Below the pieces are notes generated by a model, which made no database searches, was not told the origin of the DNA, and saw only the letters and a list, made by a program, of their open reading frames with translations. Source: Candidatus Peribacteria bacterium RIFOXYB1_FULL_54_35 (GTDB taxonomy: Bacteria > Patescibacteriota > Gracilibacteria > Peribacterales > Peribacteraceae). From it: a stretch of 64,000 nucleotides of DNA. The first letter of the stretch is position 1, and every line of letters begins with the position of its first letter. Positions 1 to 64,000 of the stretch are shown piece by piece. Both the position numbers and the translations under genes were made by a program. The stretch lies in NCBI GenBank assembly GCA_001787755.1, contig MFYJ01000007.1, positions 76,946 to 140,945 on the forward strand. The letters run 5' to 3'.

Positions 1-1
1 G

Positions 2-253
2 GGCGCGGCAGACGGCAATGCTGCTGCTCGAGGCCGCAGCAGCGGCAACGGCGCGTTTGCGCAGGAGGTGCACTCCGTCACCATTCATGCGCGTCAGCGC
101 ACTTTTTACGTGGACCTGAAGGAGTCGAGTCACGGGAAGTTCTTCAAAGTGTCCGAGAAGTCCCGTGGTGGCCAGAAGACGACCATCATGTTCGACGCCG
201 AAGACCTGGATAAGTTCATAGAGGCGTTCCAGGAGATGAAGTCGAAAGTCTAG
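2..253 (+). CDS. PUR-alpha-like nucleic-acid-binding protein (DUF3276-like), 5' end cut by window edge
   Basis: The frame stays open to base 2. The C-terminal 'RTFYVDLKESSHGKFFKVSEKSRGG..TIMFDAEDLDKFIEAF' fits the PUR-repeat pattern of bacterial DUF3276 proteins, as recalled from memory and not searched. Confidence 0.5.
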   Translation, partial: GAADGNAAARGRSSGNGAFAQEVHSVTIHARQRTFYVDLKESSHGKFFKVSEKSRGGQKTTIMFDAEDLDKFIEAFQEMKSKV

Positions 254-254
254 A

Positions 255-325
255 TGAAGAAGAGAAGAAAGAGAGGAATGGGGGCGTACCCCTTCCTTTT
301 TTTCCTCTTACTCTTCTGTTTCTTC
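255..325. terminator. bidirectional hairpin terminator between convergent genes; member of the purine-word hairpin family
   Basis: Core stem GGAA(T)GGGG-cgta-CCCCTTCC is followed by a T7 run. The outer arms gaagaagagaagaaagagagg / cctcttactcttctgtttcttc extend the pairing. The right arm overlaps the last codons (EETEE*) of the SLH gene. Confidence 0.6.
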
Positions 326-1564
326 AAACGGGATCACATATCCGTTCACATGAGGATTGCTGATCATTGTGAGGAGCAGGATCTTCGAGGCTTCTGTCCG
401 GGTGATTTGCTGCTCGGGACGGAAGGTCCCGTCCTCGTATCCTTCCACGATGGCATACTCCACAAGACGTTTCACATAGGGGGCAAACCAGGCCCCCCCG
501 GGGACATCGGAAAATTCCCTCTGTTCAAACGGTTCTTCCAACGCCTCCAACTCCGTAGCTTTGAGCAGGATTTTGAGGGCTTCGGCGCGGTTCACCGGGT
601 CATCTGGCCGGAAGGTTCCATCCTCGTATCCCTCCACGATGCCCTCGGCCACAGCCGTGTAGACGATCTCCCTGAGTTCTTTCCGCTGGCTGCTCTCCCG
701 CGGACGCGCTTTATTCACAATATCTTTGAATGTGATTGCGGCATTCTCCGTGTCTGATTGTATGGGGATACAACTGGTGAACAGTGTTATTTTGAGGAAC
801 TCGAAGCGCGTGATTTCCCGGTCGGGGAGGAAGAGGGTGGCGTTCTCGATATCGTACCCGTCCACTATTCTCCGGTAGCTGGGGAGTACCTTGGTGCGGT
901 GCAGCAGGAGCACTACCTCTTTTGCCCAGTGTTCTTCCATATCTGCGAAGTAGTTGCCTGTGCCGACGTACAGGAGGCACGGATTTTCCAACGGGTCCGA
1001 GCCCAGTTCCAGCTCTTCCGCATCCGTCGTTCCGTCATTGTCCGTGTCTGCGTTGTCTATGTTTGTCCCCTGCACGAACTCTTCGAGGTTTGTGAGGCCG
1101 TCTCCATCGTTGTCCTCATGTGCATCTGACCGCTTCTCATCGGAGAGGCCATGGGTTGCCTCGTACTCATCGGGCAGGCCGTCTCCGTCGTAGTCCGACC
1201 GGAATTCCCTGTCGAGGGGGAAGGGATCGTCGGAATCATTGATGCCGTCCCCGTCTGTATCGGGGTTGTCATCGAGCGTGCCGAGTGCCCATTCCTCCCC
1301 GTTCGTGAGCCCGTCGTTGTCGAGGTCGTATGTGAAGTCGTCGCGGCGGTCGAGGGGGTCGCGGCTGTTCTGCTTCTCTTTCCCGTCTGCTTCCCCCCCT
1401 CCGTCCGTGTCCGCATCCAGCGGATTCGTTTCTCCTTCATCAACGATCCCGTTTGTGTTGGAATCTTCTTCCGTATCCAGCAGGCCGTCCCCATCCGTAT
1501 CAGATTGCGGAACCTGGGCCATGACAATACCGATGCCGAGGAAAAGTGCGAGGAGGAAGCGCAT
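308..1564 (-). CDS. secreted protein with thrombospondin-type-3-like Ca-binding repeats and C-terminal SLH domains
   Basis: Signal peptide MRFLLALFLGIGIVMA. The N-terminal half has many DxDxDGxxD units. The C-terminal half has two units of the form 'F.D......W......V..GIVEGYEDGTFRP...(V/I)(N/T)R.EA.KILL', typical of S-layer-homology domains. Confidence 0.75.
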   Translation of the reverse strand: MRFLLALFLGIGIVMAQVPQSDTDGDGLLDTEEDSNTNGIVDEGETNPLDADTDGGGEADGKEKQNSRDPLDRRDDFTYDLDNDGLTNGEEWALGTLDDNPDTDGDGINDSDDPFPLDREFRSDYDGDGLPDEYEATHGLSDEKRSDAHEDNDGDGLTNLEEFVQGTNIDNADTDNDGTTDAEELELGSDPLENPCLLYVGTGNYFADMEEHWAKEVVLLLHRTKVLPSYRRIVDGYDIENATLFLPDREITRFEFLKITLFTSCIPIQSDTENAAITFKDIVNKARPRESSQRKELREIVYTAVAEGIVEGYEDGTFRPDDPVNRAEALKILLKATELEALEEPFEQREFSDVPGGAWFAPYVKRLVEYAIVEGYEDGTFRPEQQITRTEASKILLLTMISNPHVNGYVIPFEETEE

Positions 1565-1605
1565 CGGTTTCTAGTATGCACGGATGTCTGCCGATCTGTC
1601 ACCTG

Positions 1606-2475
1606 CTAGGGGTGGCATCCGTGTTCCCATGCTGTTGCGGTCATGGGTTTCTTCCCGGCTGGCTGAAGAGTTTTGATATAGAGAGTGGAGTTCTCTGTAC
1701 AGGGAAGGGCAAGCGCGCCTTTTTCTTCTGTGAGTGATGTTTCAAGGAGCTTCAGGGGTACCCAGTTGATATTGCAGCGTACGCCCGGCCAGGGCACGAG
1801 TGCACGGACGCAGCGGTCGATTTCTTCCGCAGACATCTTTGCAGGGTCGACATCCCCGTTCTTTCGTGTGAGCTTGGAACAGTACGTCACACCCGTTTCA
1901 TCCTGTGTGACGGGGGAGAGGGGTTTTGTGAGCGTTTCCACAAGCAATTGTGCCCCCAGGGGAGCGAGCCGGTCGTGAAGCGAAGCGAAAGTTTCCCGCT
2001 CGTCTATCGGTGTCGTGCACTGTGCGAGTATGTCTCCGGCATCGAGTGTTTCAGACATTCTCTGTACGGTGACGCCGGTTTCTGTGTCTCCTGCGAGCAG
2101 TGCGTTCTGTATAGGAGAAGCTCCGCGCCAGCGAGGCAGGAGCGATGCATGCACGTTCACGGGAGCGATGTTGGGGATCTCCAGTATCTCTTTTGAGAGG
2201 ATCTGCCCGTATGCGACTACCACGAGAAAATCACAGTCGGTGTTTTTCCAGGAGAGGTCTCTGTTGATGTTCTTTGGTTGCGTAACGCGGATCCCGTGTT
2301 TTTCAGCACAGAGCTTGACGGGAGGCGGGGTCATGACTTGTTTCCTTCCTACTGGCTTGTCTGGCTGCGAAATGACCAGTGTGACCTTGCATGCAGGGTG
2401 TGCAATGAGCGATTCGAGTGAGGGGACCGAGAACTCCGGGGTGCCGGCAAAAACGATGGAAAATCTTTCTGGCAT
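1606..2475 (-). CDS. fmt: methionyl-tRNA formyltransferase
   Basis: IVFAGTPEFSVPSLESL, VVVAYGQIL and NVHASLLPRWRGASPIQ form the formyltransferase core. Length and order match Fmt. Confidence 0.9.
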   Translation of the reverse strand: MPERFSIVFAGTPEFSVPSLESLIAHPACKVTLVISQPDKPVGRKQVMTPPPVKLCAEKHGIRVTQPKNINRDLSWKNTDCDFLVVVAYGQILSKEILEIPNIAPVNVHASLLPRWRGASPIQNALLAGDTETGVTVQRMSETLDAGDILAQCTTPIDERETFASLHDRLAPLGAQLLVETLTKPLSPVTQDETGVTYCSKLTRKNGDVDPAKMSAEEIDRCVRALVPWPGVRCNINWVPLKLLETSLTEEKGALALPCTENSTLYIKTLQPAGKKPMTATAWEHGCHP

Positions 2476-2499
2476 TACCTTCCAGTGTACACTCTCCCC

Positions 2500-2808
2500 A
2501 TGTCAAAAAGGCCCAAAATGCTCGCATCGGTCATCCGGGAAATTGTTGCGCCTGTTCTGAGAGAGTGTCCGCGGGAGTGTGGTATGGTCTCTCTGACCGA
2601 AGCGGAAGTTTCGAACGATTTCTCACATGCGACACTGTACGTGAGCGCGCTCAGAGAGCCGGATCTTGCCCTCCGTTTTCTGGAAGGGCGTCTCCCCGAA
2701 CTGCAGCGTTCGCTCGGGCAGCTCCACCGTAAGCGCATCCCGATACTTCGGTTCCGGAAAGATCTGAGGACAGAGCGAGGAATCCGTATCGAAGAGCTGC
2801 TGCAGTGA
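2500..2808 (+). CDS. rbfA: ribosome-binding factor A
   Basis: ASVIREIVAPVL, VSLTEAEVSNDFSHATLYVS and IPILRFRKD match RbfA. The ORF opens at GTG 2485, but ATG 2500 (MSKRPK) is preferred. Confidence 0.85.
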   Translation: MSKRPKMLASVIREIVAPVLRECPRECGMVSLTEAEVSNDFSHATLYVSALREPDLALRFLEGRLPELQRSLGQLHRKRIPILRFRKDLRTERGIRIEELLQ

Positions 2809-2836
2809 AGGAAACAGAAGCAACAGAAGAGTGATA
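2809..2836. repeat. half-copy of the GAAACAGA(A/G)G purine-word element directly after the rbfA stop
   Basis: gaaggaaacagaagcaacagaagagtga shares the gaaacagaagagt word string with the elements at 52678 and 255. Confidence 0.5.
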
Positions 2837-2932
2837 CCCCTTCGCGTTTAAAACGTTATCAATGGATTGCAGATACGTGGCAGGAGTTCTTGGCTCAGGT
2901 AAACGCTACCTGCCTGCCGGCAGGCAGGGTAC

Positions 2933-3060
2933 CCTCCTCCGCCTGCGGGCTTCCCACTTCGCTCTTCGAGCTTCGAGGGACAGGTCAGGCGGGCAGGCGA
3001 GAGGAGAAAGTATCTGGTTCTCTGAATAGTTGTCTTTTAGTTGCAACTTGGTATGAGAGG
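2933..3060 (+). repeat. intergenic module 1: GC-rich long hairpin plus ~62-nt conserved tail (candidate ncRNA or regulatory unit)
   Basis: cctcctccgcctgc..gcaggcgagaggag hairpin, then gagaggagaaagtatctggtt..cttggtatgagagg. The tail is about 80% identical by eye to the tail of module 2. Confidence 0.4.
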
Positions 3061-3135
3061 AAACAGAGGAGAAAATCCTGTTTTCCAACGAGGAAGGATG
3101 AACGCGTCATCTTTGTTCGACAGAGTGCTGTCATA

Positions 3136-3256
3136 CTCCTTCGCCCCTCGTCCTATCCCGGGCGTCTCAGGGAGACGAGGGGCTACGGAGCACGAGAGGA
3201 GGGAGTATCTGGTTGGCTGGAATGGTCGTCTTTCATTTGCATCTTGGTATCAGAAG
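3136..3256 (+). repeat. intergenic module 2: GC-rich hairpin plus conserved tail
   Basis: ctccttcgcccctcgtc..gacgaggggctacggag hairpin, then gagaggagggagtatctggtt..cttggtatcagaag. It lies about 70 nt upstream of the nrnA start. Confidence 0.4.
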
Positions 3257-3327
3257 ACACCTTGTTCTTTCCTGCAAGACTACAGTGTTGCCCGTAGAAA
3301 TTCCTGCAAACTACAATAACCCCCTTT

Positions 3328-4302
3328 ATGGCAATCTCCTTTCAGGACGCGAGGAAGGCACAGACAATTTTCGAGAAGGCACAACGGATACTATGCATGT
3401 GCCATCGCAACCCGGACGGTGATGCGGTGGGGTCGTCGCTTGGGATGGGTATGCTCCTTGAGAAGATGTATCCCGGGAAGCCCGTCTTCTTTCTCTGTGA
3501 GGACCCCGCGCCAGACACATTCAGTATCCTTCCCAATGTCCAGCGCATGCAGGGGCTGCCGGAGCTGAAAGGAGGAGATACCATCGTATTCCTCGACTGC
3601 GCGGAGCCCAAGCAGACGGGACTCCATGAAACGCATCCCCAACTCTTCGATAAAACATACCTCACGATCAATATTGATCACCATCCTACGAACACCCGGT
3701 TTGCAGATCTCAACTTCATTGTCCCGGATGCAGCTTCCTCCTGCGAGATTGTCGTAGAGCTTGCCGATATTCTCGGTTGGAAAATGAACAGTGACATTGC
3801 CACATGCCTGCTCACAGGTATGTACACCGACACAGGAGGGCTTCTCCACAGCAATACCACGGCCAAGGTCTACAGGACTGTTGCGGGACTCCTGCGTGCA
3901 GGTGCCCGCAGACAGGCCATAGTGGCTGCAGTGTTCCGCACAGCAAAATTAAGCACACTGCGGCTGTGGGGCCGTGTTCTTGAGCACATTACCCTCACGA
4001 AGGAAGGGGGAGCGATCTCTGCGATCACGCAGGGCGATTTCCGGGCAACAGGAGCGGAATACAGCGAGCTGACCGGTGCCATTGATTACGTGAATGCCGT
4101 GCCTGGCATGCGTTTCTCGCTCATCCTCTCCGAGAGGGATGGTATTGTGAAGGGGTCACTGCGCACACTCCGTGATGATGTGGATGTGGCGAAAATGGCG
4201 AGCAAATTCAGCGGGGGAGGGCACCGTAAAGCGGCGGGGTTCTCCGTGCCCGGAACCCTGCAGCCTGAAGTGCGCTGGAAGGTGGTAGAACCATCCAAGT
4301 GA
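3328..4302 (+). CDS. nrnA: DHH/DHHA1 phosphoesterase (NrnA-type oligoribonuclease/pAp phosphatase)
   Basis: HRNPDGDAVGSSLG, NIDHHPTN and the DHHA1 motif GGGHRKAAGF. The rbfA-nrnA neighbourhood is common. Confidence 0.8.
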   Translation: MAISFQDARKAQTIFEKAQRILCMCHRNPDGDAVGSSLGMGMLLEKMYPGKPVFFLCEDPAPDTFSILPNVQRMQGLPELKGGDTIVFLDCAEPKQTGLHETHPQLFDKTYLTINIDHHPTNTRFADLNFIVPDAASSCEIVVELADILGWKMNSDIATCLLTGMYTDTGGLLHSNTTAKVYRTVAGLLRAGARRQAIVAAVFRTAKLSTLRLWGRVLEHITLTKEGGAISAITQGDFRATGAEYSELTGAIDYVNAVPGMRFSLILSERDGIVKGSLRTLRDDVDVAKMASKFSGGGHRKAAGFSVPGTLQPEVRWKVVEPSK

Positions 4303-4319
4303 GCCGAGAGAGCGGCCTC

Positions 4320-7034
4320 TTACTGGTCAAGTTTCTCTTCCTCCGGTTCTTCCTCTTTCCTCTTCTTGAGGATTGTGTTTTCCTTTGACTTCTCTGCGAT
4401 AGGAGCTGCTGTCTTCTTCGGTTCGCTTAGTACTCCAGCACTGCGTGCAGTAGGCGCCGGTGTGTTGTCTACGGGGTCTATTGCATCGAAAGGATCCTCC
4501 GGCAGGGGCTCGTCCTTCACGGGTGCTGATGGCGGAAGAGCTGTTTGGACAGAAAGCTTCGTTGGGACGGCAGGTTTTTCCTGCGTTTCTTTTGGCGGGG
4601 GGATTGTGGTGTCTTCTTCATCCATGGGGTCTATGGCATCGAACGGATCCTCCAGTGCTTCCTCCTGCATATCTTTCTCTGCAGTCTGAAGATCCGGCGA
4701 CCGGCCGGTGGCTGGAGAATTAGCTGGTTGTTCCTTCTGCGTCCCCTTTCCTGCTACCTCGCCTCTGCTTGGCATCGTTTCTTTTCCTCCTTCCGTTCTC
4801 TCTGCTTTTGCCGTCTGCTCTTCTTCCATCTGCTTCTGGATGAGTTCTGCCTCCTTGTCGGTGCCGCTGCTGGCTCTCCTTGGTGCCTTTGCTTCCACTA
4901 TTGGGTTTTCCTCCATTGTTTTCTGCGGGTGATGCCCAAGTGCTACAGCGAGTTTTTTCTTCTTCGCCTCCAGTTTGAATTCTTCCTGAGCGTTGAGCTT
5001 CTGTTCAGGTGGTTTTCCATGCTTTACGGTCTTCTCGTCTTCTTGCTTGCTTTCCGGTTCCTCCTTCTCTGGCTCTTTCGCCTTTTCCGCCGTTCTTACT
5101 GCTTCATCTTTCTCTTTTTTTGCGGCGAGCACTTCTTCCGGCTTCGTGGTGATGACTTCCGACTCTTCGGGGCTTGCAACGACCTGTATTGCCACATGTT
5201 TGTTCCCGGCGAAGAAGAGGCCCTGTCCCACTTCAGAGTTCAGGAGGAGGTACTTCTCCCCGTCCGTGAGGTAGAAGAGCTTCTGCAGGTTGTCGACTGC
5301 TGTGGGGGACTGTTTCAGGAGTATCTGCAGCTGGGCGTTGGTGACGATGGGTTTTCCGTACGGCGAGTTCACGAAGTCTTCCACGTCCTGCGTGATGGTG
5401 GTGACGCCGAGGTAGTACTTTCGCGCGCGCTTGATGAGCCCATACAGGAACTTTGCGGAATCATCGTACTGCATGAGGTTCCATGCCTCGTCGATGACGA
5501 GGAACCGGCGTTTCATATCTGCGCGGATGCGGTTCCACAGGAAGTTGAGCACCACGTACATTGCCACAGGGCGCAGCGCATCCTCGAGATCCCGGATCTG
5601 GAAGACGACAAGCTGGTTTTCCAGTTCCACGTTCGTTTGCTTATCGAAGAGTCCCGCGTAGCTTCCTTCGGTGAACTTCATGAGAGTTTGTGCCATGTTC
5701 TCTCCGCCGTCCGTTGTCATGAGCACGTCGACGAGCTCATGCATTGTCGGCAGTTCTTTCTCCGTGTAATCCTTTGAATCCAGTGTGATGTCCTTGAGCG
5801 CGTAGGTATCCAGAATCGCTTTGTCCAGTATGCCGTCCTCTGAGGGGGTCAGTGTTCCGAGCATGAGCTTGAAGAGCCCGTGGAGCGTAATGACAGCTGC
5901 CCGGAGCACTTCACCGGGTCTTGCTTCCTCTCCACGGACTGCCTTTGGGAGATCGAAGGGGTTAATGCTGTTGCTACTCTGCAGTGACACGGGGATGAAC
6001 GTGCCGCCCACCGTTCCTGCGAGGTTCACATATTCGTTCTCCGGGTCGATGATGAATACTTCTGTTCCGAACATCATCGAACGGAGGATCTCCAGTTTCA
6101 CTGTGAAAGATTTACCTGCGCCCGATGTGGCGAATACCGTCGCATTGGCGTTGGCGAGGTCAAACCGGTCGAAAATCACCAAGCTGTCATTGTGACGGTT
6201 GATGCCGTACATAATTCCGTGGTCATCCGTGAGGTCGGAGCTCGTGAACGGGAAACTCGTCGCGAGCGGACTCGTATTCATGTTACGGGTGATCTCGATC
6301 TCATCCTGGCAGAAGGGGAGTGTGCTGATCCATGCATGTTCCATCTGGAACATTGCGGGTTTTGTCATCACGAGCTTCCCGCCGAGCAGAGATTCCAGAT
6401 CTGCTTCCAATTTCTTGAGTGTTTCCTCGTCCTCGCTGTAGACGGTGACATACATGCCGAACTGGTACAGTTTCTCCTGGCCGCGTGCGAGCAGATCCCG
6501 CAGTTCTTCCGCGTCCTGGAGTGCGGCTTCCAGGCCAGGATCACGCACAATGCCACGTTGTTCCAACATGCGGATGGACGACCGCATTTCTGCTACCTTC
6601 TTCCGCAGCATTTTCATGATCGCTTTGTTGCTAATGGGGTAGATGAAATGGGCGATGTCCATCTCTGCGTCGTAGTTGATGGTCGGGGAAAGCCAGTTCG
6701 GGAAAATATAGCTCGGCCAGTTGTATACGAAGTACGTCCGTGCATGGAGATTGTTGAGTATGACTTCATTACGCCGAACCTCCATGCCCGCCGGCGCAAT
6801 GAGATCCAGCGTTTTCTGAATCCCTTCTTCGTAGTGCTTGAGCGCGAGGAGTTCTTCTGCTGAGAGGGTACTTTTGCTCATGTGGCTCCGGGCCGAGACT
6901 GCCGCGTTCTGCGGAGCACTCTTCAGTCCCAGGAGCTCGTCGAGCGCGGCCATGAGAGAATTTTTGCGCTTCTGCTGCTTGGATTTCTTCTCCAGCTCTT
7001 TCTTGACGTTTTGTATGGGTGTAGTTTCAGCCAT
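4320..7034 (-). CDS. VirB4/TrsE-family type IV secretion ATPase with long disordered C-terminal tail
   Basis: Walker A 'ATSGAGKSFT' and Walker B-like 'RFLVIDEAWNLM'. The N-terminal region resembles Gram-positive conjugation VirB4 proteins. The last ~270 aa are E/K/P-rich and carry two EDPFDAIDP motifs. Confidence 0.8.
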   Translation of the reverse strand: MAETTPIQNVKKELEKKSKQQKRKNSLMAALDELLGLKSAPQNAAVSARSHMSKSTLSAEELLALKHYEEGIQKTLDLIAPAGMEVRRNEVILNNLHARTYFVYNWPSYIFPNWLSPTINYDAEMDIAHFIYPISNKAIMKMLRKKVAEMRSSIRMLEQRGIVRDPGLEAALQDAEELRDLLARGQEKLYQFGMYVTVYSEDEETLKKLEADLESLLGGKLVMTKPAMFQMEHAWISTLPFCQDEIEITRNMNTSPLATSFPFTSSDLTDDHGIMYGINRHNDSLVIFDRFDLANANATVFATSGAGKSFTVKLEILRSMMFGTEVFIIDPENEYVNLAGTVGGTFIPVSLQSSNSINPFDLPKAVRGEEARPGEVLRAAVITLHGLFKLMLGTLTPSEDGILDKAILDTYALKDITLDSKDYTEKELPTMHELVDVLMTTDGGENMAQTLMKFTEGSYAGLFDKQTNVELENQLVVFQIRDLEDALRPVAMYVVLNFLWNRIRADMKRRFLVIDEAWNLMQYDDSAKFLYGLIKRARKYYLGVTTITQDVEDFVNSPYGKPIVTNAQLQILLKQSPTAVDNLQKLFYLTDGEKYLLLNSEVGQGLFFAGNKHVAIQVVASPEESEVITTKPEEVLAAKKEKDEAVRTAEKAKEPEKEEPESKQEDEKTVKHGKPPEQKLNAQEEFKLEAKKKKLAVALGHHPQKTMEENPIVEAKAPRRASSGTDKEAELIQKQMEEEQTAKAERTEGGKETMPSRGEVAGKGTQKEQPANSPATGRSPDLQTAEKDMQEEALEDPFDAIDPMDEEDTTIPPPKETQEKPAVPTKLSVQTALPPSAPVKDEPLPEDPFDAIDPVDNTPAPTARSAGVLSEPKKTAAPIAEKSKENTILKKRKEEEPEEEKLDQ

Positions 7035-7115
7035 GGGAGAGGGAATGCACGGACAGTAAAATCATTCTATTGTACCAGAAATAGAGTTTTAGGGCAATCT
7101 GTGGATATACTCTGC

Positions 7116-7988
7116 CTACTTCTTTTGGATGAATTCGGACCCGAAGACATCGTCGTTCTCGCCGCTTTTTGATTTGCTGCGGCGGAATGGCTTCCCCTGG
7201 TCGAGAATCCCTAAGTCTTCTATACCTGGCACATCCAGTACCCGGAGGCCTGCAATGAGCACTTCGCGATTGTTTCCAATAGCTGTCAACCTCTCCTCTG
7301 CTATTTCCAGCAGCTCGTCGAAGCGGTCCAGGACATCTTTCGCCTGGTCAAGTTTCGCTTCTGTCTGGGCAAGCTGAGCTTGGGCTCCGGTAAGTTGTTC
7401 CTGTACGGTGGCTGCGCGGCCATAGTCCTCATTCCTGAGGATTTTCCGGAGGGAAGATTCCAGTTCCCGCACAGTGGATCGTTCCTCTTTCACTTGTGTG
7501 CTGAAGGAGTCAGTTTGCTGTTCTAATTCCTTCTGCTTCCGCACAGAAATGTTTCCAATTCCCTGGAGAGTTTCTATGTACGTGTCCAGTGCTTCTCCCC
7601 GGTTGCCGGACCTATTCAACATGTCGGCGATATCCACTTGGAGCACTGTTCCGAGTTCCTGCAGGAGGGCGAATGTTTCGCTCGTTGCGGGGAGCGATTG
7701 GCCTGTGAGTAGCCGTTGCTGTGACTGGATGCCGATCATTGCGGCCTGGACAGAGACAAATGCCCCCTGTGCGAGGTAGCTGCTCGTAAAAATACCCATG
7801 GTAGGACTGGGACGAGTGGCATGCGGGAGTTTCTGAGCTCTGTTTGCGAGGACGTACGAGGAAGCAACTCCCAGCTGGGGACTGAAAACTCTGAGCGGTT
7901 CCTCTGCCGTCTCTGCATTTTTTGCTTCGCTACTGCAGGCAGAGAGGAGTAAACCAACGCATAGTGCGGATGCAGCGATCCTTTTCAT
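7116..7988 (-). CDS. coiled-coil lipoprotein, unknown function
   Basis: MKRIAASALCVGLLLSAC lipobox at ATG 7988; ATGs at 8012 and 8033 are alternatives. The rest is Q/E/L-rich with heptad character. Same strand as, and directly upstream of, the VirB4-like gene. Confidence 0.5.
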   Translation of the reverse strand: MKRIAASALCVGLLLSACSSEAKNAETAEEPLRVFSPQLGVASSYVLANRAQKLPHATRPSPTMGIFTSSYLAQGAFVSVQAAMIGIQSQQRLLTGQSLPATSETFALLQELGTVLQVDIADMLNRSGNRGEALDTYIETLQGIGNISVRKQKELEQQTDSFSTQVKEERSTVRELESSLRKILRNEDYGRAATVQEQLTGAQAQLAQTEAKLDQAKDVLDRFDELLEIAEERLTAIGNNREVLIAGLRVLDVPGIEDLGILDQGKPFRRSKSKSGENDDVFGSEFIQKK

Positions 7989-8226
7989 CGGATCATTGTA
8001 CCGTTTTTTCATCTGTATAACAATAGAGTTCAATATTTGGGACTATTGAGCACAAAAGTTGTCTGAGATTAGGGTGGACAAACGTGCACACATTTTGTGT
8101 TCAAACAATGAGTAGATTATGTGAGCAAGATCAAATTTTGTTTTCAAGTGGCATGAGTTAGTTTCAGTGCTACATTTGGCCTTGTTCTCTGAGTATTTCT
8201 TTTGTTCAGCATTCGATTTTTCACGG

Positions 8227-9921
8227 ATGTATGAGGTGGTGACAGATGCGGCTATCCAAGCGTTGAGCCATTCATTCGGACTCACGAATGCGCTGCTCGA
8301 TTGGCATCGGCCGCAGGATCATGCACACGGAGATATCTCCACTGCTGCAGCATTGCGTCTGAGCAGACAGGTGGGGAAGAGCCCCCAGGAGATGGCACAG
8401 GTGCTCTGCGGTGCGCTTTCGAAGCTTCCGGATGTCGAGCGTGCGGAAGTCGCCGGTCCTGGGTATGTGAACGTCTGGCTCACGCCCACAGCACTTCTCC
8501 GTGAGCTCTCCCGGGCCCGGGAGGCGTGCACGGCGAAGGTGAAGAGGAAGGAACCGCCAGTCGTCATCGATTACTCGGCTCCAAACATCGCGAAGCCCCT
8601 GGGGATTCATCACATTCTGTCGACGGTGATCGGGCAGTCTCTCGCCAATTTGTATCGCCATCAGGGATATGAGGTGATTGGTATCAATCATTTGGGAGAT
8701 TGGGGAACGCAATTTGGGAAACTGGCGGTTGCGGTCCAGAAATGGGGAGAGAAACCCCTGGCTGAGTGCTCGCTGGACGATCTGCTTGCGCTGTATGTTC
8801 GTTTTCATGATGAGGTGGAGAGCGATACATCTCTTGAGAATCAGGCGCGGGGGGCATTTAAGAAGATTGAGGAAGGGGATACGAAACTCCGGGCGTTCTG
8901 GAAAGAGGTCGTACGTATTACGGTGGAAGCGCTCGAGAGACTCTACGAGCGACTCCACGTTTCGTTCGACTACTCGCACGGCGAGAGTTTCTATGAAGAC
9001 AAAATGCAGCCAATTATTGAGGAAGGGAAAAAGAAGAGTGTGTTTGCCGAAGGGGAAGAGGGTGCACTCGTCGTCCGGTTCCCTGAGGAGTCACAACTCT
9101 CTCCGGCTATCGTACTTAAGGCTGATGATGCGACGATCTACCTCACGCGCGATCTGGCTACGGCGCGCTATCGCATCGATACGTTCCACCCCCAAAAAAT
9201 ACTCTACGTCGTTGATGTCGCACAGCAGTACTACTTTAAGCAGCTCTTTGCCACGCTCAAACAATTGGGTTGGGATCTTCCGGAGCTGGAGCACATTGTT
9301 TTTGGGAGAATGAGCTTTAAAGACAAAAAGATGAGCACCCGCAAAGGGAATATTCTCCGGCTCGAGCATGTGCTGGATGAGGCGGTGGTTCGGGCCAGAG
9401 AAGTGATTGCTGAGCACGAAGGGCACATCCAGACTGACGATGCAGACACTCTTGCAGAAATGATGGGTGTCGGCTCGGTGGTCTATGGAGTGCTGAGCCA
9501 GAATCGCAAGATGGACATGGTGTTTGACTGGGGCAAGATGCTCAGCTTCGAGGGCAACAGTGCGCCGTACCTCCAGTACACGCATGCGCGTGCGCATTCA
9601 GTACTGCGGAAGGCTGATGCAGACGGGGCGGAGTTCCCCGCTTTCGTTGAGGAGCTCGCAGGGAAGGAGCGGGGGCTCGCACAATCGCTCCTGGAGTTTG
9701 CGAGGGTGCTGGAAGAAGCGAGGGCGGGGCATATGCCGCACATTCTTGCGAACTACCTCTTTCAGCTCTGCCAGGACTTCAACGCGTTCTACAACGACGT
9801 TCGTATCCTCGAGGCGGAGGGCCCGGTGCGCAGTCTGCGGCTGGCCCTCACCCAGTGCACTGCTGCCGTGCTCAAGACGGGCGCGGAGCTCCTGACCATC
9901 CGCGTTCCTGACCGCATGTAA
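8227..9921 (+). CDS. argS: arginine--tRNA ligase
   Basis: PNIAKPLGIHHILSTVIG (HIGH-type), MSTRKGN (KMSKS-type) and C-terminal LANYLFQLCQDFNAFY. ATG 8227 is preferred over the ORF opening at 8167. Confidence 0.9.
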   Translation: MYEVVTDAAIQALSHSFGLTNALLDWHRPQDHAHGDISTAAALRLSRQVGKSPQEMAQVLCGALSKLPDVERAEVAGPGYVNVWLTPTALLRELSRAREACTAKVKRKEPPVVIDYSAPNIAKPLGIHHILSTVIGQSLANLYRHQGYEVIGINHLGDWGTQFGKLAVAVQKWGEKPLAECSLDDLLALYVRFHDEVESDTSLENQARGAFKKIEEGDTKLRAFWKEVVRITVEALERLYERLHVSFDYSHGESFYEDKMQPIIEEGKKKSVFAEGEEGALVVRFPEESQLSPAIVLKADDATIYLTRDLATARYRIDTFHPQKILYVVDVAQQYYFKQLFATLKQLGWDLPELEHIVFGRMSFKDKKMSTRKGNILRLEHVLDEAVVRAREVIAEHEGHIQTDDADTLAEMMGVGSVVYGVLSQNRKMDMVFDWGKMLSFEGNSAPYLQYTHARAHSVLRKADADGAEFPAFVEELAGKERGLAQSLLEFARVLEEARAGHMPHILANYLFQLCQDFNAFYNDVRILEAEGPVRSLRLALTQCTAAVLKTGAELLTIRVPDRM

Positions 9922-9942
9922 TTCACCTTTCCCCCTTCTCTC

Positions 9943-11358
9943 ATGCCCCCCTATCGGTCCCGCCGCCGCTCCCGGCATCCTGTGAGCAATAGGTCTGTCG
10001 TCGCTTTCCTCCTTGTTGCCTGTTTCGGCATCCTCTTCGCTGGGTGCGGAGGCACTCCACCCGAGGAAGAAACAGCGGAGGAATTTGCGTTCACTGAAGA
10101 CGATGTCGCTCGTTTTCGTGAGCTTGTGATGGGGGATGAAACAGGCACATCTGCCACGCTGACACCGCATCTTGTAGTAGAGGGATCGGAGGAAGCAGGG
10201 CCTCCCGTGCTCGATTTGTCGCAAGTGGATTCCTATAACGCGGTGCGTTCCGGTACGTCGGGGGAAGACGTCTACCGCGTCACCAATACCTTCGTGAATG
10301 TGCGTACAGCCCCGCAGGTGACTGCAGAACAGCTGGAACGTCTCGTGAAGGGCGATGCGTTCACAGTTATGGGGTTTCATGATGCGGCATGGGCGCACAT
10401 ACGTTTGGCCAATGGGAGAGAGGGGTACGTTTCCACCCGGTACATCGCAAAAATGACCTCGGAGGAGAAACTGGCTGAGGAGAAGGCAAAATTCGACGGC
10501 CAGTACTTTGTGAATTTTGGTTTTCTCAACATCCGCAAAGAACCCGATGCAGAGAGTGAGAAGATGGGGGAGCTGAAGGGGCAGGCTATCGTGAAGCCGC
10601 TCAGTATGGATCAGGTCTGGGCGCGCATTCCTTTTGAGGGCAAAGAAGGGTATGTGGCTGTGCAATATCTCAAGCCTTTCCTGCCGAATTTCCTTGTGCG
10701 GCAGGAGAGTTACGATCTCCCCGTGCTCCACTACCGCATGGATCAGGAAGGAATGCAGGATGTGCTGGTGAAGCACATAGGCCGCCTGAAGCAGGAAGGC
10801 GTGAACATCATGACGTTCAAGGATTTTAAAGACCTGCTCATCCGGCAGGAGGATCGCGATGTGCGTTTTGAGCCAAAGAGTGTTCTTCTTGGTATTTCAG
10901 GACTTACTGCAACGAATGTGAAGGAAATATCCGATATCCTGCGTGCGAGCGGTGTGCGTGCCACATTCTTCATCCAGACGCAGGGAGTTGGCATAAACGG
11001 CATCACCGAACAGAACCTCCTCACGCTTGTCGCGAACGGGCACGATGTTCAGTCGGCTGGGCACACAGGGGATGACCTGCGTTCCCTCACCAATGCACAA
11101 GTGGATCTTGAGATGAAGCAGAGCAGGAAGCTCCTCGAGCAGATGGCAGGCAGGCCCGTGCATGCCATTGCGTATCCGAGTGGGGGAGTGAACGAGCGCG
11201 TGGAAGATCTCGCAGCAGGAGCAGGGTATCTCTTCGGTGTGGGCTCTTCGCCGTTCCGTTCGTTTGAGCGTTCTCAGCTGCTGCGCATGCCGAGTTACCA
11301 GATTACTAGCAGCATGTCCGAAGAAGATGTGCTCAACATTGTGAACGGGCAGGAGTAG
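9943..11358 (+). CDS. lipoprotein with two SH3b domains and a NodB-type polysaccharide deacetylase domain
   Basis: Lipobox FAGC. Two 'VNVR..P......G..V......W..I....G.EGYV...Y' SH3b-like units. The C-terminal half has ATFFIQ, ANGHDVQSAGHTGDDL and AYPSGG. Confidence 0.75.
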   Translation: MPPYRSRRRSRHPVSNRSVVAFLLVACFGILFAGCGGTPPEEETAEEFAFTEDDVARFRELVMGDETGTSATLTPHLVVEGSEEAGPPVLDLSQVDSYNAVRSGTSGEDVYRVTNTFVNVRTAPQVTAEQLERLVKGDAFTVMGFHDAAWAHIRLANGREGYVSTRYIAKMTSEEKLAEEKAKFDGQYFVNFGFLNIRKEPDAESEKMGELKGQAIVKPLSMDQVWARIPFEGKEGYVAVQYLKPFLPNFLVRQESYDLPVLHYRMDQEGMQDVLVKHIGRLKQEGVNIMTFKDFKDLLIRQEDRDVRFEPKSVLLGISGLTATNVKEISDILRASGVRATFFIQTQGVGINGITEQNLLTLVANGHDVQSAGHTGDDLRSLTNAQVDLEMKQSRKLLEQMAGRPVHAIAYPSGGVNERVEDLAAGAGYLFGVGSSPFRSFERSQLLRMPSYQITSSMSEEDVLNIVNGQE

Positions 11359-11364
11359 ATTCAT

Positions 11365-11480
11365 CAGCTTGTTAGCTTTCAGCTTATAACTTCATTAGCT
11401 TCTATTAGGAAGGTACAAGATATGAGATCCAAAATCCCAATCCTAATGAAGCTAACAAGCTAATAAGCTAAAGAAGCTCG
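11365..11480. repeat. AGCT-word imperfect palindrome, copy 1 (MITE-like)
   Basis: Arms cagcttgttagctttcagcttataacttcattagc.. / ..ctaatgaagctaacaagctaataagctaaagaagct. The loop gaaggtacaagat..atcccaa matches the reverse complement of the loop of the copy at 41524. Confidence 0.7.
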
Positions 11481-11484
11481 TCAA

Positions 11485-11829
11485 CTATTGTTGCTGCTCC
11501 CCTCCGGGGAAGACGAGTTCAATCTTCTTCATGAGTTCTCCGGTGTTGTCGCCTGCCATTGCAGCCGCCTCTTTGGCGGCCTGCTGCGTGATCTTCTGCA
11601 GCAACTCATCGCCATGTTCATACATGTACCAGATGCTGAGGAGCAGCACGGCAATGGGTATGAGGCCGATCAGTCCCCTGAAGAACCCGCCCCATGTGCG
11701 CAGCCGGTCACGCGCATCCAGACGGTGCAGATGCTCGATGATGATGTCGAGCTTATCCTCGACGGTGAGTGTCTTCTCTTCTTTCTTCTTCCTGAACATA
11801 ACGGAGGAGGTTAGAACCCGCGGCGCCAC
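11485..11829 (-). CDS. small membrane protein, unknown function
   Basis: 114-aa ORF with one clear hydrophobic helix (GLIGLIPIAVLLLSIWYMY). It overlaps the 3' end of the femAB-like gene by 19 nt on the same strand. Confidence 0.4.
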   Translation of the reverse strand: MAPRVLTSSVMFRKKKEEKTLTVEDKLDIIIEHLHRLDARDRLRTWGGFFRGLIGLIPIAVLLLSIWYMYEHGDELLQKITQQAAKEAAAMAGDNTGELMKKIELVFPGGEQQQ

Positions 11830-12851
11830 TTGCGGACGTACTCAAAGGCGCGTGTTGCATGGTACAGGGGAGAGAGGGGAACGTCCATGCAGTGCGTGAG
11901 TTCCAGCATCTTTCCTCCGAATCCCGTCTTGAACAGCGTGACGCCGCGGAACGGGTGTCTCTTTGCGCCTTCCGGGGCGATGCCCCAGAAATTGTAGATG
12001 TGATCGCTGCGCCTGAGTGCGTCGGCGATGGCTGTCCACTGCAGCAAATAGCTTGCCGGTATTTTGCCGTACTTGTCTGTGCTCGCTCCGTGGTGGTAAC
12101 TCGTCTCGCCGGCCATGTGCATGTGAATGGAGGATGCAATAACCTCGTTTCCGTAGCGGGCGAGATAGAGGGTACATTCGCTGCGTGGGGCGAAGAGTCC
12201 CACCTGAGCCCGGAAGAATGCATCTGTGTACGGTGTGAAGTGGTGCCGTTTCCGTGTTTCTTCGTGGAGTGCGAGGAAGAGCGGTAAATCCCGGAGGGGA
12301 TCTCTCGATGCTTCCACTGTCACCCCTTCACGCTCTGCGCGCCGCACGAGATTCCGAGTGGTTTTCCTCAGTTGCATGAAGAGTTCCTCTTCTTTCCGCT
12401 GTTTCGATCCATCGTTCTCCTTCTGGCCCTGCCATACATCCGGTTGCGTGAGAGGCAGGTACCAGAGATGCTCGGCAAGCAGATGCAGCGGTGATGGTTT
12501 GCTGCCGGGTATGCTCTGGTTTTTCGTCCAAAACGGGCTGATGCGTACAAAAAGGCAGCGCTGCTCCTTTGCATATCTGCACAGCTCCGCAAGGAGCGGT
12601 TCCAATGCCTCTCCCCGTTTGAGGAGGGGGCCGTACGGGACGCTCAGGTGCCTGCCGCGCCGTGCCGGGACGGTGATGGCCTGGCAGATCCCTTCGATCT
12701 CATTCCCGCTACGCGCCTCGAGTCTCAGCGGTTCCTGCCCCGTGCTCCGGTATACCTCACCCATGGTCCAGCTCTGCAGGAAGGGGCGAAATTGCTGTAC
12801 TGCGAGGAATGCGTCCCAGGAGGATGGGTCTAAAGCTTCGGAAATAGTCAC
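11811..12851 (-). CDS. FemAB-family peptidoglycan interpeptide aminoacyltransferase
   Basis: FLQSW.WGEV-type N-terminus, and SYHHGAS..KYGKIPASYLLQW and LFKTGFGG near the C-terminus, as in FemX/FemAB proteins. Confidence 0.8.
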   Translation of the reverse strand: MTISEALDPSSWDAFLAVQQFRPFLQSWTMGEVYRSTGQEPLRLEARSGNEIEGICQAITVPARRGRHLSVPYGPLLKRGEALEPLLAELCRYAKEQRCLFVRISPFWTKNQSIPGSKPSPLHLLAEHLWYLPLTQPDVWQGQKENDGSKQRKEEELFMQLRKTTRNLVRRAEREGVTVEASRDPLRDLPLFLALHEETRKRHHFTPYTDAFFRAQVGLFAPRSECTLYLARYGNEVIASSIHMHMAGETSYHHGASTDKYGKIPASYLLQWTAIADALRRSDHIYNFWGIAPEGAKRHPFRGVTLFKTGFGGKMLELTHCMDVPLSPLYHATRAFEYVRKWRRGF

Positions 12852-12912
12852 CGTTGGAGTATAGACGCAGAGGCGTACAGACGTATAGATCTGTGAGCGA
12901 CTCGCGCGAAGG

Positions 12913-14157
12913 CTATTTTTTTATCAATGCATCCATCCTCCTCGCGAGTCTCTCTGCTTGGAATACTGTCATGGTCGGATGGGTTGGCAGAGAGAGGATT
13001 TGCTCGCAAGCCGCTTCTGCTGTGGGATCTTTGCCCCAGTGGTAGTCCATGATGTCCATGTTCACGGTCTCCGGGCACACGACACAGCTCGTCCACCCGT
13101 CATTGAGATGGATGTTTTCCTTCCTGAGGATTGCACGCTTCCTCTGTGCATCCTTTACAAAGAGTGGGAATTTCTGGAGAGGAGATCCCGGTGTTATTCC
13201 CTGCAGCATCGGCCAACCATGCTCTTTCCCGTACCGCAGAAAGAAGTCTGTGATTGTACGGCGGTGGTTGTTGATCGTCTCCAGCCGCTTCAATTCACCG
13301 AGGGCGAGAGCCGCACAGGCATTGGGCAACTTATAGAGCAGAGGAGACATCGATCCTTCTTTTTCCTCCTTTGTCAGGACCGGCGCGATCAGTCGAAACT
13401 GCCGCATTGTCCAGAGGACCGGTCGAAGGAGGCCTGTGCAGCTTAAGGGCCGGACAATGGAGTACATCCGCGCCGGATACTCGAGCAACCGGGCTACCTC
13501 CCACCATTGCCGATGGATCGCAGCCTCTTCCATTCCGGCGATCTTCTGCGCCATTGCCGGATCGCGGCTCATCACCGCTCCTCCTTCAATGCCCGAAATG
13601 GCTTTGTCCCGCCCGAAGCTCAGGATGAGGAAATCCCCATACTTCCCGATCGTCCCGGGTCCGGAGTGGTCAGGGATCACGTGGGCCATGTCTTCGATGA
13701 GGACAATGCCATGCTTGTCGCAGAGTGACCGCAGCTCTTTTACCGGAGCCGGGATGCCGAACGTATGCTGGCAGATAACGGCTTTTGTTCGCTGCGTGAT
13801 GCAGGTTTCCACTGATTCTTTCGTCAGGTTAAGTGTGTCACGGTCGATATCGGCGAACACCGGGACAGCTCCCGAAGCATGAATGGCATTGGGGACCACG
13901 ACGCAGGTGTATCCCTGCACAATGACCTCGTGACCGGGGCGAACATCCAGCGCCCGCAGCACAGCGAAGAGAGCCTGTCTGCCTGATGTGAAGAGAGCAG
14001 GCTCGCCCGGGAGCACCTTCTTCAGTTCCTGTTTGAGCTCGTTGCATGCTGTGCCTGCAACGTAGCGCCAGGGTGCGTACGAGAGTGCAGTCGCCTTCCA
14101 CAGGTAGCGCCAGTCGACGTGCGGGCCGAAGGTGTGGTGGATGGGGCGTATTCTCAT
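12913..14157 (-). CDS. DegT/DnrJ/EryC1/StrS-family PLP-dependent sugar aminotransferase
   Basis: TSGRQALFAVLRAL, VIVQGYTCVVVPNAI, PVFADID, IEDMAH and SFGRDKAISG (PLP lysine). Confidence 0.8.
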   Translation of the reverse strand: MRIRPIHHTFGPHVDWRYLWKATALSYAPWRYVAGTACNELKQELKKVLPGEPALFTSGRQALFAVLRALDVRPGHEVIVQGYTCVVVPNAIHASGAVPVFADIDRDTLNLTKESVETCITQRTKAVICQHTFGIPAPVKELRSLCDKHGIVLIEDMAHVIPDHSGPGTIGKYGDFLILSFGRDKAISGIEGGAVMSRDPAMAQKIAGMEEAAIHRQWWEVARLLEYPARMYSIVRPLSCTGLLRPVLWTMRQFRLIAPVLTKEEKEGSMSPLLYKLPNACAALALGELKRLETINNHRRTITDFFLRYGKEHGWPMLQGITPGSPLQKFPLFVKDAQRKRAILRKENIHLNDGWTSCVVCPETVNMDIMDYHWGKDPTAEAACEQILSLPTHPTMTVFQAERLARRMDALIKK

Positions 14158-15680
14158 GGCAGGAGCCGTTGGATGGTTGCAGGCGGTATACGTCCTATGC
14201 AGATGAGCAGTGTGTCTTCCCCCATTTTCTCTGTGAAAGGTGTGCAGACCTCGATAGGTTTCTTGAACCCTTTTTCAAAGAATTGGCCGCTGCGCGGGTT
14301 CATGAATATCACACGGTCGAACACACCCTGTGCCGTTTCCCCGAGCTCAGAATGGATGTGGTCCTGTTCGGTTCCCAGTTCAATCAGCCCGCTCGTGAGG
14401 AGCACTTTCTGCTTGGCAGGTTGTGTTCTTGCCCATGCGATTGCCGCCTTGAAACTGTGAGGGCTTGCATTGTGCGTGTCATCGAGGATGGTGACTCCCT
14501 TCTCCGTACGTACGGAGAATGTGTGATCGGGGGGAGTGTATTTGGATACTGCCTGTGCTATGTCTCTGTCGCGCATGCCGAGGGTACGGGCTGCTGCAAT
14601 GGCCAAGAGAACGTTCGTCACGTTATGTGTGCCGTGCAGTGGAATACCAAAACGGGTATCTCCAGTGCGGAATGCAATGCCCGTGGGTGTTTCTTCAATA
14701 TCGAATGCCTCGATGTCTGTGTGCCCCCCTGTTCCCACTGTCTGCACAGTGCAGGAGGTTCTCTCCGCGAGCGCTGCGCAGGCGGCATTATCTGCGTTGA
14801 GAAATGCGATGCCGTCTGGGGGGAGAGCTTCTACAAGCTCTGCTTTGGCATTCACGAGTGCTTCCTGCGAGCCAAAGAGTCCCATGTGCTGCTTGCCTAT
14901 GAATGTGACAATTCCCATTGTCGGTTTTGCAATGCGGCAGAGCAGAGCGATTTCCCCCTGTCGGTACGCACCCATTTCAACGATGAGCACTTCCGGTGGG
15001 TGATCTCCCCGCCGGGAGAGTTCTTTGAGAAGCCAGCCAGACACACCCATCTCCGAATTCACATACGCGGGAGTTGCCTGCACATTTCTGCCAGTGAGAA
15101 CGCACGAGAGAAGTTCTTTCACTGTCGTTTTTCCAACGCTTCCTGTTATCCCTATGACCGTGAGATCTGGGAACTGCTCGCGCAATTTCTGGGCTCTGTG
15201 CATTCTCCTCCTCTTCAGGAAACGATCGAGGGGCCAGAAGAGGAACCAGGAGAGCGCGAGAGTGAAGGCCTGGAAGAGAGGCAGTACGGCGAGGAGCGCA
15301 GGCTCGCGAGACAACCAGGAATAGGCAATGATGGCATCCGCCACCAGTGTGGAGAGCACGAGGGTCACTGCTTTCTGTGTCCACACGGGGAATCGCTGCT
15401 TCCTCAGTCCCAGTTGCACGAGCGTCAGCATTCCGAGGAGTGCTAATGCAACAGTGTGCCACACGGGACGGAAAGCCGCATGGAATACTCCTGCGATGCT
15501 CAGTATCAATACTGTTGTGGGCCGGATGAGTCCGAAGAGCTGCCGGAAGCATCCCTCACTGCGGAGGTGTTCGCGCAGACGGTCGAACCGCCACTCCTTC
15601 ACCTGCCACAACCATGCGAAGGTGAGCAGAGGGGAGAGAGAAGCGAGGAGAGCCAGCCCTAGGTACATCACGGTAGTCAC
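14154..15680 (-). CDS. murF: MurF-like UDP-MurNAc-tripeptide--D-Ala-D-Ala ligase with N-terminal multi-pass membrane domain
   Basis: GITGSVGKTT at about aa 168-175, VNSEMGVS, EMGA..GEI, HGTHNVTNVL and DDTHNASP. The first ~150 aa are 4-5 hydrophobic helices instead of the usual soluble domain 1. The stop overlaps the degT-like start (ATGA). Confidence 0.8.
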   Translation of the reverse strand: MTTVMYLGLALLASLSPLLTFAWLWQVKEWRFDRLREHLRSEGCFRQLFGLIRPTTVLILSIAGVFHAAFRPVWHTVALALLGMLTLVQLGLRKQRFPVWTQKAVTLVLSTLVADAIIAYSWLSREPALLAVLPLFQAFTLALSWFLFWPLDRFLKRRRMHRAQKLREQFPDLTVIGITGSVGKTTVKELLSCVLTGRNVQATPAYVNSEMGVSGWLLKELSRRGDHPPEVLIVEMGAYRQGEIALLCRIAKPTMGIVTFIGKQHMGLFGSQEALVNAKAELVEALPPDGIAFLNADNAACAALAERTSCTVQTVGTGGHTDIEAFDIEETPTGIAFRTGDTRFGIPLHGTHNVTNVLLAIAAARTLGMRDRDIAQAVSKYTPPDHTFSVRTEKGVTILDDTHNASPHSFKAAIAWARTQPAKQKVLLTSGLIELGTEQDHIHSELGETAQGVFDRVIFMNPRSGQFFEKGFKKPIEVCTPFTEKMGEDTLLICIGRIPPATIQRLLP

Positions 15681-15797
15681 GGTGCATCATCCTACTGCAG
15701 GACTCCCGATTCCAGAAGCGGGGTCCTCGTGTTTTCTCTCTGGCTCTGGGATGGAAAATCTGCTTTTACAGGGGGATTGTCCCCCATCACTGCTGTG

Positions 15798-16535
15798 CTA
15801 CTCAGTCCACGGAGTGAGCAAGTCCCGAATACGCTCTGCAATTTCCTCCGCGCGGTCACGGTGCACAGCATGTCTCGTGCCTTCGAACGCGTGTAATTCG
15901 GAGTGGGGAATTTCGTAGCACATCATCTTTGCGTCTTTGTAGGGGGTCATTCTGTCGGCGGTACCCCAATAAATATCTGTGGGGACGGCGATACGTTTGA
16001 GCAGGGGACGGAGGTCCTCTTTCGTCACTTCGATGAGCGTCTGACGCATGGTGGGTGAAGCTTTCTCGTAGTCGTGTATGCGTACGAGTTTGTAGAGCAT
16101 CTTCCTCCCGAGCGGCTGCAGGTGCCTGCATCCCGGAAAAGAGAGGAGTATTTTGCCGCTCTTTGCCAGCGTGAGGCCGATGATGCGCCTTGCGTGGCGG
16201 GGGCGCCGGATACCAGCTGCTGCGCAGAGGATGAGATGCTCGATGGGCAAGCTGTTTCTGGTAGCCAGTTTGATGCCGATGCGTCCTCCGTGAGAGTGCC
16301 CGAGCAGGAAGAGCGGTCCTTCTGCGCGCTCACGGATGTACTGCTCTGTCCAGTCAGCATAGTCATCCACGGTCCAGGGTTCTGCGGGTTCCGGCTCTCC
16401 TCCGAATCCCGGTAAATTCGGCGTGAGAATGTTCATGGCCACTCCTTCCAAGGCCTTGCGCAGTTCGGTGAATGATTCCGCCGAACCGCCCCAGCCGTGC
16501 AGGCAGACCAATGTAGGTTTCGCAGTCGCATTCAT
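15798..16535 (-). CDS. alpha/beta-fold hydrolase
   Basis: LVCLHGWGGS and the nucleophile elbow GHSHGG. ATG 16535 (MNATAKP) is chosen because the longer ORF to 16943 overlaps the lipoprotein gene on the opposite strand. Confidence 0.7.
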   Translation of the reverse strand: MNATAKPTLVCLHGWGGSAESFTELRKALEGVAMNILTPNLPGFGGEPEPAEPWTVDDYADWTEQYIRERAEGPLFLLGHSHGGRIGIKLATRNSLPIEHLILCAAAGIRRPRHARRIIGLTLAKSGKILLSFPGCRHLQPLGRKMLYKLVRIHDYEKASPTMRQTLIEVTKEDLRPLLKRIAVPTDIYWGTADRMTPYKDAKMMCYEIPHSELHAFEGTRHAVHRDRAEEIAERIRDLLTPWTE

Positions 16536-16700
16536 AGAAGATTGGGTGAAGTGGAACCAGTCAGCCGCATTTGCGGCTTCCGGTTCACGGCGACGCCGTG
16601 CAGGCAGACAAGTGTTGGCTTCTGCATAGCCCGTAGCATGCAGCGCTCCTCCCGCTGCCGCAAGGATGTTGCCCTGATGTTTTTCTGCTAGACTCTGCGC

Positions 16701-17117
16701 ATGCGCAAGTTCTGTGTGCTCTTCTGCTCGGCCGCAGCGCTTCTTCTCTCTGCTTGTTCTCAGGAAGAACACACGCTCCGTGTGTCTCAGATTCTCATTG
16801 GTTCGGGGACGAATGAAGCGGAGGAGATTGTGGTCTACAAAGACAGCTTCCTCCCATCCGATAAGACGTTCTATGCTCATGTATTCACGGAAGGGTTTTT
16901 TGAGCCGGAAGAAGTCACAGGTGCGTGGTGGTATGTCCCGCAAGACCGCAAGATATTCGAGACATCCGTGGAAGTGAATCCGCAGTATCCGGTAGCCAAA
17001 TTTGTGCTCACCAACACTACTGAGCGCTGGGCTGTCGGCGAGTACCTCTTCACCGTGTCCCGTGGCAAGAAGCAGCTTGGGGAGAAGAGGATTACGGTTC
17101 TTGAGAGAGGGGAATAG
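16701..17117 (+). CDS. small lipoprotein, unknown function
   Basis: MRKFCVLFCSAAALLLSAC lipobox. No recognisable domain. Confidence 0.5.
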   Translation: MRKFCVLFCSAAALLLSACSQEEHTLRVSQILIGSGTNEAEEIVVYKDSFLPSDKTFYAHVFTEGFFEPEEVTGAWWYVPQDRKIFETSVEVNPQYPVAKFVLTNTTERWAVGEYLFTVSRGKKQLGEKRITVLERGE

Positions 17118-17189
17118 GGGGTGAAAACTTGATTTTTTCTGAAACAGTGTCCTTTTTTCCGCGTTTTACACATCGCACTTCTCTTTCCC

Positions 17190-18974
17190 ATGGAGCATTC
17201 CGCTCTCCTCTCTCACAGGCTCCCGCGTTCCCCGTTCAAGTTTGCGTGGTTCGTCAGCCGTGTCCACGGAGGGTGGGCTACAGGAGCCATCATTGCCGTG
17301 CTCGTGGGCGAGTCCCTGGATCAGGTTCTCGTTGTGCTCCTGAAACTGGTGATCGATGCGGCAACGACGGCCGCGGAAATGGGTTTTCAGGACACGAGTG
17401 CCATGTGGCTCTTCGGGATACTCTTCCCTGTCACGTACCTGCTAAATGAGAACATGTGGCGGGTGAGCGGCTTCTGCGGCATGCGCTGGATTACGGGTGT
17501 GCGCGCCACTGTGCACAGGGTTCTTTTCTCCTACCTTACCGAGCACAGCAGTGCGTACTTCAACGAGCGTTTTGCAGGTGCACTCACGAATAAGATCAGC
17601 AATGCGTCACGGGGAACGGGTGATATTCTCTCCTCTTTCCTGTGGGAATTCCTCCCCCTGCTTGTGGGGTTTGCTCTGAGTTTTGTGATTGCTGCCGTTG
17701 CAGATTGGCGGCTGGGCGTTTTTCTCGGGGGATGGATTATTCTTTTTCTGCTCATCAATGTGTTTCTTGTTCTCCGGAAACACCCGTACTCCTATGCGGT
17801 TGCGGAGAGTGCCTCGATCCTGAAGGGCAAGATGGTCGACACCACTGCGAATATTTCTGCGGTGCACCAGAGCGGCACACACGAGTTCGAGCGTTCGTAC
17901 GTCGACAGCTACATAGAGGCCTTCCGCAGCGCTGATCTGAAAAACTGGTGGCTCTCGGAGTGGATTCTCTTCACCAATGGCGTGCTCATTGCATTCTTCA
18001 TCGCGGGCATGTTTCTGGTTGCACTGTTCCTCCTCAGCAGGGGTTTTATCACGATTGGTACTGTGGTGATGATTGTGACCATTGTGCTCAACATCGTCCG
18101 TGGGCTCTTCTTCATCGGGCACAAAATGACGGATTTCATGGATAACTACGGGCAGGTTCGTGAAGGGTTGCAGGAACTTCTCCTCCCGCACGATATTGTG
18201 GACGAGCCCGGAGCTTCACAGCTCTCGGTTGAGCGTGGGGAGGTGGAGTTCCGTGATGTGCACTTCAGCTACGGGCACAAGACTGTCTTTGATCATCTCT
18301 CCCTCACCATCCGTGCAGGGGAGAAGGTGGGACTCGTCGGGATAAGCGGTGCAGGAAAGACCACGCTTGTGAATATTCTCCTGCGACAGTACGAAATGGA
18401 TGAGGGTGGTGTCTCCATCGACGGACAGAATATCCGGCAGGTGACCCGTGAGAGTTTGCGCAAGGCGGTTGCCATGGTTCCGCAGGATGTTTCCCTGTTC
18501 CACAGAACCATTTGGGAAAACATCCGTTACGGGAGTCTGGAAGCGACGGATGAGGAGGTCGTTCATGCGGCGAAGCTCGCGCAGGCAAATGATTTCATCC
18601 TGGATCTGCCGGGTGCGTACGACACGTACGTCGGGGAGCGCGGCATCAAACTCTCCGGCGGACAGCGCCAGCGCATTGCCATTGCCCGTGCGTTTCTGAA
18701 GAATGCGCCTATTCTCGTACTGGATGAGGCCACGAGCTCTCTGGACAGCGAGAGCGAGGAGGCTATCCAGCATGCGCTTGCCGAGCTCATGCTCGGGAAG
18801 ACGGTGCTTGCCATTGCCCACCGGCTCTCCACGCTCCAGGCGATGGACCGTCTCATTGTGCTCGATGGGGGAAGGATTGTCGAAGACGGGTCCCACGCCG
18901 CACTACTGAAGCAAAACGGCATCTACGCGCGCTTGTGGCACGGGCAGGTGAGCGGGTTCATCCAGGAATCCTGA
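17190..18974 (+). CDS. ABC exporter, fused permease/ATPase (MsbA/MdlB-like)
   Basis: Six-helix N-terminal half. Walker A GISGAGKTT, signature LSGGQRQR, Walker B ILVLDEATS. Confidence 0.85.
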   Translation: MEHSALLSHRLPRSPFKFAWFVSRVHGGWATGAIIAVLVGESLDQVLVVLLKLVIDAATTAAEMGFQDTSAMWLFGILFPVTYLLNENMWRVSGFCGMRWITGVRATVHRVLFSYLTEHSSAYFNERFAGALTNKISNASRGTGDILSSFLWEFLPLLVGFALSFVIAAVADWRLGVFLGGWIILFLLINVFLVLRKHPYSYAVAESASILKGKMVDTTANISAVHQSGTHEFERSYVDSYIEAFRSADLKNWWLSEWILFTNGVLIAFFIAGMFLVALFLLSRGFITIGTVVMIVTIVLNIVRGLFFIGHKMTDFMDNYGQVREGLQELLLPHDIVDEPGASQLSVERGEVEFRDVHFSYGHKTVFDHLSLTIRAGEKVGLVGISGAGKTTLVNILLRQYEMDEGGVSIDGQNIRQVTRESLRKAVAMVPQDVSLFHRTIWENIRYGSLEATDEEVVHAAKLAQANDFILDLPGAYDTYVGERGIKLSGGQRQRIAIARAFLKNAPILVLDEATSSLDSESEEAIQHALAELMLGKTVLAIAHRLSTLQAMDRLIVLDGGRIVEDGSHAALLKQNGIYARLWHGQVSGFIQES

Positions 18975-19013
18975 AAACTGATCATTGCTTTAGTTTTTTG
19001 AAGATGATAAGTT

Positions 19014-19892
19014 TTGCCTGTGAGCGCTACCGACTACCTCACAGCACCGCAGGCAGCAGAATTCATTGGGGTATCCATCGTGACGCTGCGCCGGTGGGAC
19101 GAAGCAGGCATTCTTCCGAGTGAGAGAGAAGGGAAACAGAAGCACCGCCATTACAGCAGGGAGGATCTCGTAGCGTTCGTTGGCCGTGCAGCACTTCCTT
19201 CGTCACTCACAGGGGTGCACACGTTCGTGTTCGATTTTGACTCCACACTCTTCCCACTCGAGACACTCGAGGAGTTGCTGCGCATTGCGCTTGCGCATGA
19301 TCCCCTCCGCAGAGAGAAGTGTGCAGAAATAGAGGAAATCGGAAGGCAGGGAATGGAAGGGATCATTCCCATTGCGCAGTCCATAGCGCTGCGTCTTGCC
19401 TGCGCAAAAGTCCATCGCTCGCACATCGAGCAGTTCGTGCAGGAGGCGAAAACGCAGCTCTCCCCAAGAGTGCTGCAGTGCCTTGCCCTGCTCAGAGAGC
19501 GCAAGCAGAAGATCCTTGTTCTCTCGAATGGGTTTCGTGAGTGCATACTTCCGCTCACGACGCTGATGGGAATTGAACCGATCGATGTGTTCTGCGGCCG
19601 GTTCCTCTTCGCGGGCGATGGGACGGTACTGCGCCCATGCCGGTCACCGCTTCTCGGGTCCCATGGGAAAGCGAATACGGTTCGTCTTCTCCGGGATAAC
19701 GGGTTCGCTCCCGGAACGGTGTTCATGATTGGAGACGGCATGAGCGATTTTGATGTTGTTCAGCAGAGCGCAGCGGATCACTTCATCGGGTGCGGATTCT
19801 TCCGGAGGAGGGCTTCTGTGCAGGAACAGGCGCCTCATTTCTGTTCAACCATCGGTGCGTTGCAGTCTATGTTGCGCTCTCTCTTTCCTTAA
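19014..19892 (+). CDS. fusion of a MerR/excisionase-type HTH and a HAD-IB phosphoserine-phosphatase-like domain
   Basis: N-terminal YLTAPQAAEFIGVSIVTLRRWDEAGILP. HAD motif I FVFDFDSTL, motif II VLSNG and motif IV IGDGMSDFD. The start is TTG 19014 or GTG 19020. Confidence 0.65.
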   Translation: MPVSATDYLTAPQAAEFIGVSIVTLRRWDEAGILPSEREGKQKHRHYSREDLVAFVGRAALPSSLTGVHTFVFDFDSTLFPLETLEELLRIALAHDPLRREKCAEIEEIGRQGMEGIIPIAQSIALRLACAKVHRSHIEQFVQEAKTQLSPRVLQCLALLRERKQKILVLSNGFRECILPLTTLMGIEPIDVFCGRFLFAGDGTVLRPCRSPLLGSHGKANTVRLLRDNGFAPGTVFMIGDGMSDFDVVQQSAADHFIGCGFFRRRASVQEQAPHFCSTIGALQSMLRSLFP

Positions 19893-19897
19893 TTCCT

Positions 19898-21136
19898 ATG
19901 TCTGCTGCTACCTTCTCGCTCTCGAAGGAGAAGATCCGTTTCCTTCTTCTGGAAGGCATACACAACAGTGCTCTGGAGCGCCTGCGGGCCGACGGCTACA
20001 CCAATGTCGACTATGAGACTGGCAGCTACGATGAGGAGGAACTTTCTTCCCTCATTGGTGAGTACCACTTCCTCGGCATACGGTCGCGCGCTCTCGTGAC
20101 AGAAAAGGTGCTGAGGAAAGCAAAGAAGCTTGCTGCCATTGGCTGCTTCTGCATCGGGACGAACCAGGTGGATCTCAGGGCGGCCAAGAGGCTTGGTATT
20201 CCCGTGTTCAATGCGCCTCATTCCAACACACGGAGCGTGGCAGAGCTTGTCATCGGTGAACTCATCATGCTTATGCGCGGGATTCCGCAGAAAACGACTG
20301 CGGCACACAGGGGTGAGTGGATGAAGAGCCCGCGTGACAGCCGCGAAGTCCGCGGAAAAATTCTCGGCATTGTCGGGTACGGGCACATCGGATCGCAGGT
20401 TGGTGTGCTGGCGGAAGGCCTGGGATTGCGTGTGCAGTATTATGACATTGAGGATAAGCTCCCGTATGGGAATGCACAGCCCGTTGAGTCTCTCAAGGAT
20501 CTCCTTCGAACTTCCGATGTTGTCACACTGCATGTTCCTGGAACGGAACTCACGAAGGGCATGATCGGTCTGAAGCAACTGAAGGAGATGAAACAGGGGT
20601 CGTTCCTCATCAACACATCCCGCGGATCAGTGGTTGTCATCGATGCTCTGGTGGAAGCGCTGCAGAGCAAGCACCTGGGCGGTGCGTCCATCGATGTGTT
20701 TCCGCAGGAGCCGAAGAGCAATAGCGAAGAATTTGTATCCCCGCTCCGTGACCTTGAGAACGTTCTCCTCACGCCGCACATCGGGGGGAGCACCATGGAA
20801 GCGCAGGCGAATATCGGGAAAGAAGTGGCGGACAAGCTCATTCAGTACAGCAACAACGGTTCCACGCGCTTTGCGGTGAACTTCCCCGAAGTGAGCCTGC
20901 CGCCGCTCGCAGGGAACCACCGTTTCATGCACATCCATGAGAACAAACCGGGGATGATGAGCGCCATCAATGCTGTGTTCGCGGATCTCGGCATCAACGT
21001 CGCGGGGCAGTATTTGCAGATAGACGGGGAGATAGGGTATGTCATCACCGATTCGGAACCGCATCCATTGAGCAGGCAGGTCTCTGCGAAGTTGCGCAGC
21101 ATCCCAGGTACCATCAAATCTCGCTGTCTCTACTGA
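19898..21136 (+). CDS. serA: D-3-phosphoglycerate dehydrogenase (E. coli-type, with ACT domain)
   Basis: The N-terminus KEKIRFLLLEGIHNSALERLRADGYTNV parallels E. coli SerA. GIVGYGHIGSQVG Rossmann motif and a C-terminal ACT-like region. Confidence 0.9.
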   Translation: MSAATFSLSKEKIRFLLLEGIHNSALERLRADGYTNVDYETGSYDEEELSSLIGEYHFLGIRSRALVTEKVLRKAKKLAAIGCFCIGTNQVDLRAAKRLGIPVFNAPHSNTRSVAELVIGELIMLMRGIPQKTTAAHRGEWMKSPRDSREVRGKILGIVGYGHIGSQVGVLAEGLGLRVQYYDIEDKLPYGNAQPVESLKDLLRTSDVVTLHVPGTELTKGMIGLKQLKEMKQGSFLINTSRGSVVVIDALVEALQSKHLGGASIDVFPQEPKSNSEEFVSPLRDLENVLLTPHIGGSTMEAQANIGKEVADKLIQYSNNGSTRFAVNFPEVSLPPLAGNHRFMHIHENKPGMMSAINAVFADLGINVAGQYLQIDGEIGYVITDSEPHPLSRQVSAKLRSIPGTIKSRCLY

Positions 21137-21159
21137 TTCTCCTCTTCCCTCTCTTTCCC

Positions 21160-22266
21160 ATGTCCTTCCTCACATTCGGCGTCGGGCCTTCCAAACTCAG
21201 CGCGGAGACCGCACAGGATCTCCGGAATGCTGCGGATCTGCAGATTGCCGAAATCAGCCACCGGAGCCAGGCATTCGCCGAGATCTCCCGGCGGGCCCTC
21301 GGGGGGCTGCGCACCTTCCTCCGCATCCCGGACTCGTACCATATTCTCTACACGAGCTCCGCGAGCGAAGCGATGGAACTTACGATCCAGAGCACGGTAG
21401 AATTAGCCTCTTTCCATTTTGCGCAGGGAAAATGGTCCCAGTATTTTGCAGATATCGCAAAACACTTCCGCCGCCGGGTGCTCATAGATACGGTGGAATG
21501 GGGCCAGAAGAATGACTTTCGGAATACGTTTGTTCCCACTGAGGCCGATCTTATCACAATTTGCCACAGCGAGACGAGTACCGGAGTGGCCTGCGACCTC
21601 GCGGATATCCGTGCTGTACGCCACCGCTTTCCCTCCACATTTCTCGCTGTCGATGGGACCTCCATTATGGGGGCGGTGGCGGTAGATATCGCCCTCGCCG
21701 ACATCTGGCTCTTCTCCGTGCAGAAATGCTTCGGGCTCCCGGCGGGGTTAGGGGTGATGATCGTGCATGAGCGCGTCTTCGAACGTGCCGCGGATCTCAT
21801 CGCGAGGGGGGTGCACAATCCTGGTGTCTTCAACCTCCCCGCCATGTTCACGATGGTGCAGAAGGACTGCAACACCGTGGCGACGCCGAACGTGCTCGGC
21901 ATCTACCTTCTCGCTCAGCAGATGGAGCGGTGGAATGCGCAGTGCACTATGGAGTCGCGGGAGAGGGAGACAAGGGAGAAAGCAGAGCTGCTTGGCCGGG
22001 CGATCGAGAAATCCTCTTCTTTCCGTTTCCTCGTCCGTGCCCCGGAGGACCGGTCACCCACTGTCTGCTGTGTGCGGTCGGATCCACAGACCATTACCTC
22101 TCTCCATGCGCTCTGCCGCGCACAGGGGATCGAGCTGGGGAAAGGGTATGGGAAGCTGAAAGAGGAGACGGTGCGCATCGCAAATTTCCCTGCGATCACG
22201 TGCGGGGATATTCAGCGCCTCCTGCAAGTGCTGGAGCACGTGCGTTCACGTACTCCAGCAGCTTGA
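21160..22266 (+). CDS. serC: phosphoserine aminotransferase
   Basis: GPSKLS, ISHRSQAFAEI and FSVQKCFGLPAGLGVMIV (PLP lysine). Confidence 0.85.
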   Translation: MSFLTFGVGPSKLSAETAQDLRNAADLQIAEISHRSQAFAEISRRALGGLRTFLRIPDSYHILYTSSASEAMELTIQSTVELASFHFAQGKWSQYFADIAKHFRRRVLIDTVEWGQKNDFRNTFVPTEADLITICHSETSTGVACDLADIRAVRHRFPSTFLAVDGTSIMGAVAVDIALADIWLFSVQKCFGLPAGLGVMIVHERVFERAADLIARGVHNPGVFNLPAMFTMVQKDCNTVATPNVLGIYLLAQQMERWNAQCTMESRERETREKAELLGRAIEKSSSFRFLVRAPEDRSPTVCCVRSDPQTITSLHALCRAQGIELGKGYGKLKEETVRIANFPAITCGDIQRLLQVLEHVRSRTPAA

Positions 22267-22277
22267 GAGAAGAGAGA

Positions 22278-25200
22278 TTAGTGCTGCGACAGGTAGCGGA
22301 CCAGGTACAGCATCTCCTCGTAGATATCGAGCATTTCCTGGGAAGGCCGGGACTGCCTCTCTCCCCGCAGCCAAGCCTGATAGGCAAGATCTGCTGCATT
22401 GATTTCCTCTGTGGAAATCTGGTAATCCCTGTTGCTGTCGAGCGAGAGGTAGGTTTTCCAGATGTCGATTCCATTGCTTCCCGGTTTTGAGAGTTTCAGC
22501 ATGGCCTGCGTGATGGCGGCAATATCATTCTGGTTTGTCTTGCCGTCTTCCGTGATGTCCGTGAATGGGTGCGTTGTCTTGTTTCGTATGTCAGCAAATA
22601 CGTAGTGAGCATTGATCACCACACTACGCACGGTCATTACTCCGTCATAGCTGAAGTAATCCAGGACATTTTGTTCCTGGCATTGGAAGTCACAACTACC
22701 CGTTGTCTGCACTTCGTTCCGGCACTCTGCGCTGCAGCCGTCGCCGTTCGTGCGGTTCCTGTCATCGCACTCTTCCATATGGTCCCTGTTGGTGTTCCCG
22801 TCTCCGCAGCGCGGTCCTTCCTTGATGAGCCACATGCAGTTTCCTCCGCAGTACCGGCATTCCTGGCCGTATGCAGGAGTACATTCCCTTCCGTTCGCTG
22901 TTCCACTGTCGCATTGCTCACCTGCATTGATGACACCATTACCGCATGCGGGTGCCGATAGATGATTTGCCCCACCGCCGGACCCGGGAAGCACGCCTAT
23001 GGCATCGAAGTCGAGGGGTCCTTTTCCTGCAACGTAGAGCACAATGTTGCATGGCCAGTCGCAGGTGGTAGTGAAGAGTTCCTCCCATGCCAGGTTCCCT
23101 GTGGTATAGCTGCCGTTAGGGTTCCTGCTCAGATCCATGTTTGTTCTTGAATTCTTGGAGTACAGTTCGCCTCCTCCCTGGTTAGACTGGTGGAGGAAGA
23201 AGTTTGCAATGGCTCTGTGACGCGCAGGCCATGTTGCGTACACCTTGTACGTTCCTTCCATAAGATTGTTGAATGTGTACGTCGCGTTTCCCGACCTGAG
23301 GTCTGGAAGGCTGATGTAGTCTCCATTGAATCCCTTTCCAGTTTTTGTCTGCCAGTTGTTGATGGTGCTCTGGAACGTGGAGTCACCATCATCGACGACA
23401 ATGAGATCCCCCGTGTCTGGCCGGCCTTCGCCACCTCCTCCCGTTCGGCAGGCAGATCCCTGCACTGTCTGAGTGGTGCACTGGCTGGAGCAATAGGAAC
23501 ACGTCTGGCCACAGGCAGCCGTACACGCCTGCCCGTTCTGGCTCCCGTTGTCACACTGCTCTCCCTGGTCCGCTCTTCCATTCCCGCAGAGGTCCTGTGG
23601 CGACTGGCAGTCGCTTGTACAGGTGCCCCGGATGAGCTGTGCCGGGGGGCCCAGACATTCGGGCGGGGCGCTCGGGCCGCATCCGCCCGGATCGAAGAAG
23701 TCCGCCTCACCCTCCTCACAGATGCCGTTGCCGCATTCATTCCAGAAGCAGGAGCCATTCCGAACGGTGAGGATTGCCTGGCCGCACGTCCCTGTCTCAT
23801 GCTGCATGACGGGAGTGTAGGGAGGGCACTCGATGTTCCTCCCACCTGTGCCCTGCACCTGTACATCGTACGCTTCGTACCCGCGCGGGATTCCCGGGTG
23901 GAACTGGTAACTTGTCTTGGGGGTGCTCTGTGTAATGGAACCCCCACCAGCTGTGTTTTTGTGGTTGTACTTCAGCGAGAATGTTACTGGCTGGTCGGAT
24001 TGCAATCTGAACTGTGCAAACGGGTACATGCCTTGCGGTCCCGCGAGGGTTGTGACATCCACGTTGCTCATTCCTGCGATTTCAAAGGTCTGTTCCGGTG
24101 CATCAAACGGGCGGAGAACGAGTGCCTTGCTCTTGCCTGCATATCCTTGCTGCACCTGTGTCCCGTAGTATCCGTAACACCCCTTCTCCAGTATCCAGGC
24201 ATCTCCATCGGGATTTCCTTCCAGCGACAGGCGCCCGTTTGCGTCCGAATTCAGTTGGTTGTTGCGGTAGTCATGCACTCCTGGGACCGGAGCGGCATTC
24301 AGTGACCGGTCTACAAATGTGAAATTCAGAGTCATGGAAGAGGATTCCGTCGTGCACTGTGCGCTGCATCCGTCACCCGATGCCGTGCCTCCGTCGTCGC
24401 ACGTTTCTCCGTTCCCCGTATCCACTGTGCCGTCTCCGCAGTGCGGTCCCGTGACAGTCACCGTCGAACACTGGGAGGAACAGTACTCGCACGTTTGTCC
24501 GTAGCCTGCGGTACATGCCTGTCCGTTCTGGCTTCCGTTATCACACTGCTCGCCGTTCCCGGTGTCCGTCGTACTATCCCCGCAGCGCGGTCCCGTCACT
24601 GTAACGGTGGTACAGTCAGAGGCACAGTACTGGCATGACTGTCCGTACAAGGCGATACAAACTTGTCCGTTCTGGCTCCCGTTGTCGCATTCTTCTGTTC
24701 CTTCCCGGCCTCCGTTGCCGCAGACCGGCCCCCCAGTCCCGCCTCCACCAACGCACTGGCCGACATTCAGGATGATGCGCACGGCGTCTTCGCTCTCCGC
24801 CATCGCCTGGGCGAGATCTATGCGTCCATCACCGTCGAAATCCGCTGTCACCATGCTTCTCCCTGTTGTCTGCATTGGAAGAGTGACAGTGTCTGCGAAG
24901 GTTCCGTTGCCGTTTCCTCTGCGGAAGTTGTAGTTCGCCGATACATAGACGCATCCGATGAGATCGCGTACGCCGTCTCCTGTGAAGTCCGCGAGTGCAC
25001 CGTCTCTTCCCAGATTCTCTGAGTGCACAGTCTTCGTGAATGCCCCATGCGTATCATTCATCCAGACGTAGAACCCGCCGCCGTTTGGCAGCTGCACGAA
25101 ATCCACGAAGCTGTCTCCATTCACATCACCCGTGAGCAGGTCGTTTGTGTAGGGGTTCATAGGTGTGTGGCTGTAGCTCGTGGGTGCCCCAAATACTCCC

Positions 25201-28190
25201 TGGCCGTTGTTTCTGAATACCTGCATGTTCGTGCCACCGGCGCCATGTGGAGTGGCAATGGCGTCCAGATCGCCGTCGTTGTCTACGTCCACCAGTGTGG
25301 GATGGTACTGGTTTCCTCCCTCAGTACCCAGTTCCGGTCCTGCGGAGAAGTTCAGCCCCGCACCTCCAATGAAGATCGTTCCTCCGTCGTAGAGACCTCC
25401 TGCGAACACGTCCAGATCTCCGTCTCCGTTCACATCCCCCACACTCACTTCGTGGTAGAAGTGTCCGCCGCCCGTGGAGAAGGTGCGTGGTGTGCCGTTG
25501 AATTTTCCCTGTCCATTATTCGCGACGATTGCTATTTGCCGATCGAAAGAATTGATGCCGAGCACAATGTCCTTGTCTCCGTCCTTGTCAAAGTCTCCGA
25601 GCGCAACGTCCCGGTACACTCCTCCGGGAGTGTAGTCCTTGTGTGTCTCGAATGTCCCGTCCCCGTTACTGAGGAAGACGGAGATGGTGGTGCCTCCCTG
25701 CCCGGGGAGAATATTGCCGAGTGTTGCAAGATCTGTGTCACCGTCGCCGTCCAGATCGCCGCTTGCAATCCATGCGGTGTATGTGGGAGCCGGGAGCGAG
25801 GTCACTTCGCATGCCGCTGCGTGTTCATTGGTACATGTTTCGCTGCATCCGTCGCCCGGTGCCGTGCCTCCGTCATCGCACTCCTCTCTGTCTGTATCGA
25901 CTGTGCCATCCCCGCAGCGCGGTCCCGTTACCGTCACCGGCGTGCACTGGGTAGAACAGTACTCACATGTTTGCCCGTATTCCGCGGTACACACCTGTCC
26001 GTTCTGGCTCCCGTCGTCACACTGCTCGCCATTTCCTGTGTCCGTCGTACTGTCCCCGCAGCTCGGTCCCGTTACCGTCACCGACGTACACTGGGAAGAG
26101 CAGTACTGGCATGTCTGTCCGTAGTCTGCAGTACACGTCTGTCCGTTCTGGCTTCCGTTATCACACTGCTCGCCGTTCCCGGTGTCCGTCGTACTATCCC
26201 CGCAGCTCGGTCCCGTTACCGTCACCGACGTACACTGGGAAGAGCAGTACTGGCATGTCTGTCCGTACCCTGCGGTACACGCCTGTCCGTTCTGGCTCCC
26301 CTGGTCACATTCCTCCGCCCCCTCCCTCATCCCGTTACCACAAGCCTCCGCTAATTCCCTGAAGGAAATCACAGGAGATACATCTGTCAATGAACTATCT
26401 TCTGCATCTGTGATTCTAAACCGCAGAGTTTGATCGCTCTGCAGAACGGGGAGATACACTCTCGGTATGAAATCTCCGTTGCACTGCTGTGGGCCGTGGT
26501 TGCAGAACGCGACTTTGATGGTGGGAAAGGAATTATTGGTGGAACATCTGTCGTTGTTCGCAAGACACTCGGCGAAGGTTTCGAAGAATGTGTAGTGTAT
26601 TTCGTACTCCCTATCGTTATTCAGATACGCAGTCATCGAGCCAACAGTGATCTCGTTCCATGGGCCGCCGTCCATAGATACTTCAAAGTGGAATTGGTCC
26701 AGTGTATTGGAATAACGGGTATTGGGATTTTCGGGAGCGGTAAAGCGCAGCGCGTATTCCTCTGTGGAAACAATGGATATATCTGCAGATGGTTCCACAA
26801 TTTCGAGAGAGGGCTCCGAGCAGGGGGAGCCAGCCACCGTTTCTGTAGTACAGTTTGCTGAGCAGTACGTGCAGCTTCCATCGCATTGTGCGGTACACGC
26901 CTGCCCATTTATTTCTCCGTCATCACATTGTTCCCCATTCCCTGCATCGGTTGTTCCATCTCCGCAGCGCGGTCCTGTCACCCTTACCGCTGTGCACTGG
27001 GAAGAGCAGTATTCGCACGTTTGTCCGTATCCCGCTGTACACGCCTGCCCGTTCTGGCTTCCGTTATCACACTGTTCGCCGTTCCCTGTGTCCGTCGTAC
27101 TGTCTCCGCAGCGCGGTCCTGTCACGGTGACAGCAGTGCAACTGGAAGAGCAGTACTGGCATGACTGCCCGTATCCTGCGGTGCATGCCTGCCCGTTCTG
27201 GCTGCCCTGATCGCACTCTTCGCCGTCTGTTCTGTCCGTTGCACCGTCCCCGCAATTTGATCCCGTTACGGTCACCGACTCACACTCGCTGGAGCAGAAT
27301 TCACATGTCTGTCCGTACCCCGTGGTACATTCCTTTCCGTTCTGATCTCCCTCATCGCACTCTTCTTCTCCCTCTTCACTGCCGTTCCCGCAGACTGCAC
27401 ATACAGGGCCTTCCACTGTTTCGACAGTGCAGGTTTCCGAGCAGTAGGTGCAGCTCTCTCCGCACTCTGGCGTGCATGCTTGCCCGTTGCTGGCTCCTTC
27501 GTCGCAGCTCTCTGTTCCTTCCTCCTTTCCATCTCCACATTCCGGTGTGCAGTCTGCTGCGCAGCTCACGTCATCCTCATCTTCCTCACAGACGTCGTTT
27601 CCACAGACAGCCTCGATGCCTGTTCCGCTGGGGACAATCCAGGCGGCATCCTCTATGAGAACACTCCCGTCCCATACACGAACGGCGATACTCCCTTTAC
27701 TCTCAAGGGATACTGATCCTATCTTTGTCCAGACCCGCTCTCTCACCTTCGCATCTTCCCGTGGGTTTTTGAGATCCACCCTCTCCTCACTCACGTATTC
27801 CCACCCACTATTTCCTATTTTCTTGTAGAGTTGCTCATCCATCTGAAGTGTTCCCCGGAGATGATTGACAGCTTCTTTTGGCCACGTGACATACACGTCG
27901 TAGCTGCCCGCCGGCACATTGGGAAATTCCAGGTACGCCCAGTGGTACTCTTCCGGGTTCTCATTGATCATGTAGCCTCCCCGTTGACCATGGCCGAATT
28001 TACGTTCCCACTCTCCAACGGATGTGCGGAATGTGCTTCCGGAGTCATCGCGGCTCACGTTTCTTGAGGGTCCTTGCCTGCTGATGATCATTTGTCCGAG
28101 GAAGTGGCCTGTATCGGAGGTTTGGAACAGAACTGCACTGCAGAGCACGAAGACAACTGCAAGGGCAGCGGTGCGTCGGGAGGAGCGCAT
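22278..28190 (-). CDS. giant (1970 aa) secreted protein: Cys-rich CGDG/CGNG..ECD repeats, FG-GAP/VCBS propeller repeats, two copies of a 'YxVYxTWP' beta-domain, dockerin-like C-terminus
   Basis: Signal peptide MRSSRRTAALAVVFVLCSAV. About 20 units of CG(D/N)G..(E/Q)CD.GS.NGQ.CT..YGQ.C.YCS..C. Seven (G/A/V)D(L/F/V)(D/N/T).D(G/S)..D(L/I/V/F/A) FG-GAP units at aa ~810-1130. The C-terminal DITEDGKTNQND / DSNRDYQISTEE pair resembles a dockerin. Confidence 0.85.
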   Translation of the reverse strand: MRSSRRTAALAVVFVLCSAVLFQTSDTGHFLGQMIISRQGPSRNVSRDDSGSTFRTSVGEWERKFGHGQRGGYMINENPEEYHWAYLEFPNVPAGSYDVYVTWPKEAVNHLRGTLQMDEQLYKKIGNSGWEYVSEERVDLKNPREDAKVRERVWTKIGSVSLESKGSIAVRVWDGSVLIEDAAWIVPSGTGIEAVCGNDVCEEDEDDVSCAADCTPECGDGKEEGTESCDEGASNGQACTPECGESCTYCSETCTVETVEGPVCAVCGNGSEEGEEECDEGDQNGKECTTGYGQTCEFCSSECESVTVTGSNCGDGATDRTDGEECDQGSQNGQACTAGYGQSCQYCSSSCTAVTVTGPRCGDSTTDTGNGEQCDNGSQNGQACTAGYGQTCEYCSSQCTAVRVTGPRCGDGTTDAGNGEQCDDGEINGQACTAQCDGSCTYCSANCTTETVAGSPCSEPSLEIVEPSADISIVSTEEYALRFTAPENPNTRYSNTLDQFHFEVSMDGGPWNEITVGSMTAYLNNDREYEIHYTFFETFAECLANNDRCSTNNSFPTIKVAFCNHGPQQCNGDFIPRVYLPVLQSDQTLRFRITDAEDSSLTDVSPVISFRELAEACGNGMREGAEECDQGSQNGQACTAGYGQTCQYCSSQCTSVTVTGPSCGDSTTDTGNGEQCDNGSQNGQTCTADYGQTCQYCSSQCTSVTVTGPSCGDSTTDTGNGEQCDDGSQNGQVCTAEYGQTCEYCSTQCTPVTVTGPRCGDGTVDTDREECDDGGTAPGDGCSETCTNEHAAACEVTSLPAPTYTAWIASGDLDGDGDTDLATLGNILPGQGGTTISVFLSNGDGTFETHKDYTPGGVYRDVALGDFDKDGDKDIVLGINSFDRQIAIVANNGQGKFNGTPRTFSTGGGHFYHEVSVGDVNGDGDLDVFAGGLYDGGTIFIGGAGLNFSAGPELGTEGGNQYHPTLVDVDNDGDLDAIATPHGAGGTNMQVFRNNGQGVFGAPTSYSHTPMNPYTNDLLTGDVNGDSFVDFVQLPNGGGFYVWMNDTHGAFTKTVHSENLGRDGALADFTGDGVRDLIGCVYVSANYNFRRGNGNGTFADTVTLPMQTTGRSMVTADFDGDGRIDLAQAMAESEDAVRIILNVGQCVGGGGTGGPVCGNGGREGTEECDNGSQNGQVCIALYGQSCQYCASDCTTVTVTGPRCGDSTTDTGNGEQCDNGSQNGQACTAGYGQTCEYCSSQCSTVTVTGPHCGDGTVDTGNGETCDDGGTASGDGCSAQCTTESSSMTLNFTFVDRSLNAAPVPGVHDYRNNQLNSDANGRLSLEGNPDGDAWILEKGCYGYYGTQVQQGYAGKSKALVLRPFDAPEQTFEIAGMSNVDVTTLAGPQGMYPFAQFRLQSDQPVTFSLKYNHKNTAGGGSITQSTPKTSYQFHPGIPRGYEAYDVQVQGTGGRNIECPPYTPVMQHETGTCGQAILTVRNGSCFWNECGNGICEEGEADFFDPGGCGPSAPPECLGPPAQLIRGTCTSDCQSPQDLCGNGRADQGEQCDNGSQNGQACTAACGQTCSYCSSQCTTQTVQGSACRTGGGGEGRPDTGDLIVVDDGDSTFQSTINNWQTKTGKGFNGDYISLPDLRSGNATYTFNNLMEGTYKVYATWPARHRAIANFFLHQSNQGGGELYSKNSRTNMDLSRNPNGSYTTGNLAWEELFTTTCDWPCNIVLYVAGKGPLDFDAIGVLPGSGGGANHLSAPACGNGVINAGEQCDSGTANGRECTPAYGQECRYCGGNCMWLIKEGPRCGDGNTNRDHMEECDDRNRTNGDGCSAECRNEVQTTGSCDFQCQEQNVLDYFSYDGVMTVRSVVINAHYVFADIRNKTTHPFTDITEDGKTNQNDIAAITQAMLKLSKPGSNGIDIWKTYLSLDSNRDYQISTEEINAADLAYQAWLRGERQSRPSQEMLDIYEEMLYLVRYLSQH
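25953..26240. repeat. near-identical tandem ~141-bp repeats inside the giant gene
   Basis: Two consecutive units encode SQCTSVTVTGPSCGDSTTDTGNGEQCD(N/D)GSQNGQ(T/V)CTA(D/E)YGQTC(Q/E)YCS. Long identical DNA runs are visible, for example tcccgttaccgtcaccgacgtacactgggaagagcagtactggcatgtctgtccgta occurs twice. Confidence 0.85.
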
Positions 28191-28220
28191 TGTGTGTGTG
28201 GGTATTGTGTATGTATTTTA

Positions 28221-28769
28221 TCACGAATTGGTTGTTCGTGCAATTATACGGCAGAGCCGGAAAACATGGTATCCCGAGAAGAGAGCGAAGAAGACATTGA
28301 GCCAGAAGAAGATCCAGTCTCCTGCGATGTAACTGAAGAGCGCGATGAGGGCGCTCCCCGCGGTCAGTGCGGCGTTTCTCTTGAACGTTCCCATATCCAT
28401 GGCGTATCCAAGACCGATCCCCGTGAGCCCGATGATGAAGAAGACGGTATTTGTTCCCTCAAAGAGGGAGAGGGACCAGAGGACCATCGCAAGCCCCACC
28501 ACTGTGATGAACAGGGTGTCGAACTTGTCGCTCGTGCCGAGCATCATGAGGATGCTCGTTGCATTGATGAATAGCTGGAGGATCACGAAGAAGATGGTGC
28601 CGCCTCCGAGGTAGTTGAGAATGGCGTAGGCGAGCATGCAGAGTCCTCCGATGGCGAAGAGCCAGTTCTTGGCGGATTTCGCAGGATGCGATGCCGTCCG
28701 CTCCGGATATGCGGCGCCTGCGACGAGGACGATGGCGCCGGTGAGGCCGATGACAGAAGCGAGCTCCAC
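28221..28769 (-). CDS. integral membrane protein (about 6 TM), unknown function
   Basis: 182 aa, almost entirely hydrophobic helices. It ends 30 nt upstream of the giant gene on the same strand, so an operon is likely. Confidence 0.5.
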   Translation of the reverse strand: MELASVIGLTGAIVLVAGAAYPERTASHPAKSAKNWLFAIGGLCMLAYAILNYLGGGTIFFVILQLFINATSILMMLGTSDKFDTLFITVVGLAMVLWSLSLFEGTNTVFFIIGLTGIGLGYAMDMGTFKRNAALTAGSALIALFSYIAGDWIFFWLNVFFALFSGYHVFRLCRIIARTTNS

Positions 28770-28848
28770 GGTTGCAGGGAGGGTATACCCCCGGTCGGAG
28801 GAAGCACATTGCAGGAGACTTCCTGTGTGTTACGATGAAGTTGTGCCA

Positions 28849-30183
28849 ATGTCCGCCGTTCGACTCCTGCCAGTTGTGTTCTGCCTGCTCGTTTCCTGCG
28901 TTCCTTCGCAGGAGATCGATCAGAGGGGGCAGAGTGCGGAATCTCCGTCCGTCGGTCGTGCGCTCCCTCCCTCACGCGTTCTGAAGACGCTCGTCTCCGG
29001 CAGCGCGGGCACGGAGTATCCGCTGCATGCGCGTGCGGGCGTTCTGGCCTCCGGCGGCATCGTGTTCGCGGTGAACCGGGCGCATTCTGCGAGTGTCGCA
29101 TCCCGGGAATTCATGGTGGTGGGGGATGAGTTTGGGGAAGAGTATACGAAGGTGTCTCCTCCGGTGGTGAATGCCGCCGGAACGCTGCTTTCGTACGCGA
29201 AGCAGGATCCTCAGAACGGGAAGTTCGGCGTCGTGCTGATGCGTGGCGATGGCACGGGTGGAAGTTCTTCGCAGGAACAGAGTCGGGCATTTGATTGGGT
29301 GAGTGCACCCTTCTTCGCGCCGGACGATCAGGCTGTGGTCTCTGTGGGGGCCGTGGGTTCCCTCCGCAATGGTGCGCAGTACGCGGTCACCGTTGGGAGG
29401 GAGGAATGGGGGAATTTCGATGGCGTAGGGGTGCCGGTGCTGAGCGATGACGGGAACACGGTGGCTTACGTTCAGAGGGCGGGGAACGGCGCCGTCGCCG
29501 TGCGGGAGACGCGGGGAGGGGAGAGAGTCGCAAGCAGAACCTACGGCGATGTGCTCTCGGTGGCTCTGGATCCTTCCGGCAGGCGCATCGCGTTCGTCGC
29601 CGCGGAGGGCGGGAGGCAGTTCGTCGTTGTGGATGGTGTGGAAGGCAGTCGTTATGAGCGCGTCTCCGTTCCGTACCGCGGTGCCCTCTGGGATCCCCCT
29701 CTTCTGCGCTTCAGCGATGACGGCGGGACGGTGTCGTACATCGCAAGCGAGGGAAACCGCTCCTTCGTCGTGGTGGGAGGAGAGGAGGGGGTGGCCTATC
29801 GTGCGGTGTATCCTCCTGTGTTCCTGCCGGGTTCTCAGGAGGTGGCATATCTCGCCCTCGATGACGAGCAGCAGCTCCACGTGGTGGTGGGCGGCCGCGC
29901 CTTCATGGCGGGCAGGGTCGGGAACATCCAATGTCCCTCGTACCGTGAATACCCTCCCGTCCTCTCTGCGGATGTGTCGCGCATCGCGTTCGTAATGGAT
30001 AACTGCCAGGGTTCGGTGTTTCCTACGAAGCGTTGGATCGCCGTCATGGACCGCGCAGGAAAGGTCTTCCGCACGGAGAAGTACCACTGGGTGTCCTTGC
30101 CCGTGTTCAGCGGAGATGCCTCGCGCATGGGGTACGCTGCGGAGGACGACCGGAAAGTGGTTTGGAATGTGGAGAAGATGTAG
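28849..30183 (+). CDS. lipoprotein with about 8 TolB/PD40-like beta-propeller repeats
   Basis: MSAVRLLPVVFCLLVSC lipobox at ATG 28849; the ORF opens earlier, at 28636. A motif of the type 'V..P.(L/F)S.DG..(V/I)AY(V/I)A' recurs about 8 times. Confidence 0.55.
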   Translation: MSAVRLLPVVFCLLVSCVPSQEIDQRGQSAESPSVGRALPPSRVLKTLVSGSAGTEYPLHARAGVLASGGIVFAVNRAHSASVASREFMVVGDEFGEEYTKVSPPVVNAAGTLLSYAKQDPQNGKFGVVLMRGDGTGGSSSQEQSRAFDWVSAPFFAPDDQAVVSVGAVGSLRNGAQYAVTVGREEWGNFDGVGVPVLSDDGNTVAYVQRAGNGAVAVRETRGGERVASRTYGDVLSVALDPSGRRIAFVAAEGGRQFVVVDGVEGSRYERVSVPYRGALWDPPLLRFSDDGGTVSYIASEGNRSFVVVGGEEGVAYRAVYPPVFLPGSQEVAYLALDDEQQLHVVVGGRAFMAGRVGNIQCPSYREYPPVLSADVSRIAFVMDNCQGSVFPTKRWIAVMDRAGKVFRTEKYHWVSLPVFSGDASRMGYAAEDDRKVVWNVEKM

Positions 30184-30358
30184 GAGAGAAGGCAGCTTGC
30201 TCAATGCTATTCATCGTGACTAAATACTACTGTATCAAAATTCCCTCAAGTTCCTGCAGGAGATTTTTCGTGCGGGGGGCAAACTGTGACATTTCCCTTT
30301 TGATGGTTGTGCCAATCGGAAGCATGCAAAGCAGGGAGAAACTGGGTACAATGCTCTT

Positions 30359-31642
30359 ATGACAAAGAAGCGAAAGCGCTCCATTCTCCTCAGTACCGGT
30401 TTTCTGTGTGTCATGGTTGTCGTTGCGGGAATCCTGCGGTACTTGTGGATTTTCCCTGCGCATCCCTGGGAGACGTTCCAGCAGTACCTTGATTTCTACG
30501 TGTACAGCGACATGCTGGCACACTGGGTCACCGCGCAGAAGTACTGGATACCGGGTGTGCAGTGGAGTTATGCGGATCTCATGTACCCGCCGGGGACGGG
30601 AGCGTTCATTGCTCTCCTGTTCGGTCCGCGCATGGAGCGCCTGTGGCTCTTCCTGTTTGCCCAGTGGCTGCAAACGATGTGGATTTTCTTCGGGACGGGC
30701 TATCTTACTTTCCTGATCTACGGCAGGCGTGCAGGGATGATTGCGCTTTTCATTGCCGCATTCTCGTTCCCGCTCTTCGACTACGCTGTTTACATGCTCT
30801 CTGAGACTCCATTCACCAGCTTGCTCCTCGTTGCTGCCATTTTCATGGCGCTTGCCGTGCGGCAGAAACGGCATCCGTACTTCCTGCTCGCCGGCATCTT
30901 CTTCGGGCTCAGCGCCACCATGAAAGCCATTGGTCTGGTTGCGGGTGCACTCCTCCTGCCTGTGTTCTTCCTGCCGTACTGCTGGAGGGAACAGCTCCGT
31001 ATTCGCACGCTGTTTGCGTCATTCTTCTGTGCAGGTCTTCTCCTGGTGATTGTTCCTGTGTCTCTGCTTATGACAGTCCGCAATCACGGGGAATTCATGC
31101 TGCTTGCGCATGATGTGAACCGCATGGCGCTTGTGAACCATGGTGACCTGCGCGACGTTGTCCTCGCACTTCCGGACGGGGGGTACTATATGAACGGGGC
31201 TCCTACGAGTTACCAGAAAGGATTTTCTGAGAAGCGTGACATTGACCTGCAGAAGGACAACGTCATCATGCAGAACATCCGCTGGGTGCTCGACCACCCC
31301 TTCCACGCGTTCTCCAGTTACCTCGAGCGCACAGCGGATTACGTCTATGGCACACTGCCGCTTCCAACCTGCTGCGGCCGTTTTCGTCCTCTCTCCTACT
31401 TCTCGGGCCTGATGCTGTTCCTCTTTATTTTTGTGCCGGCTGTCGCATGGGCAATGCGAGGACGTGAGCGCTTCTCGCGCAAGGAATGCCTGCTCTCACT
31501 CACCATTCTCCTGCCTCTTGCAAGTCTGCCGCTCGTTGCCATCATTTCCGTCACGGAACCGCGCTACCTGCATCCGTTCGTGCCGCTGCTCATTGTCTTC
31601 GCCAGTGCCTGGTATGAGCGGAAGTTTGCCAGGGCGAAGTGA
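30359..31642 (+). CDS. multi-pass membrane glycosyltransferase (GT-C, ArnT/PMT-like)
   Basis: 427 aa with about 10 hydrophobic helices. N-terminal loop with YPPGTGAFIALLF and the overall ArnT/PMT_2-like layout. Recognised by pattern only. Confidence 0.5.
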   Translation: MTKKRKRSILLSTGFLCVMVVVAGILRYLWIFPAHPWETFQQYLDFYVYSDMLAHWVTAQKYWIPGVQWSYADLMYPPGTGAFIALLFGPRMERLWLFLFAQWLQTMWIFFGTGYLTFLIYGRRAGMIALFIAAFSFPLFDYAVYMLSETPFTSLLLVAAIFMALAVRQKRHPYFLLAGIFFGLSATMKAIGLVAGALLLPVFFLPYCWREQLRIRTLFASFFCAGLLLVIVPVSLLMTVRNHGEFMLLAHDVNRMALVNHGDLRDVVLALPDGGYYMNGAPTSYQKGFSEKRDIDLQKDNVIMQNIRWVLDHPFHAFSSYLERTADYVYGTLPLPTCCGRFRPLSYFSGLMLFLFIFVPAVAWAMRGRERFSRKECLLSLTILLPLASLPLVAIISVTEPRYLHPFVPLLIVFASAWYERKFARAK

Positions 31643-31702
31643 TCTCTCATTCTGCCGCATACCCTGTTACTGTCATAGTGGAGTGCTTTACACTACAGTC
31701 CC

Positions 31703-33097
31703 ATGCATATTCTCGTCGTCGGGGGCGGCCCTTCGGGGTTGGCAGCGTCCTACAATCTCACTCAGAAGGGGAGGAACGTCGATGTTCTCCTGCTCGAGAA
31801 GCAGCCGCGGTTCGGAGGATTGGCGAAGTCCTTCGTCTACGAGGGGGCGTATGTTTTCGACATTGGTCCGAAGCGTTTCCATACAGAAGATCAGGAAGTG
31901 CTCGCATTCATCCGTGAGATCAGTGCGCTGTGTCCGCTCACCACCATCGACCGTTCATCCAGGGTGCACTTCCTCAACAAGATTTTTGACTGGCCTCTGA
32001 AGGGAAGGGAACTCCTCAAGCTTCCTCTGTCTCTGTCTCTGCGGTCTGCAATGGATTTGCTCAAGCCGAAGCATTTCTCCGACGAGGAGCTCCTTCGTTT
32101 CGACAAGTACATCATCCAGAAGTACGGAGAGACGCTTTTTCAGCTTTTCTTCAAACCCTACACCGAAAAGTTTCTGCAGCGGCCGATTGAGGAAATCCAC
32201 AGCGACTGGGCCACGACGGGTATCAACCGTTCCATCATCAACAAGGAACACAAAGGAAATTCACTCAGAGAACTCGTGCAGCGCGTGCTGCTCCCTACGT
32301 CGGTGGATGCGAATTTCCTCTACCCGGAGAGAGGAGGATTCGGTGCGTTCTGGGATGCGTGTGCCGCAGAGGTTCACAAGAGCGGCAGGGTGCGCATGAT
32401 GTCTTCCATGACGGTGCAGAAGCTGCAGGCACATGGTGCAGGTATGACTGCGACTCTCTCCGATGGTTCCCAGGTGGAGTGCTCGCATGTGCTCTGGAGC
32501 GGCAGACTGCCTGATCTCCTCCAGGCGGTGGGCATGCGGGAGGCTGACCGTCCCGATCTGCACTTCCTCGATACGCTGTTCCTCGATCTCGTCTTTGACG
32601 AAGGAGACATCCTCTCCAAACAGGCGGTGTGCCAGTGGCTCTACATTTCTTCAGGTGAGTTTTCCCTCTCACGCATTTCGTTCCCGAAGTGCATGCTCCC
32701 GTCCAACATCCCGGAGGGGAAGCAGGGACTGTGTGTAGAAGTGACACTCAGGGAAGACAGAGAGTCAGTGGACGAATCCCGCATTCTTGACCGTGTACTC
32801 CGGGAGCTCAAGGATCTGCGCATTCTGGAGGAACATGCTTCTCCGCAGATTGCGGAGATCCGGCGGGAGCGCTCCACGTACCCCGTCTACCATCGGCGGT
32901 ACAGGGAGGCGGTGGGGGAAGCGATGCGCATGGTGGAGCAGTTCTCGGACCGTGTGATCCCCATGGGTCGGTGCGGGTGCTACTGGTACAACAATACGGA
33001 TCACTCCATCAAGCAGGCGCTCAAGATTACGAATGACATTGTGGCCGGTTCGAAGCCTTCTTTTGACTGTTACGGATGGTTCGGGGGAGGGAAATGA
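31703..33097 (+). CDS. FAD/NAD(P)-binding oxidoreductase (amine-oxidase / UDP-galactopyranose-mutase-like)
   Basis: MHILVVGGGPSGLAAS..LLLEK..FGG dinucleotide fold. The C-terminal GRCGCYWYNNTDHSIKQAL resembles the Glf-type GR...Y.Y.NMD motif. Confidence 0.55.
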   Translation: MHILVVGGGPSGLAASYNLTQKGRNVDVLLLEKQPRFGGLAKSFVYEGAYVFDIGPKRFHTEDQEVLAFIREISALCPLTTIDRSSRVHFLNKIFDWPLKGRELLKLPLSLSLRSAMDLLKPKHFSDEELLRFDKYIIQKYGETLFQLFFKPYTEKFLQRPIEEIHSDWATTGINRSIINKEHKGNSLRELVQRVLLPTSVDANFLYPERGGFGAFWDACAAEVHKSGRVRMMSSMTVQKLQAHGAGMTATLSDGSQVECSHVLWSGRLPDLLQAVGMREADRPDLHFLDTLFLDLVFDEGDILSKQAVCQWLYISSGEFSLSRISFPKCMLPSNIPEGKQGLCVEVTLREDRESVDESRILDRVLRELKDLRILEEHASPQIAEIRRERSTYPVYHRRYREAVGEAMRMVEQFSDRVIPMGRCGCYWYNNTDHSIKQALKITNDIVAGSKPSFDCYGWFGGGK

Positions 33098-33182
33098 TGG
33101 CCGCAGCAATACAATCTCTCGGAGGTCATTGCGTTCCGGCGTCCACAGGCAGTACCCTTACTGTCCACTACCGCTTTTCGCT

Positions 33183-33881
33183 GTGATTCTTCATGGCAGC
33201 AAGGGCATCAATGATCCGGGAGTGACACTCGTCCTCACGAATTGGAAGCGGCCGGAGAATGTCCGCCTCATCATTGATCAGCTCCTTGGGCAGACTCTTA
33301 AGCCCACACTCTTTCTCTGGAATAACCTTCCCCCCTTTCTGCACCCCGGTGTCGACTGGCAGGTGGACTCATCTGTGAACAAGATGTGCCTGCCGCGGTG
33401 GTACATGGCTTCTTTCGCACAGACAGAGTTTGTCGGCGTGATGGATGACGATGTGATCTTTACCGATACGAAGGTTCTCGAGGATGCCGCCATCTTTCTC
33501 CTCTCGATGCCTGAAGAGACTGCGATTGGTTTCACAGGAATGCATTTCGATCCGCGGAAGGACTACCGGGAGGGTTTGCACATCGTGGCGAGCAAGGATG
33601 CAGACCAGCCTGCGGATGTGATCAAAGGGCGGTTCATGCTGCTGCGTACTGCACAGCTTGCGCGGTTCCATCTTCACCCTTCCCCGCAGAGGGAACATCT
33701 GATCGGGGAGGACATCCTCATGAGCGGCATGCTGTCTCAGGGGAAGACCGGCGTGCATCGTGTTCCGGCTCTTTTCGCCGGCCGCTGGCAGGAGCTCCCT
33801 GCGCCCCACGGTCTCTTCCATCTCTCTGACCACTGGTTCCACCGCGAGTCGGCGAGGCGGGCTGTCTTCCTGCGTGAGTAA
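33183..33881 (+). CDS. putative GT-A-type glycosyltransferase
   Basis: VTLVLTNWKRPENVRLIIDQLLGQT and a DxD-like VMDDDVIF. The start is uncertain: the ORF opens at 33033 inside the previous gene, and GTG 33183 is the first plausible in-frame start past it. Confidence 0.35.
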   Translation: MILHGSKGINDPGVTLVLTNWKRPENVRLIIDQLLGQTLKPTLFLWNNLPPFLHPGVDWQVDSSVNKMCLPRWYMASFAQTEFVGVMDDDVIFTDTKVLEDAAIFLLSMPEETAIGFTGMHFDPRKDYREGLHIVASKDADQPADVIKGRFMLLRTAQLARFHLHPSPQREHLIGEDILMSGMLSQGKTGVHRVPALFAGRWQELPAPHGLFHLSDHWFHRESARRAVFLRE

Positions 33882-34840
33882 TGAACATCCTCCTGACCCA
33901 CGGATGGCTGCGGGGGAATCTGGGAGACTTCTGCATCAGCCGGCAGTGCATCCGTGGCCTGCGGTCTGCCATACCAAATCTCAAAATTGCGCTGATCACC
34001 GAGCCCTGCGAAGACTGGGAGGGCAAGAGGGAGATTGCTTCCCTGGTCGACAGCATGGCTGAGGAACCGTATCAGACCGACCGTTCGCACCTTTTCAGGC
34101 AGGTGGATGCAGTCATCAATGCGCCCGGCGGAGGGCTCCAGAACAGAGGCGACCACCGTGGCCCCTTCATGCTCAGGGATGCACAAATCTGCGGTGCTCT
34201 CGGGATCCCGCATTTCTTTGCCAGCCACTCGTTCCATCCGGCGTTCGATGTTTCCTCTGTGGAGCGGAGTCTGTTCATTGCGCGTGAGCCCGAGAGCTTC
34301 TCCTGGCTGAGACAGTGCGGATGCAATGCTGTCTCTGCTGCGGATCTGGCATTCCTTGAGCCCATGCCGGAAATTTCACAGGCAGACAGGGCCGCGAGGG
34401 AGAAGGTGCTGCTCTTCCTGCGGTTTGATCATTTTAAAGAGATACGGTTGGAGAAGAGGATGCTGCATCTGGATGGCCGTACGGTGGAACTGCCCGATCT
34501 TCCCCTCGTCCTCGCGTCATCGGATCCTCGCAGGGATTCTCCCCGCCTCGAGGAGCTTTCCCGCGCATGGCAAATCGGCTACGAACCGAGCATAAAGCTG
34601 GAGCATCTTCTCCAGAGCATTGCGCGATCTGCGTACGTGGTCAGTGACCGGTACCATCCCATTATCTTTGCGCACATGCTGGGTGTGCCTTTCACATTCC
34701 TTGAGCGGAAGGGGAGCCTGCGTGACCGCGGCCTCGCGAGATTACTGAGGGGGCAATCGACTGCTGCATTGAAAGATCTGGCGCGCGGGGGAATGGAGGC
34801 GCTGTGCGGTGCGTTACAGGCTCATGTCACAAGCTGCTGA
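33881..34840 (+). CDS. polysaccharide pyruvyl transferase family protein (CsaB-like)
   Basis: N-terminal GNLGD motif and C-terminal VVSDRYHPIIFAHMLGVPF, as in PS_pyruv_trans proteins. The start overlaps the preceding stop. Confidence 0.65.
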   Translation: MNILLTHGWLRGNLGDFCISRQCIRGLRSAIPNLKIALITEPCEDWEGKREIASLVDSMAEEPYQTDRSHLFRQVDAVINAPGGGLQNRGDHRGPFMLRDAQICGALGIPHFFASHSFHPAFDVSSVERSLFIAREPESFSWLRQCGCNAVSAADLAFLEPMPEISQADRAAREKVLLFLRFDHFKEIRLEKRMLHLDGRTVELPDLPLVLASSDPRRDSPRLEELSRAWQIGYEPSIKLEHLLQSIARSAYVVSDRYHPIIFAHMLGVPFTFLERKGSLRDRGLARLLRGQSTAALKDLARGGMEALCGALQAHVTSC

Positions 34841-34872
34841 TTGTTGGAGTCAGTGCTGGAATGATGCGCGTC

Positions 34873-35805
34873 CTATGCTGAGCGGGTTTTGCAGAACCGT
34901 TGCATTGTTGCTTCTCCGTAGACGGGCTGGATTGTGCTGTGATTGATATGGAAGTCATCACGACAGATTCGCTCTATTTCCCGCATGATCCTGTCACAGT
35001 CGCACACATCTCCAACCTTGATCTGCACCTTGCAGCTGAGGTGTGTTTCTGTGGGTGTCAGGTTCCAGACGTGGATGTCGCCGATGGAGGTGACTCCCCT
35101 CACCGTGCGGACGGCTTGGTCGAAGCTGTCGTATCCGAAGTCCGGTGGTGCGGATTGCAAGAACATCCGTGCCCCTTCTTTAAAGATGCCCCAGCCACTT
35201 TTCACCATGAAGAAGGCGATCAGCAGTGCGGCTGAAACATCAAAGTAGACAACGCTGAAATACTGCGAGAGGAGGCCGCTCACAATCAGGGCAGCCGAGC
35301 CGATCATGTCGTAGGTCATGCAGGCGTAGGTTCCCCGGGCGTTCAGACTGCAACAGGCATCCGTTTTCAGGAGCATTGACGATGTGAAGTTCACTGCGAG
35401 TGAGAAGCAGCCCATAACCAGGACAGTCATGCCGGCAACCGTCTCCGGCATGAGCAGCAGCCGTCCTGCCTGGAGGAGTACGACCAGAGATGACAGGATG
35501 AGCAGGCACCCTTTCGTGAAACCCGCGAGGGCATCCATGCGTCCATAGCCGAATGTGCGGTGCTCGTCCGGTTCCTGCCGCGTCTTGCGCTCACTGTAAA
35601 TACTGAACGCCAGTGCGGCAAGGTCATCCACGTTCATAAGGCCGTCTGCGAGGATGGCGGTGCTGCCCGTCACGATACTCATGACAAGCTCCGCCACCGC
35701 AAGTGCTCCATTGAGGAAGAATGACCAGATGAAACGGGCTTCAAGACTCTGCCGGCGGGAAGAATGACATGCAGGCATGCGCGTAGCATCTGTTTTGCCC
35801 TTCAC
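34873..35805 (-). CDS. cation diffusion facilitator (CDF) family metal efflux transporter
   Basis: TGSTAILADGLMNVDD, FGYGRMDALAGF, six TM helices and a C-terminal cytoplasmic domain. Confidence 0.85.
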   Translation of the reverse strand: MKGKTDATRMPACHSSRRQSLEARFIWSFFLNGALAVAELVMSIVTGSTAILADGLMNVDDLAALAFSIYSERKTRQEPDEHRTFGYGRMDALAGFTKGCLLILSSLVVLLQAGRLLLMPETVAGMTVLVMGCFSLAVNFTSSMLLKTDACCSLNARGTYACMTYDMIGSAALIVSGLLSQYFSVVYFDVSAALLIAFFMVKSGWGIFKEGARMFLQSAPPDFGYDSFDQAVRTVRGVTSIGDIHVWNLTPTETHLSCKVQIKVGDVCDCDRIMREIERICRDDFHINHSTIQPVYGEATMQRFCKTRSA

Positions 35806-35834
35806 TGCAGGGCGTGAGAACTGGTGGCCAGTGT

Positions 35835-35872
35835 ACCATGAGCGAGGCCTGAAAGGCCGGATCGGATGGTGC
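35835..35872. repeat. decayed copy of the CCATGAG-hairpin-CGGATGGTGC unit
   Basis: accatgagcgaggcctgaaaggccggatcggatggtgc has the same ends and hairpin design as the units at 36562, 37796 and 38621. Confidence 0.5.
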
Positions 35873-35957
35873 TAAAGGCCGGGGTCCTTCGCGTGTGCTC
35901 AGGACAGATTGAACCTTTCTTGCGGTGGTATGGACGGATTTGGTTTAGAATGGAGTC

Positions 35958-36515
35958 ATGCGCAACTTCCTCCTCTTTTTTGGCATCGCCTTGCTTGTTG
36001 GATGCCAGCAAAACGATGGGGACATATCTTTGGAGAAGGCTTCATCCGGAGGATCCGAAATGATGGGCGTTTCATCATCTGTCTTTTCTGGTGCCACTCT
36101 TACGATCAGACTCGAAAAAAGCACGACATCTGATTCCGATGGAACCTTTCATACGAGGGCTTTATTGCATCTCACAGGCGCACTCAATCAAACAATTGAA
36201 CTCGAGGATATTCTTGGTGAACTCATGTACGTGAGTCCCAGTGGATATGACCGCTTCAACTATGAAAACGCCGAGACTGTTGCCGTTGTAACGGCATGGT
36301 GGGCTGGTCAAGGCGAGGAAATCTACATAACACAGTTCCATGATCCTCATACGTTGACTGTCGAACATCGTTACGGTGATGAGAGCGGCGTCTGCTTTCC
36401 CCCGGGAATGATCGCTGATCTTCCGTTGTCCGGTGATGTGGAAATTGACCTCGAAAACTTCGGGCTGCCGACAGTGGAGCGTTCAAGCATCGATTTTCCG
36501 TGTACTGAACCCTGA
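35958..36515 (+). CDS. small lipoprotein, unknown function
   Basis: MRNFLLFFGIALLVGC lipobox. Lower G+C than the surroundings (one 60-nt line counted at 43%). Confidence 0.45.
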   Translation: MRNFLLFFGIALLVGCQQNDGDISLEKASSGGSEMMGVSSSVFSGATLTIRLEKSTTSDSDGTFHTRALLHLTGALNQTIELEDILGELMYVSPSGYDRFNYENAETVAVVTAWWAGQGEEIYITQFHDPHTLTVEHRYGDESGVCFPPGMIADLPLSGDVEIDLENFGLPTVERSSIDFPCTEP

Positions 36516-36561
36516 CGTGAGCAAGCATCGTGAATGCGGGCATCGCACTACGAGCATTTTT

Positions 36562-36648
36562 CGTGGTTTACCATGAGCGAGCAGCGAGCGAAGCGAACTG
36601 CGAATCGAATGGTAACACGCGTCTTCACACATCATATCTCGTGGTGAC
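36562..36648. repeat. tRNA-trailer-like repeat unit (copy flanking the CaCA gene, distal side)
   Basis: cgtggtttaccatgagcgagcagcgagcgaagcgaactgcgaatcgaatggtaacacgcg..acatcatatct aligns along its length with 37796..37880. Confidence 0.65.
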
Positions 36649-36747
36649 AGAGGCGGAGATGGTCTTCAGCAAGAACTGCGAATAACGATCTCAGCGGATG
36701 TATATGGGGTGTGTAGTCGGATCGTAGTTGAGTGTTGCCGTACTGCT

Positions 36748-37728
36748 TCAAAAGGCAATGAATATTTGAATGACAACAATACCGATGTATCCACCAAGAA
36801 GAATTGCCCCCTCCAGTCGCGAGATCGCCTGTTTCGTGAGTAGAAAGAAAAAGAGGAGAAAACTCATGACGATGAGCGCGGGTAATTCAAATGAAAGCCA
36901 ACGATGTGAGATTGTCACAGGTGAGAGCATTGCGGAAATGCCGAGTGTCACAAGAAGAGTAAAGACGTTCGAGCCGAGCGTTTCGGACACGGCGATTTCA
37001 CCCATGCCTTTCTTCGTTGCCTGATACGCAGCGATGATGTTGGGGAGCGATGGACCTAGCGCTCCAAGCGTCAGACCGACGATCAATTCGTCAATGCCGA
37101 TGTTTCCCGCAAACCAGACGAGCTGCATCGAAAATATCTGCGTACCAATCAGCAGCAATGCCGTCCCAAGGATGAACGACAGCCAGCCAATTTTCATCTT
37201 GCCAAAGTTGAAGCCGATGAAATCCAGTTCCATCTCGATCTCATGCAAGTCCAGACTGCGTTCTTTCTGTGACTGCTGGCGTTCTTGTAGAACGATGTTG
37301 ATGATGTACGGAATGAACAGCAGGAACAAAGCCCCGCCCTCCAATCGAGTGATCTCCCCGCTCGCGCCGATGGAGAAGATAAGAATAGGGATGATGATCG
37401 AGAAAATGCCATCACGCAGGATGAGGGTTTTTTTGACTTTTAGAGGTCGTATGATTGCGCAGAATCCCGTCATGAGACCGATGTTGCAGATGATGGAGCC
37501 GAGAACGACTCCCAAGCTGATAGCGGGATATCCCTGCATCGTTGTCAGAACGGCAACGAGGATTTCAGGCAAACTCACGGCAACCGAGACGAGAATCAGC
37601 CCAACCGCCACTCCCGACACGCCGAGCTTCCGCGCAAGAGGGATGAGGGAATCAGTCAACCAGTCAGACCCCTTTCCCATCAGAACAATACCGAGAATAA
37701 CGAGAAGGAGAGGAGCGACGAAGGACAT
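36748..37728 (-). CDS. Ca2+/Na+ antiporter (CaCA/YrbG family), paralogue 1
   Basis: Two internal alpha-repeat halves, GSSLPE-like 'AVSLPEILVAV' and 'GPSLPNIIAA', and about 10 TM helices. Somewhat lower G+C than paralogue 2. Confidence 0.8.
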   Translation of the reverse strand: MSFVAPLLLVILGIVLMGKGSDWLTDSLIPLARKLGVSGVAVGLILVSVAVSLPEILVAVLTTMQGYPAISLGVVLGSIICNIGLMTGFCAIIRPLKVKKTLILRDGIFSIIIPILIFSIGASGEITRLEGGALFLLFIPYIINIVLQERQQSQKERSLDLHEIEMELDFIGFNFGKMKIGWLSFILGTALLLIGTQIFSMQLVWFAGNIGIDELIVGLTLGALGPSLPNIIAAYQATKKGMGEIAVSETLGSNVFTLLVTLGISAMLSPVTISHRWLSFELPALIVMSFLLFFFLLTKQAISRLEGAILLGGYIGIVVIQIFIAF

Positions 37729-37795
37729 CGGTGGCTATTGTATCACTTTCATTCATCTCGAATCTCATTGTCATTCGATTCGCCAGTGAGAGAAT

Positions 37796-37880
37796 CGTGA
37801 TTTGCCATGAGTGAATCCCGAGCGTAGTCGAGGGGCGAATCGAATGGTGCCACGCGACCTCAAACATCATATCTTGTCAC
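37796..37880. repeat. tRNA 3'-end plus trailer repeat unit (between the CaCA and HEPN-like genes)
   Basis: cgaatggtgccacgcg matches cgaatggtgccacggg at the intact tRNA-Met 3' end/trailer junction in 15 of 16 positions. The remainder aligns with 36562..36648. Confidence 0.7.
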
Positions 37881-38466
37881 TACTTCCATTGAGCTTGTTT
37901 GAGTGAATGGGTTCAGCTCCGGAAGAAATTAGAGAATTACAAATAAAGGAATCGATCTTCTTGGTTTCTTCGATAAATTCTTTTAATTGGCTCGGTTTTA
38001 TTCTACTAAATTGAATATGATATTTGTTTGGAGATTTTTTCCTCCTCATAATCTGCACGCCACCATCGGGTTGGCTCTTACCAACCAAGTTCGAATGAAC
38101 TAATTTGTTTCTTATTTCGCCAATTCTTTCAGCATAGTTACACACAGCCTCCATTGTGTTTTGATCACAAAGCTCCGACACTTTATTTAGTCGACGAAGT
38201 CCTCCAAGAATTTCACTGAATCTAACCTCGCATAAAATAGCTTCAATTGATGGAAATGAGCTTGGGCCAAAGTATCTGCTTATCACAGATATAATTGTAT
38301 TTTCCAAATGCTGGAAAGCACAGATGAATTTCCCAATTAGTGCAAAAACTCCATCATCGATTGTGTCATTAATAGGTACAGCAGTCCCGTGCTTAACAAT
38401 CTTATTAAATTTTTTGCCTTCTTTTGATTCACGAAGTTTCCAGTCTTCGACTACAGGCCAAGTCAT
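37867..38466 (-). CDS. AT-rich orphan ORF, HEPN-like (Rx4H motif) putative RNase/abortive-infection-type protein
   Basis: 199 aa, predicted helical. 'IGEIRNKLVHSN' contains the HEPN R-x4-H signature. 60-nt lines counted at 30-35% G+C. It starts 30 nt downstream of the disrupted tRNA on the same strand. Confidence 0.5.
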   Translation of the reverse strand: MTWPVVEDWKLRESKEGKKFNKIVKHGTAVPINDTIDDGVFALIGKFICAFQHLENTIISVISRYFGPSSFPSIEAILCEVRFSEILGGLRRLNKVSELCDQNTMEAVCNYAERIGEIRNKLVHSNLVGKSQPDGGVQIMRRKKSPNKYHIQFSRIKPSQLKEFIEETKKIDSFICNSLISSGAEPIHSNKLNGSSDKI

Positions 38467-38495
38467 ATCAGTGAAAAGCAGTATGAGGGCGTGTA

Positions 38496-38620
38496 TGGTG
38501 CCACGGGCCGGGATTGAACCGGCGACCCCGGGCTTATGAGTCCTGTGCGGCTTCGCCGCAGTGTTTTTTCTATTGCGCGTCTCGGCTCCGCCTCGACGCG
38601 GCCAACTGAGCTACCGTGGC
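38496..38620 (-). pseudogene. tRNA-Met(CAT)-like gene with 58 nt of hairpin sequence replacing 9 nt of the D-arm/anticodon-stem region
   Basis: The first 15 nt and last 48 nt are identical to the intact copy. The middle, CCGCGTCGAGGCGGAGCCGAGACGCGCAATAGAAAAAACACTGCGGCGAAGCCGCACA, cannot close a normal D stem. Confidence 0.6.
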
Positions 38621-38673
38621 CCGAGCCGCGAAGCGGCGAGGACCATGAGCGAGCGCCGAAGGCGCGAGTCGAA
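38621..38673. repeat. trailer hairpin unit of tRNA-Met (reference copy of the CCATGAG..CGAATGG unit)
   Basis: gaccatgagcgagcgccgaaggcgcgagtcgaa lies immediately 3' of the tRNA on the minus strand, with a GCGCC/GGCGC stem. Confidence 0.65.
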
Positions 38674-38749
38674 TGGTGCCACGGGCCGGGATTGAACCGG
38701 CGACCCCGGGCTTATGAGTCCCGTGCTCTACCATCTGAGCTACCGTGGC
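38674..38749 (-). tRNA. tRNA-Met/Ile2-type (anticodon CAT), 76 nt with encoded CCA
   Basis: GCCACGG-TA-GCTC-AGATGGTA-GAGC-A-CGGGA-CTCATAA-GCCCG-GGGTC-GCCGG-TTCAATC-CCGGC-CCGTGGC-ACCA folds as a cloverleaf. Position 31:39 is A:G. I cannot decide between initiator, elongator and lysidine-Ile identity by eye. Confidence 0.85.
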
Positions 38750-38799
38750 ATGACCGACGTTGAGTGGGAGAAAAAGATCGACAACCGAGCATGGAGACT

Positions 38800-38884
38800 T
38801 TATCACGCCTCGCTTCGCTCGGCTGGGCATCTGCTTGTCGGCCGTAGTCCGCCTAAGGCGGACGAAGGCAGAAGCTACCGTGGC
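38800..38884 (-). repeat. 12-nt tRNA 5'-end fragment (GCCACGGTAGCT) followed by GC hairpins
   Basis: agctaccgtggc at 38873..38884 equals the 5' end of both tRNA-Met copies. It is followed on the minus strand by GTCCGCCTTAGGCGGAC and further hairpin sequence. Confidence 0.5.
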
Positions 38885-38920
38885 GGATCTTCGAAACTGG
38901 CTCACGCAAGCCTATCAAAT

Positions 38921-39280
38921 TCACTCTTCCCGCAACAGGAAAAAGAGTGCCAAGGCACTTGTGAGAATCGCAATATCCCGGGCGGCAATGTCGTTCCAGC
39001 CGGTCTGTGTGAGCACTCCTGCTATGTATGCGCCCGCTGCGAGAGACGCGATGCGTTGGATATTCCGTAGTTGTGTGACCAACATCACAGCTATGGCAAT
39101 TTCCAGTACCCCAAGCACTTGGAGCCAGATATGTGCGGGAATTCCCAGAAATCCACCCATCCAGCGCGGAATCCAGCCGATCCAGATGAGGGGGTGGAAG
39201 AACTTTTCCAGGCCGAAAGAGGCGAATACAAGCGCTATGCCTGCCGAAAGGAGAACGACGGGTGTGCGGATTTGCCTCAT
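38921..39280 (-). CDS. small 4-TM membrane protein (DoxX-like)
   Basis: 119 aa with four hydrophobic helices and a layout like DoxX-family proteins. Weak call. Confidence 0.4.
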   Translation of the reverse strand: MRQIRTPVVLLSAGIALVFASFGLEKFFHPLIWIGWIPRWMGGFLGIPAHIWLQVLGVLEIAIAVMLVTQLRNIQRIASLAAGAYIAGVLTQTGWNDIAARDIAILTSALALFFLLREE

Positions 39281-39322
39281 GGAGCGAGTATAGCGTACGA
39301 TGCGCCCCTATTTCTTTCCTTC

Positions 39323-39790
39323 ATGACTATGAAAAAAGTTCTGTTCGTGTTTGGCGTATTACCTCTTCTGTTTCTCGTGGCGTGCGTACCCTCGCAGCCG
39401 GAGCAAGATGAGATGATGGATGATGAGATGATGATGGAAGAGGAAGAGAAGATGGTGGAGGATGGAATGATGATGGATGAAGAAGGGATGATGGAGGAAG
39501 AGCAGGCAGGCAGTCCGCGCGTCATCCGCGTGACTGCGGAGAACTGGATGTTCACTCCTGCAGCTATTACCGTGAAGAAAGGCGAACGAGTGCAGATTTC
39601 TCTGGAGGGTCTCACCGGTTTGCACGGCTATTCTGTTCCTGATCTGGGCATTAACCAGGTGGTAGAGGCCGGTCAGACCGTTACCTTCGATCTGCCGACA
39701 GACGAGCCGGGAATCTATAATGTGCGTTGTTCCGTCCCGTGCGGCGAGGGTCACAGGGATATGACGGGTCAGATCATCATAGAGGAGTGA
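39323..39790 (+). CDS. lipoprotein with Met/Glu-rich linker and CuA-type cupredoxin domain
   Basis: Lipobox LVAC. Linker DEMMDDEMMMEEEEKMVEDGMMMDEEGMMEEE. The domain ends in H..(x)..CSVPCGEGHRDM, matching the C-x-x-x-C-G-x-x-H-x-x-M CuA ligand pattern of CoxII-like cupredoxins. Confidence 0.65.
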   Translation: MTMKKVLFVFGVLPLLFLVACVPSQPEQDEMMDDEMMMEEEEKMVEDGMMMDEEGMMEEEQAGSPRVIRVTAENWMFTPAAITVKKGERVQISLEGLTGLHGYSVPDLGINQVVEAGQTVTFDLPTDEPGIYNVRCSVPCGEGHRDMTGQIIIEE

Positions 39791-40368
39791 TGCGCAGGTA
39801 TTGCGTGCCGTTGCTGGCGCTGCTGCTTTTCTCTGCGTGCAACGGAGAGGCGCCTTCGCAGGTGCAGAATCCCGATCCCAATCACCTCCATGCGGATTTC
39901 GCCGTCTGGTATGAGGGGGAGAAGCTGGATTTCAGCGGGGAGGAGTACCAGTCCGGGTCTCTGGAAGAGGAGAGTGATCCCGGCCACGGCGGCCACGAGC
40001 ATCTGCACCCCTACGTCCATCTGCATGACGGCGTCGGCCACGTCATTCATGTGCACAAACCGGGGTTCACACTGCGGGAGTTCTTCGATTCGCTCGGGCA
40101 GCTTGATTTCTTCACGCAGGGGCACATCTGGACCATGTTCATCAACGGGCAGGAGGAAGAGTTCACTCTCGACTACGAGATACGCGATCTTGATCAGATT
40201 TTTCTCACCACTTCCGCCGGGAGCGCGAAGGTACTCGATGAACTCAGCAGGATGACAGATGATGCCTGCCAGTACTCACGGACTTGTCCTGAAAGGGGTG
40301 ATCCGCCCAGGGAGGATTGTGTGTCTGATCCTTCCGTCCCTTGCGTCGTTCCTCCTGAGGATCTTTGA
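39790..40368 (+). CDS. His-rich lipoprotein, unknown function (putative metal binding)
   Basis: Lipobox FSAC. HLHADF and GHGGHEHLHPYVHLHDGVGHVIHVH. The start overlaps the cupredoxin stop (TGATG). Confidence 0.5.
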   Translation: MRRYCVPLLALLLFSACNGEAPSQVQNPDPNHLHADFAVWYEGEKLDFSGEEYQSGSLEEESDPGHGGHEHLHPYVHLHDGVGHVIHVHKPGFTLREFFDSLGQLDFFTQGHIWTMFINGQEEEFTLDYEIRDLDQIFLTTSAGSAKVLDELSRMTDDACQYSRTCPERGDPPREDCVSDPSVPCVVPPEDL

Positions 40369-40369
40369 G

Positions 40370-40446
40370 GTTTGCTCGTTGACTCGTTCGCTCGTTGCTC
40401 GTTTTGAACCAGTAACGAGCAAACCAGCGAACGGGCAAACGAAGCG
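40370..40446. repeat. GCTCGTT-word hairpin, copy 1
   Basis: gtttgctcgttgactcgttcgctcgttgctcgtt / aacgagcaaaccagcgaacgggcaaacgaagc. About 18 of 20 loop-proximal positions pair. It begins 2 nt after the stop codon. Confidence 0.7.
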
Positions 40447-40484
40447 GTAGGCGTCGCCAGTATGTTGTAAACGCTATGTGAATA

Positions 40485-41498
40485 TCATCCCCGCCAGGCG
40501 ATGACGGCGACATAGGCGATGTAGCACGCGAGGAGCACCCCGCCTTCCCATCTCTTTATGATGTAATCTTTCTCCTGCTTCCACCAGAAAAACAGCCGGT
40601 GGTGGAGTTTCCCGTTGTGGACGATGAAGAAGAGCAGCGCCGACGCGAACACCACCATGAGAAGGTCAATATTGAGATCCGGTTGGAAGGGGAGCGGCTT
40701 AATGAGGGCGCTCACTCCGAGGATCCAGAAGATGTTGAAGATGTTGCTCCCGACGACGTTCCCCACCGCGATGTCCGGTTTGTTCTTGATGGCCGCGACG
40801 ACCGAGGTCATGAGTTCGGGGAGAGACGTGCCGACTGCCACGATTGTGAGGCCGATGAGTGCCTCGCTCACACCGAGAGCGAGGGCGATGTCCTGCGCGG
40901 TTTCCACGCAGAAATGTCCTCCCACTACGAGACCGGCAAGTCCCATGACCACGAGGAGCACGGCCTGCCAGAGGGACATGACCGTTTTTGTGATCCCTTC
41001 CTCCTGTTCTCCATGCCGGATGCCGAACGTGTAGTAGAGGAAGATGAGGAAGAAGCAAAGGAAGACAAGACCATCGCCCCTGCCGAGTTCCGAAAGCTGG
41101 TACCCGTCGATCAGCGCGTCATTTGCCATGAAGTAGAGCACGATGCCCGCGAGCAGGCTGAGGGGAATCTCCTTCAGTATGGTGCTCTTCTGTACTGCTA
41201 TGGGCGCGATGATCGCGGTAATGCCAAGGATGAGCAGGATGTTGGCGATGTTGCTGCCGACGACGTTTCCAATGGCAATGTCTGCATTCCCCCGGATGCT
41301 GGCGACGATGTTCACGATGAGCTCCGGGGTGGACGTGCCGAAAGCGACGACTGTCAGGCCGATGGCGAGGTCAGATATGCGGAGCCTGTGTGCCAAGGAA
41401 GACGCGCCCTCCACCAACCAGTTGGCGCCTTTCAAAAGGAGGAGTACGCCGATAGCGAACAGAATGAGTGTGAAGATGATTGGCATTGCGGGCAGCAT
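40485..41498 (-). CDS. Ca2+/Na+ antiporter (CaCA/YrbG family), paralogue 2
   Basis: GTSTPELIVNIVA and GTSLPELMTSVVA alpha-repeats, and about 10 TM helices. Confidence 0.8.
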   Translation of the reverse strand: MLPAMPIIFTLILFAIGVLLLLKGANWLVEGASSLAHRLRISDLAIGLTVVAFGTSTPELIVNIVASIRGNADIAIGNVVGSNIANILLILGITAIIAPIAVQKSTILKEIPLSLLAGIVLYFMANDALIDGYQLSELGRGDGLVFLCFFLIFLYYTFGIRHGEQEEGITKTVMSLWQAVLLVVMGLAGLVVGGHFCVETAQDIALALGVSEALIGLTIVAVGTSLPELMTSVVAAIKNKPDIAVGNVVGSNIFNIFWILGVSALIKPLPFQPDLNIDLLMVVFASALLFFIVHNGKLHHRLFFWWKQEKDYIIKRWEGGVLLACYIAYVAVIAWRG

Positions 41499-41523
41499 AG
41501 ACGAAGAGGTGGGACGAAGAAAT

Positions 41524-41648
41524 AGCTTGTTAGCTGATTAGCTTCTTTAGCTTCATTAGGGGCTGGGATGTTTGATTTGATTCTTTTGTACCTTTCTAAC
41601 GAAGCTAATGAAGCTATAAACCTAACAAGCGAGAGAAGCTACTAAGCT
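41524..41648. repeat. AGCT-word imperfect palindrome, copy 2 (inverted relative to copy 1)
   Basis: agcttgttagctgattagcttctttagcttcattagg .. cgaagctaatgaagctataaacctaacaagc. The reverse complement of the loop (gaaaggtacaaaag..catcccag) matches the loop of copy 1. Confidence 0.7.
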
Positions 41649-41694
41649 GAGAAACACTCTTTTTCAAGCAGCTTGGTATCAGTACTATGTCCGC

Positions 41695-42216
41695 ATGCAA
41701 CCCCAGAAGAAGCAGGACGATGGCAAAAGCAAGAAACAGCCTGAGGACAGCAAGTGCCAGCAGGAGCTGAGTGCAGTGACGAAAGAGCTGGAGCGCCTCA
41801 AGGAAATGGCGGGGCGGGCGCAGGCAGACCTGCAGAACGCGAAGGGGCGCATGGAGAAGGAGGTGCAGGAACTGCGTGCGTACGCGGTGGAGGGCATGGT
41901 GCGCCGCCTGCTCCCCACAGCAGACAACTTTCAGCGTGCGTTCGCGCATCTGCCGGAGGAGCTCAAAAATCACGATTGGGTGAAGGGGCTGCAGGCGATG
42001 GAACAGGCGTTCATCAAAGAGCTGAGTGATGTGGGCCTGCAGCAGATTGCCTCGCTCGGAAAGCCGGTGAACCCCGCGTACCACGAGGTGCTGCAGGCGG
42101 GTCCCGGCGAGAAAGACGTCATTACGGAAGTATTCGAAGAGGGGTATCTGCTACGGGAGAAAGTCCTCCGCCCGGCAAAGGTAAAAGTTGGAGATGGGAC
42201 AGAAAACGCTCATTAG
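41695..42216 (+). CDS. grpE: nucleotide exchange factor GrpE
   Basis: Coiled-coil N-terminus, then LLPTADNFQRAF, GLQAMEQAF and PAKVKVG, typical of GrpE. No dnaK is adjacent. Confidence 0.85.
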   Translation: MQPQKKQDDGKSKKQPEDSKCQQELSAVTKELERLKEMAGRAQADLQNAKGRMEKEVQELRAYAVEGMVRRLLPTADNFQRAFAHLPEELKNHDWVKGLQAMEQAFIKELSDVGLQQIASLGKPVNPAYHEVLQAGPGEKDVITEVFEEGYLLREKVLRPAKVKVGDGTENAH

Positions 42217-42228
42217 CTAATTGCACCT

Positions 42229-42321
42229 GTCATGGTGAGGTGGCCGACTGATCCTTCGAGGCTCGCTGCGCCTTCGGCTTCGCTCGCACCTCAGGATGAC
42301 AGTCGGCCCTCGAACCATGAC
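42229..42321. repeat. REP-like element GTCATGGTGAG..[GC hairpins]..CGAACCATGAC
   Basis: gtcatggtgaggtggccgactgatccttcgagg..cctcaggatgacagtcggccctcgaaccatgac lies between convergent grpE and the histidine-phosphatase gene. Confidence 0.7.
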
Positions 42322-42374
42322 GTGCGCGAATGTGTCATCTTAAACAGGCTTAGGGCAGGTGAGAGGAGCGAAGG

Positions 42375-42968
42375 TCAGTAGAGCACTTCGTTCGCGCGCA
42401 CGATCCGCGGCGTATCGTTCTCTATGACGACCTCATGCATGCAGCTCAACCTCTGCTGGAGCTGCCACCTTTCAGCTCCCTCGATGTCGTTGAGAATGGT
42501 GCTGAAGGGGAGAGCATGTCCCCAGAGGGCGACGCAGTCAAAATCATCCCTCAGAACACCCAGCCATCCTTCCAGTACGCGTTCTCTCATCCGATGTGCG
42601 GGTTCAGCACCTTCTATTGGTGCATGAAGCGGATCTCTGAGCCAGCGTGCCACTTCCTCCCGTGAGTGGCGCAGGATATCTAACCATTGCTTCCCCTCCC
42701 ATCGCTCTCCAAAATCCCGCTCATTGAAGAGGGGAACAGCGAAGTGCGGGATGCCTTCATGCCGCTGGAGGTGTATCCCGGGGAGCCGTGTGCGCTTCTT
42801 CCCGGACGTGGCGACGTAGTCCAGCCCCTGTCTGCATGCAAACTCAATGTTGGCGAGCGACGTCCGTATTCCTTCCGGGTCGAGGAACGCATCGGTGCTC
42901 CCTGCACAGATGTTCTGTGTGCCGCCCTCTATTTCCCCGTGCCGGAAGAGGAGAATCCGTTTGGTCAT
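42375..42968 (-). CDS. histidine phosphatase family protein (phosphoglycerate-mutase-like)
   Basis: N-terminal ILLFRHGE (RHG catalytic motif) and a later WGHALPF histidine. Confidence 0.75.
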   Translation of the reverse strand: MTKRILLFRHGEIEGGTQNICAGSTDAFLDPEGIRTSLANIEFACRQGLDYVATSGKKRTRLPGIHLQRHEGIPHFAVPLFNERDFGERWEGKQWLDILRHSREEVARWLRDPLHAPIEGAEPAHRMRERVLEGWLGVLRDDFDCVALWGHALPFSTILNDIEGAERWQLQQRLSCMHEVVIENDTPRIVRANEVLY

Positions 42969-42978
42969 GGTTACACAG

Positions 42979-44280
42979 TTATGCTTTCCTTATCGCCTGG
43001 GCGAACGCATCACCCTTCTCTTCGAAGTTCTTATACATGTTATAGCTCGGTGAGGCAGGAGAGAGGAGACAAATGGCGTCTTTTCTCTCTCTGTCGTGGC
43101 GTTTGATGGCAAGTTTCACTGCCGCAGCCATGGAGTCCACTTCGTGGATGTCCTGTGTGTGCACGCGCTTCTCGAGCGCTTCCTTTATCCGTACGCCGCT
43201 CTCCGGGAAGAGGATCACGTTTTTTATCTGGGAATCGGCGATGACCGCTCCGAGTCCCGTAAAATCATTGCCGCGGTCCTGTCCACCGAGAATGATGGTC
43301 TCCACATGGTCTCCAAATGTAGCGAGTGCCGCCATTGCCGATTCCGGAATGGTGGAGATGGCATCATTTATCCATTTGATGCCGTGGAGCACGCCGAGGG
43401 ACTGCAGGCGGTGGGCGAGTCCTTTGAACTTTTTGATCGCCCTCACCGCGGTTTCCCTCTCCACGCCGAGGAATTCTGCCACCTTCCAAGCTCCGGCGAT
43501 GTTGAGGAGGTTGTGCTTTCCCTGGAGGTGCGTGTCGGAGAGCTGCACAGGCGCATCACTCTCGCCGTACTCCCTGCGATTCTCCATTTTCACGACGGCG
43601 TAAGCGGCGATGATCTTTGCATTGTTCACATTGGAAGAGAACACGATGTCCTCCTGCTTCTTCTGGTTCATGACGATGTGCGCCTTGGCGATTTCGTAGT
43701 TCTTCAGTGTGACGTGGTAGTCCAGGTGCTCCGGAAAGAAGCTCGTGATCACCGCGATGTGCGGGCTCACCGTGAGGTTCATGAGCTGGAAGCTGCTCAT
43801 CTCCATCACGAACAGCGTTCCTTGCTTCGCGTGTTCGAGGAAGTCGAGCGTGGGGATGCCGATGTTCCCCACGAGGTGCACGTCTCTCCTGTCCTCTTCG
43901 AGAATGGCGGTAATCAGACTTGCAGTGGTGCTCTTCCCCTTGGTCCCGGTCACGCCGATCACCTGTGAGCCCGCCTCGTGGACGCTCTCCAGAAAGAGCT
44001 GCGTAGTGCTCGTGAGCTTGTCTTTCACCGCGTTCAGTTCCGGCAGGGGAGGGATGCCGGGGGACTTGATGATGACGTCAAACTTCTCCAGGTTCCGGAG
44101 CCACCCCGTTCCGAGCTGCTGCCAGTATTTCCCTTCTTCGACGGTGACGCTCTCCTTCTTGTCCGCGATGGTGATTTCACACCCCGGGGCATACTTTTGG
44201 AGCGCACGGGCGGCCGACTGGCCTTCCCGGCCGTACCCGAGGATGCAGACCGCTTTGCCGGCGAGTTCACGTATGTGCAT
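42979..44280 (-). CDS. murD: UDP-N-acetylmuramoylalanine--glutamate ligase (MurD family)
   Basis: ILGYGREGQSAARAL, VIGVTGTKGKSTT, and WINDAISTIPESA / ILGGQDRG typical of MurD. Confidence 0.9.
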   Translation of the reverse strand: MHIRELAGKAVCILGYGREGQSAARALQKYAPGCEITIADKKESVTVEEGKYWQQLGTGWLRNLEKFDVIIKSPGIPPLPELNAVKDKLTSTTQLFLESVHEAGSQVIGVTGTKGKSTTASLITAILEEDRRDVHLVGNIGIPTLDFLEHAKQGTLFVMEMSSFQLMNLTVSPHIAVITSFFPEHLDYHVTLKNYEIAKAHIVMNQKKQEDIVFSSNVNNAKIIAAYAVVKMENRREYGESDAPVQLSDTHLQGKHNLLNIAGAWKVAEFLGVERETAVRAIKKFKGLAHRLQSLGVLHGIKWINDAISTIPESAMAALATFGDHVETIILGGQDRGNDFTGLGAVIADSQIKNVILFPESGVRIKEALEKRVHTQDIHEVDSMAAAVKLAIKRHDRERKDAICLLSPASPSYNMYKNFEEKGDAFAQAIRKA

Positions 44281-45604
44281 CGAGGCGCATGAGGAAGCGG
44301 GCGCTCACGGCGTGCTCGCTGCTTGGTTCGAGCACACTGCGAATGAGTTTCGGAATGTCTGTGATGCTCTCTGCCTTCTCGAGCAGGAACATCTGCATCA
44401 CCGGCGTCTCCTCCAGCTCGCCCTGCTGCACGGCGAGGAGCATGGCTGCAGCGGTCTCCTCCGGCGTGCCCACGCACTCGAACGGTTTGAATCCGGTGAG
44501 GCCGAGCAGTTGCCTGTAGAGCGGCAGCAGGCTCTCATCTTGGTACAGGTTCTTCCCGAAGATCTCCAGAAGCTGCTTCTTTGGCAGGAATGCGGCGAAC
44601 TGACAGAAGGAGAAGGCGCACTTGGGGCAGGTGCCGCACCAGCGCTCCTTCGGTTTCTCCTCCAGTATGCGCCAGTTTTTGTTGCAGCTTGTGGCGCATC
44701 TGAAGTACTGCGGCAACGTGCAGAAGTGCTGTGCAATGTGCAACTCACTCATGGAGCGGAGCAAACTGAAGCAGTCGATGCCCGGAGTGAGGAAGCGGTG
44801 CACGTACTTCTGGAACATCCGCTCAAACTCCAGGCTCTTGCTCCATTGGTGGTTGATCATCTTCCCCTTGTACTCCACATTCCCTTCGCTGGCACTCCGC
44901 TCGGCGCTCATGGCAATGAAGTCGAAGCCATAGAGGAGTGCGGCAATGACGCTGAGGAAGGAGAGGTAGGCGGTAATGGGCACGTGTCCGTTCAGCGCTC
45001 CTTCCTCGTTCAGCTGGAAGAGTACGGAGGGGAGCTGCCGTTTCACGCTGATGAGCGGGAGTTTCGCCACTTCCGCCGTTTCATTGATCAACGGATGTTC
45101 CCCCAGGCGGAAGAGCGTGCAGTCCATGCGGCACGCCCGCAGCATTTCCAGAGTCACGATGGAATCTTTTCCCCCGCCGATTGGTACAAGCACGCGGTCA
45201 TGGAACTTCTGTACCTCTATCGGCTCCGGAGCATCCTGCGCATCTGCGGGGAAGCTGATGAGCCCTTCGGGGTCCAAATTATTCCTGTAGAAGAACTCAC
45301 CGAGGCCCTTCTCGTACACCGTGTTCCAGAACTCCGCCTGCTCTTTCGTAAGTTTGCCGGAGCGGATTTCCATCTTCTTCGGGCAGCACGTTTTGTAGTA
45401 CGAGATTCCGCCGATGAGGTGCAGCGCAAAGAGCGCGCGGTCCAGGAGTTCCAGGTCTACCCCGGAGGGGAAGAGGCCGTCTCTCTGGAGCGTGACCGTC
45501 TCGGTGAAGTGCATTTCATCATCGAGACTGTACTTAAGTTCAATCTTCCCTTCCTTCGGGTCAAAGGTGTAGGAATCGAAGATGAAGGTTTCGTACTGTT
45601 TCAC
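44267..45604 (-). CDS. PP-loop-like (GGGKDS) / Cys4 protein overlapping murD; candidate MurL-type UDP-MurNAc-L-Ala-L-Glu epimerase
   Basis: VLVPIGGGKDSIV resembles the SGGxDS ATP-pyrophosphatase loop. CATSCNKNW..WCGTCPKCAF is a four-Cys cluster. The 3' end overlaps the murD start by 14 nt. The functional assignment is inference. Confidence 0.5.
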   Translation of the reverse strand: MKQYETFIFDSYTFDPKEGKIELKYSLDDEMHFTETVTLQRDGLFPSGVDLELLDRALFALHLIGGISYYKTCCPKKMEIRSGKLTKEQAEFWNTVYEKGLGEFFYRNNLDPEGLISFPADAQDAPEPIEVQKFHDRVLVPIGGGKDSIVTLEMLRACRMDCTLFRLGEHPLINETAEVAKLPLISVKRQLPSVLFQLNEEGALNGHVPITAYLSFLSVIAALLYGFDFIAMSAERSASEGNVEYKGKMINHQWSKSLEFERMFQKYVHRFLTPGIDCFSLLRSMSELHIAQHFCTLPQYFRCATSCNKNWRILEEKPKERWCGTCPKCAFSFCQFAAFLPKKQLLEIFGKNLYQDESLLPLYRQLLGLTGFKPFECVGTPEETAAAMLLAVQQGELEETPVMQMFLLEKAESITDIPKLIRSVLEPSSEHAVSARFLMRLDAHT

Positions 45605-45666
45605 GGCAGGAAGTGTATCCCATTCGATTTCTGTTCTGTAGGAAATAGGTGACTAGTTACCGTCTT

Positions 45667-46431
45667 CTACAGGCACCGTTCCTCGTATTTCTCGTACGGA
45701 GCAGGGGCTCTCTGGGGGGAGGTGAGCGTGCGGTACGCTTCCTTAAGGAGGCTGCAGGGAGTGTTCGGGTGGAAGAGTATGGACGAGAGGACATTTTCGT
45801 CCTGCGCCGCTCTGCGGCGGTAGATGTCTTCGATGATGTCTGCCGGCAGGTTCTTCCTGAAGAAGAGCCCGCGTAGCAGATAGTCGTGGTTCCTGAGGAG
45901 CGGATTGCTGTAGGCTGTGCGTATTTCTTCCTCCGTGAGCGGCTTCATCTCATCATCGGAGGGGGAACCATACGTACTTTTCAGTTTCTGTTCTGCTGCG
46001 ACGTAGAGCCCTCCGACAGCAAGCAGAATGACGAGGACTGCAGCCAGCACGAGCCTCATGGAGCGCACCTTCTGCTGGTCCTCTGCGGGCAGAGCCGCAT
46101 CCTGCGGTCTATGCAGCGCTTTCAGCAGGGACACGGGGATGTAGTAGAGGAAGAGCAGCAGGACGAAGCATGCAATGCCGGTAAAGCCACCGAGGATGAG
46201 CGCAAAGTAGGGGCCGGTGAGGAAGAACAGGAAGTTGCCCTGGAAGAACGTGGCAATGTTCAGCGCGAGCATGAGCCCCCCGACAATCAGGGCAGCAGCT
46301 CCCGAGATGCCGAGGATCATGCGTTTCTCCTTTGAATGCTTCGGGAAGGCCGTAAAGAACAGCCAGAGCACTGCGAGGAGCGCAGGGAGCGAGAGGGGGA
46401 CGAAGATGACGGTGACGTTTTCGAGGTTCAC
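45667..46431 (-). CDS. membrane protein (about 5 TM plus soluble C-terminal domain), unknown function
   Basis: 254-aa ORF with hydrophobic helices in the first ~150 aa. No recognisable motif. Confidence 0.45.
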   Translation of the reverse strand: MNLENVTVIFVPLSLPALLAVLWLFFTAFPKHSKEKRMILGISGAAALIVGGLMLALNIATFFQGNFLFFLTGPYFALILGGFTGIACFVLLLFLYYIPVSLLKALHRPQDAALPAEDQQKVRSMRLVLAAVLVILLAVGGLYVAAEQKLKSTYGSPSDDEMKPLTEEEIRTAYSNPLLRNHDYLLRGLFFRKNLPADIIEDIYRRRAAQDENVLSSILFHPNTPCSLLKEAYRTLTSPQRAPAPYEKYEERCL

Positions 46432-46451
46432 AAGTCCATTCTAATTTATTT

Positions 46452-46613
46452 GTCATGGTGAGCACAGAGCTTGTCCTGCTTGCCAGCCAAAGCACGGAGT
46501 GCGGCGGCCGGAGCGCAGCCGGAGGGAACCATGGCATAGCATGTCGTCCCTCGATACGTCCCGCCGCGCGCTTGCACGGAGCGCGGGATACTCGGGATGA
46601 CATGCTTGTAATG
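46452..46613. repeat. composite REP-like element (GTCATGGTGAGC..GGAACCATGGC plus a second ..CTCGGGATGAC hairpin)
   Basis: gtcatggtgagcacagag..ggagggaaccatggc, followed by gcatgtcgtccctcgatacgtcccgc..gcgggatactcgggatgacatgc. Confidence 0.65.
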
Positions 46614-46615
46614 GC

Positions 46616-46915
46616 ATGATGGGTGGAGGCTGGAACAATGCCTCCCCGCTGATGGGAGGGTGGTCAAACGCCTATGCTCCTGATACGATGTCGTCCATGA
46701 TGGGATACGGGTTCGGCTTCGCGCCCTTCGGCTTCCTCTTCATGATCCTCTGGTGGGGTTTCCTCATCGTCGCGATTGTTGCACTCGTGAAGTGGCTCAT
46801 GCGTGGTTCCGGCACACCTGGAGGGAAGACCCCGCTTAACATCCTGAAGGAGCGCTACGCCAAAGGAGAGATCGGCAAGAAAGAGTTTGAAGAGCGGAAG
46901 AAAGACCTCACCTGA
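46616..46915 (+). CDS. small membrane protein with C-terminal SHOCT domain
   Basis: One TM helix (FMILWWGFLIVAIVALV) and the C-terminal LKERYAKGEIGKKEFEERKKDL SHOCT signature. Confidence 0.7.
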   Translation: MMGGGWNNASPLMGGWSNAYAPDTMSSMMGYGFGFAPFGFLFMILWWGFLIVAIVALVKWLMRGSGTPGGKTPLNILKERYAKGEIGKKEFEERKKDLT

Positions 46916-46943
46916 AATGTCTATGAAACTCGGTGTCATCCTG
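46844..46943 (+). repeat. direct repeat 1 (SHOCT 3' end plus start of a DsrE-like gene)
   Basis: ctgaaggagcgctacgcc..gaagaaagacctcacctgaaatgtctatgaaactcggtgtcatcct. The last ~65 nt differ from 47680..47778 at only 2 positions by eye. Confidence 0.8.
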
Positions 46944-47015
46944 CATAGAACAAGCTGGGGCATGTATAGAATCAAAGAATTGGCGGCCCGCGTCGCGGCG
47001 CTGATACCGAAAATC

Positions 47016-47726
47016 ATGGAGAGCGCATCACAGGAGAATACGGCCGCTTCCGCATCCATCCCCTCGCGCGCGCACCGTCAGCAACACTGGAATCGTATCT
47101 ATGAGTCAAAGGGGCCGCAGGATGTCAGCTGGTACCAGCGCCGTCCCGACATGTCGCTGGCATGTATCGGCGCATCCGGCTTGGACAAGGATGCCTGCAT
47201 CCTTGATGTCGGCGGCGGAGAATCCACGCTTGTGGACTTCTTGCTCGATGCGGGCTACAAGCGTCTTGCCGTGCTCGATGTATCCGGCGTTGCGCTGAAC
47301 CACAGCCGCTTGCGCCTCGGCGCACGAGCTGGCTCAGTCGAGTGGTTTGAGGAAGATGTGATCTCGTTCGTGCCACCGCACCGTTTCGACCTTTGGCACG
47401 ACCGTGCGGTATTTCACTTTCTTACGACCGACGATGACCGCCGCAGATACGTCGCGACGCTGCGGAAAACTCTGCAGCCTGGCGGCACAGCCATCCTATC
47501 CACATTTGCGACGAATGGACCACCGAAATGCAGCGGACTCGACGTCATGCGTTGGGATGAGCAGTCCATCGTCGCTGAGCTTGGCGCGGAGTTTCAGCTC
47601 CATGAGGTTCACCAAGAGACCCACATCACTCCTTGGAAGTCCGAGCAGAGCTTCGTGTGTTTTCGCTTTCAGTGGAGGCCTGCAAGAACGTTACGCGAAG
47701 GGGGAGATCGACAAGAAAGAGTTTGA
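47016..47726 (+). CDS. class I SAM-dependent methyltransferase
   Basis: ILDVGGGESTLVDFLL..LAVLDVS (motif I and post-I). The start is ATG 47016 or 46962. The C-terminal ~20 aa read through the duplicated SHOCT remnant out of frame. Confidence 0.7.
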   Translation: MESASQENTAASASIPSRAHRQQHWNRIYESKGPQDVSWYQRRPDMSLACIGASGLDKDACILDVGGGESTLVDFLLDAGYKRLAVLDVSGVALNHSRLRLGARAGSVEWFEEDVISFVPPHRFDLWHDRAVFHFLTTDDDRRRYVATLRKTLQPGGTAILSTFATNGPPKCSGLDVMRWDEQSIVAELGAEFQLHEVHQETHITPWKSEQSFVCFRFQWRPARTLREGGDRQERV

Positions 47727-47778
47727 AGAGCAGAAGAAAGACCTCACCTGAAATGCCTATGAAACTCGGTGTCATCCT
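47680..47778 (+). repeat. direct repeat 2 (SHOCT-remnant plus start of the intact DsrE-like gene)
   Basis: ctgcaagaacgttacgcg..gaagaaagacctcacctgaaatgcctatgaaactcggtgtcatcct. In another frame it encodes ..ERYAKGEIDKKEFEEQKKDLT*. Confidence 0.8.
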
Positions 47779-48085
47779 CCAATCAAATACGCCGGAGCAC
47801 GTGTGGAACGCGCTGCGGCTCGCGATTGCGGCGCGGAAGGCAAAGCACGACGTGCGTATTTTCCTCCTGAGCGAGGGGGTGGAGCTTGAGCGCATTCCCG
47901 ACTCCGAGCATTTCGATATCTCCCGGAAGGTAAGGGAGTTTACTGATCTCGGAGGTCAGCTCCTTGCCTGCGGGAGTTGCCTCAAGAGCCGATCGCAGCC
48001 CGAAAGCGCAGCCTGTCCCGTTTCGACCATGGCCGATCTCCTGCGACTTGTCGAGGAATCGGACAAGGTGCTGACGTTTGGGTAA
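47753..48085 (+). CDS. DsrE/DsrF-like family protein
   Basis: MPMKLGVILQSN..WNALRLA...DVRIFLLSEGV...LLACGSCLKSR matches the DsrE-like fold pattern. Confidence 0.65.
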   Translation: MPMKLGVILQSNTPEHVWNALRLAIAARKAKHDVRIFLLSEGVELERIPDSEHFDISRKVREFTDLGGQLLACGSCLKSRSQPESAACPVSTMADLLRLVEESDKVLTFG

Positions 48086-48128
48086 TAAAATTAGGCGACT
48101 ATCCCCTGATGCATAGTAGAACCAAAAT

Positions 48129-48215
48129 GTCATGGTGAACTCTGACGCCTGCCTGCCGACAGGCAGGAACCATGACATCGGTGCCATCCTTCGACCGTGC
48201 TCGGGATGACGTGCT
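48129..48215. repeat. REP-like element GTCATGGTGAAC..GGAACCATGAC plus ..CTCGGGATGAC hairpin
   Basis: gtcatggtgaactctgacgcctgcctgccgacaggcaggaaccatgac. The inner cctgcctgcc..ggcagg palindrome also occurs at 2907..2926. Confidence 0.65.
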
Positions 48216-48292
48216 TATTATCGCTTGAGATAGCATGTTGGAATAGAATGTAATGTGTGCGGGAACCTTCTATTTCGGTATGATATTCCTAA

Positions 48293-48379
48293 GCCGAGGT
48301 GGCGGAACTGGTAGACGCGCACGACTCAAAATCGTGTGGGAGCAATCCCGTGAGAGTTCAAGTCTCTCCCCCGGCACCA
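48293..48379 (+). tRNA. tRNA-Leu (anticodon CAA), 87 nt with long variable arm and encoded CCA
   Basis: GCCGAGG..CACGA-CTCAAAA-TCGTG..long variable arm..GAGAG-TTCAAGT-CTCTC-CCCCGGC-ACCA. Confidence 0.9.
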
Positions 48380-48396
48380 GAATTCAGGAATTCATT

Positions 48397-49002
48397 ATGC
48401 ATAAAGAATATGTAAATGAGGTCAGAAGTTTTAAGAAGCTACTAGAAGCGCTGGAACCATATGTAAAGAAATTCGAACTGATGTTGAAGGAGAAGAAATT
48501 CCCAGGCTGTTCTTTAAGACCTATAGAGGTTTGGGGAAACTGGTTAATTTGCGCTGTCATTCGCAGATATATTTCGGGAGAAGTCACATTTGCTGACGGT
48601 CCGAGTGGTGATGGGATAATCGTCGACAAACGAGATGGTAGTACACGTCAAACAGAACATGTATCAGCAACAGATAACCCCTTTTCACCTAGAGATTTAC
48701 CGAGTGGCGAAAGGAGAATAATTGAAGCTATTGAGAAGAAAATTGCGTTAGGTTCCAACTATGCAGAAGGCAGTATTCTTATTGCTTTTTTTGATGGTGC
48801 AGGAGAGTGGTATAGAAATAAGGTGAGAGAAGCTATTGGTAAACATAATTTCCACAAGATTTACTTGATAGGATTATTGACCAGAGACGCGAATGGATTT
48901 GCATACTCTGTGACAGAGCTGCATGAGAATAATTCAATAACCTTTAAGGTACAGATTAACCCCGATTTTTCTCATTGGTCAGTTTCTAGGTACCCAAACT
49001 AA
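48397..49002 (+). CDS. AT-rich orphan protein, unknown function
   Basis: 201 aa. It starts 18 nt after the tRNA-Leu CCA on the same strand. One 60-nt line was counted at 38% G+C. No confident motif; the possible nuclease-like GDGIIVD..TEHV is speculative. Confidence 0.5.
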   Translation: MHKEYVNEVRSFKKLLEALEPYVKKFELMLKEKKFPGCSLRPIEVWGNWLICAVIRRYISGEVTFADGPSGDGIIVDKRDGSTRQTEHVSATDNPFSPRDLPSGERRIIEAIEKKIALGSNYAEGSILIAFFDGAGEWYRNKVREAIGKHNFHKIYLIGLLTRDANGFAYSVTELHENNSITFKVQINPDFSHWSVSRYPN

Positions 49003-49015
49003 CTGACTGAAAGTC

Positions 49016-49567
49016 TCACGGCCCCCACTGATCGTGAATAATCCCGACGAGGTACCACCCTCCATCAAACTCTTCCCATACGAGCCGCAGGCTCACCCAG
49101 TCCATCCCTCCGTACTGCGGATCGAACCCCGGGAAGTAGTACTCCACGATCTGGCTGTTCGGGTACGCATCAGACGCGTTATCTATGGAGCTCCCGTGCT
49201 CCATCTTCCGGTTCCACGTCACTTCTTTTGCCTTGGCGTAGTCGTGGTCGTAGACAAACTGGTCGTAGTAATCGGCGAAGGTGAGGTAGATGGGGGAGCC
49301 GGAGCCGTCGTGATCGCCCCACCGGTGCAGGGTGGAATTTCCCATGGCGTCTTCTATGTCCTTGGCGTAGAAGAAGATGTTCCTCCCTTTGTCCACGTAG
49401 GTGTACGGAGTGAAGGTCACGCCTTTCACGGGGTGCACGAGGCTCGCGAGCGTATCCATATCTTTCTCTTTGAGTGCTTCTATGGCTGTCTTTGCGTTCT
49501 TCTCCACGGGGCTGCCGCAGCCGGCCAAGAGGGTGAGGGCGAGGAGGGGGAGGAGGAGTTTCTTCAT
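49016..49567 (-). CDS. lipoprotein, unknown function
   Basis: MKKLLLPLLALTLLAGC lipobox. No recognisable catalytic motif. Confidence 0.5.
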   Translation of the reverse strand: MKKLLLPLLALTLLAGCGSPVEKNAKTAIEALKEKDMDTLASLVHPVKGVTFTPYTYVDKGRNIFFYAKDIEDAMGNSTLHRWGDHDGSGSPIYLTFADYYDQFVYDHDYAKAKEVTWNRKMEHGSSIDNASDAYPNSQIVEYYFPGFDPQYGGMDWVSLRLVWEEFDGGWYLVGIIHDQWGP

Positions 49568-49603
49568 GGTCTCAAGTATAGCGGAAGAAAGGTGTCATGT
49601 GAG

Positions 49604-49672
49604 CGTCGTTCTCTCGTTTGCTCGTTGGCTCGTTCCAACGAGTAACGAGTGCACGAGTAAACGAGTAACGAA
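49604..49672. repeat. GCTCGTT-word hairpin, copy 2
   Basis: cgtcgttctctcgtttgctcgttggctcgtt-cc-aacgagtaacgagtgcacgagtaaacgagtaacgaag, just downstream of the phosphoribosyltransferase gene. Confidence 0.7.
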
Positions 49673-49677
49673 GTACG

Positions 49678-50313
49678 TTACTTGCTCAGGAGTTGCAACA
49701 CTTCGGAGTCCTCGACCTGCGGGAAATCCCCGTACCAGAGCCCGACGGCGTGGAATGGGGTGGGAGTGGCGAGGAAGACGGTTTCATCTACCTGTTTTCC
49801 AAGCTTCGCAGCGGTATCCGGCGGGCAGACGGGGAGTGCCACGACAATCTTCTTCACTTTGGCGTTCTTCAGGTCTTCGATTCCTGCGAAGAGCGTGGCT
49901 CCGGTTGCCGCGCCGTCATCAGTCAGGATGATGGTCTTTCCTTCGAGGGGCGGGCGTGCTTCCACGAGGTATGCCTTCTTGCGCCGCCTGAGCTCCTCAG
50001 TTTCCTCTTTGATGATCGGCTGCATGTCTTCCCACCCGATGCCGCACATCTGCATGGTCGCATCGTCCATGTACGTCGCCCCGCCTTCGGCGAGTGCTCC
50101 CATGGCGTACTCGCGGTCCTCCGGGTGGCCGAGCTTGCGGACGATGTAGGGGTAGAGGGGGAGGGAGAGTGCGTCTGCCAGCGCGCGGCCTGTCACCACG
50201 CCGCCGCGGACGAGAGAGAGAATGATGGTGTTTTTCTGTTTGCCGTACTTCCCAAGCTCTTTGGCGAGCTGGGTGCCTGCCGCAGTGCGGTCCGGGAAGG
50301 GGAGCACGGCCAT
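49678..50313 (-). CDS. phosphoribosyltransferase family protein
   Basis: IILSLVRGGVVTG and the PRPP-binding loop IILTDDGAATGAT. ATG 50313 (MAVLPF) is preferred over 50388. Confidence 0.75.
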   Translation of the reverse strand: MAVLPFPDRTAAGTQLAKELGKYGKQKNTIILSLVRGGVVTGRALADALSLPLYPYIVRKLGHPEDREYAMGALAEGGATYMDDATMQMCGIGWEDMQPIIKEETEELRRRKKAYLVEARPPLEGKTIILTDDGAATGATLFAGIEDLKNAKVKKIVVALPVCPPDTAAKLGKQVDETVFLATPTPFHAVGLWYGDFPQVEDSEVLQLLSK

Positions 50314-50366
50314 AGCGCTTTCGATTATACTCCTCGTAGCAGATACAAGTGTGCTACGGTGCTCCC

Positions 50367-51158
50367 ATGCGCGTTGCGAGCCTCTCACCGGCGGTGACGG
50401 AGATCTTCTTTTCCTTGGGGCTCCAGAAGCGGATTGTCTGTACCGACCAGTTCAGCGATTTCCCGGAGGAAGCGAAGAAGCTCCCGCACCTGCGTGACCA
50501 TCAGAAGATTTCCGTAGAAGAACTCCTGCAGCAGAAGCCGGAACTCGTGTTCACGAGCACAGTTATTCAGGAAGGGCTCTCCAAAAAACTTAAGGCTGCG
50601 GACGTCAGCTGCATCCATCTCGATCCGCGCACGGTTCATGCCATCTACGAGAGCATCCGGCAGATCGGGATGCTGCTCCGTGCAGACAGAGCGGCGGAGA
50701 AGCTCGTGCTCTCCATGCAGCAGGGGTTCAATGCCGTGAAGAAGAAGTCGGCGCTGCTGCCTTCCCGGCCAAGAGTGTATGTGGAGGAGTGGCCCGCCAT
50801 CGCGGATGCTCAGTCGGGCAGGCTCCGCCCTCCCATGGTTTCCGGCAACTGGGTGCCGGAGGTGGTTCGCATCGCCGGCTGTGATCCTTTCCCCATTGCA
50901 GCGGGAGCACTGAGCAGGGCAGTGACACTGGAGGAGGTTCTTGCTTTTGACCCGGACATGATCGTGATCAGCTGGTGCGGGGCCGGTGCGATTGCCGATC
51001 CTTCGCTTCTCACGGGGCGGGAGGGATGGGGGGATTTGCGTGCGGTGCAGGAGCGTCATGTACGCGTGCTCGATGATTCACTGCTCAACCGTCCCGGGCC
51101 GAGGCTGGTGGATGGTGCGCAGCGCATCTACGCATGGGCGTTTGAGATGCTGCACTGA
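50367..51158 (+). CDS. BtuF/helical-backbone-type binding protein (cobalamin/siderophore-binding-like), no signal peptide seen
   Basis: RVASLSPAVTEIFFSLG..IVCTD, PELVF, and DPDMIVISWCG and NRPGPRLVDG near the C-terminus. Confidence 0.6.
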   Translation: MRVASLSPAVTEIFFSLGLQKRIVCTDQFSDFPEEAKKLPHLRDHQKISVEELLQQKPELVFTSTVIQEGLSKKLKAADVSCIHLDPRTVHAIYESIRQIGMLLRADRAAEKLVLSMQQGFNAVKKKSALLPSRPRVYVEEWPAIADAQSGRLRPPMVSGNWVPEVVRIAGCDPFPIAAGALSRAVTLEEVLAFDPDMIVISWCGAGAIADPSLLTGREGWGDLRAVQERHVRVLDDSLLNRPGPRLVDGAQRIYAWAFEMLH

Positions 51159-51298
51159 CGTTCCTTGTTTCCTCGTTCACTCGTTTGCTTGTTTTCCATT
51201 TGTCACTTGTCTCTGGTCACGGGTCAATTTTCAAAGGAAAAAGGGACAAGTGACAAGCGACCAATCGTAACAAACGAATAACGAGCCAACGGAACAAG
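51159..51298. repeat. CTCGTT/TTGTCAC-word long hairpin, copy 3 (about 60-nt arms)
   Basis: cgttccttgtttcctcgttcactcgtttgcttgttttccatttgtcacttgtctctggtcac .. gggacaagtgacaagcgaccaatcgtaacaaacgaataacgagccaacggaacaag. It starts 1 nt after the stop codon. Confidence 0.7.
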
Positions 51299-51387
51299 TC
51301 CATTGGTGTTCTCTTTCCTATCATGGGACGGCTGCTCTTAAATTCTCCGTTGAAGGTGTATGCTCTGTGCAATTCTATTTTTTCTCT

Positions 51388-52674
51388 ATGCCTGTATCCA
51401 CACCCTACACACGTTTTCAGAAAACCCTCGAGGAAGTCATGCAGAAACTCAAGCTCACTCCGAAGGAGCGGGCGTTCTTCGCAAAACCGCAGAATACCTA
51501 TAAGACGGAGATCCACATCAAACGCGATAGCGGGAAGGAGCAGGCGTTCCAGGCGTTCCGCATACAGTTCAACAACGCGCGCGGCCCCTTCAAAGGGGGA
51601 ATCCGCTACCATCCCGAGGCGAATGAAGAGGAGGTGAAGGCGCTCGCGGCGCTCATGTCCATCAAAACTGCCGTGGTAAACATCCCATTCGGCGGAGGCA
51701 AGGGGGGAGTGCAGTGCAATCCGAAGGAACTGAGCAGGAAGGAACTGGAGGCGGTCTCCCGCGCGTACGTGCGGGCGATGATCCGTCACATCGGCGCCGA
51801 TATCGACTGCCCCGCGCCGGATGTGAATACCAATCCGGCCATCATGGCGTGGATGCGTGATGAGTTTGAGAAGCAGACGCACACCTACAGCCCTGCCATG
51901 ATCACGGGCAAACCTCTCTCCTACGGGGGGTCGCTCGGGCGCGATACGGCGACGGCACGGGGTGCTTTCTTCATCCTGCAGGAGATGATGGACCGCGAAG
52001 CGCGGGATCCCGAGGAGCTCAAAGTGGCCATCCAGGGGTTCGGAAATGCCGGGGCCACTATGGCACACTTCCTCCACAACGCCGGCTACACCGTGGTGGC
52101 CGTCTCCGATTCGCAGGGGGGCGTGTACTCGCCGGAGGGTGTCGATCCGGTCCGCATAGAGAAGTACAAGCACAAGACGGGACAGGTGGCAGGGGAGTAC
52201 TGCAAGGGATCGGTCTGTGACATCAAGCGCATGAAGCTCGATGGTGTGCGCCACGTGACGAACGAACAATTATTGGAGCTTCCGTGCGATATCCTCATCC
52301 CGGCTGCGCTCGACAATGTCATCACGGCGAAAAACGCGCGGAAGATCCGTGCGAAGTACATCCTCGAGATCGCCAACGGGCCCACCTCGCCGGAAGCGGA
52401 CACGATTTTGGAGAAGAAAGGTGTGAAGATCGTCCCCGACGTGCTCGCGAATGCCGGCGGCGTGACCGTGAGTTACTTTGAGTGGGTGCAGGGGCGCAGC
52501 GGGGAGCTGTGGACTGCCGAACGGGTGGACAACGAACTTCGGCGCATCATGCTGGATGCATATAAGTCTGTTCAGAGGGAAGCGCACCGCGGCAATATGA
52601 CGTACAGGCAGGCGGCGTTCGCCGTCGGCATCCGGCGCATGGTGGATGCGATGCATGCACGGGGTTGGCTATGA
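51388..52674 (+). CDS. gdhA: glutamate dehydrogenase (Glu/Leu/Phe/Val dehydrogenase family)
   Basis: GGIRYHP, KTAVVNIPFGGGKGGV (catalytic Lys region), GFGNAGATMA Rossmann motif and VLANAGGVTVSYFEW. Confidence 0.9.
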   Translation: MPVSTPYTRFQKTLEEVMQKLKLTPKERAFFAKPQNTYKTEIHIKRDSGKEQAFQAFRIQFNNARGPFKGGIRYHPEANEEEVKALAALMSIKTAVVNIPFGGGKGGVQCNPKELSRKELEAVSRAYVRAMIRHIGADIDCPAPDVNTNPAIMAWMRDEFEKQTHTYSPAMITGKPLSYGGSLGRDTATARGAFFILQEMMDREARDPEELKVAIQGFGNAGATMAHFLHNAGYTVVAVSDSQGGVYSPEGVDPVRIEKYKHKTGQVAGEYCKGSVCDIKRMKLDGVRHVTNEQLLELPCDILIPAALDNVITAKNARKIRAKYILEIANGPTSPEADTILEKKGVKIVPDVLANAGGVTVSYFEWVQGRSGELWTAERVDNELRRIMLDAYKSVQREAHRGNMTYRQAAFAVGIRRMVDAMHARGWL

Positions 52675-52677
52675 TGG

Positions 52678-52768
52678 TGAAGAAACAGAGGAAACAGAAG
52701 AGTAAGAAGAAATAGAGGAGAAAAAAATCCTCTAATTCTTCTGTTTCCTCTGTTTCTTCTTATTCCTT
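52678..52768. repeat. GAAACAGAGG-word hairpin, copy 1
   Basis: gaagaaacagaggaaacagaaga (23 nt) has a perfect complement in tcttctgtttcctctgtttcttc. It starts 4 nt after the gdh stop. Confidence 0.75.
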
Positions 52769-52811
52769 TCAAGTTTTGACTCTCTCTCGCTCACTCTCTA
52801 CCCTATTCATC

Positions 52812-53771
52812 ATGAAGGACGTCGCAATCATCGGTCTTGGATGCGCTGCCTACACTGCCGCCATCTACACGGCGCGGTACAAGCTCTCCACGCTCATTAT
52901 CGGGGAGGAAGAAGGTGGCATGGGCATGACAGCTGCGGAGGTGGGGAACTGGCCGGGGGATCCGGAGGTCCGCGGGCCGGATCTCATGGAGAGGTTCAAG
53001 AAACACGCTACGAGTTTTGATGCGGTGGAGCACAAGGTTGCGCGGGTGGAGAAGGTTGAGAAGATCAGCGGAGGTTTCCGTCTCACGTTCCAGAGCGGAG
53101 AAACCGCTGAAGCGAAGACGGTCATCTTCGCCACCGGTTCGAACAAGCGGCACCTCGGTTTGCCCGGAGAGAAGGAGTTCACCGGGAAGGGTGTTTCGTA
53201 CTGTGCCACCTGTGATGCGTTCTTCTACCGCGGCAAAACTGTTGCAGTAGTGGGAGGGGGAGACAGCGCGGTGGAGGGTGCCGCCATCGTTGCCCAGGTT
53301 GCGGCGAAGGTCTATCTCATTCACCGCCGGGACGCATTTCGCGCGGAGCCATTTTGGGTGGAGCAGGTGAACAAGAGAGACAACGTGGAGTTTGTGCTCT
53401 CCAACAATGTCGCGGAGATCTTGGGCGATGCACGCGTGACTGCCGTGAAGCTGGAGAAGCCGTTCAACGGATCTCTTAAACTGAAACTGGACGGTATCTT
53501 CATCGAGGTCGGTACAACGCCGGCCACCGCGCTCCCGGAGCAGATGGGGTGTGCACTTGACGAGAAAAAATATCTGAAGGTGGGTGCCGACATGAGCACC
53601 AACATCTCCGGCGTCTTCGGTGCGGGTGACGTGACGAGCGGCAGCAATTATTTCGCGCAGTTCGCAACCGCGGCAGGGGAGGGGGCGATAGCTGCGAACA
53701 GCGTGTTTAGCTACCTGCAGTCTGGCGCTCTGCACGAGAAGGAGGACGGAGGAAAGAGAGTAAGAGAGTAA
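52812..53771 (+). CDS. trxB: thioredoxin-disulfide reductase
   Basis: VAIIGLGCAAYTAAIY, redox-active CATCD, VVGGGDSAVEGA and GVFGAGDV. Confidence 0.9.
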   Translation: MKDVAIIGLGCAAYTAAIYTARYKLSTLIIGEEEGGMGMTAAEVGNWPGDPEVRGPDLMERFKKHATSFDAVEHKVARVEKVEKISGGFRLTFQSGETAEAKTVIFATGSNKRHLGLPGEKEFTGKGVSYCATCDAFFYRGKTVAVVGGGDSAVEGAAIVAQVAAKVYLIHRRDAFRAEPFWVEQVNKRDNVEFVLSNNVAEILGDARVTAVKLEKPFNGSLKLKLDGIFIEVGTTPATALPEQMGCALDEKKYLKVGADMSTNISGVFGAGDVTSGSNYFAQFATAAGEGAIAANSVFSYLQSGALHEKEDGGKRVRE

Positions 53772-53834
53772 GAGGTAAGAGGATGGGAGAGTCAGGATTT
53801 GGTTTTTTTCTCTTACCTCTTATTCTCTTATCTC
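53752..53834. repeat. GTAAGAG-word hairpin overlapping the trxB stop
   Basis: gaaagagagtaagagagtaagaggtaagagg .. ctcttacctcttattctcttatctc. The left arm encodes the last trxB codons (KRVRE*). Confidence 0.65.
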
Positions 53835-53878
53835 AGCGTATTCTCTTTCTTGAGATATGGGGTGTAGACTGGTGCGCT

Positions 53879-54763
53879 ATGTGGCTGCTCTACGCGCTCC
53901 TCATGGTCCTCGGGTGGTCGCTGGCGATCGTCTTTGATTCGCTCCTTGTCCGGCACTACGAAAAAAATCCGTTCATCCTCATGTGGACGCAGAGCTGCTT
54001 CAGCATGCTCTTTCTCGTGTATCTCTCTCCGCTCGTGGTGCTCGAACCCGCGTGGATGCCGCTGCTCGCGGTCGGCGCGGTGATTGCGTACTTCGGGGAT
54101 CTGGTGTTCTTCCTGGCTATCGACCGTATGGATGCTTCTGTCTTCAACATCGCATGGGCAATTCTTGCCGTCCTCCTCGGTATTGCCGGATTCTTTCTCT
54201 TCGGAGAATCATGGACGCTCACGCAGGCTCTGGCTGCCCTCTGCATCCTGGCCGGCATCATTATTCTCTCCTACTGGCACCGCCACATCACTCCCGCCGC
54301 GTTCGGTCTGCTGGTGCTCCTCGCGTTCCTCTATGCTCCGGGAAATGTGGTGCAGAAGATGGCGCTCAATGGGGGAGTACCTCTCCTCACCATGATGTTT
54401 TGGTTCCTCCTCTTCCGGGAGTGCACGTCATTCACGTTTCCCTGGTGCATGCCGCGCTTCCGGAGGCTTATGGCGCATTTCATCGTCAAAGTGGATTTTA
54501 CGTTCGTGTGGATTACGGGGTTCGTCGTGGCGACGTATTTCCTGGGCGTGTTCTTCGCGGCACACGCGTTTGCTGCAGGACCCATTTCGCTCATTGCGGT
54601 TGTCGGCAATGTGCAGCCGTTCCTCGTGCTCTTCCTTGCCTGGGTGCTTTTTCGAATCGCTCCGCTGTACGCTTCCCGGGAACTGCTCGACTGGCAGTCT
54701 GTGCGCGTGAAGCTTGTGAGTTTCTGCGTGGTGTTTGTGGGGATGATGTTGCTGGCGGTGTGA
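53879..54763 (+). CDS. EamA/DMT-family transporter
   Basis: About 10 TM helices with two EamA-like halves. ATG 53879 is preferred because the ORF's first 32 codons are the hairpin repeat. Confidence 0.65.
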   Translation: MWLLYALLMVLGWSLAIVFDSLLVRHYEKNPFILMWTQSCFSMLFLVYLSPLVVLEPAWMPLLAVGAVIAYFGDLVFFLAIDRMDASVFNIAWAILAVLLGIAGFFLFGESWTLTQALAALCILAGIIILSYWHRHITPAAFGLLVLLAFLYAPGNVVQKMALNGGVPLLTMMFWFLLFRECTSFTFPWCMPRFRRLMAHFIVKVDFTFVWITGFVVATYFLGVFFAAHAFAAGPISLIAVVGNVQPFLVLFLAWVLFRIAPLYASRELLDWQSVRVKLVSFCVVFVGMMLLAV

Positions 54764-54770
54764 ACGGTGA

Positions 54771-54942
54771 TTAGGGTTAGGGTCAGGATGAGGGTTTGGG
54801 TTAGGGTTTGGGTTAGGAAAGATGTTTGAAATTTGCCCTTGCTCCTTGAGAAATTGAACCTGCTGAGAGCTCTAAGGAACAAATATTCAATTCTTCCTTC
54901 AAACCCCAAGCCCAAACCCTATCCCTAACCCTAGCCCCAACC
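54771..54942. repeat. GGGTTAG-word long imperfect palindrome (~170 nt)
   Basis: ttagggttagggtcaggatgagggtttgggttagggtttgggttagg .. ccccaagcccaaaccctatccctaaccctagccccaacc, with partially self-complementary central sequence. Confidence 0.7.
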
Positions 54943-54995
54943 TTCATCGGGCTTTTTCTTGCGCCTGGACGGAAAATCCGTATCCTGCGTCCGTT

Positions 54996-55190
54996 ATGCC
55001 ACGAGGGAAGCGCACAGTTTATGGCATGTTCTGTCCTGAGACGGGTATCCGGCTCGGCACCATCCGCCTGCACAGGCAGGACAAACTGGGGAAGTCGTTC
55101 AAGGAGCACGCGGCCAAGCTGAAGAAGTACTGCCCGGCCCTCAAGAAGCGCGTTGCTGTGAAGCTCAAGGAAGAGAGGCATTCTAAATAA
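54996..55190 (+). CDS. rpmG: probable 50S ribosomal protein L33
   Basis: 64 aa and basic. ..FCPETG.. and especially AKLKKYCPALKKRVAVKLKEE resemble the L33 'LELKKYCP..KKHT.HKE' C-terminus. Slightly longer than typical L33. Confidence 0.5.
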   Translation: MPRGKRTVYGMFCPETGIRLGTIRLHRQDKLGKSFKEHAAKLKKYCPALKKRVAVKLKEERHSK

Positions 55191-55198
55191 GCAAAGTA

Positions 55199-56104
55199 AT
55201 GGTCACGAAGCAGGAACGAAGGGCGGAGGCGTTCGTTTTGGGGAGTGCGGCCATTGGAGGCGGGTTCCCGATCATTGCCAACCAGGCCGTTCGCGTGTTC
55301 CCGGCGTTTGCGTTTGCCGGTATGAGTGCAGTGGTGGGGGCATGCAGTCATCTGCTTCTTCTGCTGGTGGGGCGCACACAGCTTCCACGGATCTCCAGGC
55401 AGATGTGGGTGGATTTGATGGGTGTTGCTCTCTGCAACTCTGTCTTTGCACTCGTCTTCATCTTCCTCGGGACTCAGTACACCTCCGGCATTAATACTGC
55501 GCTGCTTATGCAGTCGGAGATGCTCTTCTCTTTCCTCGTCTTCACGTTCCTCTTCGGCGAAAGGGCGGCGAAGAAAGAATATGCGGGAGCGTTCCTGGTG
55601 TTCCTCGGGACGGTCTGTATCCTCTATAACGGCTCATTTGCCTTCAATCGCGGGGATCTGCTCATTATTCTCGGAACCGTGTTCTATCCATTCGGCAACC
55701 GGTTTGCCAAGCGTGCCCTCCTGCATCTTCCGGCAAGTTTCATTCTCATGTTCCGCTGCGCCGTGAGTGCCGTCGTCTTCCTTACGCTCAGCGTTCTCTT
55801 TGGGGATTTCTCTCTCCGTGTTCTCCCGGCCGCCCGCACATACTGGTGGCTGATTGTCCTGTATGGCGTCGTGGTGCTCGTTGGTTCCAATCTCTGCTGG
55901 TACAGAGGGCTCAGGGCTCTTTCTCTCACCAAGGCTGTGAGCATTATCCTTTCCTCTCCTGTCTTCAGTCTGCTCTTTGCGGCGGTGTTCCTGAAGGAGA
56001 TTCCGACCATGTATCAGATCATTGGTTTCGTGGTGACACTTGCCGGCCTTTCCGTGCTCATCTCCAGGCGTCCTCTCCCACCTTTGCCTCCGGATCTTGT
56101 ATAG
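55199..56104 (+). CDS. EamA/DMT-family transporter
   Basis: Ten predicted TM helices with a duplicated EamA-like architecture and a FGE motif after TM4. Confidence 0.7.
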   Translation: MVTKQERRAEAFVLGSAAIGGGFPIIANQAVRVFPAFAFAGMSAVVGACSHLLLLLVGRTQLPRISRQMWVDLMGVALCNSVFALVFIFLGTQYTSGINTALLMQSEMLFSFLVFTFLFGERAAKKEYAGAFLVFLGTVCILYNGSFAFNRGDLLIILGTVFYPFGNRFAKRALLHLPASFILMFRCAVSAVVFLTLSVLFGDFSLRVLPAARTYWWLIVLYGVVVLVGSNLCWYRGLRALSLTKAVSIILSSPVFSLLFAAVFLKEIPTMYQIIGFVVTLAGLSVLISRRPLPPLPPDLV

Positions 56105-56111
56105 TGGGCCT

Positions 56112-56591
56112 ATGCAAAATAAAGGTGACAAGTACCGCCGGTGCGCATCCATCGTGCTTCTGAGGTCTTTCCCTGGCAGTGCGCGTGTTCAGGTGCTCCT
56201 TGTCCATAAGCCACGGAAGAAGGATGCCTGGCAGATCCCCCAGGGCGGGGCGGAGGATGAGGAGAGCATAGAAGAGGCAGCCATCCGTGAACTCCGGGAG
56301 GAGACAGGGGTGGAGGGTACGGTGTTCGGCAGGAGCAAGCGGCGCTACCAGTATGATTTCCCTGCTTCCTACAGGAGATTCCGGCCCGATCACGTCTGCG
56401 GGCAGTGCATTCAGTTCGTGTTTGCGCAGGCAGATCCCGCGCAGGAGGTGCACGTGGACGGGAAAGAGATCAATTCCTTCGCGTGGGTGTTTCCGGAGCA
56501 GCTCTCCCGTTACATCAAGCGGGAAGAGTACCGGAAGATCGTTGCGGGCCTTGTGGAGGAGGGGGCAGCGATGTTGCGGAGCAAGATTTAG
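56112..56591 (+). CDS. NUDIX hydrolase
   Basis: Nudix box GGAEDEESIEEAAIRELREETGV. The start is ATG 56112. Confidence 0.8.
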   Translation: MQNKGDKYRRCASIVLLRSFPGSARVQVLLVHKPRKKDAWQIPQGGAEDEESIEEAAIRELREETGVEGTVFGRSKRRYQYDFPASYRRFRPDHVCGQCIQFVFAQADPAQEVHVDGKEINSFAWVFPEQLSRYIKREEYRKIVAGLVEEGAAMLRSKI

Positions 56592-56592
56592 A

Positions 56593-56686
56593 ATGTGGAA
56601 TAGCGTATGTCGTATGTGGGGATTGTTCATTTTGGCTTTGGATTTGAGTTTTCCCGACATACGACGTTCGACATACCACATACGAC
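56593..56686. repeat. TATGTCG/CGACATA-word hairpin after the NUDIX gene
   Basis: atgtggaatagcgtatgtcgtatgtgggg .. cccgacatacgacgttcgacataccacatacgac. It starts 2 nt after the stop. Confidence 0.65.
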
Positions 56687-56735
56687 CGTTCTTCTTAAGG
56701 GTGCGGGGTCATCTCTTCTGCGGTAGGCTACCCCC

Positions 56736-57872
56736 ATGCGGCTTCTCTCCCTCGCACTCACGCAGTTCCGCTCCTATGCTTCCCTCTTCCTTGATCTCTC
56801 CCAGGGGGATGTGCATATGTTCGTTGGAGGGAACGGTGTAGGGAAAACCAATCTCCTCGAAGCGGTTTCTATCCTCTCGCTTACGCGGTCCTGCCTTGGG
56901 ACGGAAGAAGCAGATATTCTCCAGTGGGGCACAGAGTACTACCGCGTGCGCGGGGTCGTGCAGGACGATGCGGAGCAGGACTGTACGCTCGAAGTGGTCA
57001 GCCAGCAGGCGCCGCGCGTGCAGAAAGCATGTTTTCTCAACGATGTGCGTCGGCAGGTGGAAGAGATACTAGGGGTGATGCCGACAGTCGTCTTTCTTCC
57101 GCAGGAACTGCAGCTTTTCTCCGGTGCTCCGGCACAGCGCCGCAAGTTCCTCGACAGGCTGCTCTGCCAGGTCTCGCCGGAGTACCTGCTCTCTCTCACG
57201 CGGTACCAGCAGGTGCTCAGGCAGCGCAATTCCCTCCTCAGGCGCATAGCAGAAGGTGCTGCTTCTCCTGAGGATCTTGCCCCCTGGGACCGGCATCTCG
57301 TGGAGCATGGGGTTCCTGTCACGCTCGCGCGTCTTGAACTCATTGGCACGTTGCAGCTCACGCTCCCGGAGGAGGTGGCGGCGCTTGGGGAAGACTGGCG
57401 GGATGTGGAGATTCTGTATGACCGCAGGGGAAGTGCGTGCGACAGAGATGCTCTCACGGAGGAGTATTTGTTTGAGCTGGAGGAGAACCGGAAGCGCGAT
57501 TGCATTCTCCTTGCCACCGGTGCCGGACCGCACCGCGAGGACTGGCATATTGCGGTGGGGGGGCGCCCGATCCAGACCTTCGCTTCGCGCGGCCAGCAGC
57601 GCGCGTCGCTGCTTGCGCTGCTCCTGCTCCAGGTTTCCTACCTGGAACTCCGTTGCGGGGAGAAGCCGGTGATCCTGCTGGATGATGTCTTCTCGGAGCT
57701 CGATCTCAGCCACCAGCGTGCGCTCATCCAGTCACTCGGCGGGTACCAGGTGCTTATTACAACGACGCGTGTGCCAGAGGGCGGAGTCGACTTTCGTCTC
57801 TGGTCTGTTGCAGAGGGGGAGATTCATCCGATGAAAGTGCCGGTGGCCTTGCGTAGTCCATCAAAGAAGTAG
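56736..57872 (+). CDS. recF: DNA replication and repair protein RecF
   Basis: L.L..FRSY, Walker A GGNGVGKTNLLEA, and C-terminal ILLDDVFSELD. Confidence 0.9.
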   Translation: MRLLSLALTQFRSYASLFLDLSQGDVHMFVGGNGVGKTNLLEAVSILSLTRSCLGTEEADILQWGTEYYRVRGVVQDDAEQDCTLEVVSQQAPRVQKACFLNDVRRQVEEILGVMPTVVFLPQELQLFSGAPAQRRKFLDRLLCQVSPEYLLSLTRYQQVLRQRNSLLRRIAEGAASPEDLAPWDRHLVEHGVPVTLARLELIGTLQLTLPEEVAALGEDWRDVEILYDRRGSACDRDALTEEYLFELEENRKRDCILLATGAGPHREDWHIAVGGRPIQTFASRGQQRASLLALLLLQVSYLELRCGEKPVILLDDVFSELDLSHQRALIQSLGGYQVLITTTRVPEGGVDFRLWSVAEGEIHPMKVPVALRSPSKK

Positions 57873-57970
57873 AGGAAACAGAAGAAACAGAGGAATCAGA
57901 CGAAGTAGAGGAAAAATCCAAAGCATTAAATCCTCTGACTCCTCTGTTTCTTCTTATTCCTCTGTTTCCT
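57871..57970. repeat. GAAACAGAGG-word hairpin, copy 2 (between convergent recF and ruvC)
   Basis: gaagaaacagaggaatcaga pairs with tctgactcctctgtttcttc in 19 of 20 positions. It shares ctctgtttcttcttattcc with copy 1. Confidence 0.75.
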
Positions 57971-57976
57971 TGCGTC

Positions 57977-58468
57977 TCAGGCGAGGATCTGCACCATCTT
58001 CCCGTTCACCGCACCGAACACTGCGAGGGCGAGTGCATCTGCCGCGTCATCCGGCTTGGGGATTTCCGTGAGGTTGAGCAGACAGAGGAGCATGTCCTGC
58101 ATCTGCCTCTTATCGGCGTTGCCGTCGCCTGTGATGCAGGACTTGAGCTCGGGGGGGGTGGGTTCAATAATCGGAATAGCGTGCAACTGCACGGTCTGGA
58201 GAATCACGCCCCGCGCCTGTGCCACATCGAGCGCTGTTCGCTTGTTCGAGGAGAAGAACAATTTCTCCACCACTGCAATTTCCGGCTGGGATTCCAGGAG
58301 GAAGGCAGCGAGATCCTTCTGGATCTCACCCAGGCGCTCTGCGAGCGTGAGGCCCGGGGCAGTGGTGATGGTGAGCCAGTCCAGCGCCCGGAAGTACCGG
58401 CCGGACTGTGCTTCTATCAGCCCAAGTCCTACGGTTGCAAGGCCGGGATCTATGCCGAGGATTCGCAC
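57977..58468 (-). CDS. ruvC: crossover junction endodeoxyribonuclease RuvC
   Basis: MRILGIDPGLATVGLGLIE, catalytic E in VVEKLFF, and C-terminal DAADALALA. Confidence 0.9.
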   Translation of the reverse strand: MRILGIDPGLATVGLGLIEAQSGRYFRALDWLTITTAPGLTLAERLGEIQKDLAAFLLESQPEIAVVEKLFFSSNKRTALDVAQARGVILQTVQLHAIPIIEPTPPELKSCITGDGNADKRQMQDMLLCLLNLTEIPKPDDAADALALAVFGAVNGKMVQILA

Positions 58469-58565
58469 AGTATGAGCTTGCAGGGAGTTTGTTCCCCGGG
58501 CAAGGGCATCTCGTTGCTCAGAGAGCGGTTTTCTGCTACTCTAAGAGGAAAACAAGACAAAAACT

Positions 58566-60206
58566 ATGCCCAGGAAATCCGTTCCAAAGAAGCACAGGCA
58601 CTTTGTGGCGGCACCGCTTGCAGTGTTCATCGTGAGCATTTCCCTGCTCGATGGGGTGTTGCCGGCCGGTTCCCAGGCACCGGAACTCTCCGCTTCCGTC
58701 ATGAAGCTCTCAGAAGGGGAAGTGTTCCGCCTTCCTCAGGGGAAAGCTATGCTCTACAGCGGGCAGGGGTTCACCGTTTCGCCTGAGTCTACAGTGTTTG
58801 AAAACGGCTCTGCACTTGTTTCGACAGAGGGCTTTCTGGAATTGACGGTGGCGGGAAAGAAAGTTGCCACTGTCGCTGGCGCGTTCTACCTCTCGTACTT
58901 CGGCGAAGATCTGACCATTGCTGCGCTCACGAGCCCTGTGCTCTTCCGGGACAATGCACGTCTGATGGTGGTGCCAGCGGGCATGCAGTGGAAGGTTCCT
59001 GCGGAGGAGAAACTTCCGCTCCTGCAGGCGGGGTATCCGCTCTGGCAGGAAGCGCGCCAGGTGCAGGCATTCCCTGAACGTTTCTTCGTGCGGCAGCTCC
59101 AGAATCTGATGTTCCTTCCTTCCGAGGAAGATGTGCTCCCCCCCGCGGGGTCTGAGCCTCTGCCTCTCTGGACGAAATTCCCGGCGCTGCGCATAGGCGC
59201 GGCGCAGGAAACCGTGGAGCAGGAATGGCGGGAAGAAGTATTTGGAGCTCTCCGCAAGTATGTCGAATCTGGTGACAGGGATGCGCTCGATGCGTTCCTG
59301 CACAAGGAGGAGTACAGCGATGTGCTGCAGAGTGATGAAGCATGGGAGGTGATGGTGCGGTTGTATGTGCGTGCGCAGAAGGACTCTGTACGATCGCTCC
59401 TCCTCTCGCAGCTGCTTTCCAGTGAAGACTTCTGGCTCCTTGCATCCCTGCACCCCGATTTCCGTGCGGAGGTGTGGTCTTCGTTCTCGGAGCAGGAGAA
59501 TTCCGAGGCGGTAACTCTCCGTCTGTTCCTTCTCCCCACAGCGAATATGGTGCAGCAGGCAGTGCCTGCCGATGCCATGCAGCGCTGGACCTATGAGCTC
59601 AGCCAGCTTGCCCAGGGGGAGAAAGCCGCTGCGCTTGTCGGGATGACGGTGGAGCAGCACCTTCCCCTTGTCTCCGTACTCGATCAGATGGGGTACCCGG
59701 AGCGGTCGCGTATTCTCGCACTCTCCCTCAAGAAGCTCGTGGAGAACACAGGAGTTACGCTGAGGCCGGAACTCACGTCTGAGCTCTCTGCACTCACCTC
59801 ATTCGATCGCATGAGCCTGGAGGAACTCCCTCCCATGGAAGAACAGGTGCTCATCGAAGAAGAAGTGAAAGAGGAAGAGAAAGAAGTGGTGCCTGCACCG
59901 GTCGTGGAGGTGAAGCAGGAAGAAGCAGTGGAGGTGTCTTCGTACAGTCCCGATGTGGTGGAGCGGCGTGCGTACACTGTCCTTCGGGATATTGGTGCAC
60001 TTTTTACAGTGGAAACAACTATCGATGCCGTTGCACCCAATACGGCACAGGTGCGCAACATTATTTTCTCCGGGAAGAGCGGGGACAGGACAGTGGACTT
60101 CCACTTCGATGTGGCAAAAGGGGAGATCAGGCAGGTGATTCTCGGGAACAAGGAGTACCCCTACTCGCTCACAGTGGAAGCGTTCCGTGACTGGATACAG
60201 AAGTAA
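58566..60206 (+). CDS. membrane-anchored protein, unknown function (FecR-like beta region near the N-terminus)
   Basis: N-terminal anchor HFVAAPLAVFIVSISLL. The GxxVxT..S.A.L..-type strand pattern at aa ~45-130 is a weak resemblance. Acidic E/K/V linker near the C-terminus. Confidence 0.4.
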   Translation: MPRKSVPKKHRHFVAAPLAVFIVSISLLDGVLPAGSQAPELSASVMKLSEGEVFRLPQGKAMLYSGQGFTVSPESTVFENGSALVSTEGFLELTVAGKKVATVAGAFYLSYFGEDLTIAALTSPVLFRDNARLMVVPAGMQWKVPAEEKLPLLQAGYPLWQEARQVQAFPERFFVRQLQNLMFLPSEEDVLPPAGSEPLPLWTKFPALRIGAAQETVEQEWREEVFGALRKYVESGDRDALDAFLHKEEYSDVLQSDEAWEVMVRLYVRAQKDSVRSLLLSQLLSSEDFWLLASLHPDFRAEVWSSFSEQENSEAVTLRLFLLPTANMVQQAVPADAMQRWTYELSQLAQGEKAAALVGMTVEQHLPLVSVLDQMGYPERSRILALSLKKLVENTGVTLRPELTSELSALTSFDRMSLEELPPMEEQVLIEEEVKEEEKEVVPAPVVEVKQEEAVEVSSYSPDVVERRAYTVLRDIGALFTVETTIDAVAPNTAQVRNIIFSGKSGDRTVDFHFDVAKGEIRQVILGNKEYPYSLTVEAFRDWIQK

Positions 60207-60247
60207 TCATCGTGGAGAAGCTGAACATAGATGTTTTTATAGTATTA

Positions 60248-60256
60248 TGTTATAAT
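60248..60256 (+). promoter_or_regulatory. extended -10 promoter element TGTTATAAT
   Basis: Perfect TGnTATAAT in an AT-rich gap. It ends 7 nt before GTG 60264, implying a leaderless or near-leaderless transcript, unless the ATG at 60354 is the real start. Confidence 0.45.
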
Positions 60257-60263
60257 ACTATAT

Positions 60264-60857
60264 GTGCAGTTACGTCGAAGCGACATTGCGCGGGAGATTG
60301 CAGAGGAAGAGCCGGCAGTAGATCTGAGGGTGACGTACCAAACTCTCCTGACAATGATGGTGGGTATGCGTGCGGGTCTGCGTACGGCGGGTGGGCATAC
60401 TGCGTTACTGGGTCAGAAAGCCCAGGCTATTGTTCAACGGATAGAAGCTGCTCCGCTGGAAGATATTCTGAGCAGAACCTGGATTGATTTTGTGGAAGAG
60501 GAGGATGGTTTGGGGGCACTGACACTCACAGCGCAGGAACGTGCCTACATTGAGGCATTCCGCAGGTTGCAGGAAGCGCTGGGCTCGGGGAACATCACCC
60601 TCAATTCCCGGTCGATTGCTCATGCAGAGCAACTCATGCGTGGTGTTGGTGAAGTTCCTGCAGAAGTCGCCAATGCTGCGAAGGGCATACTACTACTCAT
60701 CGTGCGGCAGGCTGTGCGTTCCAAGCTCGATCAGGTGTATGCCATCGGCGCGTCACGAGTAGGATCTGCCGAGGGAGACCAAGCCCTGGCAGCCGTTCGG
60801 CGTGAAGTAAATCCCATTACCGCGGAGCTCCAGTCGCTGTTACAGGGCACGCAGTAG
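60264..60857 (+). CDS. hypothetical helical protein
   Basis: 197-aa ORF from GTG 60264; an in-frame ATG at 60354 is an alternative. No recognisable domain. Confidence 0.4.
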   Translation: MQLRRSDIAREIAEEEPAVDLRVTYQTLLTMMVGMRAGLRTAGGHTALLGQKAQAIVQRIEAAPLEDILSRTWIDFVEEEDGLGALTLTAQERAYIEAFRRLQEALGSGNITLNSRSIAHAEQLMRGVGEVPAEVANAAKGILLLIVRQAVRSKLDQVYAIGASRVGSAEGDQALAAVRREVNPITAELQSLLQGTQ

Positions 60858-60899
60858 CGTGCATTTCGTTCTGCTCAAAGTCGGAAGCGATGGAAAGCC

Positions 60900-61637
60900 C
60901 TACCGCAGTTCGTAGGTGAGGTACACGCGCAGGGTGAACTCCTGTTCGCCGATCGGAACGGGGCCTTCTGCCATCACCGTGCCTCCGCCTCCTCCGTAGC
61001 CTCCCTTCCCGTACCCGGTGTCCGGGAAGGAGGAGATATCTTCACCGTAGGAGGTGAGCTTGCCGAGCGACATGCCAAGCTCTTCCGCGAGATCCTCTGC
61101 CTGCTTCTTCGCCTTGGCGATGGATTCGCTGCGTGCCCTGTCGCGCAGTGCGGCCATGTCGTCCATGAGGAACTGGATGCCCGAGACGTTATTCGCTCCG
61201 GCTTTGGTCGCTGCGGAAATCACGTCACCCACTTTGCCGGGGTTGCGCACCTTGATGGTCACGTTCTGGCTTGCCTCATACCCTCTGGGCACCTGCTTGC
61301 CCTCTATCCAGTCGTATGCCGGGTACAGGCTGAATCCGCTTGTCTGGATGTCGTTCTCCGGGATTTCCAGTGCTTTCACAGCTCCGAGTACTGCATTCAT
61401 CTGCTCCTCCAGTGTTTCCATTGCTTCCTGTGAGCTTTCCTGCCTTCCGGTCTGCACGCCGAGGGTCACGGAGGCGATGTCCGGTTTCTCCGCGACTTTC
61501 GTCTCTCCGATTCCTGAGATGGAGGCCTGTGGCCGCGGCGTGGATTCAATGTAGTTGCCCGCGAGAAAGAAGAGTCCCCAGACCACGGTGGTTGGGAGCG
61601 CAAGGCGCAGGAAGATGCTCTTTGCGGAGGATTCCAT
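60900..61637 (-). CDS. SIMPL-domain (DUF541) protein
   Basis: N-terminal anchor, then I.V.G.G...V.PD.A.V.LGV and GYEASQNVTIKVR....VG.VI..A...GAN.V.GI.F, typical of SIMPL/26-kDa periplasmic antigen proteins. Confidence 0.7.
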   Translation of the reverse strand: MESSAKSIFLRLALPTTVVWGLFFLAGNYIESTPRPQASISGIGETKVAEKPDIASVTLGVQTGRQESSQEAMETLEEQMNAVLGAVKALEIPENDIQTSGFSLYPAYDWIEGKQVPRGYEASQNVTIKVRNPGKVGDVISAATKAGANNVSGIQFLMDDMAALRDRARSESIAKAKKQAEDLAEELGMSLGKLTSYGEDISSFPDTGYGKGGYGGGGGTVMAEGPVPIGEQEFTLRVYLTYELR

Positions 61638-61640
61638 AGG

Positions 61641-61692
61641 GGAGAGAGGGAAAAGTGAGAATGGAAAGCCATTCTACGGTTTTCTCTCTCGG
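61641..61692. repeat. GAGAGAG-word hairpin downstream of tRNA-Ile
   Basis: gagagagggaaaag-tgagaatggaaagccattctac-ggttttctctctc, with nested stems agaatgg/ccattct. Confidence 0.5.
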
Positions 61693-61737
61693 GAAAAAGA
61701 GGGCGAGACACTATGTTTTTATGCTGTCGAGATTGAA

Positions 61738-61814
61738 TGGTGGGCGACCGCAGACTTGAACTGCGGACCTCGACATTATCAGTGTCGCGCTCTAACCAGC
61801 TGAGCTAGTCGCCC
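61738..61814 (-). tRNA. tRNA-Ile (anticodon GAT), 77 nt with encoded CCA
   Basis: GGGCGAC-TA-GCTC-AGCTGGTTA-GAGC-G-CGACA-CTGATAA-TGTCG-AGGTC-CGCAG-TTCAAGT-CTGCG-GTCGCCC-ACCA. Confidence 0.9.
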
Positions 61815-61964
61815 GTGATGTGAATGATAGAAAAAACGGCCGGGTTCACTCCCTCAGGAAGCCAGAACACAGTACGTATTGGAGGGATATTGGTCAATAA
61901 ATAATGGGATTGTTATCCCTGCAGGATTTCATGCATTTATTTCATAGATTGATGCTTGAGCATA

Positions 61965-63242
61965 TTACTGAGGGAATGAGCCGTCTTGTCCTGCCCGAGG
62001 AGTGCCGAGGAGTCTTACTACTCCCCCCCGGCTGGCTGCCAATTCTCGCTCTAACCGTTCTGCACGTTCTTCCGCTTGCTCTGCACGTTCTTCCGCTTGC
62101 CGCTTCTCGTCATGCAGCTGCCGGTTCTGGTGATTCCGCAGCCGGAATCGGTAGAGGTTTAGATCTGAGTCTTCCAGTATCCGCAGGCTTTCTTCCTTGT
62201 TCCTTCCCTGCCTGTCTCTCGCAAGATCGATGGTGCTCTGCACGATTTGCTCGCGGAGAGTTGTGAATGTTTCATCGCTGCCTTGGAGGTCATGCTCGTC
62301 TCTCTCCACTGCAAGCAGGATTCCTTCTGTGAGGAGTGCTCCTCCCCCGGCAACGGAGGTGATGAATTTTCCATTGGGCGAGGAATTGAATTGCAATGTG
62401 GCGCGTATGGCTCTGAGTTGGTCACTTCTTTGATCAGGATGTAATGCGAAGAATGCCTTTCGTTGATCACTCGAGGGCATGCCGTACGTGATGAGGACGT
62501 CTTCATCGTCGAAGTCGAGGAAGCTGCTCAGCTTCTCGCTCGAGGAGATTTCAGCCTGGAACGAAGCGATGGTATCCTCGATGAGCTGAGGAGTGAGAGG
62601 CGTACTGCCGCGGAGGAAGAGCTCAAATTCGTCTCCTCCTGTGGCCATGGGAATGACATGGATGCCCTGCTCCTCCAGGCGCCTGCGTGTGGGACCGTGC
62701 GGGTCTACGAATATGCGTGCCATTTGCCGGAGGAAGAGCGTGGTGTGCGTGTGTGATGTGCAGTCTTTGAACGACCGGAGGCCGTCGACGTCGAACCTGA
62801 GCCATCCGAAGTCCCCTAGACGCTCCGGCGAGGGGTTCTCTGCCATGAGCCTGCGCAGGTCGTAGCGGAACATCCATGTCCCGTATGTTGCCGCGTGAAT
62901 AGGGAAATCAGAGGTGGAGAGCGTAGATTCGAACCAGTGTTCTTTGAACATATTTGCAGCGATTCTCTGTCTCGTTGCGGCTATACTCTGAGTTAACCGC
63001 TGTTCGCTCCATCGCTCTTGCTGTGCCCTTTCAACCAGCGCTCTCGTTTCCTGGTCCGCGAGTGCCAGGTGTGCTCTCTGCGTCGTTTCTCCCATGATCT
63101 GGCCGCTCATTCCTTCCATGATGCGTTCCTCGTCATCTCTCTCCGTGGCTGAGCGTACATGCAGCACTGTCATGCGCTGCAGTACGCTGTCGAGGATTTC
63201 GGGTTGCCGGGCAGAGAGCTTTTCGAGAGCAGATTCGAGCAT
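61965..63242 (-). CDS. divergent GGDEF-domain protein with helical N- and C-terminal extensions
   Basis: WLRFDVDGLRSFKD (metal-binding Asp region) and PMATGGDEFELFL (intact GGDEF). The usual N..D guanine-contact positions read D..T, and there is no RxxD I-site. The C-terminus is a coiled coil (AEERAEQAEERAERLE). Confidence 0.65.
   Translation of the reverse strand: MLESALEKLSARQPEILDSVLQRMTVLHVRSATERDDEERIMEGMSGQIMGETTQRAHLALADQETRALVERAQQERWSEQRLTQSIAATRQRIAANMFKEHWFESTLSTSDFPIHAATYGTWMFRYDLRRLMAENPSPERLGDFGWLRFDVDGLRSFKDCTSHTHTTLFLRQMARIFVDPHGPTRRRLEEQGIHVIPMATGGDEFELFLRGSTPLTPQLIEDTIASFQAEISSSEKLSSFLDFDDEDVLITYGMPSSDQRKAFFALHPDQRSDQLRAIRATLQFNSSPNGKFITSVAGGGALLTEGILLAVERDEHDLQGSDETFTTLREQIVQSTIDLARDRQGRNKEESLRILEDSDLNLYRFRLRNHQNRQLHDEKRQAEERAEQAEERAERLERELAASRGGVVRLLGTPRAGQDGSFPQ
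62060..62101. repeat. 2 x 21-bp tandem repeat in the GGDEF gene tail
   Basis: ctgcacgttcttccgcttgc(t/c) occurs twice in a row, encoding the repeated AEERAEQ heptad. Confidence 0.8.
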
Positions 63243-63388
63243 GGTGCATTCAAGAAATATTCCGGCGGAGCCGGCTGTTCATTGAACTGTAATTATAATC
63301 AATATGATATGTTTGTCAAACTTTTTACTTCTTTGTCTTCATGGTTTGTTTTGGGGGTGAAAAGGAACCTTCACATGGCCCCAAAACA

Positions 63389-63416
63389 TTGATAAAAACA
63401 AAAAAAATTGTATGAT
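63389..63416 (+). promoter_or_regulatory. sigma70-like promoter (TTGATA - 16 nt - TATGAT)
   Basis: -35 TTGATA at 63389..63394 and -10 TATGAT at 63411..63416 in an AT-rich gap. ATG 63426 lies only 9 nt past the -10 element. Confidence 0.45.
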
Positions 63417-63425
63417 ATACATCCT

Positions 63426-63983
63426 ATGAAAGAGCAGCTCCTCGCACCCATTACCGGCTCGCCCGTCCGCGTCTGCACGGGGACAACGCGCATTGCCTAC
63501 GTGGGCCCGCGCAGGACTCTCAAAGTACCGCGCCTGGATGCGCGCGGCACTCTCCTGCGTGCCGAGAGGTTCCGCGAGGGATGGTCAGCAAACAGGATCG
63601 AAGCGGAGTCGTGGCCGGAGTTCCGGGATATTGTCCTGCCGACCCGCGCGCACATCGGTGCGCTCGTTTCGCTCCAGCCGACGACGGAGGATCTCCGCAT
63701 GTCTGTTGTCGATTTTACAGATATTGTGGAACGCGGGCTCGGGAGTGATGTCATCGAACAGGCGGATGTTGCTCACACGTTCGATAACCCGGGGAACTTC
63801 GGCTACGACGGCGAAGCCGTGAGGCTCCGGGATTTCGGTGACCCGCGCCTCATTGCGTTCCTCCGGTCGAGACGTGAGGAAGTCAGCTGTTTCCTCTCCG
63901 CTCTCGTACAAGTGGAGGTGCTTTCCCGCAGACTCGATCTTGAGGGGGGTCCACAAGAGTTTCCTGACGGGAGAGAAGAATAA
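63426..63983 (+). CDS. minimal protein-kinase-like fold protein (about 185 aa)
   Basis: TLKVPR (VAIK-like Lys), NRIEAE (helix-C Glu?), AHTFDNPGNFG (HxDxxxxN catalytic-loop-like) and LRDFGD (DFG). The ORF track opens at TTG 63408, but ATG 63426 is preferred. Confidence 0.4.
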   Translation: MKEQLLAPITGSPVRVCTGTTRIAYVGPRRTLKVPRLDARGTLLRAERFREGWSANRIEAESWPEFRDIVLPTRAHIGALVSLQPTTEDLRMSVVDFTDIVERGLGSDVIEQADVAHTFDNPGNFGYDGEAVRLRDFGDPRLIAFLRSRREEVSCFLSALVQVEVLSRRLDLEGGPQEFPDGREE

Positions 63984-64000
63984 CCCGTGTCTCCCGGCGC

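Follow-up and report, generated by a model that had tools for sequence, protein, structure and literature searches.

Hairpin units, tRNA fragments and single genes behind the tRNA-Met gene of a Peribacteraceae bacterium: possible traces of repeated small insertions

How did three low-GC genes come to lie behind a tRNA-Met gene, one in each interval between copies of a folded repeat? The locus belongs to a 64-kb stretch of DNA (the window), to which all coordinates refer. The host is a Peribacteraceae (CPR) bacterium from groundwater. A sequence-only reading of the window took the locus for the footprint of repeated insertion at the tRNA 3′ end and likened it to a cassette array. An assembly artefact is ruled out, as five independent assemblies agree completely (100% identity) over 34000-41000. 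The intact tRNA gene and the displaced pieces of it, with related loci from other genomes carrying the prefix L, are as follows:

38674..38749, minus strand: intact tRNA-Met(CAT) with encoded CCA (ARAGORN; Rfam RF00005, 65.5 bits)
38873..38884, minus strand: 12-nt copy of the tRNA 5′ end, upstream of tRNA-Met and inside a hairpin-rich 123-nt leader
38496..38620, minus strand: displaced second tRNA-Met copy (copy 2), in which a 56-nt insert separates 19 nt of the 5′ end from the 3′ part
37845..37859, minus strand: tRNA 3′-end copy, GGTCGCGTGGCACCA, bounding the orf199 islet on the right (blastn: 19/20 positions agree with the tRNA end plus unit)
35866..35915, minus strand: displaced tRNA-Met fragment from T-loop to CCA, GGTTCAATC ... 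CCCGGCCTTTAGCACCA, preceding unit D
35822..35829, minus strand: weak fifth tRNA-end copy, GGCCACCA, found by eye (~7/10 identity to the previous copy by hand count)

The 56-nt insert of copy 2 consists of two GC hairpins. Its 3′ part matches tRNA-Met exactly over 48 nt and with 98% identity over 54 nt, and is followed by a trailer without a unit, ACCATACACGCC. In the fragment before unit D an inverted mini-unit sits at 35885-35904 (TCC-TTCG..CTCA-GGA on the plus strand), dividing it in two; in L016, likewise, a mini-unit lies within the T-loop of the distal tRNA-Lys fragment. The GGTTCAATC sequence occurs only three times in the window, in tRNA-Met, copy 2 and this fragment. The weak fifth copy lies 13 nt beyond unit D, immediately before the start of the CDF gene. 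A piece of the tRNA 3′ end is found at every junction, measuring 48-54 nt (copy 2), 10-15 nt (B), ~8 nt (C) or ~25 nt in split form (D), and most junctions have a copy of the folded unit described below as well. The sequence-only reading had recognised the intact gene, the disrupted copy and the 5′-end copy correctly, together with a 15/16 match to the tRNA end at copy B (37796..37880).

The folded unit behind tRNA-Met(CAT) is present in four copies, as that reading had also described, with the consensus ACCA followed by TTCGAYTC-hairpin-TCRCTCATGG. It is built from an outer stem of 3-5 bp which includes the CCA of the tRNA, and from two boxes, TTCGAYTC and TCRCTCA, with a perfect and freely variable hairpin between them. 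The copies and the continuation of the first are:

38642..38677, minus strand: unit A, with outer stem ACCAU/AUGGU, TTCGACTCG box, GCGCC-TTC-GGCGC hairpin and CTCGCTCATGG box
38618..38644, minus strand: hairpin hp3 (GGTCC-TC-GCCGC-TTC-GCGGC-TC-GGGCC), a lineage-specific continuation of the element
37760..37848, minus strand: unit B, a TTCGATTCG / TCACTCATGG variant with decayed hairpin, d box GGCGAATCGAATG and a partial inverted box
36570..36648, minus strand: unit C, with a degenerate tRNA-end copy, GACGCGTGTTACCA, before it
35835..35870, minus strand: unit D, decayed, with TCCGATCC box, GGCCT-TTC-AGGCC hairpin and CTCGCTCATGGT box

The pattern CCATGAG-N15-40-CGAATGG is found three times in the 64 kb (36571, 37805 and 38643), every time at this locus, where 0.04 occurrences are expected and none of 100 shuffles reaches three. 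The CTCGCTCATGG box also occurs three times, against 0.03 expected, and the four units are clustered nowhere else in the window. Copies A, C and D share the same fold with different inner stems. The outer stem of unit A borrows the tRNA's own ACCA, and the orthologous site in L260 carries TTTCCTTCT instead. The element in the window is truncated beyond hp3, a hairpin that also follows units behind tRNA-Val (L101), tRNA-Arg (L107) and tRNA-Met (L100, L028). The variant box of unit B is compensated by a 13-nt perfect inverted repeat (37772-37784 / 37834-37846), and in the decayed unit D the CTCGCTCATGGT box and the hairpin are still perfect. Units B and C are identical at 66 of 84 positions, and the ~30 nt upstream of their tRNA-like part are common to both; before unit C there is also a fragment that looks like the final codons of orf199. 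The common ~30 nt are explained equally well by homologous recombination of older junctions with one another.

Each of the three intervals holds one gene, and these three genes are the poorest in GC of the whole window (z-scores relative to the 44 other ORFs, mean 0.572, sd 0.022), both points in line with the sequence-only reading:

37867..38466, minus strand: orf199, a 199-aa ORF, GC 0.370 (z -9.4)
36748..37728, minus strand: CaCA (Na+/Ca2+ exchanger family) gene, Pfam PF01699, GC 0.506 (z -3.1)
35958..36515, plus strand: 185-aa lipoprotein-like ORF, signal peptide with Cys, GC 0.491 (z -3.8)

The product of orf199 is possibly a HEPN-type RNase, a label which draws on an invariant R119-N-x3-H124 motif and on two sub-threshold profile matches, one to HEPN_Apea (E 0.016, obtained with the L100 homologue), the other to the Cas13a model of PADLOC (E 0.014). 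Its homologues always lie 20-30 nt past the ACCA of a tRNA-Met or tRNA-Met-like gene. The CaCA gene had been called a paralogue of the core CaCA gene (40485-41498); it belongs to the family, but at 29% identity (BLASTP) it is not a recent paralogue. The lipoprotein-like ORF has no match in Pfam or NCBIfam and lies on the strand opposite to the other two, giving the cargo a mixed orientation. No recombinase domain was found among the ~40 window ORFs scanned, as had been noted before, and tblastn found no GIY-YIG gene or remnant in the window.

In relatives the orthologous tRNA-Met locus is hypervariable, carrying other cargo or none with direct repeats of the tRNA 3′ end at its bounds (L133, L254, L260, L258, L100, L028, L114). 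L133 is empty behind tRNA-Met, and its trailer without a unit is also opened by ACCATAC. L254 has the orf199 islet with a tRNA-end repeat (11/14) and no unit, and it keeps the 12-nt copy of the tRNA 5′ end at the same place. L260 contains copy 2 with the same architecture as in the window, orf199 and a minimal unit, without unit A; the GGTCGCGTGGCACCA boundary is orthologous to GGTCGGTGACACCA in L254 and GGTTGGTATCACCA in L260. The element is accompanied by five other genes in L100, by a GIY-YIG gene in L114, and by a GIY-YIG remnant, a lipoprotein gene and a 55-nt tRNA fragment in L028. Units and cargo are separable, either being gained or lost without the other at orthologous sites, and the L254 islet implies that at least some insertions need no unit. 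Gene order is the same in the 24 longest contigs per query protein, and neither these nor the five identical assemblies gave any sign of ongoing mobility.

The unit is a member of a widespread hairpin-element family, part of which follows tRNA and tmRNA genes; these genes are of many isotypes and come from many phyla. Genome scans are biased by their search pattern; the one favouring the CCA/TGG form found at least 88 strict units in 119 genome loci. Among the matches listed, 57 of the 88 abut the CCA or 3′ end of an ARAGORN tRNA or tmRNA, a set that spans 11 tRNA isotypes as well as tmRNA and comes from many phyla. A second unit in inverted orientation accompanies 35 of the 88, and 17 of the 88 lie within 900 nt of a co-directional GIY-YIG gene. 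When no CCA was required, 12 of 126 copies among the matches listed were within 300 nt of a tRNA end. Other outer-stem subtypes (CCC/GGG, TCC/GGA) are dispersed away from tRNAs, and units often occur in conserved housekeeping contexts without an island, such as tig-clpP and thrS. Repeated insertion at the tRNA 3′ end is supported, relatives carrying differing cargo; the unit is not an att site made by local duplication, as its family lies behind many tRNA/tmRNA isotypes, often without an island. An ordinary REP element, lacking tRNA-end matches in other copies and polymorphism among relatives, had been named as the contrary case; the wider family is REP-like and dispersed, but the tRNA-end match is real in other copies and the relatives are polymorphic.

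Several elements consist of little besides units. In L039, L016 and L021, ORF-free elements of 79-250 bp lie between exact 17-20-nt direct repeats of the tRNA end, from which it follows that unit-bearing DNA itself was inserted. Cargo-bearing elements in L043 and L064 have repeats of ~31 nt (few mismatches), 18 nt and 13 nt, and L122 holds, three times in tandem, a 102-bp block that joins 12 nt of tRNA end to a unit pair.

The only gene recurrently associated with units encodes a GIY-YIG protein; no integrase recurs among the ORFs near 85 unit-bearing loci. This 84-aa UPF0213-type gene (PF01541, 46.7 bits; best PDB relatives the UPF0213 proteins 1zg2 and 1ywl) lies just downstream of ~10-20% of element copies, most units (~80-90%) having none nearby. 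When the search started from the protein, all three long-contig contexts of the family read tRNA, unit(s), GIY-YIG, and in L258 the gene sits between a duplicated tRNA 5′ fragment and the intact tRNA-Met. Nucleases of the GIY-YIG type are not recombinases, and we know of no cleavage site or activity for the 84-aa UPF0213-type subfamily.

The best explanation, held with moderate confidence, is that four or more small insertions at the tRNA-Met 3′ end have left a decayed stack over 35820-38690, which has no recombinase of its own and was made by or decorated with the hairpin-element family. Classical tRNA-targeted islets are a possible but unlikely alternative. A tyrosine integrase acting in trans or since deleted would have left integrase-less, cis-mobilisable remnants in tandem, and the units would be passive REP-like repeats that settle by CCA, att remnants included, with no part in gene movement. 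The T-arm and the anticodon stem are the two classical integrase crossover locations. Most direct repeats start in or near the T-arm and extend to CCA (L039, L016, L021, L064 and window copy D), while those of window copy 2 and L028 (48-55 nt) begin in the anticodon stem; the L043 repeat is a tmRNA end. The unit-free L254 islet, the independent gain and loss of units and cargo, and the few copies near tRNA ends when no CCA was required also suit this alternative. Against it stand the ORF-free elements with exact tRNA-end repeats, the missing integrase in the window and near the 85 loci, and the recurrence of a GIY-YIG gene in its place.

An integron-like system is quite improbable. The folded unit would act as an attC-like recombination site and the tRNA end as attI, with a structure-specific recombinase encoded elsewhere adding single-gene cassettes in turn. 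The unit does have attC-like architecture, in that its outer boxes are conserved, its CUC triplets unpaired or bulged and its central hairpin free to vary; each repeated copy has its own hairpin, as in cassettes (window, L064, L091), the intervals hold single genes, and the outer stem covaries (score 0.304 vs 0.148; 0/500 shuffles reach 0.304). The likeness to a cassette array nevertheless fails the defining tests, with no IntI-type gene, no RYYYAAC / GTTRRRY boxes and a mixed gene orientation. Single units without cassettes follow housekeeping tRNAs, islets without units exist (L254), and the hairpins pair equally well on both strands, whereas attC function is strand-specific.

Least probable is that the unit acts at the RNA level in the 3′ trailer of the pre-tRNA (as a processing signal, terminator or HDV-like theta-type self-cleaving ribozyme), its repeated copies being by-products of local tRNA-end duplication. 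In favour of this, the unit lies exactly at CCA, or 3 nt past the discriminator where no CCA is encoded, and always shares the strand of the tRNA; pairing of box a with d and of b with e could give a pseudoknot of HDV-like topology; and theta ribozymes directly 3′ of phage tRNAs provide a precedent (PMC10879173). Against it, three Rfam searches matched no family, the d-e joint varies (UG, UGA, UGG, UGGUG) without a conserved catalytic C, and the defining tests of such a ribozyme are failed; the majority of the family lies far from tRNAs and shows no clear bias in orientation towards neighbouring genes (noisy ORF calls), and unit presence differs among close relatives. Hairpins that are nearly all Watson-Crick (12 G.U in 589 pairs) and wholly different in length and sequence between orthologous tRNAs favour an element acting at the DNA level.

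Nuclease-driven copying is the favoured, putative mechanism of the insertion stack. With no GIY-YIG gene in the window, the nuclease's role at this locus is argued entirely from relatives. A parallel to the tRNA-linked GIY-YIG genes is SegB of T4/T6, a GIY-YIG nuclease encoded among tRNA genes, which cuts DNA containing tRNAs and drives microhomology duplications with tRNA pieces in them (PMC13096335). The predicted horizontally exported genes of Patescibacteria include GIY-YIG genes (PMC12455944). The nuclease would cut near the T-loop or the 3′ end of tRNA genes, and repair of the break would copy from an element-bearing donor, with the tRNA itself as the left homology arm and the tRNA 3′ fragment at the far end of the element as the right. 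Such copying would restore an intact tRNA and shift the old 3′ end outward, with no need of an integrase. At the window locus the nuclease gene would since have been lost, as the life cycle of homing genes predicts. Genes between the element and the distal tRNA fragment would travel along, here the HEPN-like gene, the CaCA exchanger and the lipoprotein.

Behind tRNA-Met(CAT), single low-GC genes alternate with copies of a hairpin element, here called the unit (window copies A to D), whose outer stem includes the CCA of the tRNA. The pattern CCATGAG-N15-40-CGAATGG has three matches in the 64-kb window, all at most 2.1 kb apart, with 0.04 expected. In unit A, read in the direction of the tRNA, the ACCA of the tRNA is followed directly by TTCGACTCG, a GCGCC/GGCGC hairpin and CTCGCTCATGG.

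Features of the tRNA-Met locus, in order outward from the tRNA
38674..38749, minus strand: tRNA-Met(CAT)
Unit A, with truncated module
38496-38620: copy 2, a displaced and disrupted second tRNA-Met, then a unit-free trailer starting ACCATAC, as in the orthologous locus L133
orf199: ORF of 199 aa, GC 0.37
Right repeat of orf199, GGTCGCGTGGCACCA, then unit B with the complementary d box retained
CaCA exchanger gene, GC 0.506: a foreign version, 29% identical to the core CaCA
Degenerate repeat and unit C
Lipoprotein-like ORF, GC 0.491: inverted, on the opposite strand to orf199 and the CaCA gene
tRNA-Met fragment, T-loop to CCA, interrupted by an inverted mini-unit and followed by unit D (35835-35870), a decayed fourth copy
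Weak fifth tRNA-end copy, then the CDF gene

The units and the single-gene intervals described in the sequence-only reading are real: five independent assemblies are base-for-base identical across 7 kb, so the observation is not an artefact. One ORF lies between each pair of neighbouring units, as that reading had it, and the decayed copy D does retain a 12-nt box, CTCGCTCATGGT, and a perfect hairpin. The approximately 85-nt alignment it reported between B and C was recovered as 79% identity over 84 nt. As the aligned stretch extends some 30 nt beyond the tRNA-like part on its upstream side, one of the two copies comes from the other, or both from a common junction type. Units A, C and D share the same fold, consisting of an outer stem ACCAU/AUGGU, a CGA/UCG helix and unpaired CUC triplets, and their inner hairpins are unrelated in sequence. 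The low G+C of the interval genes, first counted line by line, also holds for whole ORFs. No other ORF in the window is as low in GC as the three islet ORFs (those between units) and a fourth behind tRNA-Leu (background 0.572 +/- 0.022); z-scores of the islet ORFs are -3.1 to -9.4.

Direct repeats of the tRNA 3′ segment, which had been read as the footprint of insertion, measure 54 nt at 98% identity in copy 2, 10-15 nt at B and about 25 nt in a split fragment at D. The footprint is thereby confirmed, and DNA has been inserted repeatedly at this tRNA 3′ end. The lack of an integrase in cis also stood, as Pfam detected no recombinase domain among the approximately 40 window ORFs scanned; a GIY-YIG ORF was likewise not found in the window. 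Two gene assignments fared less well. The low identity between the two CaCA genes led to their rejection as recent paralogues. The HEPN-like character of orf199 is retained in the R119-N-x3-H124 motif, invariant among seven homologues, but the profile matches are both sub-threshold (HEPN_Apea, E 0.016; PADLOC Cas13a, E 0.014). The AF2 model of the protein (pLDDT 41) is unusable, and its identification as a HEPN RNase is only suggestive.

The disrupted tRNA-Met copy at 38496-38620 was correctly recognised from sequence, and the same architecture is kept in a relative, L260 (58-190), whose orf199 homologue is 51% identical. In both, two GC hairpins of similar shape and changed sequence (CGCGTC..GACGCG vs ACCGTC..GACGGT) replace the segment from the D-arm to the anticodon. 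The copy always lies immediately upstream of the HEPN-like gene, and could be a functional tRNA-like RNA or decoy instead of debris. The leader upstream of tRNA-Met (38750-38890) starts with the 12-nt copy of the tRNA 5′ end reported earlier, which pairs with a downstream CTACGG, and is conserved in the relative L254 (5815-5904). At that position L258 has a GIY-YIG gene; the leader may therefore be a scar left by the loss of such a nuclease gene. Inverted mini-units (TCC-TGAGC..CGAA-GGA) occur within the T-loop of displaced tRNA 3′ fragments, at 35885-35904 in the window and at ~5770-5800 of L016 (reverse complement). The unit's own first box, TTCGACTC, is a perfect T-loop consensus.

Elsewhere in the window, an ORF of 201 aa (48397-49002, in the region 48293-49030; GC 0.39, z -8.3) begins 18 nt downstream of the CCA of tRNA-Leu(CAA) and has no match in Pfam, NCBIfam or PADLOC. 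This tRNA-Leu locus has no hairpin unit, and a search for tRNA-end repeats gave only a weak 7-nt echo (AAGTCTC) after the ORF. Only one gene resembling those of conjugation or secretion was noticed in the window; it lies some 30 kb away from the locus and encodes a 904-aa ATPase of the VirB4/TraC type (4320-7034; TraG P-loop, AAA_10). At 39401-39496 a periodic repeat of 18 or 21 nt codes for a Met/Glu/Asp-rich stretch at the N-terminus of a cupredoxin-domain protein.

The comparison of orthologous tRNA-Met loci proposed in the sequence-only reading yielded six relatives with differing content, so the locus is a species-level hotspot. The polymorphism which that reading called for is therefore present among relatives, but there is none among the five assemblies of the strain.

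Orthologous tRNA-Met loci in six relatives
L133: flanking protein 58% identical; neither unit nor islet
L254: orf199 homologue directly (61% identity, GC 0.37), then GGTCGGTGACACCA (11/14 to the tRNA end); without unit
L260: intact tRNA, TTTCCTTCT, disrupted second copy built like copy 2 of the window, orf199; then GGTTGGTATCACCA, a minimal unit and a further tRNA-end copy
L100: full element, orf199 relative (30% identical), four other ORFs
L028: element, GIY-YIG remnant, lipoprotein gene, 55-nt tRNA fragment, then unit-free trailer
L114: element and intact GIY-YIG gene

Units and cargo genes are gained and lost independently, since unit A is missing at the same place in L260, and the unit after the orf199 repeat, present in both the window and L260, is missing in L254.

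Discrete insertions that duplicate the tRNA end are also found at other tRNAs, and their repeats usually start in the T-arm.

Discrete insertions and arrays at other loci
L039, tRNA-Phe: ORF-free element of 79 nt, flanked by an exact 17-nt tRNA-end repeat
L016, tRNA-Lys: repeat of 18 nt, or 28 nt if a mini-unit in the T-loop of the distal copy is allowed
L021, tRNA-Arg: repeat of 20 nt
L043, apparent tmRNA 3′ end (..CTCCACCA), at which ARAGORN called no gene: repeat of ~31 nt with few mismatches around 1.47 kb
L064, tRNA-Tyr: two cassettes bounded by 18-nt and 13-nt repeats
L091: cassette of a GIY-YIG gene and a small membrane ORF between two unit modules
L122, 5222-5617, Acidobacteriota MAG, between two tRNA-Arg genes: identical 102-bp block, three times in tandem, each of 12 nt of the tRNA-Arg end, a forward unit and an inverted unit

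Among the other cargo of such arrays are a ParE toxin together with its small partner (L260, 898-1388) and an aspartyl protease, retropepsin-like and preceded by a small ORF (L064, 2009-2580), which is typical accessory or addiction-type content.

The unit is conserved and structured well beyond this organism. A scan of one genome per species (GTDB) with ACCATYCGA-N12-42-TCRCTCATGG, a pattern that biases the sample, gave at least 119 loci. Among the genome matches listed there are 88 clean units, and in 57 of them the start coincides exactly with the ACCA of a tRNA or tmRNA gene. The tRNA isotypes in this list are Leu, Val, Phe, Arg, Tyr, Ile, Pro, Lys, Met, Glu and Ala, and the hosts are Peribacteria, Peregrinibacteria, other Patescibacteria, Saccharibacteria, Acidobacteriota (Vicinamibacterales), Armatimonadota, Nitrospirota, Binatia and uncultured Gammaproteobacteria. 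A CTC following TTCGA is near-universal among the genome units, though it lies outside the search pattern, and the hairpin varies in length and sequence even among orthologous tRNAs. The trailer unit noted at the window's tRNA end is present as described, but is neither private to the locus nor usually so short. Past the forward unit comes a lineage-specific hairpin leading to a box, GAGTCGAATG, the reverse complement of the first box, and then a complete inverted unit, CCCTGAGCGAG-hairpin-CGAGTCGAAGGG. The unit has no Rfam match; searches at E<=1 over window positions 35-40 kb and 16 related loci yielded nothing but tRNA and tmRNA. The unit alone is not an island marker, because synteny behind unit-bearing ends can be conserved. 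Behind the unit-bearing tRNAs of Acidobacteriota and Armatimonadota lies tig-clpP or thrS, and in L023 and L044 (Patescibacteria and related) units behind tmRNA-type ends of the same form as in L043 are followed by infC-rplT.

A metagenome scan with the minimal unit, TTCGACTCGCTTCGCTCGCTCA, which does not require the CCA and is likewise biased by its pattern, gave at least 120 loci. Only 12 of the 126 copies among the listed matches have a tRNA 3′ end within 300 nt. Their outer triplets include CCC/GGG (49), TCC/GGA (29), CAC/GTG, TTC/GAA, CGT/ACG and others. In 112 distinct sequences chosen by the core only, the three flanking base pairs covary (score 0.304 vs 0.148; reached by 0 of 500 shuffles, with slid controls lower). 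The hairpin stems are nearly all Watson-Crick (G.U in 12 of 589 pairs), and both strands of the hairpin pair equally well. Units away from tRNAs have no clear orientation bias relative to neighbouring ORFs, in an ORF test that is noisy in GC-rich DNA. The outer-stem covariation, the Watson-Crick stems and this lack of clear bias speak for a palindromic element acting at the DNA level, of the REP or MITE kind. In the CCA/TGG subtype, one half of the outer stem is the tRNA's own CCA. Four metagenome copies adjoin a tRNA. In three cases (L171, L216, L244) the tRNA lacks an encoded CCA; there CAC/GTG replaces CCA/TGG, and the unit begins 3 nt past the discriminator. Scatter away from tRNAs, which the sequence-only reading would have counted against insertion, thus characterises the wider, dispersed family, but not the CCA/TGG subtype with its majority of listed copies at tRNA or tmRNA ends. 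Recurrent tails follow the unit core in the metagenome loci L134-L253 (GGGCAGG/GGGCAAG, GGGTGAG, GGATGAC). In GC-rich genomes the core sits within long spurious ORFs on both strands, and so is probably a source of false ‘hypothetical proteins’.

The sole recurrent partner of the unit among the loci examined is a GIY-YIG gene. It is an ORF of 84 aa, situated 60-140 nt downstream of the element and co-directional with the tRNA, and among the listed matches such a gene lies near 17 of the 88 units from genomes and 12 of the 126 from metagenomes. The protein scores 46.7 bits against PF01541, and its closest solved structures are the UPF0213 proteins 1zg2 and 1ywl. The family comprises more than 100 clusters at 90% identity, in which Peregrinibacteria and other Patescibacteria predominate. 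Sampling that started from the protein gave the order tRNA, unit(s), GIY-YIG in all three informative long-contig contexts, at tRNA-Val, tRNA-Leu(CAG) and tRNA-Leu(GAG). At the orthologous tRNA-Met the gene is present in L114, L258 and L259 and a remnant in L028; in L258 and L259 a related 78-aa version lies between a duplicated 22-nt tRNA-Met 5′ fragment and the intact tRNA-Met. No recurrent integrase was found near units, as all-against-all clustering of 560 ORFs from 85 loci recovered lineage synteny only. Pfam assigned representatives of the largest clusters to trigger factor, ClpP, ThrRS, IF3 and L20, and to no recombinase. GIY-YIG genes figure among the predicted horizontal exports of Patescibacteria (PMC12455944).

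The favoured route of DNA entry is the repair of a nuclease-induced break. The GIY-YIG protein would cut near the T-loop of the tRNA, and the break would be healed by copying from a donor that has the tRNA as its left arm and, as its right arm, the tRNA 3′ fragment from the element's far end. The product would be an intact tRNA, the element, a displaced 3′ fragment and the old trailer, which is the architecture observed. Such a process could operate in any genome with the cognate tRNA and would account for the variable repeat lengths. It matches the behaviour of SegB of T4 and T6, a free-standing GIY-YIG homing endonuclease of the phage tRNA gene cluster, which cuts tRNA-containing DNA and promotes co-conversion and microhomology duplications with partial tRNA copies (PMC2330249, PMC13096335). 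In both cases a GIY-YIG gene lies beside tRNA genes and no recombinase is involved. Unlike SegB, the present proteins are putative nucleases of 78-90 aa, to judge from their similarity to UPF0213 (YhbQ) type catalytic domains, without a DNA-binding domain. Their genes are chromosomal (CPR, Acidobacteriota, other phyla) and not phage-borne, and are accompanied by a conserved hairpin module; the window itself has no such gene.

Break repair is unproven, because the window lacks a nuclease gene, most units are without one, and repeats that start in the T-arm fit an integrase equally. A tyrosine integrase acting in trans explains those repeats equally well. The likeness to tRNA-targeted islands and CIMEs, reportedly set out by Williams in 2002 and in the Streptococcus thermophilus ICE/CIME work, is extensive. 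Insertion is at the tRNA or tmRNA 3′ end with the intact gene regenerated, the direct repeats are tRNA 3′ segments from the T-loop or anticodon stem to the CCA, and the cargo is foreign in composition, variable among relatives and stacked as several elements per tRNA. In contrast to such islands, none of the present elements examined contains an integrase. They are tiny (79 bp to ~3 kb) and carry single genes, their tRNA-proximal end is a structured hairpin module common to several phyla, and the sole recurrent gene encodes a GIY-YIG nuclease.

REP, BIME and REPIN elements with their RAYT transposases (PMC3116915, PMC2817692, PMC3733652) are also short imperfect palindromes of 30-50 nt, non-coding, with conserved boxes and a variable top, often in inverted pairs or mosaics, and flank a single small nuclease-type gene. 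However, the unit consensus has no GTAG or CGTC tag, and the associated gene is GIY-YIG (PF01541) rather than an HUH Y1 transposase. The boxes are common to several phyla, whereas REPs are lineage-specific; copy number is low in the window (one cluster in 64 kb) with the family dispersed in metagenomes, and one subtype is tied precisely to the tRNA CCA end.

The cassette-array likeness drawn in the sequence-only reading does not extend to an integron. Integron cassettes, CALINs included, are single-gene units with structured sites between them, each with its own version of the site, and attC resembles the unit in its conserved outer boxes, its unpaired bases and the variable hairpin at its centre. 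The reading was rejected on three defining features: there is no IntI (among the ~40 window ORFs scanned for an integrase domain), attI or Pc promoter; the unit boxes are TTCGAYTC and TCRCTCA and not the attC boxes RYYYAAC / GTTRRRY, with hairpins that pair equally on both strands where attC folding is strand-specific; and the lipoprotein ORF is inverted where cassettes should be co-oriented. In addition, units and cassettes each occur without the other. HDV-like theta ribozymes, located 3′ of phage tRNAs (PMC10879173), similarly start exactly at the tRNA 3′ end. The a:d + b:e topology is possible in the unit, but the joint is 2-5 nt, variable and without a conserved catalytic C, and the ribozyme reading was rejected. 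A fixed J4/2 junction and an Rfam match are also absent; moreover, the host tRNAs of the unit encode their CCA, and family members also occur away from tRNAs. A phage origin was rejected, as 2.9 million viral contigs contained only three copies.

Neither the element nor a link between UPF0213 and tRNAs was found described in Rfam or the literature searched, an absence which is not proof of novelty. It is conceivable, though on balance doubtful, that the unit and the 84-aa UPF0213 GIY-YIG protein constitute an undescribed class of mobile element. Such an element would home to any tRNA or tmRNA 3′ end by means of its own tRNA-derived homology arm and regenerate the tRNA without integrase or transposase. 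Repeated homing would build hairpin-bounded single-gene arrays in the ultra-small genomes of CPR bacteria and in soil phyla. If so, this would be the first biological role for the UPF0213/YhbQ family.

tRNA genes are the classic landing pads of integrase-borne islands, and here the same footprint is left by elements of down to 79 bp with no recombinase found. The module at their tRNA-proximal end extends from Patescibacteria to Acidobacteriota, has no Rfam match, and has as its recurrent partner a predicted catalytic-domain-only GIY-YIG protein of the uncharacterised UPF0213 family. If the nuclease does not drive insertion, the unit is still an unannotated repeat family, a source of spurious ORFs and a marker of tRNA flanks prone to recombination in metagenome-assembled genomes. 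If it does, streamlined CPR genomes would have a new way of acquiring genes, and the relation between SegB and tRNA genes in T-even phages would have a chromosomal counterpart. Such a role would also give a testable function to a widespread ‘hypothetical’ protein family and possibly provide a compact system for targeted insertion.

Follow-up and report, generated by a model that had tools for sequence, protein, structure and literature searches.

The locus analyzed here is a 64,000-nt stretch (the window) of the genome of Candidatus Peribacteria bacterium RIFOXYB1_FULL_54_35 (GCA_001787755.1, MFYJ01000007.1:76946-140945), with a GC content of 56%. The gene map, drawn from Pfam scans of most of the large ORFs and from the gene calls stored with the assemblies, consists mostly of housekeeping genes such as argS, fmt, rbfA, Mur ligases, gdh, a trxB-like gene, recF, ruvC, and grpE. 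Type IV secretion genes are also present. None of the Pfam-scanned ORFs (most of the large ORFs of the window) contained a transposase, integrase, or RAYT-type domain, and a search of the whole window against Rfam 15 returned only three tRNAs above the gathering score, so that none of the hairpins described below matches a family. The closest species-level relatives of the thioredoxin-reductase-like gene come from metagenome-assembled Candidatus Peribacteria or Peregrinibacteria genomes; hence, the host is a Candidate Phyla Radiation bacterium from groundwater. One further assembly, L164 (GCA_001789085.1, contig MFYL01000013.1), is 100% identical to window positions 46736-64000 and encodes an identical RecF.

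The element that gave rise to this study follows a gene encoding a periplasmic-binding protein and is a compound of two nested hairpins (Table 1). Its outer arms (approximately 51159-51197 and 51257-51298) are made of CTCGTT-type units, while the inner hairpin (approximately 51198-51262) uses a different 7-nt word, TTGTCAC/GTGACAA, with TTGTCAC-TTGTCTC-TGGTCAC pairing with GGGACAA-GTGACAA-GCGACCA. The preliminary description had placed this element in a GCTCGTT family, which is correct for the outer arms but overlooks the hairpin of another word nested inside them. The remaining elements of the window are collected in Table 1.

Table 1. Hairpins and related elements of the window, with RNA folding z-score and gene context
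Position	Strand	Element	z	Context and details
255..325	.	Purine-rich-word hairpin (GAAGAAAGA / GAAACAGAGG type)	-3.8	G5-C4 tip, T7 run; between convergent genes; overlaps stop codon of SLH-domain gene (308-1564, -)
2809..2836	+	Unpaired half-copy, GAAACAGAAG-type tandem array		Directly after rbfA stop codon; no complementary arm
11363..11480	.	AGCTTNTTAGCT-word hairpin, loop ~45-70 nt	-4.5	Between convergent genes; begins 5 nt past stop codon of + gene, ends 4 nt short of stop codon of - gene
40370..40446	.	GCTCGTT/AACGAGC-word hairpin	-4.9	Between convergent genes; starts 1 nt past stop codon of 39727-40368 (+), ends 38 nt before stop codon of Na/Ca exchanger (-)
41524..41648	.	AGCTTNTTAGCT-family copy	-3.9	Divergent spacer, not a gene end; 25 nt from start codon of Na/Ca exchanger (-), 46 nt from start codon of grpE (+)
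42229..42321	.	Non-repetitive related hairpin family (GTCATGGTGAGG...CCTCGAACCATGAC)	-5.2	Between convergent grpE and histidine phosphatase gene
49604..49672	.	GCTCGTT-word hairpin	-3.5	5 nt downstream of phosphoribosyltransferase (-) stop codon
51159..51298	.	Compound element, two nested hairpins	-3.7	Directly after stop codon 51156-51158
52678..52768	.	GAAACAGAGG/CCTCTGTTTC-word hairpin	-9.2	Strongest stem; U-rich 3' arm; 3 nt after glutamate dehydrogenase stop codon
53752..53850	.	GTAAGAG/CTCTTAC-word hairpin	-5.6	5' arm coincides with the last part of the thioredoxin-reductase-like coding sequence and contains its stop codon (53769-53771)
54771..54948	.	GGGTTAG/CTAACCC-word hairpin, loop ~90 nt	-4.5	7 nt after EamA-family stop codon; 5' arm is a G-quadruplex motif, (GGGTTN)n
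56593..56686	.	TATGTCG/CGACATA-word hairpin	-4.9	1 nt after NUDIX gene stop codon
57862..57972	.	GAAACAGAGG-family hairpin	-6.7	Between convergent recF and ruvC; overlaps recF stop codon, ends ~5 nt before ruvC stop codon
61641..61692	.	GAGAGAG/CTCTCTC hairpin	-4.2	Not beside a stop codon; 46 nt downstream of tRNA-Ile (-), 3 nt upstream of start codon of SIMPL-family gene (-)

Folding recovered a long stem-loop at every site of the preliminary description, in agreement with its claim of long imperfect palindromes. Compared with 200 dinucleotide-preserving shuffles, z-scores across these sites ranged from -3.5 to -9.2 with RNA parameters and from -4.0 to -7.8 with DNA parameters. A local minimum-free-energy scan and a scan for duplexes between left and right arms did not distinguish the hairpins from the background, since any 200-nt stretch at 56% GC folds well, and both were dropped in favor of a gapless inverted-repeat score checked against shuffles. 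By this measure, the window has eight repeats scoring at least 13.5 (range, 13.5 to 24.5), compared with a single one in eight shuffled windows together, and its longest inverted repeats all coincide with sites already described.

The elements are imperfect palindromes of 50 to 190 nt with stems of 20 to 70 pairs and mixed composition, closed by loops of 3 to 100 nt, and their arms are degenerate tandem arrays of 6- to 9-nt units. Tandem Repeats Finder independently detected arrays of period 6 to 9 in the arms at 40372, 49613/49637, 52728, 53754/53809, and 54771/54902, and also at 57871/57931, 11449, 41537/41596, and 56655. The repetitive arms can pair in several registers: when they are shifted by one or more units, complementarity remains high both at 52678 (29/34, 31/42, 23/33, and 19/24 positions) and at 54771 (35/49, 31/43, and 30/44). 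At least eight different words are used within the 64 kb, and GGGTTAG is the only one capable of forming a quadruplex. A U-tract directly after the stem is found only at 255 (T7), so that the description of this site as the only one with a classical T-run is roughly right, although a loose filter for a hairpin plus T residues accepts the tips of 52678 and 61641 as well. Matches to the canonical hairpin-plus-T pattern are only slightly above the shuffle expectation (29 versus 20.8, 21 versus 15.4, and 28 versus 17.7).

The elements are confined to intergenic DNA, where they abut stop codons. All eight strong repeats are intergenic in a window in which intergenic sequence amounts to 11.4% (P = 3e-8), and 11 of the 13 sites originally listed either overlap a stop codon or are no more than 7 nt away from it; convergent genes flank four of these. 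Six of the spacers are co-directional, and in each of them the hairpin is set against the upstream stop codon (at 0 to 7 nt or overlapping it), with 7 to approximately 250 nt left before the next start codon, a position closer to the stop codon than expected from random placement within each spacer (Fisher combined p = 3.3e-4). Enrichment in non-divergent spacers as such was not significant (p = 0.23). Seven consecutive gene ends at 49.6-58 kb, belonging to functionally unrelated genes, each carry an element.

This arrangement is less strict than first proposed. The sites at 41524 and 61641 lie elsewhere, and the former had been taken for a gene end through an ORF antisense to the exchanger gene, when in fact it separates two start codons. 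Among the 15 elements known in the species, three are located midway in divergent spacers (41524; L170, 5643-5727; L172, 1566-1656) and one abuts a start codon. We also inspected approximately 19 kb flanking the window in the same species as a hold-out. The 10 kb upstream, with about a dozen genes, contained no repeat-armed hairpin, and the downstream part had one element of the word GGTTGTA, which is the L170 copy in the middle of a divergent spacer, together with one bidirectional terminator of the canonical type (AAAAGCCCCGC/GCGGGGCTTTT), located between two convergent genes. The L172 copy, in a variant strain, is a second member of the TATGTCG family. Considering these copies in divergent spacers, the association with stop codons is strong but not exclusive.

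Sites that share a word are related. The element at 52678 aligns collinearly with that at 57871, and the alignment extends over the non-repetitive inner part, while the elements at 11365 and 41524 are homologous copies in opposite orientation whose loops also appear to be homologous. The element at 56593 and its L172 counterpart belong to the same family, and GCTCGTT is represented by three sites in the window and by a mini-hairpin located directly after the stop codon of an extra ORF in the relative L081. Therefore, the elements form small dispersed families rather than a set of unrelated sequences, and the alignments show that same-word sites are copies of one another. The earlier statement that each site has its own unrelated word was thus overstated, and so was the view that the elements do not resemble repeat families, given these three sets of copies, two of them with loops that appear homologous, and the presence or absence of elements between strains. 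Sorted by eye, the words comprise a purine-rich group (GAAACAGAGG, GTAAGAG, and GAGAGAG) and a G+T-rich group (GCTCGTT, GCTTGTT, GGTTGTA, GGGTTAG, TTGTCAC, and TATGTCG).

Two relatives were used for comparison, L081 (91 to 97% nucleotide identity) and the strain L161 (approximately 98.6%, with 248 substitutions and six indels over 17.45 kb). Hairpins, which account for 4.6% of the sequence compared between the window and L161, contain four of the six indels. One of them affects the focal element, of which a 138-nt segment (51169-51306) is missing in L161, leaving a spacer with no comparable structure (z = -1.9); there is no convincing target-site duplication at this indel, where at most 3 nt (TGT) are duplicated. 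After the stop codon of the same binding-protein gene, L081 has instead a hairpin of the word GAGGGGA/TCCCCTC, followed by the extra ORF, the mini GCTCGTT hairpin, and a copy of the non-repetitive element found at 42229 in the window. Another L081 copy of that element occupies the place of the 49604 hairpin, between identical flanks. In L081, a hairpin of another type thus stands beside each of the stop codons next to 49604 and 51159; in L161, nothing substitutes for the focal hairpin.

Other sites show smaller changes. The hairpin at 52678 is conserved in L081 with two substitutions, and on inspection its two arms in the window share an identical block of 22 nt, offset by one 9-nt unit. At 53752, L081 has only the 13-bp outer stem, while the window is approximately 60 nt longer at the tip, and its additional 3' arm repeats, inverted and almost exactly, the final codons and the stop codon of the upstream gene; the difference may be a gain in the window lineage or a loss in L081, the spacer being unalignable in more distant relatives. 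The element at 54771 has three alleles (window, L081, and L161) that differ in unit number: L081 and L161 are exactly one 6-nt unit apart, in the 3' arm, and the window allele is longer again, by 12 nt in the 5' arm and by 19 nt in the 3' arm. A compensatory change is also found here (GGGTTTGGG/CCCAAACCC versus GGGTTAGGG/CCCTAACCC). Allele by allele, these alignments show slippage of units, compensatory change, matched growth of both arms, and presence, absence, or replacement at the strain level. The preliminary suggestion of slippage plus palindromisation finds support in the one-unit alleles, the growth of both arms, the compensatory change, the offset block at 52678, and the longer tip at 53752. 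The spacer between the thioredoxin-reductase-like and EamA-family genes could also be compared more widely. L006 has there a repeat-armed hairpin of the word GATTAGGT, while L001 and L004 have word arrays that are unpaired. The stems found in L084 and L085 are GC-rich, and the remaining relatives show little structure.

Hairpins with repeat arms were also found in other Peregrinibacteria, in Moranbacteria and Falkowbacteria, and in loci labelled Deltaproteobacteria and Chloroflexi/Caldilinea. Period 7 was observed in 17 of these 34 hairpins, and in 17 of 34 the core was located within 20 nt of the stop codon of a long open frame. The density of strong inverted repeats in Candidate Phyla Radiation loci was not above that of other bacteria, which have ordinary terminators. 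Given their occurrence in the Deltaproteobacteria and Caldilinea loci, the hairpins are not specific to the Candidate Phyla Radiation. We found no description of such hairpins in the literature on Peribacteria and the Candidate Phyla Radiation, nor any paper on how bacteria of this group delimit their transcripts, and the Peribacteria genome paper makes no mention of these elements.

Heptamer repeats of Calothrix and Nostoc are named STRR. The closest precedent for the elements of the window is the inverted pairs of GGGAATC heptamers near stop codons in Xanthomonas. Repeats of this heptamer are found in X. campestris and X. axonopodis, those of Nostoc PCC 7120 have the sequence GGGGA(C/T)T, and heptamers of Calothrix are mentioned in the same work (Rehm et al. 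2015, PMC4692102). Each Xanthomonas genome has 70 to 75 convergent pairs, in which two arrays lie on opposite strands; the arrays are intergenic, few of them lie between divergent ORFs, and most overlap a stop codon or are no more than 50 bp away from one, their length differs between close relatives while the single or paired type is preserved, and no function is known for them (PMC4692102). The elements of the window are alike in having arrays of approximately 7-nt units in convergent pairing, in their intergenic location within about 50 bp of a stop codon (11 of 13 sites), and in varying in array length while keeping their type (the three alleles at 54771). However, Xanthomonas uses one G-rich word genome-wide, with an emphasis on quadruplexes, while the Peribacteria window has its many words, all but one without quadruplex capacity. 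The Peribacteria elements also have more degenerate arms and longer loops, can be nested, and form dispersed families of which whole members are gained, lost, or swapped between strains.

Long simple-sequence repeats with units of 5 to 11 nt and an excess of heptamers are known in prokaryotes (Mrazek et al. 2007, as summarised in PMC4679880 and PMC4692102), the excess being attributed to polymerase slippage (as summarised in PMC4679880). Unit size, intergenic location, and slippage as the proposed origin are shared with the elements of the window, but those repeats are direct arrays, and the pairing of arrays into palindromes and the abutment of stop codons lie outside their description in these summaries. 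In many bacteria, transcript 3' ends are marked by stem-loops lacking a U-tract, at Rho-dependent and Rho-independent ends alike, and long stems without U-tracts have been reported for Actinobacteria (PMC13613805). The elements resemble terminators and such 3' stem-loops in lying directly downstream of stop codons, including those between convergent genes. They differ from the canonical intrinsic terminator, with its GC-rich stem of approximately 5 to 14 bp, a loop of 3 to 8 nt, and a U-tract of approximately 7 to 9 nt, in stem length and composition, in loops of up to 100 nt, and in their repetitive arms, and they mostly have no U-tract; a classification as canonical terminators was thus rejected, neither stem nor loop being of that kind and the U-tract being present at 255 alone.

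REP/BIME/REPIN sequences and MITEs are likewise small, dispersed, intergenic palindromes that occur in families, often at gene ends, and some of them are known to stabilise mRNA or terminate transcription. Contrary to these, the arms here are tandem arrays of variable unit number, and no target-site duplication was seen. The REP/REPIN class, with a palindrome of 20 to 40 bp, was discarded for elements of 50 to 190 nt, whose inspected ends have no shared GTAG/CGTC head. As for the MITE criteria, collinear copies are present, but the only candidate duplication is the TGT of the focal indel. TIGR and CRISPR arrays were dismissed on architecture alone, the elements being single hairpins of 6- to 9-nt units and not interspaced arrays. 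A search for the CIRCE heat-shock operator upstream of grpE found no match to TTAGCACTC-N9-GAGTGCTAA with three or fewer mismatches.

Arm symmetry, slippage, and the copying of families point to the generation of these elements at the DNA level, as judged from their sequences. We tentatively propose, at a confidence just short of an even chance, that the palindromes are made and remodelled in DNA and are kept mostly just after stop codons, probably as stem-loops at the 3' end of transcripts. The elements would be palindromic simple-sequence repeats, that is, a degenerate array of 6- to 9-nt units, a loop, and the inverted complementary array, in which units could be gained or lost by slippage in either arm. 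Fold-back or template-switch copying would transfer one arm, inverted, onto the other, so that the order of variant units stays mirrored; template switching is a putative origin of the palindromes. New hairpins may arise at the tips of old ones, and whole elements would be copied into other spacers, giving small families. Turnover takes place within the species, and persistence is nearly limited to spacers. Where an element lies against a stop codon, in a co-directional or convergent spacer, the 3' end of the transcript would form a long stem-loop by which the upstream mRNA is ended or protected, acting as a terminator, as a barrier to 3' exonucleases, or as both. Since a palindrome reads the same on both strands, it would act in both directions. 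Such a function would depend on the structure of the hairpins rather than on their sequence.

The abutment of stop codons, the convergent sites, the run of unrelated gene ends at 49.6-58 kb, the small excess of canonical hairpin-plus-T matches over chance, the published 3' stem-loops lacking U-tracts, and the recurrence of some hairpin at the same gene ends in relatives were counted in favor of a role at 3' ends. Counted against it were L161, without the focal hairpin; the copies in divergent spacers, where no transcript ends; the copy next to a start codon; the non-significant enrichment in non-divergent spacers; the empty 10-kb hold-out; the scarcity of U-tracts; and the existence of at least one canonical bidirectional terminator in this genome. 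No sense-strand bias was found, either in folding energy (sense versus antisense) or in mismatch type (G.U versus A.C, 20 versus 18, with most mismatches unpairable in RNA too); hence, neither measure separates RNA-level from DNA-level roles.

It is possible, although we consider it somewhat doubtful, that the elements are neutral or selfish hypermutable DNA, with arrays that arise and spread by slippage, inverted duplication, and recombination, survive wherever they are harmless, and accumulate after stop codons because this zone is the most permissive, so that they would need no function. Their presence, absence, and replacement between strains that are 91 to 99% identical would be expected under such a scenario, and the same applies to the lack of a G.U bias in the sense strand, to the copies in divergent spacers, and to the lone unpaired arrays after stop codons (2809 in the window, and L001 and L004 among the relatives). 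Their distribution is also patchy: 49.6-58 kb has a run of seven, and both 12-37 kb and the 10-kb hold-out are free of them. However, placement at 0 to 7 nt from the stop codon, with 40 to 260 nt of room free, is tighter than tolerance alone predicts (the p value given above), complementarity is kept through compensatory change and matched arm growth, and the hairpins that recur at the same gene ends of relatives do so with differing sequences.

Non-autonomous mobile elements of the MITE or REPIN kind, mobilised by an enzyme encoded elsewhere that would use the word as its binding site, are an improbable explanation. The collinearity of same-word sites in either orientation and the clean presence or absence of 138 nt at the focal site fit mobility, and the exchange of hairpin types at a given spot suggests the targeting of existing hairpins. 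Nevertheless, the domain search described above gave no mobilising enzyme among the scanned ORFs, no clear target-site duplication or fixed terminal motif was seen, copies vary in unit number and length, and many different words are found in only 64 kb.

Less probable still is a role as DNA structures, either as cruciforms that absorb supercoiling between transcription units or as G-quadruplex or i-motif elements. The sequences do fold well as DNA, they are symmetrical at the DNA level and show no bias for an RNA strand, the divergent-spacer copies are central, where negative supercoiling accumulates, and the 5' arm at 54771 is a quadruplex motif, as in the Xanthomonas and Nostoc repeats (PMC4692102). 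Against this, loops of 30 to 100 nt and imperfect stems generally disfavor cruciform extrusion, a single word in the window is capable of forming a quadruplex, and the abutment of stop codons would be left unexplained.

The two weakest explanations can be practically discarded. The attC sites of integrons are conserved in structure and not in sequence, are 55 to 140 nt long, and directly follow cassette ORFs, and the layout at 50.3-58 kb, with co-directional unrelated genes each followed by a palindrome, is superficially similar to a cassette array; this reading is contradicted by the housekeeping nature of the genes (gdh, trxB-like, recF, and ruvC), the lack of an integrase among the Pfam-scanned ORFs, arms without RYYYAAC...GTTRRRY core sites in the required orientation, and the hairpins between convergent and divergent genes. 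Although the source is a metagenome-assembled genome, an assembly artefact is just as implausible, since five independent, near-identical assemblies from several samples and pipelines (L162 to L166) carry identical hairpins and the diverged L081 carries the 52678 hairpin with its two substitutions.

The elements, which are hotspots of variation between strains, are also candidates for strain markers. Gene callers let ORFs run on into them, and one EamA-family gene has been called with two start codons across assemblies. Should the elements turn out to be functionless, they would clearly exemplify the spread of palindromic repeat arrays in a reduced genome, and the unexplained heptamer pairs of Xanthomonas would still be generalised to many words and several phyla. 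A broader proposal, which we regard as unlikely, is that Peribacteria and several other uncultured lineages use palindromic short-repeat hairpins as their main signal for transcript ends, and that slippage and fold-back copying repeatedly create these hairpins anew from local sequence, the final codons of the preceding gene included. If true, these would be self-renewing bidirectional terminators that require neither a conserved sequence nor a U-tract. If the role at 3' ends holds, the birth, growth, shrinkage, and replacement of gene-end hairpins would be on view in this species, with intermediates that can be seen by comparing strains (an unpaired array, a short outer stem, one hairpin nested in another, and unit-number alleles), and the elements would reveal how transcription is punctuated in a Candidate Phyla Radiation bacterium whose genome is very small.

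Besides the repeat-armed hairpins, we found tandem word arrays that lie immediately 3′ of stop codons without a complementary arm, both in the window and in two more distant relatives, L001 and L004 (GGATAAC x3 in L001, GAAAATG x4 in L004 and GAAACAGAAG in the window). Such unpaired arrays may represent either early stages of the palindromes or what is left of them. Among the paired elements, the 5′ arm of the hairpin at 54771 (54771-54817), which follows an EamA-family gene, comprises 7.8 units of a (TTAGGG)-like word and resembles the vertebrate telomere repeat. This arm is a canonical G-quadruplex motif, and a hairpin built from the same word occurs in another Peregrinibacteria genome (L006, 13704-13762).

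A second family, of hairpins about 95 nt in length, has non-repetitive arms, GTCATGGTGAGG...CCTCGAACCATGAC, and the core ATGTCGTCC(C/T)TCGA. Its loci differ between the window and L081, a relative at 91-97% nucleotide identity, and one L081 copy occupies the site of the repeat-armed hairpin found at 49604 in the window, after a phosphoribosyltransferase gene. The window copy at 46529 is located in a divergent spacer.

Coordinates of the arrays, hairpins, tRNA and terminator
Feature	Sequence	Positions	Remark
Unpaired tandem word array	L001	~10940-10990	
Unpaired tandem word array	L004	~10994-11030	
Unpaired tandem word array	window	2809-2836	
Non-repetitive hairpin family	window	42229-42321; 46529-46614	
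Non-repetitive hairpin family	L081	2916-3012; 6713-6828	
tRNA-Leu	window	48293-48379	
Bidirectional intrinsic terminator	L162 = L170	19623-19672 = 6836-6885	~2.4 kb past window end

Between rbfA and a DHH-family gene there is a stretch of 519 nt (2809-3327) in which none of three assemblies carries a gene call. Two strong, GC-rich stem-loops lie within it (2934-3006 and 3128-3198), and relaxing the Rfam threshold to E <= 1 still gave no match; the stretch may represent a structured RNA not yet described. Immediately 3′ of tRNA-Leu, the window (48380-49015, 640 nt) and L081 (1296-2338, 1043 nt) do not align. This segment, possibly an integration hotspot, falls within the lowest-GC part of that half of the window (0.507). 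In some assemblies a 249-aa ORF that overlaps the tRNA is called here; it has no Pfam match.

Gene content differs between strains. Extra ORFs flank the periplasmic-binding-protein gene on both sides in L081 (3647-4979 and 5806-6845), and beyond truB the gene set of a variant strain (L172, 1-5800) differs from that of the same-species flank (L170, 1-5800), where an MmeI-like restriction-modification gene is present. For the EamA-family gene, assemblies disagree between a start at 53783 (326 aa) and one at 53879 (294 aa); the longer call starts within the 53752 hairpin, and the ATGTGG start at 53879 agrees with that of relatives. Tandem repeats are also found inside coding sequences. The 1970-aa gene (22278-28190, minus strand) contains 144-nt (48-codon) repeats at 25908-27272, in two blocks of two to three copies that are 77-88% identical, and a cupredoxin-domain gene has a GAT/GAA-rich repeat (39407-39502, periods of 18-39 nt) that encodes an acidic low-complexity stretch.

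Beyond the window, convergent genes in L170 and in a near-identical assembly of the species (L162) are separated by a bidirectional intrinsic terminator of textbook form, AAAAGCCCCGC-N4-GCGGGGCTTTT. Therefore, this organism has at least some canonical terminators.
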